A DNA stretch of 64,000 bases. It comes from Asterias rubens. Its lineage: Eukaryota. Both the position numbers and the translations under genes were made by a program. Shown piece after piece: positions 1 to 64,000 of the stretch. The DNA is taken from assembly GCF_902459465.1 (NCBI RefSeq), contig NC_047078.1, positions 10,850,001 through 10,914,000 of the forward strand, written 5' to 3'. How positions within the stretch are numbered: the first letter of the stretch is position 1; each line of letters opens with the position of its first letter. The notes beneath the pieces are model-generated. The model was not told where the DNA came from. It made no database searches and worked only from the letters and a program-made list of their open reading frames with translations.

Positions 1-424
1 TATAGGGCCTAGCTGTCTTTCCTAAAAAAAAATGTATTTATAAATATGTTAATGTATTTAATGTATTGCGTACTACACATTCCGCACTATTTTACGAACT
101 ATAAGTTTTGCGCCTGTATATAATTTTCGAAGCTAATTGGACACACAATGCGCGAAAGGTGTTCGAAAATGGCACAGTTTGTGTACAGACAATAGTAGTG
201 GAAGTTGACACATTAATTTGTCTGATACCCGGATACACAAACTCCTACTTTTAACATCATTTCGGCGTGCGATAAGTTCATTCATCATCCTCTTAGGTTT
301 CTGTGATCATAGTGGCTTATAAACACTGTGAAGAACTTGGTAAACATTTGTTAAAATAAAGACTAAGCACACGCATAGATTTGCTCAAGTGATTTAGATT
401 AATGAACGCATTTGATTCTTGTAG

Positions 425-3400
425 AAATTCAGAGCGATGAACAAATTGAAGACTGGACTGTCGAACTTCATAGTCTAGAACACTTAACAGAAAACATCAG
501 CCAACTTGACCTTCGGCTCTCCTGCACAGCAAGTGCATCCTCCGGCCCGTCCATAGCTTGGCACGTCTATTTCCCTCTGTGTGATGTTTGGAACACTCTA
601 CATCAAATGACAGAACTTGGTGTGTTGGTAGAGGATCGTGCTACATCACCATGCCTGAAGACATCTACATTGACTATCTCGGACTATGCTGAACGTGGTT
701 ATCATGGCGCAGTTATAAAGTGCAGAGCAAGTGCCACTAGAATCTCGAAATCATCTTACAAAAAAATTACGATACAGGGTAAGATTCGTCAGTGTTCGTT
801 TTGTTCCCTCTTGTCCTTGTTTCGCTGTTTCGCCTCATGCTTTCGCCCCCCTCTTTCACATAGTATCATTTCTAGTTTGTTATTTGCTTTAAAAATATAT
901 TAATTTTGTATACTTATTATATAATAATTATTAGCTTTTGAATTTATTTTTTACTTTCTATTTACTTGGGATATTTTCTGAAAATGGTATGGAATCAACG
1001 CACAAAAAATCAAACCTTATCAAAACCAAGTTTTCTCTATGTATTGTCTTGACATCAAAAGTTCAATGTAATGGTAAATAAACATAACTAAATAATGTAT
1101 TAATTGTGTTGATATGCATTGTTTTTTTTTTACTAGACCACCAACTTAAGAAATAATGTTTTCATACCGATGTATGTTAAACACTGAGGTTCGAATCCCT
1201 CTCGAGTAACATGCTTGTGGAATGTTTTCAAAAGACCTGTGAAAGTACTTGGTATTATAAGTGCTTACAAATACCAGTTTGTGTGTAAGTTTGTTAATAA
1301 GTCAAATAACTATTTAAGTTATTTCAACCTGATTGCCTAACTTCTGTTATTGCCTTACAGAATATCAATCTACGGCAGATCCATTATCAAATACGCATAT
1401 TGATATTCATAGACTGGCACAACTGCCTGTGGGAGTGAATGGTTCAAATCTGCATCTACAGTGTACAAGTTCAATTAGAAGAAACCCGACCATTCTGTGG
1501 CGAGTCTACCAGTCAAGATGCGGTATTTGGGAGAATTTCAAGATTAACAGAAAAGAGGGTGTTACCATTGAGAATAAAGAACTCTCGTCTTGTCTTCAGA
1601 CGTCGACACTAACTATATTTAGCTATCTACAAGTAGGGTACAATGGTGCTATTATAGAGTGTTCGACGTTTAATACTCGACAATCTGCAAATTATTCGGC
1701 AAACTTTACTATCTCAGGTAAGTTTCCATAATGACACTCGCACTGTCTCCAACTATAATAGTAACAACGTACTATGTTTATACCGTACTCTAAATAAAAT
1801 TGAGGTATGCAGTGTGTAAATCTCTTTGATTATTATTGGTTCTGAAAAGAATCGGTTGTTTCAGAACCGGTTGATTATACTCCAACATGCAAAGTTTCAA
1901 ATCCTACTCGAATAATAACAGAGACCACAACGGCTCTTTTAAGAGCCAACACTACCACAAGGAGATTAACGCATTGTTTTATCCACAAGTTTACTAATTA
2001 CTTATAGCTTCTTCCTCCTAAATAATGTTGTTTGCTCCCTTCAATCTCCAGAGAACGAGACTAATGAAGACATCGCAATACAGGTAGTAAAGATCGACAG
2101 CCTCGTAGAGATCAACCAAGGGGTCAATCGGTCAAATAAGCAGCTTTTGTGTACTGCCATTGGCTCATCAATTGAATGGCGAGTCTGCACTTCAAACCTG
2201 ACGTCATTGGTGATCAACGATACTTACAGTGATGTGATTATTGAAAGGAACAGGGTGTCATCGTGCGTTTTTTCGTCAACGTTAACCATTTTGAATCACC
2301 TCGAACACAGATATGCAGGCTCAGTTGTCATGTGTACAACCTCGATCCCTGCTAACACTAACAATCATTCAGCCAATTTCACTCTCCCTTCAGGTATCAT
2401 TGTTTGTTTTGAGATTTCAATGTGTGCTACCATTATTTTTATGTAGGTTTCTAAGTTTCATTGTTGTTGCTGATGGGTATAAAGATATGAAGTTTAGGGC
2501 TTAAACTACTTGTGTTGATTGTCGATGTCTACGATGTTCGTGTTAAATTCTTCTGCTGTTTCGTTTCTCTACGTTATCGTACAGGAAAATGAGTGCTTAT
2601 TTTTGTGCTTATTTACATGCCAAGTCTTGTGATCTCATTTAGTCATGTTTTAGACCGCAACCTGTCAAGTTGTGTGATCTCATCCAACCCTGTTTGGGAC
2701 CGCAATGATAGCTTTCATAATTAAGAAGAAAACGTGTTTTAGCAATGAACTGTTTATTTTTTTCAGTGGAGAAAGTGGAAGTCCAAAACATTGAAGAAAT
2801 GAACTGCACTTCATTGGAACTCGTACAGTTGGATGCTACTGCAAATACGTCAGATGGTCAGTTCGTATGCACAGTGCAAGGCAACGCAAACATATCCCAC
2901 TCGTGGCATGTCACTCGGTCAAAGTGTGGTCACTTGGATGTTGTCGACTTAGAAGCAAGTATTAGAATAAACGCACAGAAGGGACGGTTGTCAGAGTATA
3001 TGCAGAACTCTACGTTTACGATGACGAATTATTCCAATGAAGGATTTGATTGGTCAGTTATCACCTGTTCCACTTTTGACCCCTGGACAGGCACGAATTG
3101 CTCCATAAATTTAACAATTACAGGTATGTTGAACAATAGAATGCTCTTTCTTATTCAAAGGGTCTGTGTACTTCTTGTAGGACAAAAAACACAATGTCCA
3201 CAGAATTACATTAAACTTACATAGTTTGAAGATAGTGGTGTTAGAAAGCTTCCCTGAAAATTTTACTTGCTGAGGTATTGTAGTTTTGCAAACTACTCAC
3301 GTTCTACTACGCTCTTCTCTTATTTTCGTGATGCTTTGTTCCACCATTGGGTACAAACTGCTCCACAATCGGGTGCAATTTGCTCCACATAGGGTGCAAA

Positions 3401-4227
3401 CTGCTCTCCTACTATTACTCGCTTGTTCAGAAATTAAGGAACTAATTGCTTATCAGTCAGTTGAAAGAGCTCCACAGTTTGATGCAAATTGCTTCACCTG
3501 AAGGTACAAACTACTCCCGTTTCCGTACTCCATAATCGGTAAAAAAAAAAAAGTTCCACAATCAGGTGCAATTTGTTCCACATGGGTCACAAACTGCTCT
3601 CCTACTACTACTGGCTTGTTACTGCTCTGATCCAAAATGAGGGCAAATTTTACTTCAGTTGAAAAAGCTTCACAATCGTGTGCAAATTGCACAACAGGAA
3701 GGTGCAAACTACTCATCATATGCTACTCTCTCTCTCTTTTTATATATGTATCTTTTTTCTTCTTTTTTAAACATTTTTACTCAGTGCTCAAAATTGATCG
3801 ATGAAGTAATTAATGTATAGAAATGTCTGTTTAGTCAGATCAAATACAATGTGTGTGTTTTTTCCCCTAACAGGAGCGGTTGACGCAAGTCTAAAAAGCA
3901 CTTCGGAAGGCCTCAGTCTGACCGAAGTCATTAAAGGATTTGATCAATCATACCTTCGCCTTGCGTGTAATGCAAGCACTGATTCAAACGTTTTGGGGTT
4001 CAGGTGGGAAGTTTATCAGCCAGCTTGCCGATTGCAGAAAGCCTTGCTCAGCTTACCCGAGACCGGAGTGCACATACAAGAGACGCAAGTGTCGCCTTGT
4101 GTACGTTCATCTATGTTGGAGATATCAGACTACCGGGAACGAGGTTATGGTGACTCCACTATAGTGTGCAGATCGACCTCTGCGGATAATAGTTCCATGA
4201 GTTATTGGGCTAATTTTACCGTTCAAG
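425..4227 (+). CDS. Five tandem Ig-like domain exons (342-357 nt, all phase 1-1) of the adhesion GPCR
   Basis: Each exon encodes C-x(7-12)-W ... S-T-L-T-I ... (Y)-x-G-x-x-I-x-C. Examples: LRLSCTASASSGPSIAWHV...STLTISDYAERGYHGAVIKC and LHLQCTSSIRRNPTILWRV...STLTIFSYLQVGYNGAIIEC. Confidence 0.85.
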
Positions 4228-7200
4228 GTTGTATAAACAATAATGTCAGATTCAGTTAATTTTGGCTAACAGTACAGCATTTCTTTTAAAAAAAATTTGT
4301 TCAATGCCAAATGCATAATGTAACTACAACAAGAGTGTTGTAATACAAAGCTTGTGTTCCGTGAGTCAAACATGTCATATGCCAATATTTTCAGTAGCTT
4401 ATTTTGTTACAGTAACAGGTATACAAGTTCCATCCTGCAGAACGATGTGTGTTTTAGTCATAACTATTATCAATAACTCTAGGGGCTTTCCTTTTTTCCC
4501 ATTTTGTTTTTGACTGACCTCTAACCTCTGGTGTCTTTGTCTACAAACCAAGTTAAGAATTTTAGAAAAGCAAAACTAAACTTTCAATGATAAGCTGTTT
4601 TCAAACAAAATTTAATGACGGTGCACAATTTTATGACGGTGCAAATCCCTATAAAATACCACAGACCTGAGTTGTCAACATGTTATCGTCATGGGCCTCT
4701 TTAAGTCCCTACGTGAGAGTCAACGCTTGGTTTAGTCTTATCTAAAAACGGTGCTCAAAGCACAGCATTGTTTGTGTCAATGTCGGCATGTTTAACAATC
4801 GCCAGTTTGGACAACATTCTTTATGCCTCATGATTTTCTTATCTGTGTTAACATACGCAGCAGGTTTTTCAAACGGAGGAATATTCCACTCAAGTGATAA
4901 CGTCACTGACTCAAATGACCTTCATGTTTTCAAGAACTTGGAAACAACAGATCGTGACAGAGATATCTGTGGGGCTTCGAAAACCTACAAAGAGGAGGAA
5001 AAAGGTTTGTGATGGCAATGGAAAGGTTTGTGAGGAAAATGTTTGTGAGGAAAATGTAATTAAGATACTGCAAAAACAATCTGGCAAAACCCCATCGAAA
5101 TCCCACTTGGATCCCAGCGGAATCCCCCGAAGAATCCCGCTGAGACCCCAACGGGAATCCCTGGAAATTTGTATTCAGAGTAATAACTCATTATACTGTA
5201 GCAAATGTATGTTTACTCTCTACTGCACCTATCAAACTAATAGTAGGACGATTGATATATTTGTTCCACAGTTGTAACAGTCTTTGTCATGAACACTGAG
5301 GCAGGTGAATACGCCAATATTGATACGGAACTCGACAATCAGGTCTATTCCGTCAAAATACCAAGTATTGAATCGTCGGATGGTAACTGTAAGTTATAAA
5401 TCTCGCTTCTAATAATACAAAAAAATCACTGAATCGTTGAGATGTGGTCTATGACCTGCTGTGAAATTATGGAAGCACGAGAGGGACAAGGGAACATCAT
5501 TACGAGAAAGCACTATGAGAGAATTTCAGAATTTGGAAACCAAACAAATTAAACACACTTTCACCTAGTGGATGTGGTTTGGTCATTAAACTCAATGGAT
5601 GAGCAGTTACTCTTCCTTTTCCAGTTAGCAGCGCAGCCCTAATGGTTTGTGCATGATTTAACCAAGGCAACCGTCTGGAAAAAGAATTGCATGAAGATAA
5701 CGGGTGCGAGTTGCCGGATAAAAATGATGTTTAATTTGAACCCCTTACGGTACTTTTAGTGGAGCTTTGCTGTAATGTGCACAACTTATATTTCTTGCTC
5801 GATATGATTTCCTTCAACTTTTTAATTACTCTCTTTTGTTTTTTAAGCGATCGTTGTCATAAGCGTCTACAAGTCGAGCAGTAATTTCTCAGGGTCAAAC
5901 GGTGTAGAAAAACCTCTGACTTTCGGGAGCAGAATTATCGAAGTGACTGTGTTTAACGAACAGGGGTCTAAAATCACCGACTTCAGTAATGCACATGTTA
6001 GCTTAACATTTCCCGTTCAGGGGGTAAGTTGATCTTATAAATTGTTAGTCTTGCATCGGAGATAAAGAATGTAATTGGTTTTCCCCTTACACTGATGTGT
6101 GGTAAATACTTGGTACTTTCTCGAGTTATGTGTTATCTCGTGTTATCTTTTGGAGTATTTTTTTACCCGACAACAATTGATCTGAGCAAACAAGGTGTAA
6201 TTGCACATTGTTATTTTATCTGACAAACAAATGATGGCATTGGGGGTTGTGCATAGTGATGAAAATATAAACGCTCTTCAAAACTGTCAAAACTCCAAAG
6301 GGAGCCATAAAGCTGTAGCAGTTGGCAATGTGAATTGGTATTGTTGGTGAAAGTATGTTTTATTAGAAAACCAAGCCACTGTTAGAAAACGGGCGTACTC
6401 AATCATTCATGTTCAACTTCAGCTCTCTTCCCCTGAAAAATTTTTATAGCACAAGGCTGAACAAATGACCTTATTATACTTTGACGTGTCTACAGCTACA
6501 TGTCAGAGATAGAACGATGTTGAAACAATGACAACACAATACGCACACAGGATGGGCCTATGAGCAGCCTTCATTTGACCACCATTTATGTATAATACTT
6601 AGTTTATCTACACACGTTGTTATGGGATAAACATGGGGTAATCGCCATTATTCAGATGGAAGTGTAGACCATGTGAAATTTGTTTACAATAAGTTTGACC
6701 TTGTGCATTCTTTGGGTATTCTGGCAGGCAATGTACTACACTGGTCCTATCGGAAAGTTGCAGTTTAAAAATAAGTCCTAGGTTTATGAAAGTAAAAGCT
6801 TGTTAGGTTTTGAGATGTGCCCCCCTTTCATAATATCAACAGGTGATAGGGGTAAGAGTGTTAGACAGTGCAATCTCAATAAAATATAAGACACTATGTT
6901 TTCTTCCATTGGGCTGTGTACAAATCATGCCCACAGGAAGTCCATGCTCTGTGGCTCTTTTGTTAACGTGTGTTGCACAGGTCACATCATCTATAACTTT
7001 TTAATTTAATCATCAAATTGCTTTTTGCAGATGCCTGGGTACGAGCCGGTATGTTCGTTTAGTTCAGGAATGGACAAGTAAGTTGGTTACACTTTATGCA
7101 TGGCCATACACAAACAAATATTCTTGCATTCAGTGATAAAATAAACTTCTTGGTGAAAATCATGATGTAGGCCTACAGTTTTTCATGGTTCATTTTTATT

Positions 7201-10200
7201 TCTAAAATGTCCCCCTTTATGACGGCCGACTTAAAAGTCTTATTTGTAAACCTAAAGGGTTTGGTTCGCTTTTGGGCAATCCGGAGTCATCTGTTTGCTT
7301 TCTATTTTTTGATACGTCTCTAATTGTTTTCCTAATGTATTTCAATCATATATTTCTAGTTTTTGTTGCTGTGTGTTTTTGATGTTTTAAAAGCCTGCCT
7401 GCACGAACAAATGAATGAATTAAATCTGTACAAATGTATATGTTATGGTCATGTAACTTGTTTTGTCTACTTCTTTCATGCAGTGATTGGGCAACTGATG
7501 GGTGTGTTATTTTGAATTCCAACGGGTACGATAACTCTTATTGGAGCAAAGGCAATGGCAGCGTTAACATAACATGCAGTTGTGATCACCTCACACATTT
7601 CGCTGTCTTGCTGCGTCTTGGTGAGGTAAGTGAAGACAGAAAACTTATGATGAATTTTTAATGAATACAACAAATGTGAACATGCAGCCTGTGACTTGAA
7701 AAATTGTTTGCCCGAGATGTCAGTGTTCAAAAGTGGATGATTGGTGTAACGAACTCGCGGTACATCATGTCAAGTTGGTTTAATTATGCTTACAATTTAC
7801 AATTTACCACAGGGTCGATCACTGACGTCATTGGATAATACTATAATGACTATACTTTGTCAATCATGAGAAAAAGTAATAATATTAAATAAGAAAACAA
7901 AAACAAATGTTACGAGGTTGAGAATTTGTAAAATTGTTGGGTCAGCATCAACATTTGTTTGTTTGATCTTCACGCCCTCTCTCGGATGCATGCTCAGAGT
8001 TGTGTAATACAATAAGTGAGCATTTAAAAATGCTGCCACCTAGCGTTACAAAGTCTCACATTCCATCTCACTTCAAATTGTGTTTGTGCAGGTTGAGGAA
8101 ACGTTTGACACGTACATGTTGGATGTCCTAACTAAAATCGGACTAGCACTCTCCATTGTGTGTCTTGCTGTGACTTTGATGGCATACACATTGCTTCGGT
8201 AAGTATAGTCAGAAAGAATACAGTCGATAAGGTATTGTTTTATGTACACACTTATAACGTTAGATTTAACTGTGAATCTCATGAAGGCCATGTGAAATAA
8301 TTAGAGGTCAAAGGTGATCACGGCGTGGGCCCAACAGCAGACCTCGCGTAATAGATCTTTCTTTTGTTGATAAACATACCGCCTTGGTTGGCACGGTCGG
8401 CCGAATGTTAGTAAAACACTTAATTGTAAAAACAGATGCTTTAACAAAGTTAATTCAACATTTTCTGCAACTTTCAATTAAATAAATACCTCTCACAATT
8501 AGTTGTTTTGTTTTAAACAAAATAAACAAATTTTGTTCAATTGTTACAAAAAATAGCGATCTTTTCTTGATTTGCACTAATGGCTTTCCATAGTTTTCCA
8601 ATCTGGATTGGAAAAAACTCGATCTGTGACGTCGGATGTTCAGGCTAATATTGACCTCATAAACTACCACAAGAGGGCTCTCTCATGAGAGAAGTGGGTA
8701 AAATTTAGTGAGGATATTTTCAGGAGATTTTAATGTACTTTGTCAGCTGTTGTAAATTAGACTGAGAAAACTGTCTTTCGAAATAAAATGATTTGGATAA
8801 TGTATCACTTCCAAACAGAGATACAGAATGGTTTACAAATTATTTGTTAGTTTGTTTGATTAGATTGTTTGTTTGATCTCATTAACTGATGGTCGTCATA
8901 TTTGTCGTTTTTTTTTTTTGTTATTTATAACAGACTGACGAGCATCCGGATAGTAACCCACGCTAACTTAGCCTTTGCATTGATGGTCTCTGATTTTATC
9001 TTCTTTTTTATCGACACCCAAAATGTGGTAAGACTCTTTCATAAATAAGTTTGCCAACCTAGGACCGGAAACTCACTTGAACTTGTTGTGCCAATTATTT
9101 GGTTAATTACTTATTTTTATTTTTATTTTACTTCATAAAACGGGCTAGACATGTTTTGTGAAATTTAAGAAACTAAATGTGGCTCATGTGCCTGTGTCAA
9201 AGGGAACGGCCTAGGTCTGCAGAGTTTTTGTTCCCATATGGAAAACAAACTTGTGGTGGAGTTGGAGGATTCGAAAGAGGGCGCTGTCAGAAGACCTTTG
9301 AACACATAATCGACAAATGTTGGGACAGAATCTCCCGGGGGGGGGGGGGGAGGTTTCCAATCAATTGTTACGATTATGCTTTCTATCTGATCAGTGTGTA
9401 TAATAATCGTCTTAATGCAAATTTGTAACTTTGCCTAACTTTGCCAAATTCAGGTTGGCTGCACCTTAGTCGCCATCTTGCTTCACTTCTTCTTGCTGGC
9501 TGCTTTCACTTGGATGGCGCTAGAGGGCGCCTTTCTGTACATCAAAGTCAACCCAACATTCCCATGGAGAATTCGACTTCCCATTTGGCTTCTCATTGGC
9601 TGGGGTGAATATTGTCCTAAAGCTCGACTCCTTCCAACAAACACGTTGTCTAACATCACCACAACCAGAATCTGTTTAGTAAAATTAGCTATGGAGCTGG
9701 TTTACCGGCCCAATAAGACAAGAGAAAATGGACTGGCAATGAGTTTTAAAATAATTCAATATCAATGAATATCTTTCGATTTTTCTGAAATGTATTACCT
9801 TTGTTGAAAAAAGAAATCACTCACTAAACATGCTGTTGGTGCTGCTGCTTAAGTTTGATTTTTTTTTCTAAATGAACTTCAAACAGAAACATACCAGCCG
9901 TCGATTTCACCAAACTCTTCCTAACTTAAGATTAATCTTAGGACTGTAGCATGCAGACCTTAAGATTAATCCTAATTTAGGACGAGTTACTCGTCCTAAC
10001 TCGAGATAGGATTAATCCTAGCGTTTCGTGAAATCGGATGCAGGATCTTAAAATGTTCGAGTATAATATCTCAATCATTATTACCACAGGTTTCCCACTT
10101 GGTGTTGTGGTTATCTCAGCTGCTGTGAATTTCGGAGGCTATGCTGGTAATGACAGGTAATTTTGCTTAATTAAAGTATGATAAAGTATCAGTTTGAAAG

Positions 10201-13200
10201 AACAAAATTTTGATCTTATAGTTCAATTCAATGCCCCCTATACTGGTGGCATCATATTTTACTGCTTGGCTGGAGTGTTGTATTGGTGTGTACTGTTTTT
10301 TTTTCTCTTTTTTTCAATTCAAAACTTATACTTATTTCCATACTTCATGAAAACAGAGTACAAACAGGTTTTTTTAAGGAATAACCAATAAACAAAACTA
10401 TTAAATGAGGCTGAGAAAAATAAAATGGAGGCATCAGTTGAACAGAGAAACAATGCTACCCTGTTCTTCAGCAAAGTGGTAACACACTTTGACGTCATCA
10501 GTACTAGGCTCTAAACAGGCATGCTGCGAGTTGGAGTAATTTTACGTATTCTGTCTGACCCCTTTTGTCTGATGAGTTTTTATTTTTTTGTAACAGATGC
10601 TGGTTATCATATGATGACGGATTTGTCTGGGCATTCCTTGCTCCAGTTATAACCATCATACTTGTGAGTGTAGTCTCTAACATTATCTTCTATTCCTTGT
10701 TACTACTGAATTTAAAGTTTAAATAAAATTTTCCCTGAATTCTAAGTGAATAGCTTCAGAAACATAGCTGAAAGCTTGGGTGGCCAAGGCAGGGTCGTTT
10801 ATCCGCTGGATTTGTTGTAACATAGACTACTCCGCTGTCTATAAAGGGAATTCCATATTGCCTCGCACACAGACAAACCTTGGTCTGTGATATAGTAATA
10901 TAATATTGACTGACACACCTGATGACACCATCCAAGCAAGTTATTAACATATCCCACCTGGATTTGGTGAATTACACTCTCTAGACTATCTGAAAGGCAT
11001 CGTGACTGCTTTAATCTGGTGCTCGAATAAGTATTGTATTTACTTGTTTAATCTCGTCATATAGAACAGAGACGAAAGTGTCTTTACAGGTGTTCCAGTA
11101 TTTAAACACACTTGTATGTTTCTTTCAGGTTAATACTTTTATCTTGATAAGGCTGGTCTCCATTTTCTTCTCGCTGAAGGCTAACAAAAAAAAAAGTGAT
11201 GCAAAGAAGTTAAAGTAAGTGATTTCAACAATTTGGCTTACAAAACTATTTTTGTGCCAGTGAACTCTCTAGGGTTCTTTGATGAAGGTATTAAATTGAA
11301 CGCGTAGTAATCATTTGTACAAAACATTTATTCATCAATGGGGGACAACAGTTCAGGAAAGGTATTAGTTTGGTAATCACTAATAAATTAATGTAAATGG
11401 AGACTTTTGGTCAAAAGCCTTATACAGCAACTTTACATAGCATAAAGCATTTGAAGTGATGTTATCATAACTATTCGCTCTGTATTGTTGGCATCTCAAT
11501 AACTGAGGCTACTGTTCACAGAAGCTCGTCAGAATCAACAGGTGGACATACCACCATTGCATTGTTAGATCTAGATCCTAATTTCATAGTTTTTCATCAT
11601 AAAATCTCACCTTGTAAACTAAGTTATGTTTCTATTGTAGATCTGGACTTCGACTTGCCATCGTTCTGGAGCCTCTTCTGGGATTACCGTGGGTTCTTGG
11701 ACTCTTCTACACCGGGAAAGAAACTGTCGTCTTTGCTTATGCATTTGTACTCTTTAACAGTTTCCAGGTATAGTCCCTGTCACTTTTTCTCTGAGTTCGT
11801 GTTATCAACCTAATGATATTGTTCAGGGCATTTTGTCAAAACAATTTTGTTTTAAATATTTTCAATGTCGACGAATAATATTCTTGTCTTTTTCCCCCTT
11901 TTTTTCGGTGGGGGGGTGCAATAACTGTCCAAAAGTATGAAGCTGTAATGAATCAGAACAGTCATGAACTTTTGAGACCAAACAATTGAGACCGTTTGTG
12001 AAGCTTCACAGCAGTATACTTAGAAAATTCATTGTAGGCCTATAGCCAAGGACTTTTAATCGCCAAATTATTTCCTTGCCCATTCCAGATCTTATTTTTA
12101 TTTTGGTTGGGGGAGGGGGTAAGTAACTGTCCATAAGAATGGAGTTGTATTTTTTCAAAACATAATGAACATAATGACCCAATAATTGAGACCGTTTGTG
12201 AAGCTTTACAGCCGTATTTTTATTGTATAGCCAAGGAATTGTGGGACGTCAAATACTCATTTTATCTTTCATATAGAAGTTACTGTCGCCTGAAATGTGA
12301 TTTTTGCATCTTGTTTAGATTGTTGCTTTTTAATGTATTTATATCATTTTGATTTTGTTTTCTCCAGGGAGTCTTCGTGTTTCTTGGACAGTGTGTTTTC
12401 GACCAAGAGGTAGGTTTTTAGTTCTCGTGCTGTGGTTTCCTGTGCAACGTTTCGAGATTTATATGCAAAATACCTGACTGAAAAATATTTAATGATATTA
12501 TTAAATTTGTTAATTTATTGAACAGGTGATGAATTCATTCAAATCTCGATCCTCCAAGGTGGAGACCGTCAGTATCCCTCAAGACTCAACGTCTTTCACT
12601 CTGACCAGTAAGTACTCTTTGGATTATTAACTCTCTTAATAGCTATCAAGTCATTGCTTCTCACTAACCCTATAAGTAAATGGACATTTTGAGTTATCTT
12701 GTTCATATCGTTTGTTCAAACAAGCTTCAAGCATCTTAACATCAAGATGTTTGTACTGTGCGAATGCTCCAAAAGAGTTTTTGAGTTTGGCCACCAAAAC
12801 AACTTGGAAAGTACACACATGAACATCTTTTCCACTGAACGAGTGTGTTGACATTGATTTACCTTGCTAACTCATAAACCTGCGATGGGTAGTCAGTTAC
12901 TTTTCCTGGGGCATTCAGTTTTACCACTGGCCTGTGCTTGATCCAATTAAAACCACTGTTTGTAAGAGTAACTACATGGAGATAACAGGTGCAAGTTGAC
13001 AAATAAAAAGGATGTGCCCGTTTATAGCCATTTTCGAAGCATTTCTTAAATGTCTGCATTTAATTTGCCGTTTTATGCCAAACTGTGCATGAATCAGTTC
13101 ATCACGAATACCTCTTTAGTCTACCATTTTGTAAAACAAGCGTACAAGAACAGTTCCCCCAAATTACATCTCGTTGCTTGCCATTTCGCAAAGCCTGCGT

Positions 13201-13504
13201 CGTTGTGAGTCATCATCTGTGTCCGAGGCTCAGTTTCATTAAGCTTTTAAGCAGATAATTTTGCTCAGCAAATGTCGTCGCTACACAAGAATTGAGTGGT
13301 TCCAGTCACGAAAATAAAAACTGTATGGTATTTTGGCTTGTTACCTATTTTTTGCTAAGCCAAAAAAAATGCTGTGCTTCTAGCGAGTTTTGAATATGCT
13401 TAATGAAAATGAGTTCTGGTTCGCTGTTTTCCTTTATAGGCAAGCAAACCACCATGGAGCCGACTTCAACGTGGACTAAGGAAAGTGGGCACAAATCACT
13501 TTGA
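425..13504 (+). CDS. Adhesion GPCR (Ig-array ectodomain, GAIN/GPS, 7TM), 5'-truncated; 20 exons, about 1092 codons in window
   Basis: Exons 425-778, 1361-1717, 2052-2393, 2767-3123, 3874-4227, 4861-5004, 5272-5388, 5848-6023, 7031-7077, 7484-7625, 8092-8198, 8934-9027, 9454-9604, 10090-10156, 10597-10663, 11129-11214, 11641-11767, 12368-12409, 12526-12607, 13440-13504. All have AG/GT boundaries and matching phases, giving one open frame to TGA at 13502-13504. The last exon is the least certain. AATAAA at 13873. Confidence 0.9.
3345..3720. repeat. Intronic higher-order tandem repeat (2 units of about 195 nt built from about 20-nt subunits)
   Basis: ctccacaatcgggtgcaatttgctccacat...caaactgctctc at 3359 and ttccacaatcaggtgcaatttgttccacat...caaactgctctc at about 3553. 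Confidence 0.8.
6665..6993. mobile_element. About 330-bp dispersed element, copy 1
   Basis: Aligns along its length with 49816-50138 (tatgaaagtaaaagct, ttttgagatgtgccccctttca, ggctgtgtacaaat). Imperfect TIR tagaccatgtga / gtcacatcatcta. Confidence 0.8.
7031..7625 (+). CDS. GPS autoproteolysis motif exons of the adhesion GPCR
   Basis: Spliced translation EPVCSFSSGMDNDWATDGCVILNS...NITCSCDHL/THFAVLLRLGE. H-L-T codons at 7587-7595. Confidence 0.92.
8092..12409 (+). CDS. 7TM region (adhesion/secretin-type) of the GPCR
   Basis: TM1 VLTKIGLALSIVCLAVTLMAYTLL; TM2 IVTHANLAFALMVSDFIFF; TM3 GCTLVAILLHFFLLAAFTWMALEG; TM4 WLLIGWGFPLGVVVISA; ECL2 CWLS; TM5 WAFLAPVITIILVNTFIL; TM6 LAIVLEPLLGLPWVLG; TM7 FAYAFVLFNSFQGVFVFLGQCV. 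Confidence 0.93.
9895..10041. mobile_element. Palindrome-rich MITE
   Basis: Ends cgatttcac / gtgaaatcg; internal palindromes taggattaatccta and taggacgagttactcgtccta. Fragment at about 32288-32345. Confidence 0.75.
11905..12250. repeat. Diverged tandem duplication (period about 200 nt) in a GPCR intron
   Basis: taactgtcca...aattgagaccgtttgtgaagctt(c/t)acagc...tatagccaagga occurs twice. Confidence 0.75.
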
Positions 13505-14676
13505 GGAGAATGCGAAGGCATTATAGTTGAAGCTTTAACCCCGCCTTGGATATTATGTAAGATCGTTAATTTAAACATTGGTTCTCATTTGACCAACAAA
13601 AGTTAATCGAAGGCGACGTTTACAAAAAGTTGTAAGGATGTTGAGCTCTTAAAAAGAGGCCTTGGGCCGTTTCGTGTATTTTTTTTTTCATTCGCACTGA
13701 AATAATTTTTACGCACTTCAATTTAATTTAATTGTCTTGTTTCGCACCTTTTCATCTTTTTTTCACTTTAATTGAGAATTTGCTAAAATTTATAATAATA
13801 TTAAACGTTTTACCTTTAATTGTTTGCTAAGCATGTTTACACAGCCGAGTGTAAAAAAGTGGAGCGGTCATAAATAAAAGAAAACAGCAGTCCAGATTTG
13901 GTCCAAACCTGTTTGTATTTCTGGAAAGACAGAGAATCTTTAATCCTCCTGAAATGTAACAGGGAGATTCCAAGTACAGATTGGGAGAAAATAAAACTGT
14001 TGGTCTACCTAAACTCCAACAAATTGACCATACAAACTTACTTTGTTAAAAAAGCACTTCAGCTGTTGACAATGTTTAGCATTTTGATAAATATTGCCCT
14101 GGATGGAAACATGGTCTTGGGGATAAATATTTTAAGAAAATCAATCTGAGAAACGTTTCAGCATGAAACGTTACAGAGATTGTGTATTTCAAAAACGGAT
14201 TACGGAGTGGACATTTCCCCAGATTTTCTGCAATATCTCAAAAACGCTACCATTATTTGAAATGAAATGCTCACAGGTTAGTTTTTTTGTTTAAATCTCC
14301 ACTTATAATGGATTAAGGCAATGGAACTATTTAAAATACCAAATGTGTATCTCTGTGCCTTTTTTAAAAACATAATATTAATTTGTACTAACAGTTCTAT
14401 GACATTTTAACAACTCCAGACGGTGCAATCGGTTCTAAACTTTGACGCGAGATTGCCTTGATGTTTTTAATATTATGTTTTTAACTTACTCACCTTTTAC
14501 CATTATTTGTTAAATGTTTTCAATTTCTATTTTGAGTAATAGTTTTACATAATAAGCTGTTGTGATTGAACAAGACCAGTTAGAGAATGCGCCAAGAAAG
14601 GTAATTCAAGTACAATGCAAGTAAAACTATAGAGAATGTGCTTTTTATGCCGTTGACGGGCTCTATGACTACTGTG

Positions 14677-14930
14677 ACGCTAGGTGGCAGCAAACTTACT
14701 CAGATCGGTAATGTGCCCATGCTCAGAACAGCATTAACAATAGACCTTTTCGCAAATACCGGGGCGCGCGCGTAAAGCTTGGAATTAGGTGCATTGTGGT
14801 CTTGCTGGTATCCAAATTTGATCCATATCTATCCCACAATGCACCTCATTCAATAGTCTGCGCTTGCGCATTGGTATTTGCGATAAGGTCTATGTAAATT
14901 TAGCTGGTGGGTCTGCTGCCACCTAGCGTT
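14677..14930. mobile_element. Short inverted-repeat element with CTCF-like terminal motifs, interrupted by the 152-bp MITE
   Basis: Perfect 16-bp IR acgctaggtggcagca (14677-14692) / tgctgccacctagcgt (14914-14929). Homologues at 18309-18423 (reverse, uninterrupted) and about 7991-8047 (right half) share gcatgctcaga. Confidence 0.75.
14741..14892. mobile_element. 152-bp MITE (ATAGACC...GGTCTAT family), copy 1
   Basis: TIR tagacctt(t/a)tcgcaaatacc / ggtatttgcgataaggtcta and internal IR aggtgcattgtgg / ccacaatgcacct. A near-identical copy is at 44221-44372. Confidence 0.92.
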
Positions 14931-15322
14931 CCAAGGAACCTATTCAGCTGACGGTTTATGATCAGCGGAGTGTGATTTTAACAATTTTTCCCCGGTTTTC
15001 GTCGAGTGAAACATCTTGTTAAATTAAAAAGGTATAATGAACAAATAAATTAAAATATGTGAATTAAAATTCATGATCTCTGTTATAATATTGTTACTGT
15101 AGAACATTGATGTATGGGCCATTGGGAAGTGATTACATTTATAACACTGTGTATTCTGAAGAATGTTGATAAATTTATTATGCAGATAACAGTTGATCTT
15201 TATTCACATTATTTTATCCAAACAAATAGTTACACTGCCTACAGAGAAAAACAAACATTAGACTTGATTCAGTCTGCAAGGCATACTTTATATCAATGTT
15301 TTCCAATGAAACAGCACAAAGT

Positions 15323-15661
15323 TTAAAGCCATTGGACACTTTCGGTACAGTAAAAAAAATAAAGGTTCACAGATTTACAAATAATTTACAGGGTTTACAG
15401 AAGGTAATGGTGAAAGACTTCTCTTGAAATATTATTCCATGAGATGCTTTACTTTTTGAGAAAACATCAAAACAATATCAATTCTCGACATCGAGAATTA
15501 CGAATTTATTTTAAACACATGTCATGACAGGGCGAAACGTGTGGAAACAAGGGTGGGTTTTCCCGTTATTTTCGCCCGACTCCGATGACCGATTGAGCCT
15601 AAATTTTCACAGGTTTGTTATTTTATATATAAGTCGTGATACACGAAGTGTGGACCTTGGA

Positions 15662-15692
<31 letters not shown>

Positions 15693-15728
15693 TTAATACT
15701 GTTTACCGAAAGGGTCCAATGGCTTTAA
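15323..15728. mobile_element. TTAA-flanked MITE (Kolobok-like), divergent subfamily
   Basis: ttaa-agccattggacactttcggta ... taccgaaagggtccaatggct-ttaa; shares aaattttcacaggtttgttatttt with family A. Confidence 0.8.
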
Positions 15729-15768
15729 TATTTACTACACGTACAATTTTTTATAGAAAATGTTTTAC

Positions 15769-15938
15769 CTATTGGATGATCTTACACGTATAGCCCAATA
15801 TTCAGTACAGTCCATTATTTAATACACAACATGTTTTAAAGAAAACATTCCAGCTATTGGATGATCTTACACTTATTGTCCAATATTTAATACACGTAAC
15901 ATGTTTTAAAGAAAAGATTCCACCTATTGGATGATCTT
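15769..15938 (-). repeat. Three copies of the MCT stop-codon segment (period 70-85 nt)
   Basis: ctattggatgatctt (reverse complement AAG ATC ATC CAA TAG) at 15769, 15854 and 15924. The intervening sequence shares aatacac..acatgttttaaagaaaa. Confidence 0.9.
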
Positions 15939-18900
15939 GAAATACTTGAGACAACCAAGTGGAATCAAGCATAGAGATTGCATGACACCGAGAAAGATAA
16001 ATGCACCGTTGTAGCTACCAGAGAGATCGTACATCAAACCTGTTCATATATAAATAAATGAAGTTAAATAAAACATGTATGATGTCAAGTTATACTTGTA
16101 CGCTAGTTTTTATTAAGGTTCAAAGATCATAGAATCTGATGGATCAACAAAATCAACAACATGACAGCGTTTATCTGTTACACAACACAACACAGAATCA
16201 AAACTTGTACAAGTCGTAAGAAGTGTACAACCTTCATAAATGCGCATGGGTTTTGAGATTTTGAAGTATAAATGTCATATCCAATAACCTCTACCAACAT
16301 GTTGTAGTTTTAACTATTCATCAGAACAGTTTTTTCAGGTCTTAATAGTCTCCCGAGTTCAGAAATTTACTTGTAAGTGTGTCAGTAGAATACATAGCAA
16401 GACAAGTTCTCAACGAAAACTCCAGAATACGGAAGTCATTTGATGCGCAATAACACACTGATCAGGGGTAGGGTATATTCAATTATTATACCTCATACAT
16501 ATTCATGACCGAGAGTCGAGTTCTTACTGGTCCATTTATCATCACGTGCTAGGTGCTATTTTGCTCTTTACCGGGCGCCCTCATTCAAACCATATTATTT
16601 TTGTATAATAGTGACCACACCACATTCTGCTACTGCACTTACCTGGTATAAATACTAAGGTAAACCTCAGTACAGCAATTGTTATCCCAGCCCATCCAAG
16701 TGCTCCGGTCAGCAATTCCACTCCGAGGATCTGCTTAAAAAGAACTTCAAAAAGACACAAAACAGCACCAACGGAAAACAAAACAAGCACTGCTGACAGC
16801 ATCAGTTCCCAGTACAAGTTCAGCCAAGGCGTTGCGAAGAACATTGCACCGGCCGTAGAGAACAAAATCGCCATTGGGATGCTGTAAGATTTCACCCATC
16901 GGTCCAGTATGAAGCCCTGGCTTGCTCTAGCCAGTAAATGCCCAACACCAGCAACCGTCACAAACGTTGCTGCATCTTCTGCTGAAAACCCTTTGGTCTG
17001 AACCATGGAAACAAAGTACACGATCCACATGTCGAAGCTTAACTGTGAGCAGCAGAGCATAAACGTAACTGACCAGTAACGTAAATTCAGGAGCAGTTTC
17101 ACGTCCAGATTCTGAACTGCACTTTTCCACACAGCACTACATCGATCACGGAGGGTTGTATTAGCTGTCGGGTTTTGTAAGGTCGCGTTAGCTGATCGGT
17201 GGGTAGTTTGCAGTGTTTTGTTGTCTGTTGAAATCATGAGGGCGCCACACACGGTTAGATGAAATGAGAGGCCACCAAGAAGGAGTAATGTTCCCCTCCA
17301 TCCATAGGTATCTAAGAACAGCTGCGATAGAGGAGTCAAGAGCAGCATCCCGAAAGATGTACCTGTCTTCCCAATGCAGAGAGCTGTCACATAGTTCTTA
17401 TCAAAACGACGACCCACGGCTTCTTTGAGAAGGATGTCAGGAATACCAAGACTAGGTCCTTAAAACAAATAAAGTCAAACAAAGTCTTATAAAAGAAGGA
17501 TTGCATCTTTCAAACACAGTTTACAATAAGTAGAGTATTAGTGGTAACATACTGCAAAACTGGGGTGTTAACGTTAACACCGTGCGTGTTGTTAAATAAA
17601 AGAGAAAACAAAAATAACATCTGTGTGATTAAAAACAAGGCCAATTTAATTTCCCAGAAGTTAGTGTTATTTTTGTGCCGTTAAATTTGATTCTCTCTTT
17701 GGTAACTAATGTGAGAACGCCCATGGTGTCAATTTAACACCCCCTATACCCCGTATGACAGTCATCCATTTATGCAAAGAAAATTCCAACTTATGAAACA
17801 AAACAAGCAAATGATTTTCAGAATTGTCTCCTTGATTACATTTCTTACCTAAAAATAACGTTAAAATAATGGCCATTTGGAGAGCATTAGCTGTAATGGA
17901 TGCAAGTATTGCTGAAAAACCAACCGCTGTTCCACAGATGATGCAAGCAACTCCGGTCCCAAACGTTCGTCCAATTGCTCCTGAAAATGGACCTGTAACA
18001 ACAAAGACAGTGGACTTTTCCGGCTTTCCACTAAGCTCCGCCCACCGCGCACGTGAGCAAGACACGTGTACAAGCACTCCCAATGACATTCTGCACGATT
18101 CTTCCGCGCGTGCCAAATATACGCGCAGGCATGACCGAGTTTGTCCGACCACAATCATTGCTGTGATTGGTCAAATGGGTGAACGCGCACAGTTTGATTG
18201 AGAGGCCGGATCGGTCCATTAGTAGTAGGCTTTGATGTTTCCCCGGCAGGACTTCAACAGTACTATAGACCAATAGCTTGTTGAGGTGGACACGATTGGA
18301 GATTTTGTAACGCTAACTGGCAGCAAATTTACCAGGTAAATCGTCATTGTTTACGTAATTCTGAGCATGCGCATATTACCAAGAACAATGTGTTTACCTG
18401 ATAAGTCTACTGCCACCAAGCGTCCTGATAGTTTCCTATAGGAGTGCACTGTTTGGTTTGTGTATACAGACAACTTCACCTAACCCTTAGTGCATTATAC
18501 TGTTGTGTCCACCGTTTCTCAAAATGGCTGTAACGTTCGACCTGACAAAATATGTTCATAAGAGTCGAATAGCCTGGAATCCATGCACGCACGATTTGGG
18601 CACAGCTCAAAGGAAGAAAACATTCAATCTTAACGTCTATTGCAAACAAGAAATTGTTTTTCAGTAACTAAACGACAATACATGTTCTAGTCATTGTAAA
18701 AATGCGCAATTGGCTATGGAGCCCATAAACTTGTGATTGCAAGTCCGACAGTCTATACCATTGGATCAATGTTTAGGGGAGGGAAGTTGTAAACTAACCT
18801 ACGAATCCTATCATAGCACCGATCATTCCAACCATCCAGCCGATAATGGCACCATTAGTGTCGAACTGTTGCTGTAATATCGGTAACATTAGACCAAGAC

Positions 18901-19339
18901 CTTTAAATAACCCTGTCCAGATAAACGCCTGCATCCAGAGCGAAAACACAGCTATCCATCCAGACCGACCCCCGTCTTTTCCAGATACCTTATCTTGCAA
19001 GACCTCATGTGGTGAGACCTCATGTAATGAGGGTGAGGTATTAACTGGTGAGATCGCATGGAGTGGGACCTTAACTGGTGAGACCTCAACAGATGGGACC
19101 TCATGTAGTGAGACCTCAACTGGTGAGACCTCAACTGGTGAGACCTCAACTGGTGCTAACTCAACTGGTGGTAACTCAACTGGTGGTAACTCAACTGGTG
19201 GTAACTCAACTGGTGAAATCTCAACTAGTGAAACCTCAACTGGTGAAACCTCATGTGGTGCGACCCCATAATATTGTGAGGCCTCGTCCAGTAAGATGTC
19301 ATCGTCTACATCATGCATAGGAATCCGTTCATAGTCCAT
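15924..19339 (-). CDS. Monocarboxylate transporter-like MFS protein (SLC16 family), 538 aa, 4 exons
   Basis: Exons 19339-18799, 17992-17849, 17458-16643, 16039-15924; all introns are phase 1, GT-AG. Motifs: DGGRSGWIAVFS (SLC16 TM1), YGWRGTLLLLGG, terminal GLMYDLSGSYNGAF. Twelve hydrophobic segments; TAG at 15924-15926. Confidence 0.92.
18030..18210. promoter_or_regulatory. CpG-rich promoter-like segment in MCT intron 1
   Basis: GC box ccgccc 18038-18043, CACGTG 18050-18055, ATTGG 18166-18170; many CpGs in an AT-rich background. Confidence 0.4.
18309..18423. mobile_element. Uninterrupted copy of the CTCF-like-motif IR element (MCT intron 1)
   Basis: aacgctaactggcagca ... tactgccaccaagcgt. 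The reverse complement aligns to 14677-14930 with the insertion removed. Confidence 0.7.
19001..19261 (-). repeat. Coding 15-nt tandem repeat, 17 units (one extended to 21 nt), giving PVE(V/L)(S/P) pentapeptides
   Basis: + strand units such as gacctcaactggtga and taactcaactggtgg. They encode APHEVSPVEVSLVEISPVELPPVELPP... in MCT exon 1. Confidence 0.95.
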
Positions 19340-19672
19340 GTTCCCTCATGTAATTCCAATGGAAGAATTGGGAAACCTTGTAGTTGATGTTAGTTTCGGC
19401 ACTGCTGAACATAGCATTCCCACAACAAAAATGAAACACCAGAGAGATAGTGTGCTTACATCACTGTCTAAACATTTTGACAGTGCATTCATTAAATGCA
19501 TTAGATAAACATCAGCACATTTGCGACCATTGTCCCTGAGATCATCATTTATCAGTTAAATCCGATCGGACACAGGGCATGACCGACAATTGTGCATACA
19601 GCAGATGACCGTTATGTGCTTAAGGCAAAACAAAAAAAGATTTTCTCGGTAAAACATATAATACGTTTCTAA

Positions 19673-20074
19673 TTAAAGACATTATTGGTAATTGTCTAGT
19701 CTTTACAGTTGGTTTATCTCAACATATGCATAAAATAACAAACCTGTACAAATTTGAGCTTAATCGGTCGTCAAAGTTGCGAGATATTAATGAAAGAAAA
19801 AACACCCTTGTCGCACCATGGTCACACGAAGTTGTGTGCTTTCAGATGCTTGATTTCGAGACCTCAAATTCTAAATCTGAGGTCTCGAAATCAAATTCGT
19901 GGAAAATTACTTCTTTCTCGAAAACTACGTCACTTCAGAGGGAACCGTTTCTCACAATATTTATACTATCAACCTCTCCCCAAACTACTAACCTCTCCCC
20001 ATTACTCGTTACCAAGTAAGATTTTATGCTAATAGTTACTTTGAGTAATTACCAATAGTGTCCGCTGCTTTTAA
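19673..20074. mobile_element. Family A TTAA-flanked MITE (Kolobok-like)
   Basis: Termini ...tattggtaatt / aattaccaatagtgtcc...ttaa. Central hairpin ttgatttcgagacctca-11 nt-tgaggtctcgaaatcaa at 19850-19894. Confidence 0.88.
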
Positions 20075-20553
20075 TTGCACTTCAAGCTCCATTCCATCAC
20101 TTTAAGATGCAAAAATGCAAACAAAATTGTTTAGCACATTCCCCTCCCCCAATAGACCTTTATCATGGTGCAGCAGGATTGAAATTCTCCCATTGATATT
20201 AATGTTACCAAACCGAGGCTGTAAGAACAAAATAGTCTGGTTCCTATTTGCAAAATGATTATTGGCATTCCTCATTGTTATTCGATACGATGAACATGAC
20301 CAAGATGGAGGCAGCATGATAAAGATCTATTATAGCGTTGCCCCAGCTAACCCCCACCCCACCCCAACTCCCCCTACCTTCTTTCAAATGAAAACGTCTG
20401 GTTATGTCACTGAACCGGCGACAGTAGCGGTGTCGTTGGCCCGTAACCAGTAATTTTGTATTATTGTTGTTGTTGGGGAAGGGGGAGGGGAGATGAAAGG
20501 TATGTACATCGGCGCGCCCATCGCCTTTCAAATGCTTCGTATTGGTATAGGTG

Positions 20554-20918
20554 TAAAGGCAGTGGACACTATTGGTAATTGTCAAAGACTAGTCTTTACA
20601 GTTGGTTTATCTCAACATATGCATAAAATAACAAACCTGTGAAAAAAGTTGCGAGATAATAATGAAAGAAGAAAACACCCTTGTCACACGAAGTTGTGTG
20701 CGTTTAGATGGTTGATTTCGAGACCTCAAGTTCTAAACTTGAGTTCTCGAAATCAAATTCGTGGAAAATTACTTCTTTCTCCAAAACTATGGCACTTCAG
20801 AGGGAGCTGTTTCTCACAATGTTGTATACTATCAACCTCTCCCCATTACTTGTCACCAAGAAAGGTTTTATGCTAATAATTATTTTGAGTAATTACCAAT
20901 AGTGTCCACTGCCTTTAA
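20554..20918. mobile_element. Family A MITE
   Basis: taaaggcagtggacactattggtaatt ... aattaccaatagtgtccactgcctttaa. Confidence 0.9.
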
Positions 20919-21249
20919 GGCAGTGACCCTCGCCACACTTTCAAATGCATCGATCCTTTTCCTTTTTTTTCTTCTTTTTTTTGTTTTTTACACCGCAGCG
21001 AGTTTTTCTTTACCGTAACACTCCCAATTCCTGTCTTGAGATGTGACTACAACTCTAATAACGCCGTTGTGTACAAGTTCCCTCTTGCATGTTTTATTTT
21101 AAAACGGAAAGAAAACCCGAAATCAACATAATTATTATACCGCCGTTATTCACACCTCCCCAGTGGTGGATTATTTTTTTTTTAAAAGGTGTTGCAACGT
21201 ATTAGCCTACTCAAAAAACATAAAATTTGCAGTTTTCAGTACGAAACCT

Positions 21250-21960
21250 CTCTCCGCGGTGTCAAACTAAATACGCCGGCCTGCCTAGCTTGTGGAATAT
21301 ATGTGAACAGCCAAAGGATGTGCTGGCATTCAAGCTGTTGTCTCCAAACAAAGCTTCGTAAAAGAAATAACGGATTAACTCTACACGGCATTGCATAACT
21401 CTTGAGAATGTTGCTATGCACTGCGAGTCATCTTTTTGGAGAGCGTCTATTGGTCAACACCATCTTCATTGTTCTTTGACAGATGTGTCTATGCGCTTAA
21501 CTGCAGTGCAGAAAATACTGTGTGACAGCCAAAGTAACTTGTATGATAACATTGCTGCAACATGGTTCAAGATGGCGTTATCGTGCTGTACTAATCAGAG
21601 TGACCAAGTCTCCAGCCTCAAATACCAAAGCTTTATACTTGTGTCGAGTGTGGAATACGTAAGCTCTTAGAAAGAGCCTGGAAATCTTTAACTTGCGAGG
21701 AGTAAAGTTGTCCTCTGGACTGTTGCTAGCAACTGAGAATCATCAGTTTGGTCAGCGTATGGATGGTCAACATGATGGCATTCTCCTTTTTCTCTCTTCT
21801 CATGTTCTACTACTAGTGGACTAGTAATAAGTGCAACACGTCTCCATCCTCACGTATCAAAGCTTCCTACCAAGGCTGTTGTGTAGAGTGTGGAATGAGC
21901 CTTGAAATTTAACTGGCGATTAGACAAGTTGTCTACTGGGACTGTGAACTTGTTTGAAAC
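21250..21960 (+). mobile_element. Possible degenerate non-LTR retrotransposon 3' fragment, with a diverged internal duplication
   Basis: RVWN-like codons (gagtgtggaat) preceded by SF at about 21637-21656 and repeated at about 21885, resembling the SF..R..WN.LP end of CR1/L2-type RT; frames are broken. Confidence 0.3.
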
Positions 21961-22982
21961 TGTTTCTCGTGTTTGTGCTTAAATGTGAAACGGACATTAA
22001 CTTCTCTCCCGACGGACCGTACATTGTAAATGTGTGTGTTGTCTATGGATCATTTTGGATGCCCATCTGGAAGAGGTCATCTAAAGGTAGTCTACAGCAA
22101 AGATGGTTCTAAGAAGTTAAAACGGTAAGCAAAACCATGTTTTCTTAAACCTTTGTTTGTCAAATGGGAAACATTTCCGCCCGACGCAACAATTTTTCAA
22201 AGAATTGTCACAAAATGCATACAGCAGGAAAAACATGGCGTTTATTTACATCTCCTGCTGCTGCAAGGCTTCGATGTGCAATTTTGTGTTTAGAAGCGTC
22301 AAATTCTGCCTTTTTCTCGATGTAGATATGTGTACAAATGTAGGCGGATAAATCGATGGCGTTGAAAATTTGCCATTAAAAGAGTGCCCTCGTAAATTAT
22401 AGGTCCTTTCTGGCAGACAAAATGCACTAATCATAATAGGAAGTTTGAGATTTTGGGTAAAAATGTCCACATTATGTTCAAGAGTTACAAAATTACCTAC
22501 TGAACAAATTTTCTAGATGTCCCACTGTCTTCATATCGAGAAATTATATCAGATCAAGCAAGACTTGAGGTTTTTGATTTCTCTGTTTGACTGTTTACAA
22601 TTTTGAAGTCCACGGTTTGTGTTGCTCTTTTGTCATTTTGTGACGTCAGTGTTCACATTGTCCCGATAGGTGTTATCTGCATATCTCGGCTATCGTTTTG
22701 TAAAGTACTGCATGCATTATTGACTGGTTTTATAACTTGGTATCGTGGTTTTGGGGTTAAATCGGACACAACATCGGGACTAACGTCTTAAAAGGGAAAT
22801 ACATATCCCTATTATTTTACATGAAAATAAAAAAATCACATAAATGATAAACAAATAAGCAGAATTACCTACTGGTTTATTTAGTCGATTTCAACAGAGA
22901 TTCGTGTGTTCGAAAATATAGTTTTGTTGCCTCGTTTTATTTATTTATTCCATAGGGATCCCAAGTGCGCCCTCAATGATAA

Positions 22983-23020
<38 letters not shown>

Positions 23021-23061
23021 GGCCTTGTCACGTTGACAAATCTTTCTCGTTCTCCATGATG

Positions 23062-23433
23062 TAAAGGCACTGAACACTATTGGTATTACTCAAAATAATT
23101 GTTAGCATAAAAACTAACTTGATAAGAAGCTGTTGGTTGTATAAAACGTGAGAAACAGCTCCCTCTGAAGTAACGTAGTTTCCGAGAAAGAAGTAATTAT
23201 TCACTAAAGTATTTGAATTTGATTTAGAGACCTCAGAATTAGTTTTTGAGGTCCCGAAATCAAGCGTCTGAAAGCGCACAACTTCGAGTGACGAGGGTGT
23301 TTTTTTCTCGCAACTTCGACGACCAACAATTTAGTTCAAATTTTCACAGGTTTGTTAATTTATGCAAATGTTGGGATAAACCAAGTGAGAAGACTGGTCT
23401 TTGACAATTACCAACAGTGTCCAGTGTCTTTAA
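23062..23433. mobile_element. Family A MITE (opposite orientation)
   Basis: taaaggcactgaacactattggttatt ... aattaccaacagtgtccagtgtctttaa. Confidence 0.88.
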
Positions 23434-24361
23434 TAGCTACGTCTTTGACGGACCACCTTATTGTTGGTATGTTTGTGCTCTATATTTGTGTAGGGAGCAT
23501 TTCTCTGGCCATGCTCCAAAATCTTTGAGGGGATATAAGTTCATTGATCTATCTGTGTTTATTGTTTTAATTTTAAACCCTCATTGTGTTTTGGCGATTG
23601 ATCGTCCTATTTTAGAGAACAAAATGGGGGCCTAAATTAATTAATTAGTGCTCTATGACTCAATTACATTACTCCGAAACAATTTTGGTGTTTAACACGA
23701 CTGTTTATTGGTACAGATGCATGCATTGCTTACTGTTAGCTACATCACAATCCATGTAAAACAACTGTCTTATTTTAATATGCTGAGTATGCATGATAAG
23801 AGCTAGCATAGCTTGTTACAAAACAAAATTGCAAGTGACTCCATGTGTTAGTGTTTACAATCATGAAAACTGTAATGATTTACTTATCAAAGCTTTAGTC
23901 AATCGAATCTTCGTAAGGCCGAACAAACAAAAATAATTGTTATTTCCTATTACCAATACCCTTTCTCGAAAAAAAAATGAAGATTTTGTCTTTTTTATTG
24001 AACAAACGAAACGATTTGTTTCCCATTACCACACCCTTTCTTGAAAAAAATAAAGAATTTAAATCTTGTTTTATTTAGATTTCTCTTTCAACTACCGCCC
24101 CCCCCCCCCTCCCCAAGACCCGGGCTCCGGGTCAATTCTTCCCCGGTAGTTGTTGTTTTTAACGTGTAAACACATCAAACATCTAAAGTAAAAACTGTTG
24201 TATACCAGTAAGAAAACATTAGTCTAAATGAACTTTTAAAATCTACCTTTCTAAAAGGAATCTAATCCACGGCTTAAATTTTGCACGGGTAAACATTAAT
24301 TTTTTAACAGCAATTTCCAAAGCATATGTACACGTCAATGTGGTCTAAGCCTTGTTCATTC

Positions 24362-24768
24362 TTAAAGGGTTCGGGTACTCTTTCAAAATGTCCACAGATT
24401 TACATTAAACTTGCAGGGTTTGAAGATAATGATAGTGGAAAGCTTCCCTTCAGATATTACTTACTGAGGTTGTGCAGTTTTTTAGAAATGAGTAAAATAA
24501 GTCTCAGGAAGACGAACATTATTTTAGCATGTAAAATCCCATTAACCAGTTATGATATTAAAGCAAAACCCATATTATAACTGGCTCATGCGTTTTTAAA
24601 AGGCTAAAACTGAGACGAAAATTATTTGTTTGACTCATTTCACTACAGCACCTCATTAAAAAAATTCAAGGGAAGCTTTCTACTATCATAATCTTCAAAC
24701 TGTGTAAGTTTAATGTAAATCTGTGGACATTTTGTTTTGTGTTAGGAAAAAGTACACAGACCCTTTAA
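24362..24768. mobile_element. Family B TTAA-flanked MITE
   Basis: ttaaagggttcgggtact...aaaatgtccacagatttacattaaactt / aagtttaatgtaaatctgtggacatttt...agtacacagaccctttaa. Fragments at about 3155-3288 and 34612-34664. Confidence 0.85.
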
Positions 24769-26059
24769 AAACGGTTATTAAATTAGTGATAATGATAAAA
24801 TAGTCACCTATAATGACGTAATATAATTATTTGATTTTTAAAATTCTAAAGTTTGCTAAAAATTTATCATAATGTTTTGATTTAAACGAAGCGTAAGAAA
24901 TTTAAAGAGCTGAAACTTAAAGAGCTGAAAACAAAACATAACTCCCCTTACAATGTGCAGTTTGGTTAGTAGCGTACACCGTTGCATTCATCTGTTAATC
25001 TAGATTAGATAATTACCACGCATTACCGTAAATTACATACACTTCTATAATCATAAGACTTCAAATTTGTATAATTAAGTCTCGTTTACTATTCATACGC
25101 ACTATTGTGTGATCTGTCGTAAGAGAACAACAGTGTGGGACTTTTTAAAACATAAACAAATATTTCAGAGACGATGAATAATTTTAAATATTTAATTTTC
25201 AGGCGTCTGAAACTGCTCATCTTTGTATGACAGGAAAGCCGGGTTAAATTATATATATATTTTTAACCAATGTAGTACCTTTTAAGGGAAATACAAAAGG
25301 CTTTGGGGCTCATTCTGCAGGTATTACTACGCTAAAAAAATCGGCACTTAAAAATGTACTAATTCTCAAACATGCGTAGGCCTATCAACTAGACGTACGG
25401 CTTCACCCATCCGAATGACCAAGCATTCAAACTACCTCCGGTTTGCACAGTCAAATAGGTCACACTTTGTGTTAGCGTTTGGTAATTAAATTGAAGACCT
25501 CTCTGATGACACAAGAGTGTCAAGACCAAGACCAAAACCCAGTCTCTTGAAACACAAGCACTTGGTCTGGCGCACTAATTGGTCACACCTCCTCTCAAAT
25601 CCCCCCCCCCCCAAAAAAAAGGGGAAAAAAAGATCGATAGTCGAGTCTTGTTTTAAAATTGAACTTCTCAATACAAAATCATGCGTGCATTCAGCAGAGG
25701 GTTGTTTCGACGCGCTGATACTTAACATAATACATCTCTTTAAGATTGTGATGAAAAGGCACACGAGCTCCTACTTAATAAGTTGGGGAAAGATATAAGG
25801 ATTAACAAGACTAAGACAAAAACAAGTCTAAACATATTCTCTAATAAAGGCGTGCTTTTTAAACATCATGAGCGTGTTTACAGGCAAATAACTGTACTTC
25901 ATTTATACAAATTTCATGCGAAAGTACGCCTAATTTCTACTTCTTGATATTTAGAACAAAATAATACATTTACAGTTCAACATCAATTTACAGTTCAACA
26001 ATCCAGTTTGAGTGTTACCCGGAAATATTGCCCATGGTACAAAAGGCTAACATGTGCCT

Positions 26060-26195
26060 TTACATGCATAATAGTAGCTCTCTCCAGAAGACGATCAGAG
26101 CATACTGATCGAAACGTCGAGTTAACCAATGGTTCTTTTCAGAACCACCCCAACTCATTTGAGTCATTACATGGTGTTACCGCAAATCTTTCCAT
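26060..26195 (+). mobile_element. Penelope-type terminal repeat fragment with a minimal hammerhead-like motif
   Basis: ctc-CAGAAGA-c-gatcag-agcata-ctgatc-GAAA-cgtc-gag (26082-26121), followed by ggttcttttcagaacc. Decayed reverse copy at about 1838-1885. Confidence 0.55.
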
Positions 26196-28642
26196 ACAGT
26201 AAAATATGGTTAAATTTCACTACAATTCTTGTCAACACTAGTATTATTATTTATTTATTTGACCTCAACAAATACCAGTACATTAAAAAAGCCCAGTAAA
26301 ATATGATTACATTTCACTACAATTCTAGTCAGCACTTGTATGCACACACCAAAGCTGAGTTTCAAAATGCAGCCAAATTAACGAAAGCCTAAATCTACAT
26401 GAAACAAATCAATTAACACAACATTAAAACACCGTTTCACGATTAAATATTGTTTTAAAACAAACACACTTAGGTTGGAGTATTCCTATAACACTGATAT
26501 AACTTGTAAGTGTTTTAAGACTATAATTCCCATAACAAGGTAGAAACTTTCTAAGCGGTATTTTCTGCTTTAACAGCTTAATGAAATTGGTCATGGTAGT
26601 TAGAGCCAAAATAAACAATCCATCTACAACTTCAATTAATTATCAGAAATCTCATTCTGTAACCACCACCCCCCCCCCCCCCCCAGGACGACAATTTTAG
26701 TGGGGAAAAAATGATTCTGATCCGCAGCTCGTTCGGGGTAAAACTTCCTCTAGCTGTTTTATTTTTGAAAACCTATCCGAATGATTGATAAACTCTGAAG
26801 AAAATACAATGCTTGACTCATGAGCAACAAGGTTTATTCTTCAATCTCCGGTTTGCAAGGTCAAATGAGGTCGCACTTTGTGTAGCGTTTGGTTAATATT
26901 TTAAGACCTTTCTTGACTATTGATATGTAGATATTAATTCTGGTTTTTACCCATACACCGTTGTGTGTTAGCACTGTATACTCAGTACTTTCTCGAGTCC
27001 TGTGAAAAAAAGGACTCAGCACTCGGGAAAGTACTGAGTATACAACACACATCGGAGTATGGGTAAAAAAACAAAATTAATATTCTTTATCCCCGATGCA
27101 AATTTAACATCTCTTTTCAGTTTTGAACAAAAGCAAACATGAAATCGTGTCACATTTCGTGTACCGTTTGTTTGGGTTTTGAAGACTTTACCGATGATGT
27201 TGATGTACACATTTGTTTAAAACAATGTATGACTTAAGGAGTTGGACATTTTTCAAAGATGAAAATTCAACTTCGGTAAAGTTAGTTTAAAATATAATCA
27301 AGATTACCATCTTGAACCATGTCCCAAATCCCAATAACTGTTGAAAGTAGACCATTTTCCTCAGCGGTTTATCAACAATATCCCTTCCAATTTGGACTTT
27401 CTGAAGTGCCGTTTCTGCTTTAGAAAGTAGAAACTTCTTTACATCTTCAAATTGGTTTGGAGATGATGCATCGTTGTGCGCTGCAGCTTGCAGGCCCGCT
27501 TTTTAGATATGGCTTGAGGCCTTTACCTAACCCCATCTTCTTATACACTTGATACCAGTGAGTGGATATACTAACACGACCTTTTGTATACATTCAAATT
27601 GTATTGGCATATTACTGTGTAACTTTAAATTTTGTTAAGACTACACTAATCTTTTACAAAACAAGATACTTGTGATACACACCACTTCAACCATTTACCA
27701 CAGAGTACTGAACAGCCATTGCTCAACACCGCTACAAGAGTGCCTCCATTTTGTTTGTAGTCAAAGATCATTCTCTTACATTAATGTTTATTGTTGGATC
27801 ATTCTGTTCCATTTCTTTGGAATGAACTTCTTTGTGTATTCACAAGGCTAGTTCTTTACACTGTTTTAAGTCTCTGAAAAAAACTCTTTTGTTTGAATCT
27901 GGTTTAAATTTTAAAGATGCTCACTAGTAATAACAATGTTCAATCATTGTATAATATACAATTACTTCATTTGTATACGCTTGGAGGCTTTTACATTAGG
28001 CGCTTTACATTATGCCTTTAATCATTATAAACATTTAAACAGTAAATACATAACAAACAATATTATTAGATGAGCAAATCGTGAGAACGGCACACACACG
28101 TGGCGTTAATGTGTTCAAAACGTAATTGGATGACAGAATGTCATGTGATTTAATTAGGTAAATTAATTCCGAACAACTAACATTCAAAACCATTACTGGA
28201 CTCGATGGTTAATTCTTTTTACAGCATCGGAATCCAATTGAGAAGAACATGCTATTCAAGAATTGTTTACTGTTTTCGAACAATCTTTGTTCTTATGGTG
28301 GTGTAGGCCTAATACTTCAATAGACATCTCAACGGAATTGACAGATTTTAAGTTTAATGTGTGATGTAATTATTCAACGGTCGTTAGTTTACTATACTAG
28401 CCTCAAGCTAAAATCACTGACCGCGAGCCCAGTGTTTATAATTTCGAGAGCTGCTGTCACACGTTTAGTGCTATTGTACATACTATCAATATTAAATGCG
28501 ATTAACACAATGAAACTGTTTAAAAAAAAAAACATGGGTATACTTATCCTAAACGGTCCGAGGGTCCGGTGTTCTCATGGGTGTGTCTCTATCTCCATTA
28601 GACTTACTCTTTTGATTGCGGCAGCAGCAGCAGCATACTCAC

Positions 28643-28760
28643 CGCTTGCACAAGCAGAATGCCACAACACCAACGATGATTAACACAACGATTATGGCGC
28701 CTATGACGATTCCAATGATAGCCCCGATTCCTAATGGGGGCCCCGATGGGGGTGTAACAT
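28643..28760 (-). CDS. Transmembrane exon B (orphan; alternative C-terminus or a separate small gene)
   Basis: DVTPPSGPPLGIGAIIGIVIGAIIVVLIIVGVVAFCLCKR; acceptor gtttatttgttttccttgttaacag, donor gtgagt, phase 1 to 2. Confidence 0.8.
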
Positions 28761-29009
28761 CTGTTAACAAGGAAAACAAATAAACACTTACATTTAAAGG
28801 CACGGTACACTATTGGTAATTACTCGAAGTAATTGTTAGCTGGGAAAACTTAACTGAATTGGCCGGGGAAAAACTTTATTAAGGTTTGTATCGGCTACCT
28901 TTGCATTCAATTTGTTTTCCCACCAAAAAGATGTTGTTCTTCCCACTGAGGTTCGTTTCATTATTGTGCCAGCTGAGCTAAATCAATTACAAGAACTATC
29001 TCTGCCATC

Positions 29010-29167
29010 ACAGGTATCCATTTACCACTGGGTGGAGAGAAGCATTTGCAGTTAAGTGTCTTTCTCATGGACACAAGTGTCACGACCGGGATTCAAACCC
29101 ACACTCTGCTGAACAGAAAAAAACAGAGCTTTGGTTCGACGCTCTTATCCGCTCGGCCACGACACCC
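29010..29167 (-). mobile_element. tRNA-derived SINE
   Basis: Reverse strand gggtgtcgtggccgagcggataagagc (A box) ... gtgggtttgaatcccggtcgtgacac (B box). Related copy at about 58700-58870 (+). Confidence 0.75.
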
Positions 29168-30838
29168 CACACCATTTTGTTCTAATTTATGTTGATGCTC
29201 TGCACTTACCCGATCCATCCTCAGCGTTGACGACGTAACATTTTGTTAGACAGGTCATTAAATTATTCACAAGCATGGTACACAACAAAATGTGGGCAAG
29301 ATTATTTTATAAAGTAAACTAAAACAACAAAACTATAAGTAAAACACCGTTTGAATGAGTAAGCGAAACGATTGTAGCTTTTTCCACTTTATTACACTTT
29401 TTCAAACCAACACAACGTCTAATATTGTGCATGCCAATCACACAGAATAACTAGGGCAAGATATCTAGTAAAATTAATGGCATTTATAAAGGCATCTGTC
29501 AATCTGTTATTTCAGATGCAGTCTGAGTAAAATTAAATATAATTAGATATCACTTCAACAAGACAAATCAAACAATATGAATGTTCAAGAAGGAAGAAGT
29601 TTTAAGTACAGAGTTTCAAGACAATGAACCATGAGTTGTTTTTATTGTTGGGGTTGCTGCTGTTGTTGTTCTTGGTGTTTTTTGCTGTTATTGTTGTTGT
29701 TTTGTGTTTGTTATTATTGTGTTGTTTATATTGTTTGTATTGCTGCCTCAAGCCACCCACTGCTCTAGAATTGTAAAGGTCGTGGGTTACCGAGTATACA
29801 GTGCTAACACGGTGTATATGGGTCAAAACCAAAATTAAGAACCTTTATCCCTGATGGAAAATTAACAATTATATTGTTGCTGCTTCTGTTGTGATTAGTG
29901 CTGCTGTCACTGCTTCTAATTATTGTCATTTTGTGATGTTGTTTTAATGTCGTTGATCGTTGGTTGTTTTTAATAAGCATAAATTTGTTTTTTGAGATAA
30001 TCTACAATGTAACAGCTATCGTTAAACAGCGGCTATATCTGAAAAGCGCGACCACTATTTGAAATGACATTTTCACATGTTAGCTTTGATGCATACATCT
30101 AATTGTTATAGAAATTTAAACAATCGAACTGTTCAAACAAAATGTATACTTTGCTAAATAGTATAGTTTTTTACTCTAAGACCCGGCTAAGCAGCGCAAA
30201 CCTTGCTTACTGGATTAATGAAGTATGGCCCATTGTACAAATCTACATGCACCCTATACAAAAATATGTTGTGACTGTTTCCTATTGTGTATTCGTGGTA
30301 TACATCTTTGTGAGCAATACGTAAGCTACCTAAATTCACCAGAGTTATAAATATTGAACAAAAATCAACGCAATTTCTTTTCTTTTTTAAATAAACATTG
30401 TTTTTCTTATTTACAGCACTACATACTACCAAGCATAAACAATGCAGGCTACAGGACGGAACTTAACAAAATTTCGATTTAATTGAGTTTTGTGGGTACA
30501 CGTAGAAACAATTTAAAAAATAATCACTTTCAAAAAAATTATTTTAATTAGGAAGAGTGATTATTGGCAAGATATTTGAGTTGAAGCGTCTCTGACAAAC
30601 TTGAGTTTCTATAAAATAAAAAAAAGGGTCAAGTAAAATTCCTCTTTTGTTTTACATTAAATAAGTAAAGCTTCACGTCACCAGAAAAAAAAAATGAATT
30701 TGGCTAGTCACTCAAAGCTTAATCTGCATACTACAATTAATTGTCCTACATCGACATATTTACACGCCAAAAGCCATCGACACCAAAAACGTTACCACGA
30801 TTGGTGACTTCTTCTCCAGAGGTCATAAACTTTTTCCC

Positions 30839-31142
30839 GATCGGGAAGCGTATTTGTAACACTGCAGCACGGGGTTTTGCACTGTTAACTGTCAATACCT
30901 GTCTTGAGTAGGAGACTACGTTGCAACGCTTTTATGAAATTGTCCTTCAATTGGGCAGATGTGCATAACGGCGTTGTAAAAATGATATTGAATTCGGGCT
31001 TTCTTTCCCCTATTGAAATAATTCTCCAATAGAAGGGAACATGTACGTAACGGCGTTGTTAACAAAGTAGTCTCATCTCAAGACATGGTTTGGCAGTGTT
31101 CAGTACAAAACCCCTCGCTGTTGTAAAATAAGATATGCGATC
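30839..31142. mobile_element. MITE with imperfect terminal inverted repeats of about 80 bp
   Basis: ggggttttgcactg...tgtcttgagtaggagactac versus gtagtctcatctcaagaca...cagtacaaaacccc. Reverse partial copy at about 21010-21155. Confidence 0.75.
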
Positions 31143-31579
31143 GGGAATAAGGAAACATTTATTGGACGGACTGATAAAATCACTCTAACTATACACATTT
31201 TGATATATATTCATTACACTTACACAACCCGCTTGATACCTTTTTTTTTTCATGAAGTCACTAGGTCAACTTTATACACGCATCTGTGATGCAGTGCAAG
31301 GGCTTTTGCTGCTGCACTCCAAAACTCTGCAAGTAATGTTAACAAATAACCCTCATTTCATCCTTCAAGAACATTTTTGTTTTTTAAAATGAATTCCATA
31401 ATGAGGGCTTGCCTCTTTGCCAAACATGCTAAATTGTCATCCATGTAACAGTACTCAAAAGAAAAAAAAAGGATTATTCCTATGGACCTGTTGCAATTAC
31501 GTCTCCCGTTAGATTTGTATGCGCAGTGACCAGGATGGGCCATTAAATCAAGCTGTTTTTTACCACATGAGGGCGTCCT

Positions 31580-31700
31580 ACCCAAATGACGTCAAAGCAG
31601 GTCTTTAATGGGCTTCTTTTAAGTCGAGCAAGTTCGAACACGTGAAGTGGACGTGGTTTACGTCACACTTATCATGATCGAGTGACCAATCGGGTGCGTC
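31580..31700. promoter_or_regulatory. Promoter-like motif cluster (CRE, E-box, CCAAT)
   Basis: TGACGTCA 31587-31594, CACGTG 31639-31644, GACCAATCG with CCAAT at 31686-31690; locally CpG-rich. Confidence 0.4.
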
Positions 31701-31846
31701 TTTAGTGTCATGGTGCATTATTTAAAATTCTGTACAGTACTGTATACGTTATAAACACTACACATTTTGTCGTCCGCACACGTGTTACCGAGCACTCGGT
31801 TTAAATGTGCACACAAGTTACACACATTTATGAAAACTTTATTTTT

Positions 31847-32218
31847 CAAGGCACTGGACACGTTTTGCAATTGTCAAAGACCAGTGTTCCCACTGGGTGT
31901 TTCCCAACATAAAATAACAAATCTGTGCAAATGTTGACTTAATTGGTCATCGCAGTTGCAAGAGAAACATGAAAGAAAACCCCCTTTGCTGCACAAATTT
32001 GTGTGCTTTCAGATGCATAATAAAAGGCTTTAGCTGAAGTATTTTATTATTTGAGGGAGAAAATACCTTTTTCTAAAAAAAAAATTCTTTTAGATAGGGA
32101 GCAGTTTACTCACAATGTTTAATACTATCAACAGCTCTCTCTCCATTGCTCGTAACAAAGTAAGTTGTATTGCTAACGATTATTTTGAGTGATTACTAAT
32201 AGTGTCCAGTGCCTTTAA
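31847..32218. mobile_element. Family A MITE (diverged)
   Basis: aaggcactggacac...aattgtcaaagaccag ... tagtgtccagtgcctttaa. Confidence 0.85.
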
Positions 32219-34395
32219 ATGCACAAACAAGTAACACACATTTAAGAAAATCTTACTTTATAAACCACACGGGAACGAAACTAACTGGGCAAATTTTTAC
32301 TCCTAACTTAGGATTAATCTTAGATCTTTGGACGAGTTAAGTTCCGTATCCATGAATATCATAATGTTCTTCTTTGAATACTTCAAATATGAACAAAGTC
32401 ATGAAATAAAATCCACACAAGTGAAAATATTACACTCTAAAAAAAACGTTAATGTCGAAAAAATAACCCGGATTCAAAGTCCGAGAGGGGCTTATTCAAT
32501 TTGTGGTTTTAAAAACGGATTTTTAACTAGAAGAAAAATGAACATTACAGAACTGTTTTTTTTTTTTTGCTAACAAAACAGTTCACCATGTATGTACACA
32601 TAAACTGACAAACCTGTAAAAATTGGAGATCGATCAGCAATCTGGGTCACGAGAATAATAAAAAAAAGGATTACACATTCTTTGCATGACATCGAGAAAA
32701 AACGGGAAATTATTGGTATATTTCTTATCAAATATGACATTTCAGACAGACATATATCAATGGATGTTTTCTACTCTCATCATCATTAGACCATGTAAGT
32801 TGTATGTAAATATGTGATCTTAGACGAATTTTGTTCTTACCAACTCTGTAATGGTCCTCTAAGCGACAGTTTGACCCATTTATCGGTCATTTTGACACTG
32901 ATTCAGAGTCAGCTCACCCAGAAACAAGTCAGACCCCACGGGACCTGGAAACCGGGTCAGTTCTGACACGAGAGTGTTTAAAGTGTACTTGTTCTATGTA
33001 TACACGTTACCTTACAAACCTTTTAGGCCGAACGTATTATATAATATTTATTGACCAAACCAACAGCGGACGAGCCGCCAATTGCAGGAAAGGATACGCC
33101 AAAAAAACAATAAGAAATACTCATTTAGCCTATATAAAAACAATCTAATTAAAATAGAATCATCTTAGGAAAGAAAATTAAAGCATACATTGAAGATTAA
33201 AAAAAATAAAATAGGGAACAGAAACAGACCACCATGAACGACTGTGAAAATATATTTAAAATAAATTTTAAAAGCAAAAGCCTACATTAAATTATAAACA
33301 GAATAAACGATAAAAAGACAAGGAAAAAAAAAGGGGGAAGCATAAACTGTACAATAGTTTATACATGAATGAACTGTCTTCTAATGAATGTACAAATGTA
33401 ATGGGCTCAAACTGCTGACTAAGTTACACTCAAACAGCTTTGCAACAAGCCTGAGCAGAGTTAATTTGTAGTGCAGGATGAAATTTACACAAAAAAAACA
33501 CGGTTTTATTTTGCTCTTTTTAAAAAGCTGTCTTTAAAAAAAATTCTCTCGAGTTTCATTCGACCATCTACTTCAACGGTCAGTCTTGAGTCACATAATG
33601 ATCTTCCTGTGTATTTCTCTGCCCGTCAAGAACTTGCATTGAACCAGTACACCCATGTCTGCCGTTTAAAACAATTCAGTTCACTGTTTAACGACTGACT
33701 GGACACTATTTGACCAAGTAAAGTTCAAGCTCTTTTTAAGACAACTATCGATCAGCCGAAGACAACATTCTGATGTTAAAGAATTCTGGAAAAGAATAGA
33801 AAAAGTATGATAATAAATTTGTATTGTTGTTTTTTTATATTCACCTGAATGAATATAGGATTTTTTCAGACTAAAAACAATATTTTGTACAACTATTTAT
33901 GTTTTTTTTTTTTCTACATGGCACTATCAAACTATTACCAGTATGGGAACCCGATTGCGCCCTCAGTGTCCAAGGCAATGCAAAACAAAATGACTTAATC
34001 CACAATAATGGGAAATCTTATTCGGCCTTAAGAATACATGTATATTTAAAATTACCAACACAAGTAGTAAGTGTTGTCATTTGTTTATTTTCACAAAACA
34101 CGTAGGTAGTTGGTGTCATTGACATTGGACTCGATCTCTTTTCCTTGTTAGATTTAAGCAAGAGGGGGCGCCACACTCTTTGCTTCTGTCCATTTTGTAA
34201 CGAGCATGACTCTGGCCACCCTAAGAATGCTATGTATTTACTTGGGAAAAATTAAACTTGTGTTTATCTGGTCAAGAATGATACTCCTGAAGCTCTGTAC
34301 ATATCTTTAGTCAGGCAACTTCCCAAAGAGAATTTTTGAGTGCGCCCTCTTGGGTCTGGAATGATGTGAGTTCTTACTTGTGTGAAAGTGCAATT

Positions 34396-34487
34396 TTACA
34401 CATCTGCCACTCCAGCTGCTTTGTCATCTGCTTTGCCATTAACCTTTTTGTCCTTTCCTTTCTTGTTCTGGTCAGTTTCTGGTGATA
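34396..34487 (-). CDS. Terminal cytoplasmic exon
   Basis: VSPETDQNKKGKDKKVNGKADDKAAGVADV-stop; acceptor taccttgacag, in phase with TM exon A. Confidence 0.85.
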
Positions 34488-37400
34488 CTGTCAAGGTAAT
34501 ATAGAATACAAAATGATACATAAATGGAACAATTGTTACAGTTAAGGCGGTAAAGTTTTTATGCCAACAATTATTTGGAGTAATTATCAAAGTGTCCAGT
34601 GCTTTTAGTATGAATCTGTGGACATTTTGTTTTGTGTTGAACAAAAAGAACCTAAACCCTTTAAAAGCTGGGGCCACTATTGGTTATTACTCAAAACACT
34701 TATTAGCAAAAAACCTTACTTGGTAACGAGTAATGGGGAGAGGTTGGTAATATAAAACATTGTGAGAAACGGCTCCCTCTGAAGTGACGTAGTGAAACTG
34801 ATTGAAAATTTTTCAAGAAGAGTAATCTACAATAGACTGTCCATTTTCGGATCAATTAATTCATGTCAAAATCTCACTTCTACCAACAATATGGTATACT
34901 TTTCATGGTCAAAACAACTTTTATAGGCAGTATTGGTATTACTCAAATAGACACTATTGGTATTACTCAAATCGATTTTTAACATAAAAACTTACTTGGT
35001 TACAAGGAATGGAGAGCTGTTGATAGTATGAACCATTGTGAGAAACGGCTCCCTCTAAATATTAACGTAGTTTTCCAGAATGACAGTAACGTTCCGCGAA
35101 TTTGATTTCGAGACCTCAGATTTAGAATTTGAGGTCTCGAAGTCAATTATCTGAAAGCACACAACTTTGTGTGACAAGGGTGTTTTTTTCTTTCATTATT
35201 ATCTCGCAACTTGGACGACCAATTAAGCTCAAACTGCCACAGGTTTGTTATTTGATGCATATGTTGAGATGCACCAAGTGAGGAGACTAGTCGTTGACTT
35301 CAAAAGGTGTCCAGTGTCTTTAATGTCTACTTACCATTAGTCTTTTTGTGGTATCTACATGCAGCTACACACACGGCCAGTAATATCGCTAACAGAGCCA
35401 GACACCCGAACACAATGCCTATGATGATACCGACACTCAAACCTGTACCTATGGAAACAACCATTGAAAGGGGAAATTAGTTAATAGTTGGTGTTTTTTT
35501 TTTCTATCCCAGAGGGATTTTTTCTTTTCTTTTTTAGTTGCTACAAGGTGTTTCTATTGAATGTTATTTTAGTCACATGCAAAAAGTCATTTAGTTGAAA
35601 TTCACTTTCAATGAAAATTATGATGGACACTTCAAAATTACTGAACATTTTTCCAAAATGGTTTTGTTTGGACTTTTCCCCGCGAATTTTTTGTTTCTAA
35701 ACCAACATCCTTCATCGAAAGAAAATGGTTCCATCAAACTGTTCGGAAAATTGCTACGCCAAAAAAGTGAACAATTCAGAAGAGAAGTTGGATATTTTTT
35801 ATTTATCTTTTCTAGTGTCTTTTCCTTTAAAATGTCACCCAACCTCAAGACACAAATTTAGTTAAAAACAATTATAGTGCTACATTTTAAATGTTACAGA
35901 TAGCGAAGATGGATACATGTTTATACTGCAAAAATGTAACATATTGCAAAAGAGGAGCTGTAGGAAAGTGCCAAGTTTGAAAAATAATGCAAAATTTAAG
36001 AGTGAAATGTGAATGAATAACAATAAACAGCTGAAAATGGACCATGAAATGAAGACAAGAGTAAATTCCAGAAAATAAAGATTCTAAAAAGCATTGCAAT
36101 ACACAACAAAATATTAAGTGAAGTAATATTTTACAGAAGACAATAAGTTAAGCACAAAATCAACTGTTAAACAAACACTTTTCCCTCAACCAGGCGCAAA
36201 TAATTATAAATTATTTCAGCATGTATCTGTCCACGTGAATGCCCATTGAACATTAAAAGGCACAACCTTTCTTGCAGCCATATTAATTTTACCCTTGTCA
36301 AAATTTAACACATTTATAACACCGACCATCTTTGTACACGAGATAGATAGAAAGATGTTTATGTCGACCATCACATTTACAGAAACAAAATATTGCACAT
36401 CTTGCAAAATCTAGTAGAATTTATATGCAATAGAACACTTTGTTTTGACTACACGTGACTACACTCAAAACAACCACGGGAAAGATGGGCTTTTGACACA
36501 CAATCTTTTCACAACACTTTTATCTTTAAAGACAACGAAACTCATTAACAGAAAGCATCGTGCGTTAAGTACACAGAAGTCACCACTAACAACAACTCTG
36601 AGAAGGTTAATGTTACACAAAGAATGAATACGACAAATGGAACTATAGGCCCTATGTGAATTTGTTTTTAGTGTATTATGCATTTTTAGTGTATTAGTAG
36701 AAGGTGGTATTGGGTTTGATACAATGGTAGAACAAAGACCGATCCAAAATGCCATACCCAGTGGTACATGCTTCTTTAAAAGGAATCAATAGACTGCCTT
36801 AAATGTTGATACACGCAACAGCCGTCGACCCAGGGAAGGGATACTATCGAGACCTCATGTGCGATTGAACTACTCTAGGGCCACTACGCATGCGTCACTG
36901 ACACGCATCATGTACGCATGCGTACTGGACTTTTGTCCAATCACACAACCACAGCTATGATTGGTCGGGTTGGTTAATTGAATCCGTCTTCAATACTCTG
37001 GGGTTAGCAGCTAGTTAACATTACAAATGTTAGTGGTTAGTTGCGGCAAGTATGACGATATGAACATTTACAGGTGGTTTGAAATGATTATTAGCTGATG
37101 ATGTATTGTGATATTGGGAAAGATGGTTTTTGATTTTGGGTCACTAGTTACGAAAGCCTGTAAGTTATTTTTGTTTTCAAAGTTTCCATTTTAATTTTCA
37201 AGAGCAAATATTTTATTTTCAAGAGCAATTATTTTATTTTCAAGAGCAGTTATAGCAGCTGCTCTTGAAAATAACAAAAATATCTGCTCTTGAAAACCTT
37301 TTTTTGAGAACAAAAATGACTGGTTTTGCATATAAATTAGCAGTCAATAATCGGCTTTTGTAAGTCAAAATAAAACTTCAGTTCAAGTCAAATATTATGT

Positions 37401-40400
37401 TTCTGCCTACACCTGGAACACACCCAGGGCATTTATTCGCAAGGTGTCACGAGTCGGATGTACATTCATCATAGGCAGAAATTGTATAGACACAGACCAC
37501 AAGAGTTGCATTTTGCCTCCGTGAATATGCTTCCGAGGGAATACGGTAAACTGTTGATCATTACCTAAGAAATCTAAACTGTCATCAAAAACCGTGTATT
37601 TTTATAAACACAGACCACATGAGTTGAATTTTACCTCCGTGAACATTTTTTTTCTGAGGGACTGCGCGAACCAATGTGGATCATTATGTAAGACATCTAA
37701 ATTTGAATTCCAAGAAAGATTGAGAAAAACTTCTCCTGAACCAATTGCTGCACATGACCCTATTTCATAAAGCCTGTAAGCACAACAACTTGCTAGGCAC
37801 AGAAAAGTATAGGTTAAAGACACAAGACACTACTGGTAATTGTCAAAGGCTAGCCTTCTCACTTGGTGTATCTCAACATATGCATAAAATAACAAACCTG
37901 TGAAAATTTAAGCTCATTCGGGCGCCGAAGTTGCGAGATAATAACGGGGGAAAAAATACCATTGTCATACGAAGTTGTGTGATTTCAGATGCTTGATTTC
38001 GAGACCTCAAATTCTAAATCTGAGGTCTCGAAATCAAATTCGTGGAAAATTACTTCTTTCTCGAAAACTACATTACTTCAGAGGAAGCCGTTTCTCACAA
38101 TGTTTTATACTATCAACCTCTCTCCATTACTCGTTACCAAGAAAGGTTAAGTTTATGCTAAAAATTATTTTGAGTAATTACCAACAGTGTCCACTACCTT
38201 TAACATAAATAGGGTACCAGCCAAAACTGTATTCGGGTTTTAATGTTGTGACTCCAGGTGCCCCACTAAATTGTTGCTTAACACAGAAATTTGACAAGCA
38301 GTATTTCCTGCTTAACCACTTGCCCATGAGAGTACTCCGCAACTTATCTAAAGTGTTAGTGGTAGGTAGGCATGTACGTTATACTAGGATTGATGGAGCA
38401 GACTAATGATCGCTTACAGTGTTTATGACCATGATATAATCTAACAATATGACCGTAGTATCTTCTTATAATGTAAGAGCCGCTCTGTATTAAGGAGAAA
38501 ATATCTGCTTACAGGCTTTATGAACTTGACCCAAAGTGTTAGGTCTATTTCTAAGGGCTCCTTAATTCTAACACCATGTAATAAGAACAGTGTGACCCGT
38601 GATTGGTGTTGTAAGCGTAGATGTAAAGCCTGAGAATAATATCATTTGCCTTTAACTTTGGTCACAAAAGTAACATTCAATACAGCAATAACAATACAAA
38701 CAAGGTTGGGAAGAGGGAAACCTGGGAAAAGGGGGAAATTTGGAGCAAATACCTGTCAACTATTGAAAGTGTTAACCTTTTACAAATGAGTGTGTTTTAT
38801 CTATAATCTATTATCTTTGCCAGTTATCCTGTAGTATTTTACGTAAAACTGTTCTTTTTTCAGATTTGTTGTTCTTCCTATATCAAAGTCACAGTAATCT
38901 GCAGTGCCAGCAAAAAGCAAAAAGCTAATCTTGTACAACCAAAAGAGGGCGCCATTCAAGTAGACCGCTAAATAAAATGATAATCATGACAACATGTTTA
39001 GCGTATTGAAACCTTTGAACCCATGTAGCACGTCTACGCCCTGTTTTGTTGATGTATATCGCCAAACAAGTAGTGTATTGATAGCAACCAGCCATGACAT
39101 ATTTAATTTATATCAATGTCATAGAATAGCACTCTGGACCCACGCTGTGACTCTTGAATGTTTGAACTTTTCAGGGAACGGGGTACCCTGCAGCCTGTGA
39201 TATGATAATGTCGTTGATTGTATGCTTGTTGGCGTGGGTAACACTTCAATTCACATGAATGCAACCTTTTGTTTATGTCATCCACTGTAGGTGTTTCACA
39301 CAATGCCAACCAAAATGGAAGTTCCCAGTTGATTGCGTACCCTGTACGGGTGTTATTTCCTTGTCAGTGTGTATCACTACCATGTGATTCAACATGACTC
39401 TCTATGCACTCCAAATCGAAACACAAAAGTTGAACCGAAACAAAACGGATGTTTTTCACTTATTGTAAAACACTTAAAGGCATGGACACTATTGGTAATT
39501 ACTCAAAATAATTGTAGGCATAACAGCTTATTTGGTGAAACGAGCTGTTGATAGCATAGAACGTTGTGAGAAACGGCTCCCTCTGAAGTAAAGTACTCAT
39601 TGAGAAAGAGGTAATTTCTCATTCGAATTAAAAGAAAAATTCATCTGAAGCCTATTATTAAGCATCTGAAAACACACAAAGTCATGCAACAAGGGTGTTT
39701 TTCTGTCATTATTCTCTTGCAAACTTGATGACCATTTGAGCCAAATTTGCACAGGTTTGTTATTTTATGCAAATGTTGGGATACATCAAGTAAGAAAATG
39801 AACATGTTTCAAAATACTATAGAAAAACTATACCTAAATGAGGAATTATCAATGTATTTTTAAACAGTTTATTTTATGGGAGTGGCTTTCAATACTTTCA
39901 GTTTAGAGTTATTTGAATGGTAGTTTCCTCCAGCCGCAGGAACCTGATACCGCAAAATAATTTATTTTCAATAAGCTCAGCCTGGAAAAAAAATGATGCA
40001 TAACAATGCGAGTAAAATTAGGATTTCATGCAAGATGTAGAGTCCAACCCCCAAAAAACATGCTCTCAAATAATGCTCTGAAATCATATCTTGAAATCAA
40101 GATGTTGAATTTGTTAGTGTTAGTGTAAGTAGTTGGTCTCAAGGTCTAGTTAACTCTGAGCTGTTTTTTCTTCTCATTCTACTTTGATTTGAGGTTGTGT
40201 GTTAAAGTGTAGGCGGTTAAGGTTTCTTGATTTTATGGTTTTTGTATTTCGAATCGATTGAGTTCAAATTTTCCAGTGTCTTTAAGTTTGTGGTTCTTCC
40301 AATGTGTAATCATTCGATTTCTGGCAAGTCGCTACGAGAGCTAGACCTCTTTTGGTCACCTTTGAGAATGAAATGAAATGTTTAAAATGTGCTGCGTGTA

Positions 40401-43400
40401 TGTTCAGCTACTAATCTTTTTCAATAAAGTAAAAATGCAGTCAGTTTACCTGTTTAAAATGTCATATGGAATAAATTTATGTTTCAAGAATTGAGACATT
40501 TTTGTTTGTTGGCAGATAAAGCAGGCGGTTTGTGTAATATCGTTAAATGAAATGCAAATAACTATGAGATGTCTGCATCTAGACTCACATCAATCCTATT
40601 CAGCTGAAAGGAATGGTACGGTGTTCATATTAGTGAAGCTTATCTTTTATTATCAATATTATTTCTGTTAATGAAACCAATTAGGATGCCTCATAAGTAA
40701 ACTTAATCACTGTAGCCGATTTTTACAAAAAAATTAACTCAGGTTTTACTTTTAGAGGTTAAGGAAACATCAGCTCACAGGTTATTTTCCATAATCAGAA
40801 TGATGGTGATGGTGACCACACCAATAAGTTTTGCGTCCAAAACCATGGCATAATTTCATAGAGCTACTTTAGCAGCGAGAATTGCTTAACAATTTTCTGC
40901 TAAGCAGAAATGAGCCGGGCACCAGTCACTAATTGTACTCGTGACTTGGTAGTTTGGCTTGTAGCCTCATTCCGGTAAGAGTAATTTTGTTATGCTCAGC
41001 TACTTTGTGTGCTTAAGCAGCAAGCACTATTAAACTGGCCCCAGATAATTGTAAGGAAACATGCTGTCGTACCATTAATTTTGAACAAAAACAACGAAAT
41101 GCAAACATGTGAATTCTAAAAACTCCTGGGTCAGGCCCAGGTGAACTGACCCAATTCGGGTCAGGCTCACTGAATCGGGTTCAAACGGGATTCTAACTCG
41201 AATTCCAGTTAGTTTGACGCATTCCTGTGTCATTTTGACACTGATTCAAGGGTCATACTGACCCATAGGCCCACAGGACTCGAATCCAGGTCAAATTTGA
41301 CCCGGAAGTTTTTAGAGTGCTGGGACCAATTTCATAGAAAAGCTTTGCACACAATTTGCTTAAAAACACTGGACACTATTGGTAATTGTCAAAGACTAGT
41401 GTTCACAGTTGGTGTATCTCATAACATACATAACATAACAAACCTGTGAAAATTCGAGTTCAATCGGTCGTCGAAGTTGCGAGATATTAATGGGAAAAAA
41501 ACACTCTTGTGGCACCATGGTCACACGAAGTTGTGTGCCTTCAGATGCTTGATTTCAAGACCTCAAACTCTAAACTTGAGGTCTCGGAATCAAATTCGAT
41601 GAAAATTACTTCTTTCTCGAAAATTATGTCACTTCAGAGGGAGCTGTTTCTCAAAATGTTTCATAGTATCAACCTCTCCCCATTACTCGTAATCAAGTAA
41701 GGTTTTATGATTAAAAATTATTTTGAGTATAATTACCAATAGAATTGTCCACTGCCTTTGAATTGTCCACTGCCTTTAAGCACGAAAAAAATAGCTTGCT
41801 TATTATACATTTTACTGGCAAAAATTCCGTGCCATATACATGTACAATGCTTGTGACTGGTATTTAGTTGCTGCATAACAATTGAGTGGGGTCTTGGCAG
41901 GTAATCTGATTTTACTAAGCAAGGATGTTGTTTAGCTTAAAGCAAATTTTGTGCTCAAGCAGCTCTACGAAATTGGGCCCAGGCCTAAAGGCCTTCCCTG
42001 CTATATTAGAAAGTCTGAAATGTTTAAATGAGTCAATGACCATATTGTGAAATCTTTGGAAATTCTACTAGAAAAAAGGTGTTTTTGTGTGTAAACTGTT
42101 AATAGATGACAGGTAATTTACTCACCGAATTTCCCACGGTTTCCCTGGCAACCAATCTGTAAACACAAAATTTTTAAAAAGTGTTCAGGAAGCCACACAT
42201 GGAAACATTTGAATCAGGTTTTAGTAACTGTTTTGTAGTATTTGCATGATTTCCATTATGTTTATATTTAATATTATATTTATCCTCCCTATAAACACTG
42301 ATAATGATAGGCCTACAATAAATCCCTCGGTGCAAAATATAAAAACTAAACCAAGGAACTGTTGAAAAATATTCAAAACAACAAATTTGAATTCAAATTT
42401 CAAACTAAACCAAACGAGTCTCTTTGAAACATCATTGCCTGGTGTATGTTTCCCGTCATCAAACAATCTAGACTACTTTAAGAGAAATGCCAACTCATAC
42501 CTTCAGCTCGCGTTATTTATTGATATGTCTTTATTCTTGTAGCCCCTAACCATAAGTGTTTTTTTAGCCTTGTTTGGTTGGGGTAAACTTCCTTTTTGAA
42601 AAAAAAAATATTAAAAGCAGATGTGTATTGATCTGGTCTGCTGATAAAACTACCCAAAAGCCAACTGTGATTTCAAAAAAATAACTAACTAAATAAATAA
42701 CAGACATAATTAATTTTCAGATCTTGAGGCAACAAATACTCCTAATCAAACTAACAGTAACTTTGATAACGAAACTTTTTGCGTTGAATTAGCTCCGCTT
42801 GAAGGAAGTTTGCCGAAACTAGGACAAAATCTTGTTGTTGTTTTTTCGACCGAATGTTAAAATTAATAACGACTCTCAAAGACCACATTATGAAAACTTT
42901 CTATAAATTATTACCTTGTGACGCTAACTGATATGTTTAAAAAAAACACCATGAAGGCATTGAAATAATAATAATTGCGTGCTAAATATGCCTAAAATGG
43001 ACAGAAACACAAATAGCCCCACGATTATTGATGACAGAATCATATTTTAGAGAACATTCGTTATTTGTGGTTATATTTTATGATTTCAACGACAACTCAC
43101 CCCTTCTAAAGACCACCGGTTAAGAAGACTATGGTTGAAAACATCTTCTTAAACAAAAATTCTCCTTAGCTGTCTTGTCCAATAGCAACGCCAGATTGGG
43201 TCAATAATCCACGCTTAACTGCGTTTTGCGCACAGACCACGTGGCTCGAACAGAGTACCTTATTATTTTTACGCACATGATATTTTTTCAAATGGAGCAA
43301 CACTGGTTTGAGAGGCAATGCAACTTATGTTTACATGTTTGATAGCAACTTCTGTTTTTAAAATTTGAAGGACAAAATTACAATTCGAGTGCAACGGCTA

Positions 43401-46400
43401 CTCACGGCTGATCGATATTTTCAGAGATTAGTTATGGCATAATTGACACAATAATCGTTATAATATTCATAACATTTTATAAAAAACGTTAGTCCATGTT
43501 CGTGTATTGTCTACAATGAGGATCCGAAGATCATCTTCTTAAAGGTTAATTTTGAAATGGATAAGCAAGCTGTAAAAAACTGGATGCGTTTACGTCGGAA
43601 GCAAAATGTATTGAAATCAGGTATACCCGTAGCATGCTAAGCAAAACACTTTTTATGACATAAATCTGCTACTACGAATTGGTATAGCAAAGCGATGATA
43701 ATGTTAGTAGGGTCTGTGGTTGAATTTATGGAGTTGATGACACCAGAGCTTTATTTCACAAAAAGTTAAGGTTGATCTTTACCGATTACCCATTTTTAAA
43801 ATTAAAGCTTAAATGCATGATTTCGACGCAGGGCCAATTTTTATGACACATTGCTTACCCAAGAATTCTGCAGATCCATATAATTATATACAAAGCATGT
43901 GGATTTATGGGCCGATAGCCCAGAATTCTGCGGTAACAAGTGGCATGAAACTGGGGCCAGATTTTGCCACAAATTGAATGTGATAACAAGTTCGTACATG
44001 TATGACGCAATGAGTTTGGTTTTGGATGAGTGTTTTGTCCAGACAGGCAATGATGACAAAAACAAGAAAATGAATAAATTGATAGAGAAAACATATAAAT
44101 ACGAACACAACCAATGTGAAATGACAAATCAATATAGTGCCCCCCCCCCCCCCTATCTAAAGATAGTCTCTGACTGGTTGGTGAAAGTTTAGTATACGCG
44201 CGCGTTTCCAATGTTTGCCATAGACCTTTTCGCAAATACCGGGGCGCGCGCGTAAAGCTTGGAATTAGGTGCATTGTGGTCTAGCTGGTATCCAAATTTG
44301 ATCCATATATATCCCACAATGCACCTCATTCAACAGTCTGCGCTTGCGCATTGGTATTTGCGATAAGGTCTATTAGCCTTTTTGAGATATGGTGGACACG
44401 AAGATGTGCACTGCTTAGTTTGGATGTATATGTATACAGACAAATTGACTAAACCTATGTCATAGTTGTCCACCAATACCTCAAAATGGCATATGGCGGC
44501 AAAGGGTGTACATTAACAATAAGCTGTAATGTATAACAGGTCAACATTATGACACACCCGAGCAAAGTAGCTTAGATAACGAAGATGACACCCAGCAGAT
44601 ACAACATATGTAACTAATTTATCACTAAATATGATGATAAAAGTTTGTAGATCATTTTTGAACCAGGAAGTGATGATACAGCATTCTAACCATTGTTCCA
44701 TAAAAAAAAAATCAGATAAATCACAGGATTGTTCAAAATGGGTCCAAAATCCTTGTAATTGTTACTAAGGAACTCGTGACTCACCATCTGGTTCCTGTTT
44801 GGGGGCATATGGGAAACAAACACATTTCCTCTGATGGGGAAGTACGGTCTGACTTGAAAGAATTATCAAAACCACAAATTCCCCATATGCTCAAAATTTT
44901 GTCCAGGCCTGTTGAAAATTCATTAAGTTGAAGTTTGCTACGAGGAAGTCAGTCAAGATTATGTAAGGACTGAATACAAACAAATAACGACAGAAGATCC
45001 CAAATTAAGATCCCACATTAAACAGAGTGGTGTTACTTGCAAGCACTGAACTGAACAAAATAAGATTCAAAGCAAAATAAGATATGTATTACGTAATGCG
45101 AGGTAGCTATGACGATTGAAACAACATGATCCCTTTCACCATAGCAAACCACAGTTAACTGTACCATTGGTTTTCAAACCAACATTTTTAGTTTACTTGC
45201 GTCATTATGAAATGTCAAGCCGTTAGTGGGTAGGGCCTTGGTATTATCCACAATTCCTGCCGTTGCGACGTGAGATCTGGAATAGGACCCTTACATGACG
45301 TGACACAATCATACAGCGCCCTCACAAGGGCACACAAAGGTTGGACGGTTGTTGGTGCGTTAACACGTGCGCAGGACCTCAGAGGGTAGCACAAAGAACA
45401 TCTATCGTCCAATGATGTCCTTCATTTGACCCCAGTGAGGGCCCTTTTTTACCACAGTGAGGGCGCTTTTTGAGCAGGTGACGTCACGTGCAAGGGGTCT
45501 ATTGAGCATTTGTTTAAACAAACTCTTTCAGTAACCATCAACATACAACCAAAGCGAAGACATTAATGCGTGCAGTAATCGAAGAAGGCGTGCCCAACAA
45601 CAAAAAGCAAAAGGCTTCAGAAGTTTTGGCCATGGCCTGTTTCAGTAAAAGCAACCACTTGACCATCTTTAAGAAGTACCTGCGTCACAAAGTAACGTGC
45701 ACCCCGTTGTTGTTTCAGGCGTGGTGGCAGTGGTGGGTGGGGTTATATGTGTACTATTGGTCATTTCAGTTGGATCAGTGGTCATTTCAGTTGGATCGGT
45801 GGTCATTTCAGTTGAACCCATTTGGGTTGTAGTTTTATTCATTGAACCAGGGACAGTATTAGTTGTAGTCGATGGTTCTGTGGAACTGAAATCAGACGTT
45901 GTTTCCGTAGGACCAGAGGGGGACATTGTGGTTTCTTGTGATGTTGTGAAAGTTGGGGCTGTAGTGTCTTGTGGTGTCGTGGTAGTGGTATTGTCTGTGG
46001 AAGTAAGATCTAAACAATAAGTTCAACCTTTAACCCAAACCAAAATATCCACGGGTTTTTCAACTGTGACAGAAAACTCAAAGATGTTAACATCATAAAT
46101 TGGAAATAAAAAGAAACAAAATTTAACAAATCATTATAAAGAACAACTGAATGAATACATGACAATTAGTCAAAACAAAATCAGCTTTGTGGGTGATCAG
46201 TTCCGTCAGTGGTTAATGTCATCACCTGTTTCACATAATTCGTGATCGGAAGGAAACATACAAGAAACTTATCACTGAAGTAGCTCAACAGTCAAAAATG
46301 CGTCAACTTGTTTGGCAGTTGTGCATTATTAAGCTTTAAAACCTTTAACTTAGCGCTGGTAACACTATAAGTCACAGTGCAATGTCCTTAGGGAGTCAAA

Positions 46401-49400
46401 GTCATTGATATCCTAGAATGGACTAATCCACATACACAGAAGGGGTTTGAGTTCCTTTGTACTTTCAAAGCAAGTGGCTGACACTCAAATACTTATAAAC
46501 CTGACCAGAGCAGTTTCATAGAGCAGTGTTGGTAGAATTTGTTAATTAAAAATTAAGTTAAAAATGTAAACCTTTTTAAACACAAAATTAGAATTTAAAA
46601 TTATACACAATGTACATGGATGGTTACAAGTGGCCATCAAAGCAAATAGCTTGTATTACTTAAAGTTACGAGAACAAAGTAATATAACGTGGTCTTTAAA
46701 ACGCACAAAAACTCGAGTTGAGGCTATAGCCAGAACTGACCCAGTACCCAGGTCCCAGGTACCTGACCCATTTCTGGGTCAGGCTGACCTGGAAACTGGT
46801 TTAAAAAAAAAAGGGAAATCAAATTCGTTAGTTTGACAAACTGCTGGGTCATTTTGACACAGATTCTGGAGGTTTTGACAATCCTTTTTTTTTTTACGTT
46901 GACCTTACTAGAGTTTTCTAGGCATATTTCCATAAAGCTGTTAAGCAAAAAAATACTCTACTCTAAAAAGCGTATCCTTTTGCCAGTACAGGCAACAACC
47001 ACCATCACCATGGTAACTATGACGCAGTAACTATATGGTACATGTACACAATGAATGAACATGTACATGTATGTTTATGCTGATTGGTCATTTCTCGAGC
47101 TATACTCCGCCATCTAATGCGAACCACTCGAAACTCAGGTGATGTCTTAGAAGAGTTTTTGAGAAAACCTTAAGTCACTGAACCAGAGACTAAGTTACCA
47201 ATTGATGACAAGAATTGTAGAAATTCCTAATCAACATGGTGTTGAGAAAGTTGTGAACGTTCTCTCCGCGGAGCTGTGTACAGATTATGCCTGCATGAAT
47301 GCCATTAGGGTCGTGGTTCTTTTGTAACCATGATTACAAGGTTGCCCCGATGCTGTACAAAGGTTTTGACAAATGAATATTTAGCTCCTTGATACATGTA
47401 TACAAGAGATGGCTGGTGTAGCTCGTGAGAGATCCATAATCAAGATACACTTTTAATAAATGATTGTAGATAAATTAATTTTGGTTTTACCCATGTACAT
47501 TGTACACCGATGTGTTTATCCCCGATGCAAACTAATCATTCGAACTGCCACTAGCTATACCGGGCCATCTCGGTGGTCTAGTGGGTATTGCAAGAGTCTT
47601 GGGTTCGAAACCCACCTGAGTAATATGCCTCAGATTTTTGTTATCACAGAGCGCAGGAAAGTACTGAGTAAACATGCAACAGTGCTCACAAACACCCGGG
47701 CCTACATGCTTCGTGTTTTAATATGGGCAATAAGGGCACCAGGGCATTTTCTCATTGGTAAGGGTCACCCTAAGAGGAAATAGTAAATTTCTACTGTTTA
47801 CTTTTTTTTTTAGCATTTCAAGGGCATAAAGGCAATGACCAGGGGCATGGGGGCAATTGCCTTCGTTGCCTACGCGAAGAATCAGGCCTGTGATGTATAC
47901 GGGTAAAACCAAAATTAATCCCTGATGCGAATTTCTATCTACAATTATCATAGATAGCTGTGAAACAAATGATGGGGTGCATGCATGCGTTGTCTGGACT
48001 TGCGTTGATTACTCTCGTGATAATGAGCGACTGGAAGCACTGCATGTTAAATCTGGTTATTTTATATTTACCTGTAGTGCCTTGTGGTTTTGGTGTAGTT
48101 GTTGGTTCCTCTGTAGTTGTGATAGCTGTTTTATGTCATGCAATTTACAAATACAATTGGTTAGTTGTTATATGGCGTTACTCTCTTCACTAATAACACA
48201 GGGTTTGTTTAGAACAATGTTACACGACTAACCCATAATATATCATCACATTCAAAGTATCAATGTTAACAAAAGGAATCCATTGGAATTCATATGCCAG
48301 ACCCTCACTTTGCAAAGGAAAAAAAGAGTAGGCCCCTACATGTACCTAGAGAAAACAAAAGTCAACAGCCATTTTTCCTCAATTAAGAAACAAAAAATAC
48401 ATTCATGCGAGTTAAGAGAACTGCCAAACTCATGTGATGTAACATAGAGCAAGTCTGTTTCTATAGCCCTATAGGCTGATCATGGGAGGCGGCTGGGCTC
48501 GATTTCACCAAGCAACAAAACTCATCATAGGAACAAATTGTCAGTATTTGCCAATTACCATAGTGATTTGTATTGTGACATCACACATTACTTAGCAACT
48601 ACGATTGATTTGTAGTTAGGATCAATCTTAGCTCTTTGTGAAATCTCGTCCCCAGGTCTAATGTAATTATAGACTTCATTTGAGTTTTATTTTAATGTTT
48701 ATATAGATGTACGTGTAGCAGTCGTTATACATCAACGTGTCTCGTGTACAGATTGGCCATGTAGGGGAAAAAACAAGTTTCTTTATTCATTCATTTGGTT
48801 CCCTATTGAACTCTACTCCTGAATATGCCATTATGTGTAGATCAACACTAAAATGCGAAAAGACAATCAATGGCTGAATTGGTTAGCAAAGAGATATACT
48901 AAATAAAATACATGTATTGACGGGGAGCTGTTAAACTACAGTTTAGAAGCCGTTATTGTGTCCAAATGCATGGATGAAACTTCAAAGAAAACTCTTCATG
49001 TCGAAACTCTATCAAGGAATACAGGTCTTACAGGCCTGATACAGGATAGGGATATTTTTCAAGGGGGCACTGGGAGGAAAATGCCCCCATTTTCCCGATC
49101 GGCATGCCTTGGTGCCCCTTGAAATTGTCACATAAAAATGTTTGGTGCCCTTCTTGCCATTTCAAAATGAAGCAACAGCGACAGACAATGCTAAAATTAC
49201 AAAATGTATGCTGGAATATCAAGGATGCAAGCAATGTCTGCTTGCCAGGTAATTGTATTTTTATATTCAAATATTGTTTAAAGAAAATATCATCATGAAC
49301 ACTATAACTGTACAGGTCAGAACTTAAATCAAAACAGCATACAATCTCACATGTTACTTTAATTACTATGTTTAACAGCGTTAGAAGACCATGTCCCATA

Positions 49401-52400
49401 CAGATGTTCCAGAAATGCACTATGCCACATCCCACGTTGATATTTTATGTTTATTTATTTATTCATTTATTATTTATCATACAAAGTGATTTTTACATCA
49501 CTTTGTAAACTTCAATCATTCCAACATCAACTTAAAACATTGAATATTATTGTTTTTCTATGACATGGATGTACACCGATAAGACACAAATTCATGATTT
49601 CCCCCTAAAATGGCTTCCTGTTCAACCACTATCACGCAAAAAAATATATTCCCTAATTTCCTTGTTCAGTTGTGCCATGTTGTTGTTAAATCCAACAACA
49701 ATGATTTAACTGGTCTTTTGCTGTTATCCCAACCATGTCCGGTTGGCTCATACGTGTGTTTGAACTAGGTGTAAGGGATTCGCTCGTAGTCCACAATTCT
49801 ACATGTAGAAGACTACAGACCATGTGACCTTTGTTTACAATAAGTGTGACCTTGTACATTCGTTGGCTAGTCTGGCAGGCAAGTTACTGCACAGGTTGGG
49901 AACGTTTACATTTTGTGTCATAATTTTAACATAAAACCAAGAGTTATGAAAGTAAAAGCTGGACAAGTTTTGAGATGTGCCCCCCTTTCATCATATCAAA
50001 AGTTGATAATAATTAGACTGTGCAATGTCCATAAAATATGAGGTTTTATGTTTTCTTCCCAATAGGCTGTGTACAAATGGTGCCTGCATGAAGTCTAGGC
50101 TATGTGGCTCTTTTGTGTCACAGGTCATACATCATCTATAATGGCGCTAGATTACAAAAACATAGTGCTTCATGCCTACATGTACGCCTTCACATTGTAC
50201 ACAGGCCTAGCCTTCATTGTGTACATGTACATTGAGCTCTGGCATTATAATATTACTGTATAGTCTACTCTACATACATGAGCAATTGGCATCATGCGAG
50301 ACACTCACACTGTGAGTGCAGTGGCATCGACTCGCAACGCGTGATACAGGTACTAGAAAACCCTTTAGAAAGGCCCAATCAAACGTGACCTGACCTTTAT
50401 AGCGCAAAGAATTTCATCATCGCGAGGGGAAAAATGGGGAATTCCCCTTACATCATCAGGCAGACTGTGTACACAGAAACTTGGGCGTTGTCAATGCCAT
50501 ATAAAATGCAAGCTCAGAGTACATATGTACATTGTACAAGCACACGTAGACATAAACAGGTACAATGTGCAATGCACAAATTTGCAGCCCCTACTGCATA
50601 GGTTTTTAAACCCGCACAAATACTGCTTGCAAAAGAATTGAACATTCAGGAAATGTATAAAGGTATACGTTTCCTCCCTGAAAGAAAAACAATTAAATGT
50701 AAAAACTATTAACCATGTGATTTAAAAAGGGAGCATAACTGTAATTCGTCAGTCCCTAACTTTTTGAGATGGGACTTGAGAGATATCGCGATAGATCTTA
50801 CTATATTTCATCATGCAGGAATATAAATAAAGGATCGGTCTCATTTTCTACTGTAATGTACAAGTTAAACAGGTTTGCTCATCAGAAAAAGAAAGAAAAA
50901 GTATATTGGTGTCAATAGCTGCTTGTTATATAACAACTTTCATAACTGTCTACTGTTTTAGTGTATTGTTTCACTTTCAAATCATACATCATGTAAACAC
51001 TTTTGATTGAGCTATACATTTCCAATGATTCAGAAATGTCATTATACTATGAAACCTAAATTTCCCGGGAGAGTTATATTTGGAACAATTACTTTCTTGT
51101 AAAAAATAAATAAGAAAATAAAAACCGTGCTGCGATCAAAAGCCTCTAGGAGACAAAGGAGATGTTGTATACAGGGTAATGGGTTATTTAGGCTACTAAC
51201 TTCTTGGGATGGGGTTTTATTTTCAACCACTCAAACAAATACATGTTTGTGTAGCTTGAGAGGAAAAGAAGCAAGACTATTCCCAGGTTTTTTTTTTTAG
51301 ACAAAAAATCATTTCTAAGCCATCTGATGGGTTGGTTTGATTAGAATGAGATACATAGCCTAATTCAGGGTGAGACTCATTTGGTTTTAGATTTCACAGA
51401 AATTCCAAAGAACAATGTCCTCAGCACTATATAAAATAGAAATTTCCCGGAAGAGTCGCATGATTTTTGGAACAATTACTTCCTTGTGAAAAAAAAAGTA
51501 AGAACATAAAATTTTGGGTGTAGCTGTTGCACTCAATAGCCTCTACGAGACATAGGAAATGTCTTATAAAGGATAATGGGGTTATTTAGGCCACTACATG
51601 TAACTTCTTGGGATGGGGTTTTAATTTCAACCACTCATAAACATAGCTTGAGAGGAAAAGAAGCAAGACTATTCCATTTTTGTTTTCATCAGAAAGCATT
51701 TCTAAGCCATCTGATGGGTAGGTTTGGTGAGAATGATATTCATGTACATGTAGCTTCATTCAGGGCTTTGAGTCATTGCCAACAACAAAGTTTGAAACTA
51801 GGATCCAAATTTTTGAAGAAATGTAGAAAAATTGCATTTCTACTTTTTGGTAACCCTTGGGTTCTAAGATTTCACAGAGATTTTTTAGGAACAGTGTCCT
51901 CAGCACTAGAGATTAATATCAAATAGCAGGATTTCTTTATATAAAAATGTGGACAATAGAGTGGCTGTTTTTCTTCACCAGGCTGACTTGAGAAGTCTGA
52001 ATTCAGAAACAAGTCTTACATTTCGTACCGCTGTTTACTACAGTTTCCCACAGCTACACCCATATGAAAATTAACTTGGGCAGGGACCACTCAATATAAG
52101 TACGACATACCAGCACTTTTTTTAAGGATCATGGATGATGTACAGTAGGTTTAAATTACTGTCTGCTTTGTTGTTCTTTTGATGTTTATTTGGCATTTTC
52201 ATTCATATTAAAAATGAAGCCTTTTTCGTTTTCTTTCTTGCCCTAAATCCCTCGGGGTGATTTCCCTCATTGTGTTGTAAAAGAGTTACCATAGCAACTC
52301 CATACCATGAGCTGGTTACCATAGTAACTAATTATCTGCATATGGAAATAAGCATTCTGAATATTACATCAAAGTGTGCCCTTGGCTAAGAGGTCCCAAT

Positions 52401-55400
52401 CGCCTCCGTTGGTATCAGGCCTGTAAGCAAAATGAGTCATATGGCTTACAGCGCATTTTAAATTTAATTAATTGATACAAGTTGAAGCTACTACTTGTAT
52501 CAAGTTTGTGACAAATATATGAGTCACATTTTTGACATAATATAATACATATTAATGAGACATCTCTCATTAATTTAAAAATATAAGTGAGATTATAACA
52601 TGTACCAAGTCATAATTGTAAGATATTTTTGAAGTCAGAACCTTGACTTTTTTCTAATTTTTGTCTCAAATATGCCAACTTCCATATAAAACTGAATGTT
52701 ATATGACACAGGACAAAAATACACCAGCTACAATGTTAACTTCCGTGTAATTAGCAATTAACTTGTTACAAAAATCACATTAACAAATCTTCTTTATTGT
52801 GAACATCAACTTCGTTCTATTTTTTAATTGAAATCAATTACTATAGATGAAGTGTTATAAGAGTAAATATTTCAATGTTTAATTAACTATCAAACAACAA
52901 CATGCCATGCAAATTTACTTTGTTGCATCTACACAAAAGGTCTTTTTGTTGACAAAACAGTGTGCAACAGCTAATTTCTTTTCAATTTGATAAAGTGTGA
53001 ACTGAATGGTAACACTTCTGAACTGCTTCTTCATTGTACAACCAAACTTAACCCAACAATTACAATATTTTAGCAATTAGCAAATGAACAACATCTTTCC
53101 ATTACTTGGGGAATGCCCTTTATTCCTTTTAACGCTTATTTACTACTTTTTATTTCCACTAAACTAAAGCTACACTAAATGAAAAGTGGTAAACCAAATT
53201 TAAAACGGCCAATCTTGTGCCATTATGAGAGCAACAAAAATTTCTTTTAAATTTTGTGACAAAATGTTCTTTTTTGGTGGCAATACAAAAAGTTATGCTT
53301 TATACTATAAACCTGGTGTCAAGCATCAATGTTTGTCATTTAAACAACCATGTCATGTGCCACGAGACCAGAAATAAAAAGTATATCAACTAGCATGCAA
53401 TCAAGTGCACCAGCCTACAGTTTTTCCTTTCTGCATGTTCTGAGGATCATGTGCTTTCAATGCATGTTAATCTATCATTGTTTTTAATTGATTACCAGTA
53501 TTTCTATTTGTGTATTGAGATTATCTGTTGATGTAAAGTGCGATATATGAATTAGTATTATTAGTATTATTATAGTCTCACAGAATGATTTTAAATATGA
53601 AAGTTGTTTAGCATAAGTGATTTTAAATGATTTAAAAGGAAATCTTAAATGAAGTGAGAATCAAAACACCAATTCTGCAGTTTATATTTCCTGCATTTTT
53701 GTTTCCTATTAAATGTGTTTTTGAACACAGTAATGGCAAACAAAACCCAGATATTTAAAGTAAACTATGTAGAAACAACTAACTTGTTGTCAAAAGTTTA
53801 AATCTTTGACCTCACTTTTTTGTTTTTCTTATTTGTGATTTTTTTTTTTTTAAATCAACCTTATCAATCATTTCACAGTAAACTATTGAACAGATTTTTG
53901 AAGAAAAGAAACAGGAAAAATGAGAATAACAATAATTTTTTTAAATTTTACTAATGGAACAATGAGACTTGGTTACACAAAGAAAGTATTTGTTTCATTC
54001 CTTCCCAAAACTTAAATTTGTTTGTTTTTCCAGTGCTATGTTTGCTACATATGGATATTGTTATCTCAGCTAAACATATATATGCAGGAACTTTTAAAAG
54101 TAAGGTCATTAAAAGTAAGGTCATTTTCTATGACGAAAAGGCATGTTGTTCTTTGTTTTGTTTTTGTCAAGAGTGGGGTCTCTACTCGACAAGCTGTTGC
54201 TTCTTGGAGACCTCCATCCTCACACAAACTCTTAATGTCCTTATGTTTTCCTAATTATTGTACTTTAATGTCAATATCACTTTTCTTTGTGTGTAGGGGA
54301 AAATGACTGAATGAATGAATATCATAATATTAGATAAGATTAAAATGGAAAACTGTATGTAGCGCCATGAAGGTAGCCATTTCTACCCCCATTGTAACTA
54401 TATAAGGCTAACAAGCATTCACATACATGTACCTATAATAGGCACATTGTAAGAGCATTGGTAATGGCATAGATTTCTCTATGGTAATGGTAACCATGGT
54501 TCAAGTAAACAACCACCATGGCCGTGTTGTTAAGGAGCCCTAGTTTCACAATGAAGTCTGGTCCACTATCAACGAAGGCTCAGACTTTGGGGTCATGTAT
54601 TTCTGATAAGTGAAGCGTTGTGTACCTTACATACTGGTGTTGACAACAGTATAGAGAACTAGCAGTTTTATATTTGTATACTTTTGACGAGAGAATATTG
54701 ACTCCCATCCTCTAGTTAAGAAGTATTTATACATGTACCATTTAGAGGGTTTACGGAGAGAACATTCATTTTTGAACATTCATGTTTAAACATGATTTGT
54801 AAGGGCTGAATTGAGCTACACACAGAACATTTGTACAGTATTTAAATGTTGTTTTTCTATATTATGTCTTTTTCAGATTCACTTACAGTAACTAACTACC
54901 AGGCATGATGAATATTCCTCAGAAAAAAAAGTAGAAATTTTTAACCGAGTTCAAGGGCAGAACTATCGGACACATGGTGCAGGCTTTAATAGATTTTTAA
55001 GGCCATAGTCACAATAATTATCTGATTTCATTTTTTTCCAAACGGGGAAAAACGGAAATCACATTTGAAAGTATATCATGCCTGCTACACTGCAATTATA
55101 TAGGGTCAGTGTAGTGAGGCAAGCAATCTATTGTACATTACACTGGGTAACAATCATAACTGAGGTGTGGAATGGAATGGATTATGAATGTATGACTGAT
55201 AAAATGTATGCTGTCTACATTGTACATGTATAGGCCTGTGTATCAAACAGTTTCCTCCCTTATTGCAGGCAGCACAAGGTCGTTTAAATAAAGTTATTTG
55301 TGTACAGTGTACTTATTGCGCCAATGCAAGCATCAATTCATGTGTCTCATATCAATTTTATTTTCATAGTTCTTTATAGGTTTTTTGTTCACTGACCTCT

Positions 55401-58400
55401 GTAAAAATACTTGTATTTTGCATTATGGACAAAATAAATGTCAAGTTGGTACAAGTATTGAAAATGTTGACCTGGACATTAACATTCACCCACTGTAGCT
55501 GTGCACAAAAATGTGGTGAAACAAAACGACAAAGATGTCTAAAAATGAGAACAACACTGCTGTATCTAGGCTCTACTGATATAACCATACAAGTCCACTG
55601 ATCACATCTCATTATTTATGTGTTAACAAAGTGTTATGTATACTGTCATACCATAGAGTAAGTCCTTACTCTATGGTCATACATGTACATCATGTGACCT
55701 CATTATGTACATGTGCTGCACTAGTACATGGAAATTGAACCCTGTAGTCTACTGCATACTTAGGTACGGTAATGTACATGTATGTGCACATAGGCCTACT
55801 ACATGTACAGTGTACATGTCATGTGCATTTTGTAAATGCATGAAGCCACATGGATTTATGTTCATTTAGCAGACATGACTCACTGTCACGGGTAATTCAA
55901 CCAAAATGAGCATACAAGTACATGTATACTCATGTTATTCATGGTGATATGATGATGTTGTTGCTGCAGAAAATGTGTGGTTGTCTGACATGTTCTGACA
56001 CCACTAATCCTGCGGTAACTTAGACTTCTCAACGGAAATAGGTGCGCATATAAATTTACATCCCAACATAATCCGAAAATCGATTTATACACAAATCCTT
56101 TCTCGGGTTTCTGAGGGTTTTTATGAGTACTCAGTGAGCACACACTGTCTTGAGACTTGTGTATCTTGTGTATAAATAACTAAACAAAATACATGTGACA
56201 AAACATGATCTGAGACCCTACTTTGATTGAAGTTGACATTATTTATTTGCAGGAAGTGCCTACTTTTGGCAAGTTACACCAAATTATGGGTCATGTCTTC
56301 CCCCACCATCCTTTGAGTTAAGCCCAGTTCATACTCCTTGCAAATGCCAATGCGAGACGAATGTTGACGTCCGAGGGCTGTTTTCGCAGCAAATGCTTCG
56401 CAGGAGTCTGATGTGAATTATTCGTTTTGAAACTGTGTATTGCATTCACATTCTCAGGAAGTGTGAACCAGGCTTGAGTGTTTCTTCCTTTCCACACAGT
56501 CCTTTTAGATGTACATTAACTTGAATGCTATCAAGGCAAAGCACTGCATTGCAATCATCTCTATTCGGAAGGAAGTTCGCTCAGCTGATGATGTGCCTAA
56601 TTTAACAAGAAGAAAAAATATGTTAAGTGATCAACAATTAATGCATTTGCAATAAGAAACCTCTACTTGTCCCCAGTGTATCAATAGTTTAGAGAAGACA
56701 TAGGTACATGTATATGGTTTTTTGTTGTTGATTGAAATACATGTACATGTTAATGTAATATTAGGCATTGGACACTATTGGTAATTACTCAAAATTTGCA
56801 TAAAACCTTACTAAGTAATGAGTAATGGGGAGTCGTTGATAGCATAAAACATTGTGAGAAACAGCTCCCTCTGAAGTAACGTAGTTTTTCGAGAAAGAAG
56901 TAATTTACCATGAATTTGATTTCGAGACCTCAGATTTAGAACTTGAGGTCTCGGAATCAAGCAACTTCGTGTGACAAGGGTGTTTTTTTTTCCATTATTA
57001 TCTCGCAACTTCGACGACCAACTGAGCTCAAATTTTCACAGGTTTGTTATTTTATAATGCATATGTTGAGATACACCAGGTGATAAGACTGGTCTTTGAC
57101 ATTTACCAATAGTGTCCAGTGTCTTCCAAAAACTGACACATTTTGTGTCATCTTCAGACTAGTTTGTTTTCAAGGAAACTCATTGACTGCATTTAGAGTC
57201 AACATAACAAAAAAATCATACATTTAACATTTACGTGTATACATGGTCTAGGCTAAAAGAGAGATATTCATGCAATGACAAGACACAGGTTCTGTGTAAG
57301 CAATGGACAACATAAAGGCAAGCAGATAGAAATGTTATTGTTTTTTTGTTTTGTTTTTAAAATGAGGCTTCAAAAAATGCACATTGAATGCATACACCAC
57401 GTAATGCTCAGAAATATGCCTGTTTGAAACAATTACATGTAAGTCAGGCTTAAGAAAACCTGATGTGTTTTCTGAGTCTACATCATTAGCTAAAGAGCTT
57501 TTAATTTATTCTATGGTGTACCTTTCTACTACAGCTAAGCAAGCTTGGATGTTATGTTACATTCCTTTCTACTCCAGCTAAGCAAGCTTGCATGTTATGT
57601 AACATTATGCATGGTAAAAGACTTTTGTTTGAGTTTGCACAAAGGAAAGCAACAACTCACTAAGTGTGCAAAATGTTCAAAGCACCAGATTCATATTAAG
57701 TGTGGTATAATCAATTGTCTTGTATCCCAACATGTGTGGACCCAAGAACAAAATAGGCCAATTTAATATTAAAGTGACCCGCTCTGCAAAAAAAAGGGTT
57801 TTAATGGCCGATAAGCTAATTACATTTAAAGAGGCATTCAATATTGAGATCCTGAAAATATTTTCAAAACATGATTTTTGTCTTTCTATTGCATAAATAC
57901 TTCCGTATTTTATTCACAGAAATATAATTTTTATGTTTTTTAGTTGAAAAATCAAAGGTTCTTAGTATCAATTGAGGAAACTTCCCTTAAATTTAAGGAG
58001 CTGTATCTCTGAAGGCACTTGCATTAAATTGTAAAATATGAATATGCAAATATCAGTAAATCTCCAGAACGCAAAATGCCACAGGGTTCAAACCTACACC
58101 AAAATCTAGCTTATTTAAGTTATAATAACACCAATTCAGCTGTGTATGTAACTCAATTTTACTTATTTTGTCCCTTATACCCATTTTTGTAGAGCCAGTC
58201 ACATTTATAGGAATTTGAAACACGTCCACAGAGTGACCTTCACCCAAATGGGAACCTCCTATTGTCCCTCTCTTGTTTTAACTTTTAAGAAACAGCTCCC
58301 ACACTTTCCAACTGATGACCTACAGCCAACCGGGAACCTACATGTTTGTCTTCTTTTACTACAATGTATGGTTTGTAGGTCCCTGGTTTAAATGTGTATA

Positions 58401-61400
58401 CAGTGTAAACACTGGTAAACATGACTACATGTTACCTTGGCAACATGAAAACAATGTGTAAGCTCTAAGCATGTGCACACTGTACCTGGGTGATCTAAAA
58501 ATTGAGATCTACAATGTAAATGCAAGCAGATTGAGTACAGACAGTTTACATTGTTTAAGACTTACAATGTATAAAAGGTACCTATAATCACCAACAAAAA
58601 GCAGATTTAATCCAAAGGGAGGTGGAATGATAACATTCATGTTCACATGCAGTCCACAATTGCAAGAAAAAATACACCAACAAATAAAGAAAAAGATTAA
58701 AGTGTGGGTTTGAGTCCCGGTCGTTTTCATGAGTAAGTTAGTCATAATTGCTTTGTCGTTCAGTAAATGATGTACTTTCAAAGTCCAGTATATACAAGGA
58801 TTGGTAGCGCACGTAAAAGAACCCAGAACACTTATCATGGAAGAGTAAGGATTAACCCCTGCGTTGCTGGTTGTAGCAAGTACACCTGTTTACAAATTTC
58901 CTCTGGCTTGTGAGCTACACGTACAGTGATCAAAACCCCTGATTTCACTACCAGATCATACATTGTAACACATTACATTGGAGAGTATGCACTCTAATTG
59001 GTGGAAGACTGTTCATGTCAGCTTGTGGAGGTGTATTAAAATGCGATATAAAGATCAATGCGTACATAAAGGGTACATGTACATTACATTAATCGGCGAA
59101 TGTTGCTGATCAATGTTTTGTGAATTGTAACACATACATCAGTAGAACCCCTATTGCATGAATACGCAGATTTCAATTAAAATTAATTTCATCCATTGCC
59201 AAAAAGAGAATTTGTGAAAACATTTTACGTGTAACAATGCCTGATCAATATTAAGTGCAATCAAGCTATACAAAAAGAAGCACATACAATGAAACTGGGA
59301 GTGCAATGTAAAATGCGATGGCACAGCTGACATACATAACTACCACATGATCCTATGCTTAAAGCTGATATTGAGATTTAAGCTCTCACAGAATTATATG
59401 CGAAAAGCAGAACTACAAAAGTTTAGGCCCAAATGACAGAAAGAAAAGCAAAGCAATTCACATATTTTATGGCAGCACATGTACATCTACAATGTACATG
59501 TGTATGGCAGAAGCAGTTGCAAGGTGTTTTTCACAAGTAGGATTGCTTTAAAAACGACAATTGAGCGTGTGAACATAGCGAATTATAGTACAATGTAAAC
59601 CAAAGGGTTCTGTTACCAACCTGACCATGCCGATGAACAGTAGTCATCCTGAAGTTCTCCATCTATGTAACTTCCAAACTTAATAAATTCTCTGGGAAAA
59701 TACTTTCTAACTCAAATGTACAAAGTGACCCTTTATCGTATCGTATGTTTGCACATCAGTGCAGTGTCCCATACAATGTACATTATAAATGTGTACTCAT
59801 ATGTATGCACATCGTACACGTTACATCATGTAGGCCTACTTACTGTAATGCATTTTAAACATACTGTATTTTGTCATTAACTCTTCCCTTCACTGATTCC
59901 CATTGTTTGACACTACCATGGCCACATATTCATTACACTGTTTTAAAATCCCCTTTTTTAAACATGTTAAAAGAACGAGAAGGCATACACGCGAGACGAT
60001 TCGTACAAACAGTATTACGACTTAGTTTGTAGTATTCAAAGTACATTGAAGTGTGAGGCCTAATTTTGTTTACAGTGCATTTGTAATTTTGTATACAGTA
60101 CATTTGTATTTTAGCAAAAATATCAATCAAACAAGACGGGGCTCCAAATTCACTTTGGACCACAGACTTGAGGCCAGTAATTTAGCGCCTAATGCCAGTA
60201 AACTCACTACTGGACAATTCCACTGTGATTGTTTCAACAAACCTGAAACAATATTGCCAATAACAAATGGATAAAATACCTACATTGTAACAAGTAAATT
60301 ATATTCAGTCGTTTCTTACAAATTTGATGACAATCACTTTACAAGGAGAAAACAAACACATTGTCTACAGCTAGAAGCCATCACATTCACTTCTTAATCT
60401 GAATCAACGATTGATAAACCTTAAAATATTTACTAACATACACGCTCCATGATGTCTACAAACAGGACTGCAGAAGTTAAAGGCGCACTTTATTTTGAGA
60501 ACTCATTTTACAATTTAGACAGCAGGTTGCTTTAACTTAGACGATGGTAACCAACAACATGGCAACTGTGAACAAAAGTCATTTGTAATCACCTCAGGTA
60601 CATGCATCAACCGCACTTATTACAATAAACCTTCTACAGTTGGCCTTTCACATAAGCTGATGGCAGGCGCTATAAGCCTAACAGAAGGCTTGATGTCCCA
60701 AGCGGGATCAGATCATCCTATGATCATCCTTGCCCGATCAAGTACATGTTAACACAGTGATGAATCTCAGAGTAGGGCAATATTGTACAATATGGAGTAA
60801 CAAAGAATAATTATCATAACCTCTGACATAGAATGCACAAACGTTCACAATCGCAATCAAAATCACATCATTCATGTATGTCGATACAACGTGATTTTTT
60901 TTTTTAATTATGCTGAAAGAAAACCCAAAATGAACAGTTCATCTCTAGTTTGTTGGAAAATGCACAATTTATGCACTAAAAGGGAAATTCCATGTAAGCC
61001 ACGAAAATGCAAACCCTTGTTCGTGTTGTTTGGTTACCTAAAAGTTTCTGTCAGAGATTCATTCTGATTTTTAGCATCTTAAAAGCGTGTCATTTTTAGA
61101 GTTTAGGCCTGTGGACACAGAAAAGTTTTGTACATTTTAAAAGATTTAAAGTCTTACCTGTTCCACAAAGTTCCCCTTTATAACCACCAGGACACTCACA
61201 CATCGGCATGCTTGGGTCATTGGGATCAATGGTGCATGTTCCACCATTCATACACGTTACAACCTTACAAGGATCTGTTTGTGAAGATTATGAACAATCA
61301 AGTACGCTGTAACCAATGTAACAACGTACATGTAACCATCACTGTCTATCTTCTTATACATGAGCGTACCTACAGTGCTCTACGGCATAATCGTCAACCT

Positions 61401-64000: not shown

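What the first reader, a model, noticed from the sequence alone, without database searches (positions are those of the whole stretch)
425..4227. Adhesion GPCR with an array of divergent Ig-like domains carrying an extra conserved cysteine pair
Seen: five symmetric phase-1 exons, each with the Ig B-strand Cys, C-strand Trp and F-strand Cys. Four also have a Cys 7 residues after the Trp (WHVYFPLC, WRVYQSRC, WHVTRSKC, WEVYQPAC); exon 3 has it closer (WRVC). Four have a Cys just before the E strand (TSPC, LSSC, VSSC, VSPC). Exon 4 lacks that Cys but has others (MNCTS, TNCSI). Established: vertebrate aGPCRs with Ig domains (ADGRA, ADGRF5) combine them with LRR or SEA domains, not a pure array. Inference: exon duplication built a lineage-specific, four-cysteine Ig subtype that may act as a recognition or mechanosensing ectodomain; the array may continue upstream of the window.
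Basis: partly seen in the sequence, partly recalled or inferred. Interest (0 to 1): 0.7.

Follow-up and report, generated by a model that had tools for sequence, protein, structure and literature searches.

The report
Starfish adhesion GPCR with cysteine-linked Ig array
The five exons are the last five of twelve very divergent immunoglobulin-like modules in a giant starfish-specific adhesion GPCR, and their "extra" cysteines most likely link neighbouring modules to each other rather than forming a second bond inside each module.

Summary
Window 425-4227 holds five phase-1/phase-1 exons. Each encodes a 113-118 aa module with the Cys/Trp/Cys core and the extra cysteines exactly as listed, and RNA-derived contigs splice them as predicted.

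The modules fold as an Ig sandwich in an AlphaFold model (pLDDT 82; every structural neighbour is an Ig domain). They match no Pfam family.

- The array does continue upstream, but it is not a pure Ig array. The Asterias rubens gene reads signal peptide, [LamG_3 + Ig-like] x5, Ig-like x7, stalk, GPS, 7TM, about 3,200 aa.
- A tandem paralogue lies 40 kb upstream, and a single-unit relative lies 0.9 Mb away.
- The two extra cysteines do not co-occur within domains (both present in 10 of 21).
- In the model they sit at opposite ends of the domain: the C-C' turn and the D-E turn.
- They do co-vary across junctions. The Trp+7 Cys of module n tracks the pre-E Cys of module n+1 in 12 of 13 junctions, including two joint losses.

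My reading is a chain of inter-module disulfide staples, at about 55%. No 3D test could be run.

This is a new variant of a known kind and of moderate interest.

The parts
425..778 (+). Ig-like module 8 of 12 (I8). Phase 1/1 exon with B Cys, Trp, Trp+7 Cys (PLC), pre-E Cys (SPC) and F Cys.
   Evidence: The RNA contig X1 record 2 ends this exon at 778 and joins it to 1363.
1361..1717 (+). Ig-like module 9 (I9). This is the copy that was modelled, with strands A14-20, B30-37, C43-50, C'55-58, D67-73, E78-85, F97-103 and G110-116. Cys53 lies in the C-C' turn and Cys77 in the D-E turn.
   Evidence: The splice joint 1714/2049 (cut +3) is seen in runs X6 and X1.
2052..2393 (+). Ig-like module 10 (I10). 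It lacks the Trp+7 Cys, has a lone Cys at Trp+3, and keeps the pre-E Cys.
   Evidence: The splice joint 2388/2762 (cut +5) is.
2767..3123 (+). Ig-like module 11 (I11), the most divergent copy (35% identity or less to any other) with no counterpart in the paralogue. It lacks the pre-E Cys, has the Trp+7 Cys, and has two extra Cys inside sequons (NCT before strand A, NCS before strand G).
   Evidence: X6 record 23 covers 2762-3119.
3874..4227 (+). Ig-like module 12 (I12), the last of the array, with both the Trp+7 Cys and the pre-E Cys.
   Evidence: X6 record 23 and X1 record 4 cover it.
4864..5004 (+). Stalk exon carrying one cysteine (DICGAS). This Cys is conserved in the paralogue (NICGAT) and in the single-unit relatives (DICGG, IMCGG). 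It is the candidate partner of the Trp+7 Cys of I12.
   Evidence: RNA joints 4227 to 4865 and 5002 to 5270; translation; paralogue; P0012 and P0013.
5272..5388 (+). Exon of the region between the array and the GPS (GAIN-type beta region).
   Evidence: RNA joints; conserved with the paralogue (81% aa); open frame.
5848..6023 (+). Exon of the region between the array and the GPS.
   Evidence: RNA contigs X1 record 4 and X6 record 26.
7031..7077 (+). Small exon holding the first GPS-region cysteine (PVCSF). The borders are predicted, not read from RNA.
7484..7629 (+). GPS exon: DWATDGC...ITCSCDHL/THFAVLL, with the cleavage consensus HL/T and a tethered-agonist-like TxFAVLL. The borders are predicted.
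   Evidence: PF01825 at 28.4 bits against a cut-off of 22.5.
8054..12627 (+). Nine to ten 7TM and C-terminal exons, at about 8054-8198, 8934-9027, 9454-9604, 10090-10156, 10597-10663, 11099-11214, 11641-11767, 12368-12413 and 12526 onwards. The borders are approximate.
   Evidence: 7tm_2 scores 48.2 and 25.8 bits on single exons. The exons are conserved with the paralogue at 59-96% aa. The model was built by alignment to P0012.

Best explanation
Architecture (shown, about 90% confident). The five exons encode modules 8-12 of a 12-module array of very divergent I-set-like Ig domains in an Asterias rubens adhesion GPCR of about 3,200 aa. The order is signal peptide, [LamG_3 + Ig-like] x5, Ig-like x7, one-Cys stalk, GPS with HL/T, then a 7TM of the ADGRL/D/E type. 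Every module is a phase 1/1 exon. The gene has a tandem paralogue 40 kb upstream with 3 LamG_3 and 9 Ig-like modules in the same order. A single-unit relative (LamG_3, Ig-like, GPS, 7TM; LOC117301790) lies 0.9 Mb away, so the ancestral unit is LamG_3 + Ig-like and the array grew by exon duplication.

Extra cysteines (inferred, about 55%). They are not a second disulfide inside each domain. They are inter-module staples. The Trp+7 Cys sits at the C-terminal end of module n (C-C' turn). It bonds to the pre-E Cys at the N-terminal end of module n+1 (D-E turn). The first pre-E cysteines bond to the odd seventh Cys (CGS) of the preceding LamG_3 module. The last Trp+7 Cys bonds to the single stalk Cys. 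The result would be a glycosylated, covalently cross-braced rod. It presents LamG and Ig surfaces to ligands and passes pulling force to the GPS and tethered agonist without the hinges opening.
For: Architecture:
- Searches give 12 Ig-like and 5 LamG exons, all phase 1/1.
- One search gives LamG_3 at 28-41 bits, plus GPS and 7tm_2.
- One search finds homologous signal-peptide exons in both genes.
- One search gives spliced RNA contigs.
- One search places the 7TM nearest ADGRL3 (187 bits), ADGRD1 (176) and ADGRE5 (174).
- Searches identify the single-unit relatives P0012 (Acanthaster planci) and P0013 (A. rubens).
- One search shows one-to-one module order between the paralogues, with dN/dS of 0.39-0.65.

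Ig fold:
- model pLDDT 81.8 with eight strands.
- all neighbours are Ig domains, TM up to 0.72.
- the profile reaches canonical Ig_3/I-set proteins and PDB Ig chains weakly.

Staples:
1. Position. The DSSP string puts Cys53 in the C-C' hairpin turn and Cys77 in the D-E hairpin turn. From established Ig topology these are the C-terminal and N-terminal ends of the sandwich.
2. Same-domain co-occurrence is absent: 10 both, 8 pre-E only, 3 Trp+7 only, 0 neither.
3. Junction co-occurrence. Of 13 Ig-to-Ig junctions, 10 have both cysteines, 2 have neither (I10 to I11; paralogue I8 to I9) and 1 is discordant (Fisher p = 0.038). In the discordant one the upstream module has gained a Cys at Trp+3, next to its Trp+7 Cys.
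4. Homologous last modules differ as predicted. Paralogue I9 follows a module without the Trp+7 Cys and lacks the pre-E Cys. Window I12 follows I11, which has the Trp+7 Cys, and keeps the pre-E Cys.
5. The six Ig modules followed by a LamG module all lack the Trp+7 Cys.
6. All LamG modules have an odd number of Cys, 7 or 9. All four receptors have a lone stalk Cys after their last Ig, which carries the Trp+7 Cys.
7. Under this scheme every ectodomain Cys of the paralogue is paired.
Against: - No coordinates were available. The opposite-ends argument rests on one AF2 model's strand map plus textbook Ig topology.
- No two-domain model could be made. Complex prediction was never reachable.
- The LamG-Ig model was unusable (pLDDT 46).
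- The junction statistics come from two paralogous genes, so they rest on only about three independent evolutionary events.
- In the window's gene two cysteines stay unpaired under the scheme: the I10 Trp+3 Cys and an extra Cys after the F strand of I4.
- Cysteine parity is imperfect in the distant LamG-Ig proteins P0016 and P0030.
- No full-length transcript or protein model of this gene was found in the protein libraries. The link from the Ig exons to the 7TM exons is direct only as far as the exons before the GPS.
Confidence: 0.6

Rival explanations
1. Each module is a four-cysteine Ig subtype in which the Trp+7 Cys and the pre-E Cys form a second disulfide within the same domain.
For: Ten of 21 modules, including four of the five in the window, carry both cysteines. 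Extra intradomain disulfides are common in Ig domains (general knowledge).
Against: - Eleven of 21 modules have only one of the two cysteines and none lacks both, so there is no positive association.
- Distant family members conserve the pre-E Cys but never have the Trp+7 Cys.
- In the model the two residues lie in the C-C' and D-E hairpin turns, at opposite ends of the sandwich.
- This reading leaves the odd LamG cysteine and the stalk cysteine without partners.
Confidence: 0.17
2. The extra cysteines are not structural staples within one chain. They are free thiols, or they form bonds between molecules (covalent receptor dimers or bonds to a partner protein). The junction pattern would then be an accident of shared ancestry between the two paralogues.
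For: The junction evidence rests on few independent events. Two cysteines in the window's gene remain unpaired under any scheme.
Against: - The pre-E Cys is present in 90% or more of 37 family members.
- The presence of the Trp+7 Cys follows the nature of the next module in 24 of 25 cases.
- Free cysteines in number are unusual in secreted ectodomains (general knowledge).
Confidence: 0.18
3. The array is a decaying or non-functional duplicate, and its cysteine pattern has no meaning.
For: No full-length protein model was found in the 1.84 billion-protein library. dN/dS of the modules is fairly high, at 0.39-0.65.
Against: - All 17 ectodomain exons of the window's gene, and the 12 of its paralogue, are open with intact phase-1 splice sites.
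- dN/dS is below 1 for every module.
- Spliced RNA contigs exist in two species.
- The GPS and 7TM are intact.
Confidence: 0.04

Closest known systems
Single-unit starfish receptors: Asterias rubens LOC117301790 (XP_033641691.1, 'uncharacterized protein', P0013) and the Acanthaster planci protein annotated 'adhesion G protein-coupled receptor L1-like isoform X2' (P0012)
   Same: They share the LamG_3 module, the same divergent Ig-like module (E 5e-30 and 3e-28 to the profile), the one-Cys stalk, the GPS and the 7TM. Both have the Trp+7 Cys, the pre-E Cys and the stalk Cys.
   Different: They have one LamG_3 and one Ig-like module. The window's gene has 5 and 12. Neither relative has been characterised.
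Vertebrate ADGRD1 (GPR133) and ADGRL3 (latrophilin-3)
   Same: Their 7TM regions are among the three nearest in the PDB: ADGRL3 187 bits and ADGRD1 176 bits (ADGRE5 174 bits). From general knowledge, ADGRD1 also carries an N-terminal jelly-roll (pentraxin/LamG-like) domain before the GAIN domain.
   Different: Neither has an Ig array. The LamG_3 profile finds no pentraxin or ADGRD chain in the PDB by sequence. No phylogeny was made, so orthology is untested.
Vertebrate Ig-containing adhesion GPCRs ADGRA2/ADGRA3 and ADGRF5
   Same: They have an Ig domain in the ectodomain. The ADGRA2 and ADGRA3 Ig domains are structural neighbours of the model, with TM about 0.6.
   Different: They have one to a few canonical Ig domains combined with LRR, HormR or SEA domains (general knowledge). 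There are no LamG alternation, no long array and no Trp+7 or pre-E cysteines.
Ig-array adhesion GPCRs of sponges, such as Sycon ciliatum XP_065198410.1 'hemicentin-1-like' (P0029) and the Amphimedon receptors in PMC4302439
   Same: They have long arrays of Ig domains in front of GPS and 7TM: about 21 Ig_3/I-set domains in P0029.
   Different: Their domains are canonical Ig_3/I-set and score strongly in Pfam. They resemble the starfish profile only at E 6e-5.
Siglec ectodomains (inter-domain disulfide between Ig domains 1 and 2)
   Same: They are a known case of a disulfide that ties two consecutive Ig domains together. PMC7426717 states that Siglec-3 C169 takes part in an interdomain disulfide.
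   Different: Siglecs have a single staple between the first two domains, not a repeated chain. The cysteine positions differ, and there is no sequence relationship.

Membership tests
Adhesion GPCR (class B2) | GPS motif with the four cysteines and the HL/T cleavage triad immediately before TM1 | tested here: met
   PF01825 scores 28.4 bits against a cut-off of 22.5 on window 7440-7658. The sequence is PVC...DGC...ITCSCDHLTHFAVLL.
Adhesion GPCR (class B2) | Secretin-type 7TM (7tm_2) | tested here: met
   Single exons score 48.2 and 25.8 bits against a cut-off of 20.6. The relative P0012 scores 161 bits, and its nearest PDB chains are adhesion GPCRs.
Adhesion GPCR (class B2) | Ectodomain modules and 7TM encoded by one transcript | tested here: inconclusive
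   RNA contigs join Ig exon 5 to the three exons before the GPS region. They continue 277 nt (X1 record 4) and 1,086 nt (X6 record 26) beyond the stretch that could be laid. The continuation into the 7TM exons was not seen directly.
Adhesion GPCR (class B2) | Complete GAIN domain (helical subdomain A plus beta subdomain B; PMC3321182) | not tested
   Only about 200 aa lie between the last Ig module and the cleavage site, which suggests subdomain B alone. No model was made of this region.
Immunoglobulin superfamily (Ig-like fold) | B-strand Cys, C-strand Trp and F-strand Cys core | tested here: met
   These residues are invariant in 21 genomic copies and in 37 family members.
Immunoglobulin superfamily (Ig-like fold) | Two-sheet beta sandwich with Ig strand order | tested here: met
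   The AF2 model has pLDDT 81.8, pTM 0.74 and eight strands. The 50 PDB matches listed and all 30 Swiss-Prot matches are Ig domains at probability 1.00, with TM up to 0.72. This is a prediction, not a solved structure.
Immunoglobulin superfamily (Ig-like fold) | Match to a curated Ig family model (Pfam ig, I-set, V-set, C2-set, Ig_2 or Ig_3) | tested here: not met
   None of the five modules hits any Ig family, even at E up to 10. A family profile reaches canonical Ig proteins only weakly: E 7e-10 to 6e-5 in the representative library and E 0.003 or more in the PDB.
   The counts are 10 both, 8 pre-E only, 3 Trp+7 only and 0 neither, with no positive association.
   Cys53 lies in the C-C' turn and Cys77 in the D-E turn. 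By standard Ig topology these are opposite ends. No coordinates were available, so this is inferred from the strand map.
ADGRD subfamily (GPR133-like) | Orthology of the 7TM and a pentraxin-type N-terminal domain | tested here: inconclusive
   The 7TM scores 176 bits to ADGRD1 but 187 to ADGRL3 and 174 to ADGRE5. The jelly-roll module is Pfam LamG_3 with no pentraxin hit in the PDB. No tree was built.

The most novel reading that the evidence does not exclude
The ectodomain is held together by an uninterrupted chain of inter-module disulfides. The chain runs from each LamG CGS Cys to the pre-E Cys of the next Ig, from each Ig Trp+7 Cys to the pre-E Cys of the next Ig, and from the last Ig Trp+7 Cys to the stalk Cys. 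The chain breaks at only one junction, I10 to I11. This would be a covalently braced, inextensible Ig rod of a kind not described for any adhesion GPCR. It would act as a stiff lever that passes force straight to the GPS and tethered agonist, with the single unstapled junction as a built-in hinge.
Probability: 0.5. Interest if true: 0.65.

Novelty: new variant of a known kind. Interest (0 to 1): 0.45.

Why it matters
Adhesion GPCRs are thought to sense pulling forces through their long ectodomains, but how the modules pass force on is poorly understood.

A receptor whose twelve Ig-like and five lectin-like modules appear to be tied to each other by a regular series of disulfides would be a natural experiment in ectodomain stiffness. 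Two near neighbours allow a direct comparison: a 9-module paralogue and a 1-module relative in the same genome.

The finding also defines an Ig-like subtype that no Pfam model recognises. The strong, named matches are all from starfish. That is useful for annotating echinoderm genomes, where these genes are currently 'uncharacterized', named 'latrophilin-like', or not modelled at all.

If the staple idea fails, what remains is an ordinary lineage-specific expansion by exon duplication.

Tried and rejected
- **Complex prediction.** I submitted modules I8 and I9 as two chains to test a fixed interface. The tool was unreachable on 11 attempts, so there is no result.
- **AlphaFold of the LamG-Ig pair** of P0013 with a 4-sequence alignment gave pLDDT 46 and pTM 0.44. 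This is unusable and says nothing about the LamG-Ig interface.
- **Other asteroid genomes**, wanted for more junctions, could not be reached. P0012 is not on record, and the ENA contigs of P0001 and P0004 come without DNA. P0007 sits on a 970-bp contig.
- **The search for homologous proteins** on the ectodomain of P0012 returned only P0012 itself. Its length window would exclude a protein of about 3,200 aa.
- **Pfam** on the five modules returned only sub-threshold noise: DUF7346, Mucin_bdg and DUF5888 at E 0.06 or worse.
- **The LamG profile against the PDB** returned only weak jelly-roll hits: an S-layer domain, the botulinum neurotoxin binding-domain jelly roll and a sialidase CBM, at E 0.01 or worse. 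No pentraxin or ADGRD chain appeared.
- **Literature searches** for echinoderm or starfish adhesion GPCRs with Ig domains found nothing on this gene family.
- **Positive selection** on the modules is not supported. dN/dS between paralogous modules is 0.39-0.65.
- **Pseudogene reading** rejected. All exons are open and spliced RNA exists.
- **Exon skipping.** The contigs show no skipped form, but contigs drop rare variants, so this is not evidence of absence.
Full report
**1.

The + strand of window 425-4227 carries five exons: 425-778, 1361-1717, 2052-2393, 2767-3123 and 3874-4227. Each is flanked by AG and GT, has a length that is a multiple of three, and is read in phase 1 at both ends. Their translations are 113-118 aa long and 20-38% identical to the first.
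- The Trp+7 Cys is in exons 1, 2, 4 and 5.
- Exon 3 has a Cys at Trp+3.
- The pre-E Cys is in exons 1, 2, 3 and 5.
- Exon 4 has NCT and NCS cysteines.

RNA-derived contigs of public runs confirm the splicing.
- X1 record 2 joins 637-778, 1363-1714 and 2049-2310.
- X6 record 23 joins 1406-1714, 2049-2388, 2762-3119 and 3870-4206, all across GT..AG introns.
- X1 record 4 joins exon 5 to 4864-5004, 5272-5388 and 5848-6023, then continues 277 nt further.
- X6 record 26 runs 1,086 nt beyond 6023.

**2. Where the window lies and what the gene is**

The window is G000:C18:10850001-10914000. The genome is Asterias rubens. The RefSeq protein XP_033641691.1 (P0013) lies on a contig of 13,490,323 bp, the length of C18, and is encoded at C18:9.92 Mb.

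A profile of the five exons finds 22 strong copies (E 2e-50 to 3e-22), all on C18. Seven lie directly upstream of the window, nine lie in a second cluster 40 kb upstream, and one lies at 9.93 Mb.

Reading the upstream 60 kb gives this order for the window's gene:
- a signal-peptide exon at 10827171-10827249 (MLFFAWLLLAVSLD...);
- five pairs of a large exon (248-286 aa) followed by an Ig-like exon;
- seven further Ig-like exons, the last five of which are the finding.

All of the module exons are phase 1/1. The large exons are Pfam Laminin_G_3 at 28-41 bits, above the cut-off of 27.6.

Downstream of the finding come a stalk exon, three short beta-rich exons, and a GPS exon (PF01825; CSCDHL/THFAVLL). 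Exons matching 7tm_2 follow. The protein is about 3,200 aa.

The upstream cluster is a tandem paralogue. It has a homologous signal-peptide exon, 3 LamG_3 and 9 Ig-like modules, and its own GPS and 7TM. Its modules correspond one-to-one and in order to I3-I10 and I12 of the window's gene. I11 has no counterpart.

**3. The modules are Ig-like, but not of any catalogued family**

Pfam gives no Ig hit, even at E = 10.

An AlphaFold2 model of module I9, built with 37 family sequences, has pLDDT 81.8 and pTM 0.74. It has eight strands in the order expected for an I-set-type domain.

Foldseek finds only Ig domains.
- In the PDB these include B7-H6, IgNAR constant domains, MHC class II beta-2 and neuroplastin Ig1, with TM up to 0.67.
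- In Swiss-Prot models these include PDGFR-alpha D5 (0.72), the IGFBP7 Ig domain, and the ADGRA2 and ADGRA3 Ig domains (0.6), at 12-21% identity.

The 21-copy profile was scored against 1.84 billion representative proteins and finds 31 proteins at E of 0.001 or better.
- The strong hits are single-exon ORFs of this and related starfish. The other strong hits are P0012 (Acanthaster planci, annotated 'ADGRL1-like isoform X2') and P0013 (A. rubens). Both have the architecture LamG_3, Ig-like, GPS, 7TM.
- P0016 (Patiria miniata) and P0030 (A. rubens) are LamG_3 + Ig-like proteins without a 7TM.
- The weak tail includes canonical Ig_3/I-set proteins. One is a Sycon ciliatum protein with about 21 Ig domains plus GPS and 7TM.

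So the domain is a remote Ig superfamily member. Its strong, named matches are all asteroid, and its ancestral context is the pair LamG_3 + Ig-like. No multi-repeat protein was found in the library, so this gene seems to lack a full-length model there.

**4. The extra cysteines**

Across the 21 modules of the two tandem genes the counts are as follows.

| Feature | Modules (of 21) |
|---|---|
| Pre-E Cys present | 18 |
| Trp+7 Cys present | 13 |
| Both present | 10 |
| Pre-E only | 8 |
| Trp+7 only | 3 |
| Neither | 0 |

There is no positive association within domains. Distant family members keep the pre-E Cys, which is present in 90% or more of 37 sequences. They never have the Trp+7 Cys.

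In the model, Cys53 (Trp+7) lies in the four-residue turn between strands C (43-50) and C' (55-58). Cys77 (pre-E) lies in the turn between D (67-73) and E (78-85). In the Ig fold the C-C' turn is at the end where the chain leaves the domain. The D-E turn is at the end where the chain enters it (established topology). The two residues therefore cannot bond within one domain. They are instead placed to face the neighbouring modules.

The sequence pattern fits this reading.
- **Junctions.** Of the 13 Ig-to-Ig junctions, ten have both the upstream Trp+7 Cys and the downstream pre-E Cys. Two have neither (I10 to I11 here; I8 to I9 in the paralogue). One is discordant (Fisher p = 0.038).
- **The discordant junction.** In paralogue I4 to I5, the upstream module has acquired a Cys at Trp+3, close to its Trp+7 Cys.
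- **Homologous last modules.** They differ as predicted. Paralogue I9 follows a module without the Trp+7 Cys and has no pre-E Cys. Window I12 follows I11, which has the Trp+7 Cys, and keeps the pre-E Cys.
- **Modules before a LamG.** All six Ig modules followed by a LamG module lack the Trp+7 Cys.
- **LamG cysteine count.** Every LamG module has an odd number of cysteines, 7 or 9. The seventh (CGS) lies a few residues before the junction with the next Ig module.
- **Stalk cysteine.** In all four receptors the last Ig carries the Trp+7 Cys and is followed by a stalk with a single Cys: DICGAS, NICGAT, DICGG and IMCGG. The four GPS-region cysteines can be accounted for among themselves.
- **Pairing totals.** With this scheme every ectodomain cysteine of the paralogue is paired. 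In the window's gene two remain: the I10 Trp+3 Cys and an extra Cys after the F strand of I4. The NCT and NCS cysteines of I11 lie just before strands A and G, at the same end of the domain, and could pair with each other.

I therefore favour a chain of inter-module disulfide staples, at about 55%.

The weaknesses are real. No coordinates or two-domain model were available. The complex predictor was unreachable eleven times, and the LamG-Ig model had pLDDT 46. The two genes are paralogues, so the covariation amounts to about three independent events.

**5. Other properties**

- dN/dS between corresponding modules of the two genes is 0.39-0.65. For the GAIN-region and 7TM exons it is 0.15-0.45. 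The ectodomain evolves fast but under constraint, with no sign of overall positive selection.
- The five window modules carry 20 N-glycosylation sequons. The sequon on strand G (N-F/L/I-T) is present in 17 of 21 modules.
- The GPS has the HL/T triad and a TxFAVLL tethered-agonist-like sequence. Autoproteolysis and Stachel signalling are therefore expected by analogy with other adhesion GPCRs (PMC3321182). Neither was tested.
- The 7TM of the relative P0012 is nearest to ADGRL3 (187 bits), ADGRD1 (176) and ADGRE5 (174) among solved structures. No tree was made, so the subfamily is not assigned.

**6. Comparison and verdict**

The receptor works like other adhesion GPCRs. It is a member of that class by GPS and 7TM. 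Its modules belong to the Ig superfamily by fold, but to no curated Ig family.

What appears new is threefold:
- the LamG_3 + Ig-like unit;
- its expansion to 5 + 12 modules in Asterias;
- the junction-wise cysteine pattern.

The nearest known parallel to that pattern is the single inter-domain disulfide of Siglecs (PMC7426717).

I class this as a new variant of a known kind, with interest 0.45. It would rise to about 0.65 if the staple chain is confirmed.

Noticed in passing
L013:8450-8734 (+), that is G000:C18:10848450-10848734, 1.3 kb upstream of the window and between Ig-like modules I5 and I6: An open, phase-1-compatible exon-like ORF of about 85 aa (…GKPATSAQSYAG…MARWVSIDIDPSYPG…LQLAEVSLVEY) with no Pfam hit. 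It belongs to a family of at least 100 such exons, arranged in tandem clusters on C4, C10, C12, C13 and C23 of this genome. Whether it is spliced into the receptor is unknown. The paralogue has no counterpart.
   Followed up: partly
P0030 (Asterias rubens XP_033638841.1, on another contig of this genome): A LamG_3 + Ig-like pair seems to be inserted inside a C-type lectin-like domain. The N-terminal half (CPFQW…CYRYF…) and the C-terminal FICK strand are separated by the pair.
   Followed up: no
window 16584-19345 (-): Large open exons of a Major Facilitator Superfamily transporter (MFS_1, 48.8 bits). An upstream exon of the same minus-strand gene carries a run of short Pro-Val-Glu-rich repeats (PVEVS/PVELP).
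   Followed up: partly
window 62408-62962 (-): An exon encoding a canonical C2-set Ig domain (C2-set_2, 39.4 bits) of another gene. It shows that ordinary Ig domains in this genome are recognised by Pfam, unlike the modules of the finding.
   Followed up: partly
window 1876-2072 and 3058-3451 (introns of the receptor gene): Summed contig depth is extremely high in all four runs (thousands to hundreds of thousands). The DNA search finds dozens of 78-87% identical copies of 1921-2000 across the genome. These are interspersed repeats inside the introns.
   Followed up: no
G000:C18:10814572-10815541 (L010:4572-5541), an intron of the upstream paralogue: A microsatellite of about 1 kb. It reads as (Leu-Ser)n, (Ser-Leu)n and related repeats in all three frames, which suggests a CT-rich unit.
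   Followed up: no
runs X1 and X5 (organism A) against X6 (organism B): A second, closely related species (about 3% different in exons, 5% in introns) holds the same locus. It expresses it with identical exon junctions.
   Followed up: partly

What the first reader, a model, noticed from the sequence alone, without database searches (positions are those of the whole stretch)
28643..35448. Two separate transmembrane modules downstream of one Ig-EGF-mucin ectodomain
Seen: TM exon A (35448-35335) plus a terminal exon ending VADV-stop; then, 5.6 kb past that stop on the same strand, TM exon B (28760-28643) with strong splice sites. Both start in phase 1, so either can accept the stalk exons. B ends in phase 2 and has a second donor 35 nt downstream. 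Model 1: mutually exclusive TM and tail modules, comparable to the alternative TM exons of Dscam, giving one ectodomain two signalling or sorting outputs. Model 2: a separate microprotein gene using exon 29318-29210 (accATG at 29276, in-frame upstream stop, donor gtaagt), giving MLVNNLMTCLTKCYVVNAEDGSDVTPP-TM-CLCKR..., about 70 aa with no signal peptide. Either would be missed by the ORF track.
Basis: partly seen in the sequence, partly recalled or inferred. Interest (0 to 1): 0.7.

Follow-up and report, generated by a model that had tools for sequence, protein, structure and literature searches.

The report
Second membrane-anchor exon, used as last exon
A sea-star mucin-like surface-protein gene has a second, related membrane-anchor exon 5.6 kb past its normal stop; RNA assemblies show it is spliced and begins a long final exon, but which upstream exons feed it was not seen directly, so this is probably an ordinary alternative ending.

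Summary
Exon A (35448-35335) and the VADV-stop exon are exactly the C-terminus of an NCBI Asterias rubens protein, P0001 (150 aa, 'integumentary mucin A.1-like'). Exon B (28760-28643) is unique in the genome. Its hydrophobic stretch is the second strongest in all six frames of the window, and it resembles TM A beyond composition.

In RNA-like assemblies, a contig at depth 203 starts at 28761, one base from the AG. It runs collinear through both B donors for 1.19 kb. The intron just upstream has depth 10.7. So the B acceptor is used, the donors are not used in that run, and B opens a long terminal exon. In the TM frame the protein ends CLCKR-TGA; the stop lies inside the GTGAGT.

Model 2 (microprotein) is refuted: its first exon has no coverage where B is abundant, and no such protein is on record. 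The Dscam-type cassette reading also fails. The best reading is an alternative last exon giving a near tail-less anchor.

The upstream partner was not seen directly. Contig-end logic implies at least two partners, one ending like the small mucin exon (48072). No database protein contains B, so a non-coding relic exon remains a serious rival. The scan noted alternative anchor exons elsewhere in this genome.

The parts
35335..35448 (-). TM exon A (114 nt, phase 1 to 1)
   Evidence: Sequence. It matches residues GTGLSV...YHKKTN of NCBI protein P0001 exactly. It is unique in the genome.
34378..34487 (-). Last coding exon of the A module. It ends VADV-TAA (34398-34396). A candidate donor caa|gtaaga follows 18 nt after the stop, at 34378.
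   Evidence: Use of the 34378 donor is inferred only, from the spliced contig that enters at 33785.
29384..33785 (-). Transcribed 4.4-kb non-coding exon. Its acceptor (ttttccag|AATTC) is exactly at 33785 and AATAAA sits at 29393-29388.
   Evidence: X4 record 30 and X1 record 8 both begin their collinear part at 33785, with 332 and 31 foreign letters upstream. Depth is about 0-7 in 33850-34049. X4 record 26 ends at 29384. Sequence.
28643..28760 (-). It encodes (D)VTPPSGPPLG, a 29-residue hydrophobic stretch, then CLCKR.
   Evidence: The acceptor is used: X4 contig record 24 starts at 28761 at depth 203, while the intron contig record 25 has depth 10.7.
27570..28760 (-). Terminal exon that B opens. 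It is at least 1.19 kb and collinear with the genome through both B donors.
   Evidence: X4 record 24 is 1192 nt; letters 1-712 lie on 28761-28050 and the rest runs below 28050, with 1 mismatch. The relative (organism D) also has contigs on 28050-28562. AATAAA is at 27792. The true 3' end was not determined.
28639..28641 (-). TGA stop of the TM frame, inside the GTGAGT 'donor'. One X1 contig carries an allele without this stop.
   Evidence: table 4: in X1, 28644 is left out and a base is put in behind 28639 (depth 160 of 589). My reading of that allele is a tail that continues GVVCCCCCRNQKSK... to a TAG about 30 codons on (one search shows the reference frame after the TGA).
28606..28607 (-). 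GT of the second candidate donor (aaaaga|gtaagt). Not used in X4.
   Evidence: Contig record 24 is unbroken across it.
29210..29318 (-). Model-2 first exon (ATG at 29276). Present in sequence, not supported as an exon.
   Evidence: X4's depth of 25.1 in bin 29250-29449 is fully accounted for by record 26, which covers 29384-29449. X1 record 1 is collinear over 29141-29429 at depth 33.
45680..45994 (-). Mucin stalk exon (phase 1 to 1). It contains the start Met of the NCBI model.
48072..48126 (-). Small mucin exon (AITTTEEPTTTPKPQGTT, phase 1 to 1). It ends ...CTACAG, the only exon end in this gene that reproduces the first contig merge at B.
   Evidence: Inference, not a seen junction.
61158..61275 (-). 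EGF exon (phase 1 to 1)
   Evidence: Pfam EGF 26.8 bits against a cut-off of 21.5.
62602..62943 (-). Ig C2-set exon (phase 1 to 1)
   Evidence: Pfam C2-set_2 E = 2.7e-10.
63952..64000 (-). 3' end of a further, V-like Ig exon that runs off the window (to about 64330)
   Evidence: No Pfam hit. The Ig reading rests on the ...DDGSDYECQV motif, from my knowledge.
42126..42156 (-). It ends in phase 2 and is absent from the NCBI protein.

Best explanation
Exon B is a real, spliced exon. It acts as an alternative LAST exon, not a cassette, downstream of the mucin-like type I membrane-protein gene.

Transcripts that pass the gene's usual 3' end (the VADV-stop exon) can splice from an upstream phase-1 donor to the acceptor at 28760. 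They then continue unspliced for more than 1.1 kb. Read in frame, this replaces TM A plus its 30-residue lysine-rich tail with a related TM helix and a five-residue tail (CLCKR-stop). One likely form also drops the long mucin stalk. The result would be a near tail-less anchored form of the same ectodomain.

B most likely arose by duplication of the TM exon.

Shown here:
- The sequence features.
- B's uniqueness in the genome.
- The kinship of TM A and TM B at peptide level.
- Acceptor use, and donor non-use in run X4.
- Absence of the model-2 exon from the RNA.

Inferred:
- Which upstream exons join B.
- That the B frame is translated.
For: - Acceptor use. X4 contig record 24 (depth 203) begins at 28761 and the overlapping intron contig record 25 has depth 10.7. 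In X1 depth rises from 33 upstream (29141-29429) to roughly 390-590 over B and downstream; that figure is my estimate from table 4 and the depth bins, and the contig boundary is not shown for X1. These are two different studies.
- A simulated 31-mer graph reproduces the observed pair of contig ends (28735 and 28761) only if B has at least two spliced upstream contexts. One must end xACAG, and the 48072 mucin exon is the only exon of this gene that does. The other must end [not A]G; TM A, the V-like Ig exon and the mini-exon all do.
- The 34378 post-stop donor would give a contig start at 28760, which was not observed.
- Every ectodomain exon is phase 1 to 1 and B starts in phase 1.
- TM B resembles TM A: score 57 against 28 +/- 5.5, 0 of 2000 shuffles. 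It is the second most hydrophobic stretch in the window.
- The contig is unbroken through both B donors for 1.19 kb.
- The relative, organism D, also transcribes the region downstream of B.
Against: - No junction into B was seen as letters; the partner rests on contig-end logic in one run.
- No protein containing B exists among 1.84 billion representatives or among proteins of 34-108 aa.
- The stalk search (58-184 aa) returned only P0001. It has one cluster member and no isoform label, so NCBI has no stalk+B or TM A+B isoform.
- B's conservation in the ~4% diverged relative could not be shown: no contig at 92% likeness or better covers 28563-28649 there.
- X4 record 30 carries 332 unbranched letters upstream of 33785. 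If these are stalk + TM A + the VADV exon, none of those three donors feeds B in that run.
It is not on record.
Confidence: 0.5

Rival explanations
1. B is a decayed duplicate of the TM exon that is still spliced but no longer translated. It sits in a long 3' UTR variant or a non-coding RNA from this locus, and its TM-like frame is a relic.
For: - No protein with B is in any collection searched.
- The TM frame hits TGA right after CLCKR, and one population allele differs at exactly this point.
- The locus already makes a 4.4-kb non-coding exon from 33785.
- B's DNA shows no similarity to exon A.
- Two of B's three frames are open.
Against: - The hydrophobic stretch is intact over 29 residues with a textbook basic stop-transfer, and ranks second in the window.
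- The phase matches all ectodomain donors.
- The obvious UTR donor (34378) does not fit the contig start at 28761.
- B is 3-5 times more abundant than the neighbouring non-coding exon.
Confidence: 0.3
2. B belongs to a different transcription unit from the NCBI mucin gene. One version is a larger Ig-Ig-EGF gene whose last intron contains the 150-aa mucin gene. Another is a unit with its own promoter above 34049. On this reading the two TM modules serve two genes, not one ectodomain.
For: - The NCBI model P0001 begins inside the stalk exon and carries no isoform label.
- No protein of 102-324 aa holding the Ig exon is on record for this species.
- The xACAG merge fits the small mucin exon upstream of the stalk.
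Against: - All exons from the V-like Ig exon to TM A form one unbroken phase-1 chain.
- P0001 lacks a signal peptide, which suggests a 5'-truncated model rather than a separate gene.
- No second promoter or first exon was found.
Confidence: 0.12
3. One reading: Dscam-exon-17-like mutually exclusive TM cassettes that share downstream exons.
For: Two related TM exons lie on one strand with the same start phase.
Against: - The end phases differ: exon A ends in phase 1, exon B in phase 2.
- A's own terminal exon and stop lie between the two.
- B's donors are not used in X4, and no convincing downstream exon was found by scan.
Confidence: 0.03
4. One reading: an independent microprotein gene of about 62-70 aa, made of exon 29318-29210 plus B.
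For: The sequence has accATG, an upstream in-frame stop and a strong donor (score 11.3). The exon end ...TCGG fits the one-base merge.
Against: - X4 has zero coverage of 29094-29383 while B is at depth 203. X1 has a collinear low-depth contig across both exon borders.
- There is no protein hit.
Confidence: 0.02

Closest known systems
Alternative last exons that swap the membrane anchor or cytoplasmic tail of a cell-surface protein (for example NCAM 120/140/180, membrane versus secreted IgM, CD46 tail isoforms; from my knowledge)
   Same: One ectodomain has a choice between 3' modules, made by splicing past a proximal stop and poly(A) site to a distal terminal exon. The distal form has a minimal tail.
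   Different: Here both modules carry their own, related TM helix. The distal form may also drop the mucin stalk. The join to the ectodomain is inferred, not seen.
Drosophila Dscam1 exon 17.1/17.2 alternative TM exons (PMC1397879 lists exon 17 among the mutually exclusive arrays)
   Same: Two homologous TM-encoding exons lie in tandem on one gene.
   Different: The Dscam exons are adjacent cassettes with equal phases and common downstream exons. Here the phases differ, a complete terminal exon lies between the two, and B ends the message.
Small mucin-like type I proteins (glycophorin or podoplanin type)
   Same: P0001 consists of a Thr/Pro-rich stalk, one TM helix and a short basic tail. Its Pfam hits to Glycophorin_A and Podoplanin are weak and below threshold.
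   Different: There is no significant family membership. Upstream in-frame Ig, Ig and EGF exons suggest a larger protein.
Alternative anchor exons noted elsewhere in this genome by this scan (syntaxin-1, s1-178629; eight-copy TM exon array, s1-150165)
   Same: Tandem TM-anchor exons in the same sea-star genome.
   Different: Different genes. Those are adjacent exon arrays. I did not check them.

Membership tests
Mutually exclusive TM cassette exons (Dscam exon 17 type) | The tandem exons are homologous | tested here: met
   Peptide score 57 against shuffles 28 +/- 5.5, 0 of 2000. DNA similarity is not significant (17% of shuffles reach the observed score).
Mutually exclusive TM cassette exons (Dscam exon 17 type) | Same start and end phase, so either exon fits the same flanking exons | tested here: not met
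   A is 114 nt, phase 1 to 1. B is 118 nt, phase 1 to 2.
Mutually exclusive TM cassette exons (Dscam exon 17 type) | Both exons splice on to common downstream exons | tested here: not met
   A's terminal exon and stop lie between A and B. The X4 contig reads through both B donors for 1.19 kb. The scan found no convincing downstream exon.
Alternative last exon | Its own 3' splice site is used | tested here: met
   A contig starts at 28761 with a 19-fold depth step in X4. Depth also rises in X1, from 33 to roughly 390-590 by my estimate. Simulation shows the contig ends need spliced contexts. This is inference from contig ends, not junction letters.
Alternative last exon | The exon is terminal: not spliced further, with its own poly(A) site | tested here: inconclusive
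   It is unspliced for at least 1.19 kb in X4. AATAAA is at 27792, but the contig runs past it to about 27570. The 3' end was not found.
Alternative last exon | It shares upstream coding exons with the proximal isoform | tested here: inconclusive
   There is only k-mer boundary logic: the xACAG context fits the 48072 exon. No annotated isoform exists.
Type I membrane anchor | A hydrophobic span of 20 or more residues followed by basic residues | tested here: met
   LGIGAIIGIVIGAIIVVLIIVGVVAFCLC followed by KR. The 21-residue Kyte-Doolittle mean is 3.35.
Independent microprotein gene (model 2) | The first exon is present in RNA at the level of the second | tested here: not met
   No coverage of 29094-29383 in X4. 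A low-depth collinear contig covers it in X1.
Independent microprotein gene (model 2) | The product or a homologue is on record | tested here: not met
   No hit at E <= 1 among proteins of 34-108 aa. No hit among 1.84 billion representatives.

The most novel reading that the evidence does not exclude
One Ig-Ig-EGF ectodomain is displayed in two forms. In the first it sits on a long mucin stalk, with TM A and a lysine-rich tail. In the second the stalk, TM A and the tail are skipped, and the ectodomain sits close to the membrane on a paralogous TM helix with a five-residue Cys-Lys-Arg tail. A segregating allele removes the TGA and adds a roughly 30-residue poly-Cys tail, so tail length of the second anchor would be polymorphic in the population.
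Probability: 0.25. Interest if true: 0.5.

Novelty: new member of a known kind. Interest (0 to 1): 0.3.

Why it matters
If B is translated, one sea-star surface protein would switch between two forms by choice of 3' end. One form is tall, carries a tail and could signal. The other is short and almost tail-less. This is a known way of tuning adhesion receptors, but it is not annotated in this species: no protein containing B was found in any protein collection searched, the NCBI Asterias rubens set included. The locus is also a compact example of three serial alternative terminal exons. It further shows that the NCBI 150-aa model is probably truncated at its 5' end. If B is not translated, the locus shows how a duplicated exon can survive as a spliced non-coding exon.

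Tried and rejected
- Protein search with the model-2 product: nothing.
- phmmer of the B peptide against 1.84 billion representatives: nothing. The self-match scores 65 bits, so by my estimate an exact copy would have been found.
- The look-up of encoding contigs for P0001, to read the public annotation around B: blocked for the window's own genome.
- Ig-exon search, which sees only proteins of 102-324 aa: only a frameshifted 152-aa ORF (P0002) from an ENA metagenome contig. A full-length protein of about 480 aa could not be queried, because no stop-free reference is long enough and I did not type long sequences.
- Scan for an exon downstream of B in phase 2: no convincing candidate.
- Similarity of the frame after the TGA to A's tail: not significant, p = 0.14.
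- Rfam on 26000-36000: nothing.
- ARAGORN on the interspersed repeat around 29020-29170: no tRNA.
- The 30-letter loose end in organism D at 28349: a repeat with about 2,250 copies, so a transposon insertion in the relative and not a splice.
- Attempt to identify the 332 letters upstream of 33785 in X4 from internal 30/31-mer repeats of the stalk exon: no exact repeats, so undecided.
- The two 86%-identical Ig-exon paralogues on the same chromosome (about 10.24 and 10.48 Mb): they carry no TM A-like or B-like exon and tell nothing about the 3' modules.
- Donors inside 33785-28761 that could feed B: none sits at a contig break.
Full report
**Setting**

The window is C18:10,850,001-10,914,000 of a 417.6 Mb, 150-contig assembly. 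A protein encoded here is filed at NCBI under Asterias rubens, so this is the common sea star. All features discussed lie on the minus strand.

**Observation**

- Exon A is 35448-35335: 114 nt, phase 1 to 1.
- A's last coding exon starts at 34487 and ends VADV-TAA at 34398-34396.
- Exon B is 28760-28643: 118 nt, with a good polypyrimidine tract plus CAG, and donor GTGAGT. It starts in phase 1 and ends in phase 2.
- A second donor follows 35 nt on, giving an exon end at 28608.
- The candidate exon 29318-29210 has accATG, an upstream in-frame TAA and donor gtaagt.

B encodes (D)VTPPSGPPLG, then a 29-residue hydrophobic run, then CLCKR.

If the first donor is not used, the frame reads CGG TGA, so the stop sits inside the GTGAGT.

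**Is B more than chance?**

- Among all stop-free segments in six frames of the 64 kb, B's best 21-residue Kyte-Doolittle mean (3.35) ranks second and TM A's (3.17) ranks fourth. Ranks 1 and 3 are the antisense of a simple repeat.
- The two TM peptides align with score 57 against 28 +/- 5.5 for shuffles of B, and 0 of 2000 shuffles reach it. They share order, not only composition. The DNA no longer shows similarity.
- B is single-copy. Only the 45-65 nt upstream of it belong to a repeat found all over the genome. No paralogue of the B peptide exists. TM A and its tail are also unique.

**The upstream gene**

- A search with the stalk exon returned one protein, P0001: 150 aa, NCBI 'integumentary mucin A.1-like [Asterias rubens]'. 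Its sequence starts at a Met inside the stalk exon (45994-45680), then runs through exon A and the VADV exon exactly. This confirms the A module and the junctions 45680-35448 and 35335-34487. It also shows the 31-nt exon 42156-42126 is not part of that model; that exon ends in phase 2 and would break the frame anyway.
- Upstream there are further exons: a small mucin exon (48126-48072), an EGF exon (61275-61158; Pfam EGF), an Ig C2-set exon (62943-62602; Pfam C2-set_2, E = 2.7e-10), and a V-like Ig exon that runs off the window.
- All of these are phase 1 to 1. It is not confirmed by any protein I could retrieve. The Ig search sees only proteins of 102-324 aa and found nothing from this species.
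- P0001 has no signal peptide, which suggests a model truncated at the 5' end.

**RNA evidence (one call, four runs, Logan contigs, laid on 28050-34049)**

The runs are not on record as RNA. I treat them as RNA for four reasons:
- Their contig sets total 57-171 Mb against a 417.6 Mb genome.
- Depth varies from about 0-7 (33850-34049) to hundreds within a few hundred bases.
- Two contig borders fall exactly on minus-strand AG acceptors.
- One contig joins 33785 to 332 letters that lie elsewhere.

Findings from the laid contigs:

(a) The B acceptor is used, and in X4 the donors are not.
- X4 record 24 (1192 nt, depth 203, 1 mismatch) begins at 28761. It runs collinear through exon B, both donors and on below 28050, to about 27570.
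- The overlapping intron contig, record 25 (28735-29093), has depth 10.7.
- In X1, depth is 33 at 29141-29429. It is roughly 390-590 over B and downstream; this is my estimate from table 4 and the depth bins, and the contig border is not shown for X1.
- A border at the AG, with a depth step of about 12- to 19-fold in two studies, means the B acceptor is used. An unbroken contig through the donors means they are not used in X4.
- B is therefore the head of a terminal exon of at least 1.19 kb. In the TM frame the product ends ...VAFCLCKR.

(b) Model 2 fails.
- X4's depth in bin 29250-29449 (25.1) is exactly what record 26 contributes over 29384-29449. Nothing else covers the model-2 exon.
- X1 has only a collinear depth-33 contig across both of its borders.

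(c) There is a third terminal exon.
- Contigs in X1 and X4 start their collinear part exactly at 33785 (ttttccag|AATTC). They carry 31 and 332 foreign letters upstream.
- Depth in 33850-34049 is about 0-7.
- X4 record 26 runs unbroken from 31881 to 29384 and ends just after the AATAAA at 29393.
- So a 4.4-kb non-coding exon with its own poly(A) signal lies between the A module and B.

(d) A polymorphism at the stop.
- One X1 contig (depth 160 of 589) lacks base 28644 and has an extra base behind 28639.
- On the minus strand this removes the TGA and keeps the frame. By my reading the tail then continues GVVCCCCCRNQKSK... to a TAG about 30 codons on (reference frame).

(e) The relative, organism D.
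- X17 and X18 come from an organism about 4% diverged. Their contigs lie on 28050-28562 and on the 33785 exon.
- None at 92% likeness or better lies on 28563-28649, so B's conservation is undecided.
- Its loose end at 28349 is a repeat with about 2,250 copies, so it is a transposon insertion and not a splice.

**Which exon feeds B?**

No junction letters were shown, so I used the contig ends.
- In a 31-mer graph the unspliced path and a spliced path merge at the first base they share.
- I simulated unitigs for the unspliced sequence plus candidate donor-to-B joins.
- The observed pair is: intron contig ending at 28735, exon contig starting at 28761. It is reproduced only when two kinds of partner are present.
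- One partner must end xACAG with x not A. Of all exons of this gene, only the 48072 mucin exon (...CTACAG) does.
- The other partner must end [not A]G. TM A (...AATG), the V-like Ig exon (...ATTG), the mini-exon (...TTCG) and the rejected 29210 exon all do.
- Stalk-to-B alone (...GCAG) predicts 28734/28763. The post-stop donor 34378 (...ACAA) predicts a start at 28760. Neither matches on its own, although a stalk-to-B join could exist alongside the others.
- This is indirect, comes from one run, and depends on the assembler keeping exact unitig ends. Other neighbouring contigs in the same output overlap by 28-30 nt, as expected for k = 31.
- Taken at face value, B receives at least two donors. 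The likeliest coding form is Ig-Ig-EGF-small mucin exon-B, skipping the long stalk, TM A and its tail.

**Counter-evidence**

- No protein containing B exists among 1.84 billion cluster representatives. The self-match scores 65 bits, so by my estimate an exact copy would have been found.
- None exists among proteins of 34-108 aa either.
- The stalk search (58-184 aa) would have shown a stalk+B or a TM A+B isoform, and it returned only P0001.
- If the 332 unbranched letters upstream of 33785 in X4 are stalk + TM A + the VADV exon (108 + 114 + 110 nt), then none of those three donors feeds B in that run. I could not verify what those letters are.
- B could therefore be a spliced but untranslated relic.

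**Comparison with known systems**

- The Dscam exon-17 analogy fails on two defining points: equal phases and shared downstream exons.
- The anatomy is that of serial alternative last exons: the VADV exon, the 33785 exon and the B exon. This is a common way for surface proteins to change anchor or tail.
- Less usual is that the distal exon carries its own paralogous TM helix and almost no tail.
- The scan has noted tandem anchor exons in other genes of this genome. I did not test those notes.

**Verdict**

- Observation: confirmed.
- Model 2: refuted.
- Model 1: kept only in the altered form 'alternative last exon with a second TM anchor', at about even odds. A non-coding relic exon is the main rival.
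- Novelty: a new member of a known kind.
- Interest: modest.

Noticed in passing
window 29384-33785 (-): A 4.4-kb transcribed, ORF-poor exon. Its splice acceptor is exactly at 33785 and AATAAA sits at 29393. It is joined in RNA contigs to sequence lying above 34049, probably as an alternative 3' UTR exon of the mucin gene via the post-stop donor at 34378.
   Followed up: partly
window 28639-28644 (-): A segregating allele in run X1 (depth 160 of 589): one base lost at 28644 and one gained behind 28639. It removes the TGA after CLCKR and weakens the GTGAGT donor while keeping the frame.
   Followed up: partly
window 63952-64000 and L016:1-348 (-): A further V-like Ig exon of the same phase-1 chain crosses the window end. 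The public 150-aa model (P0001) therefore probably lacks its 5' half and signal peptide.
   Followed up: partly
G000:C18:10243558-10243896 (+) and C18:10483810-10484148 (-): Two copies of the Ig C2-set exon, 86% identical to this one and lying in inverted orientation about 240 kb apart. Each has a V-like Ig exon and a degenerate EGF-like exon next to it but no TM A-like or B-like exon. They are possibly partial or decaying duplicates.
   Followed up: partly
window 16584-19345 (-): The next gene downstream is a major-facilitator transporter (Pfam MFS_1, E = 6e-13 on the 292-aa exon). Its first coding exon carries a run of PVE(V/L)(S/P)-type repeats.
   Followed up: partly
window 33036-33335 and 28395-28484: Organism D, about 4% diverged, lacks about 300 nt at the first site and about 90 nt at the second. 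It also carries a high-copy repeat insertion at 28349/28350. These are indels in the transcribed non-coding parts.
   Followed up: partly
window 29020-29170 and 28785-28830 (-): Interspersed repeats lie just upstream of exon B. The first has a tRNA-like look but ARAGORN calls nothing. The second is the tail of a family with many genomic copies and ends about 25 nt before B's polypyrimidine tract.
   Followed up: partly
window 42126-42156 (-): A 31-nt candidate mini-exon with good splice sites (donor score 9.7) but a phase-2 end. It is absent from the NCBI protein. If joined to 33785 it would give a stop after three codons, which would be a secreted form. This is untested.
   Followed up: no
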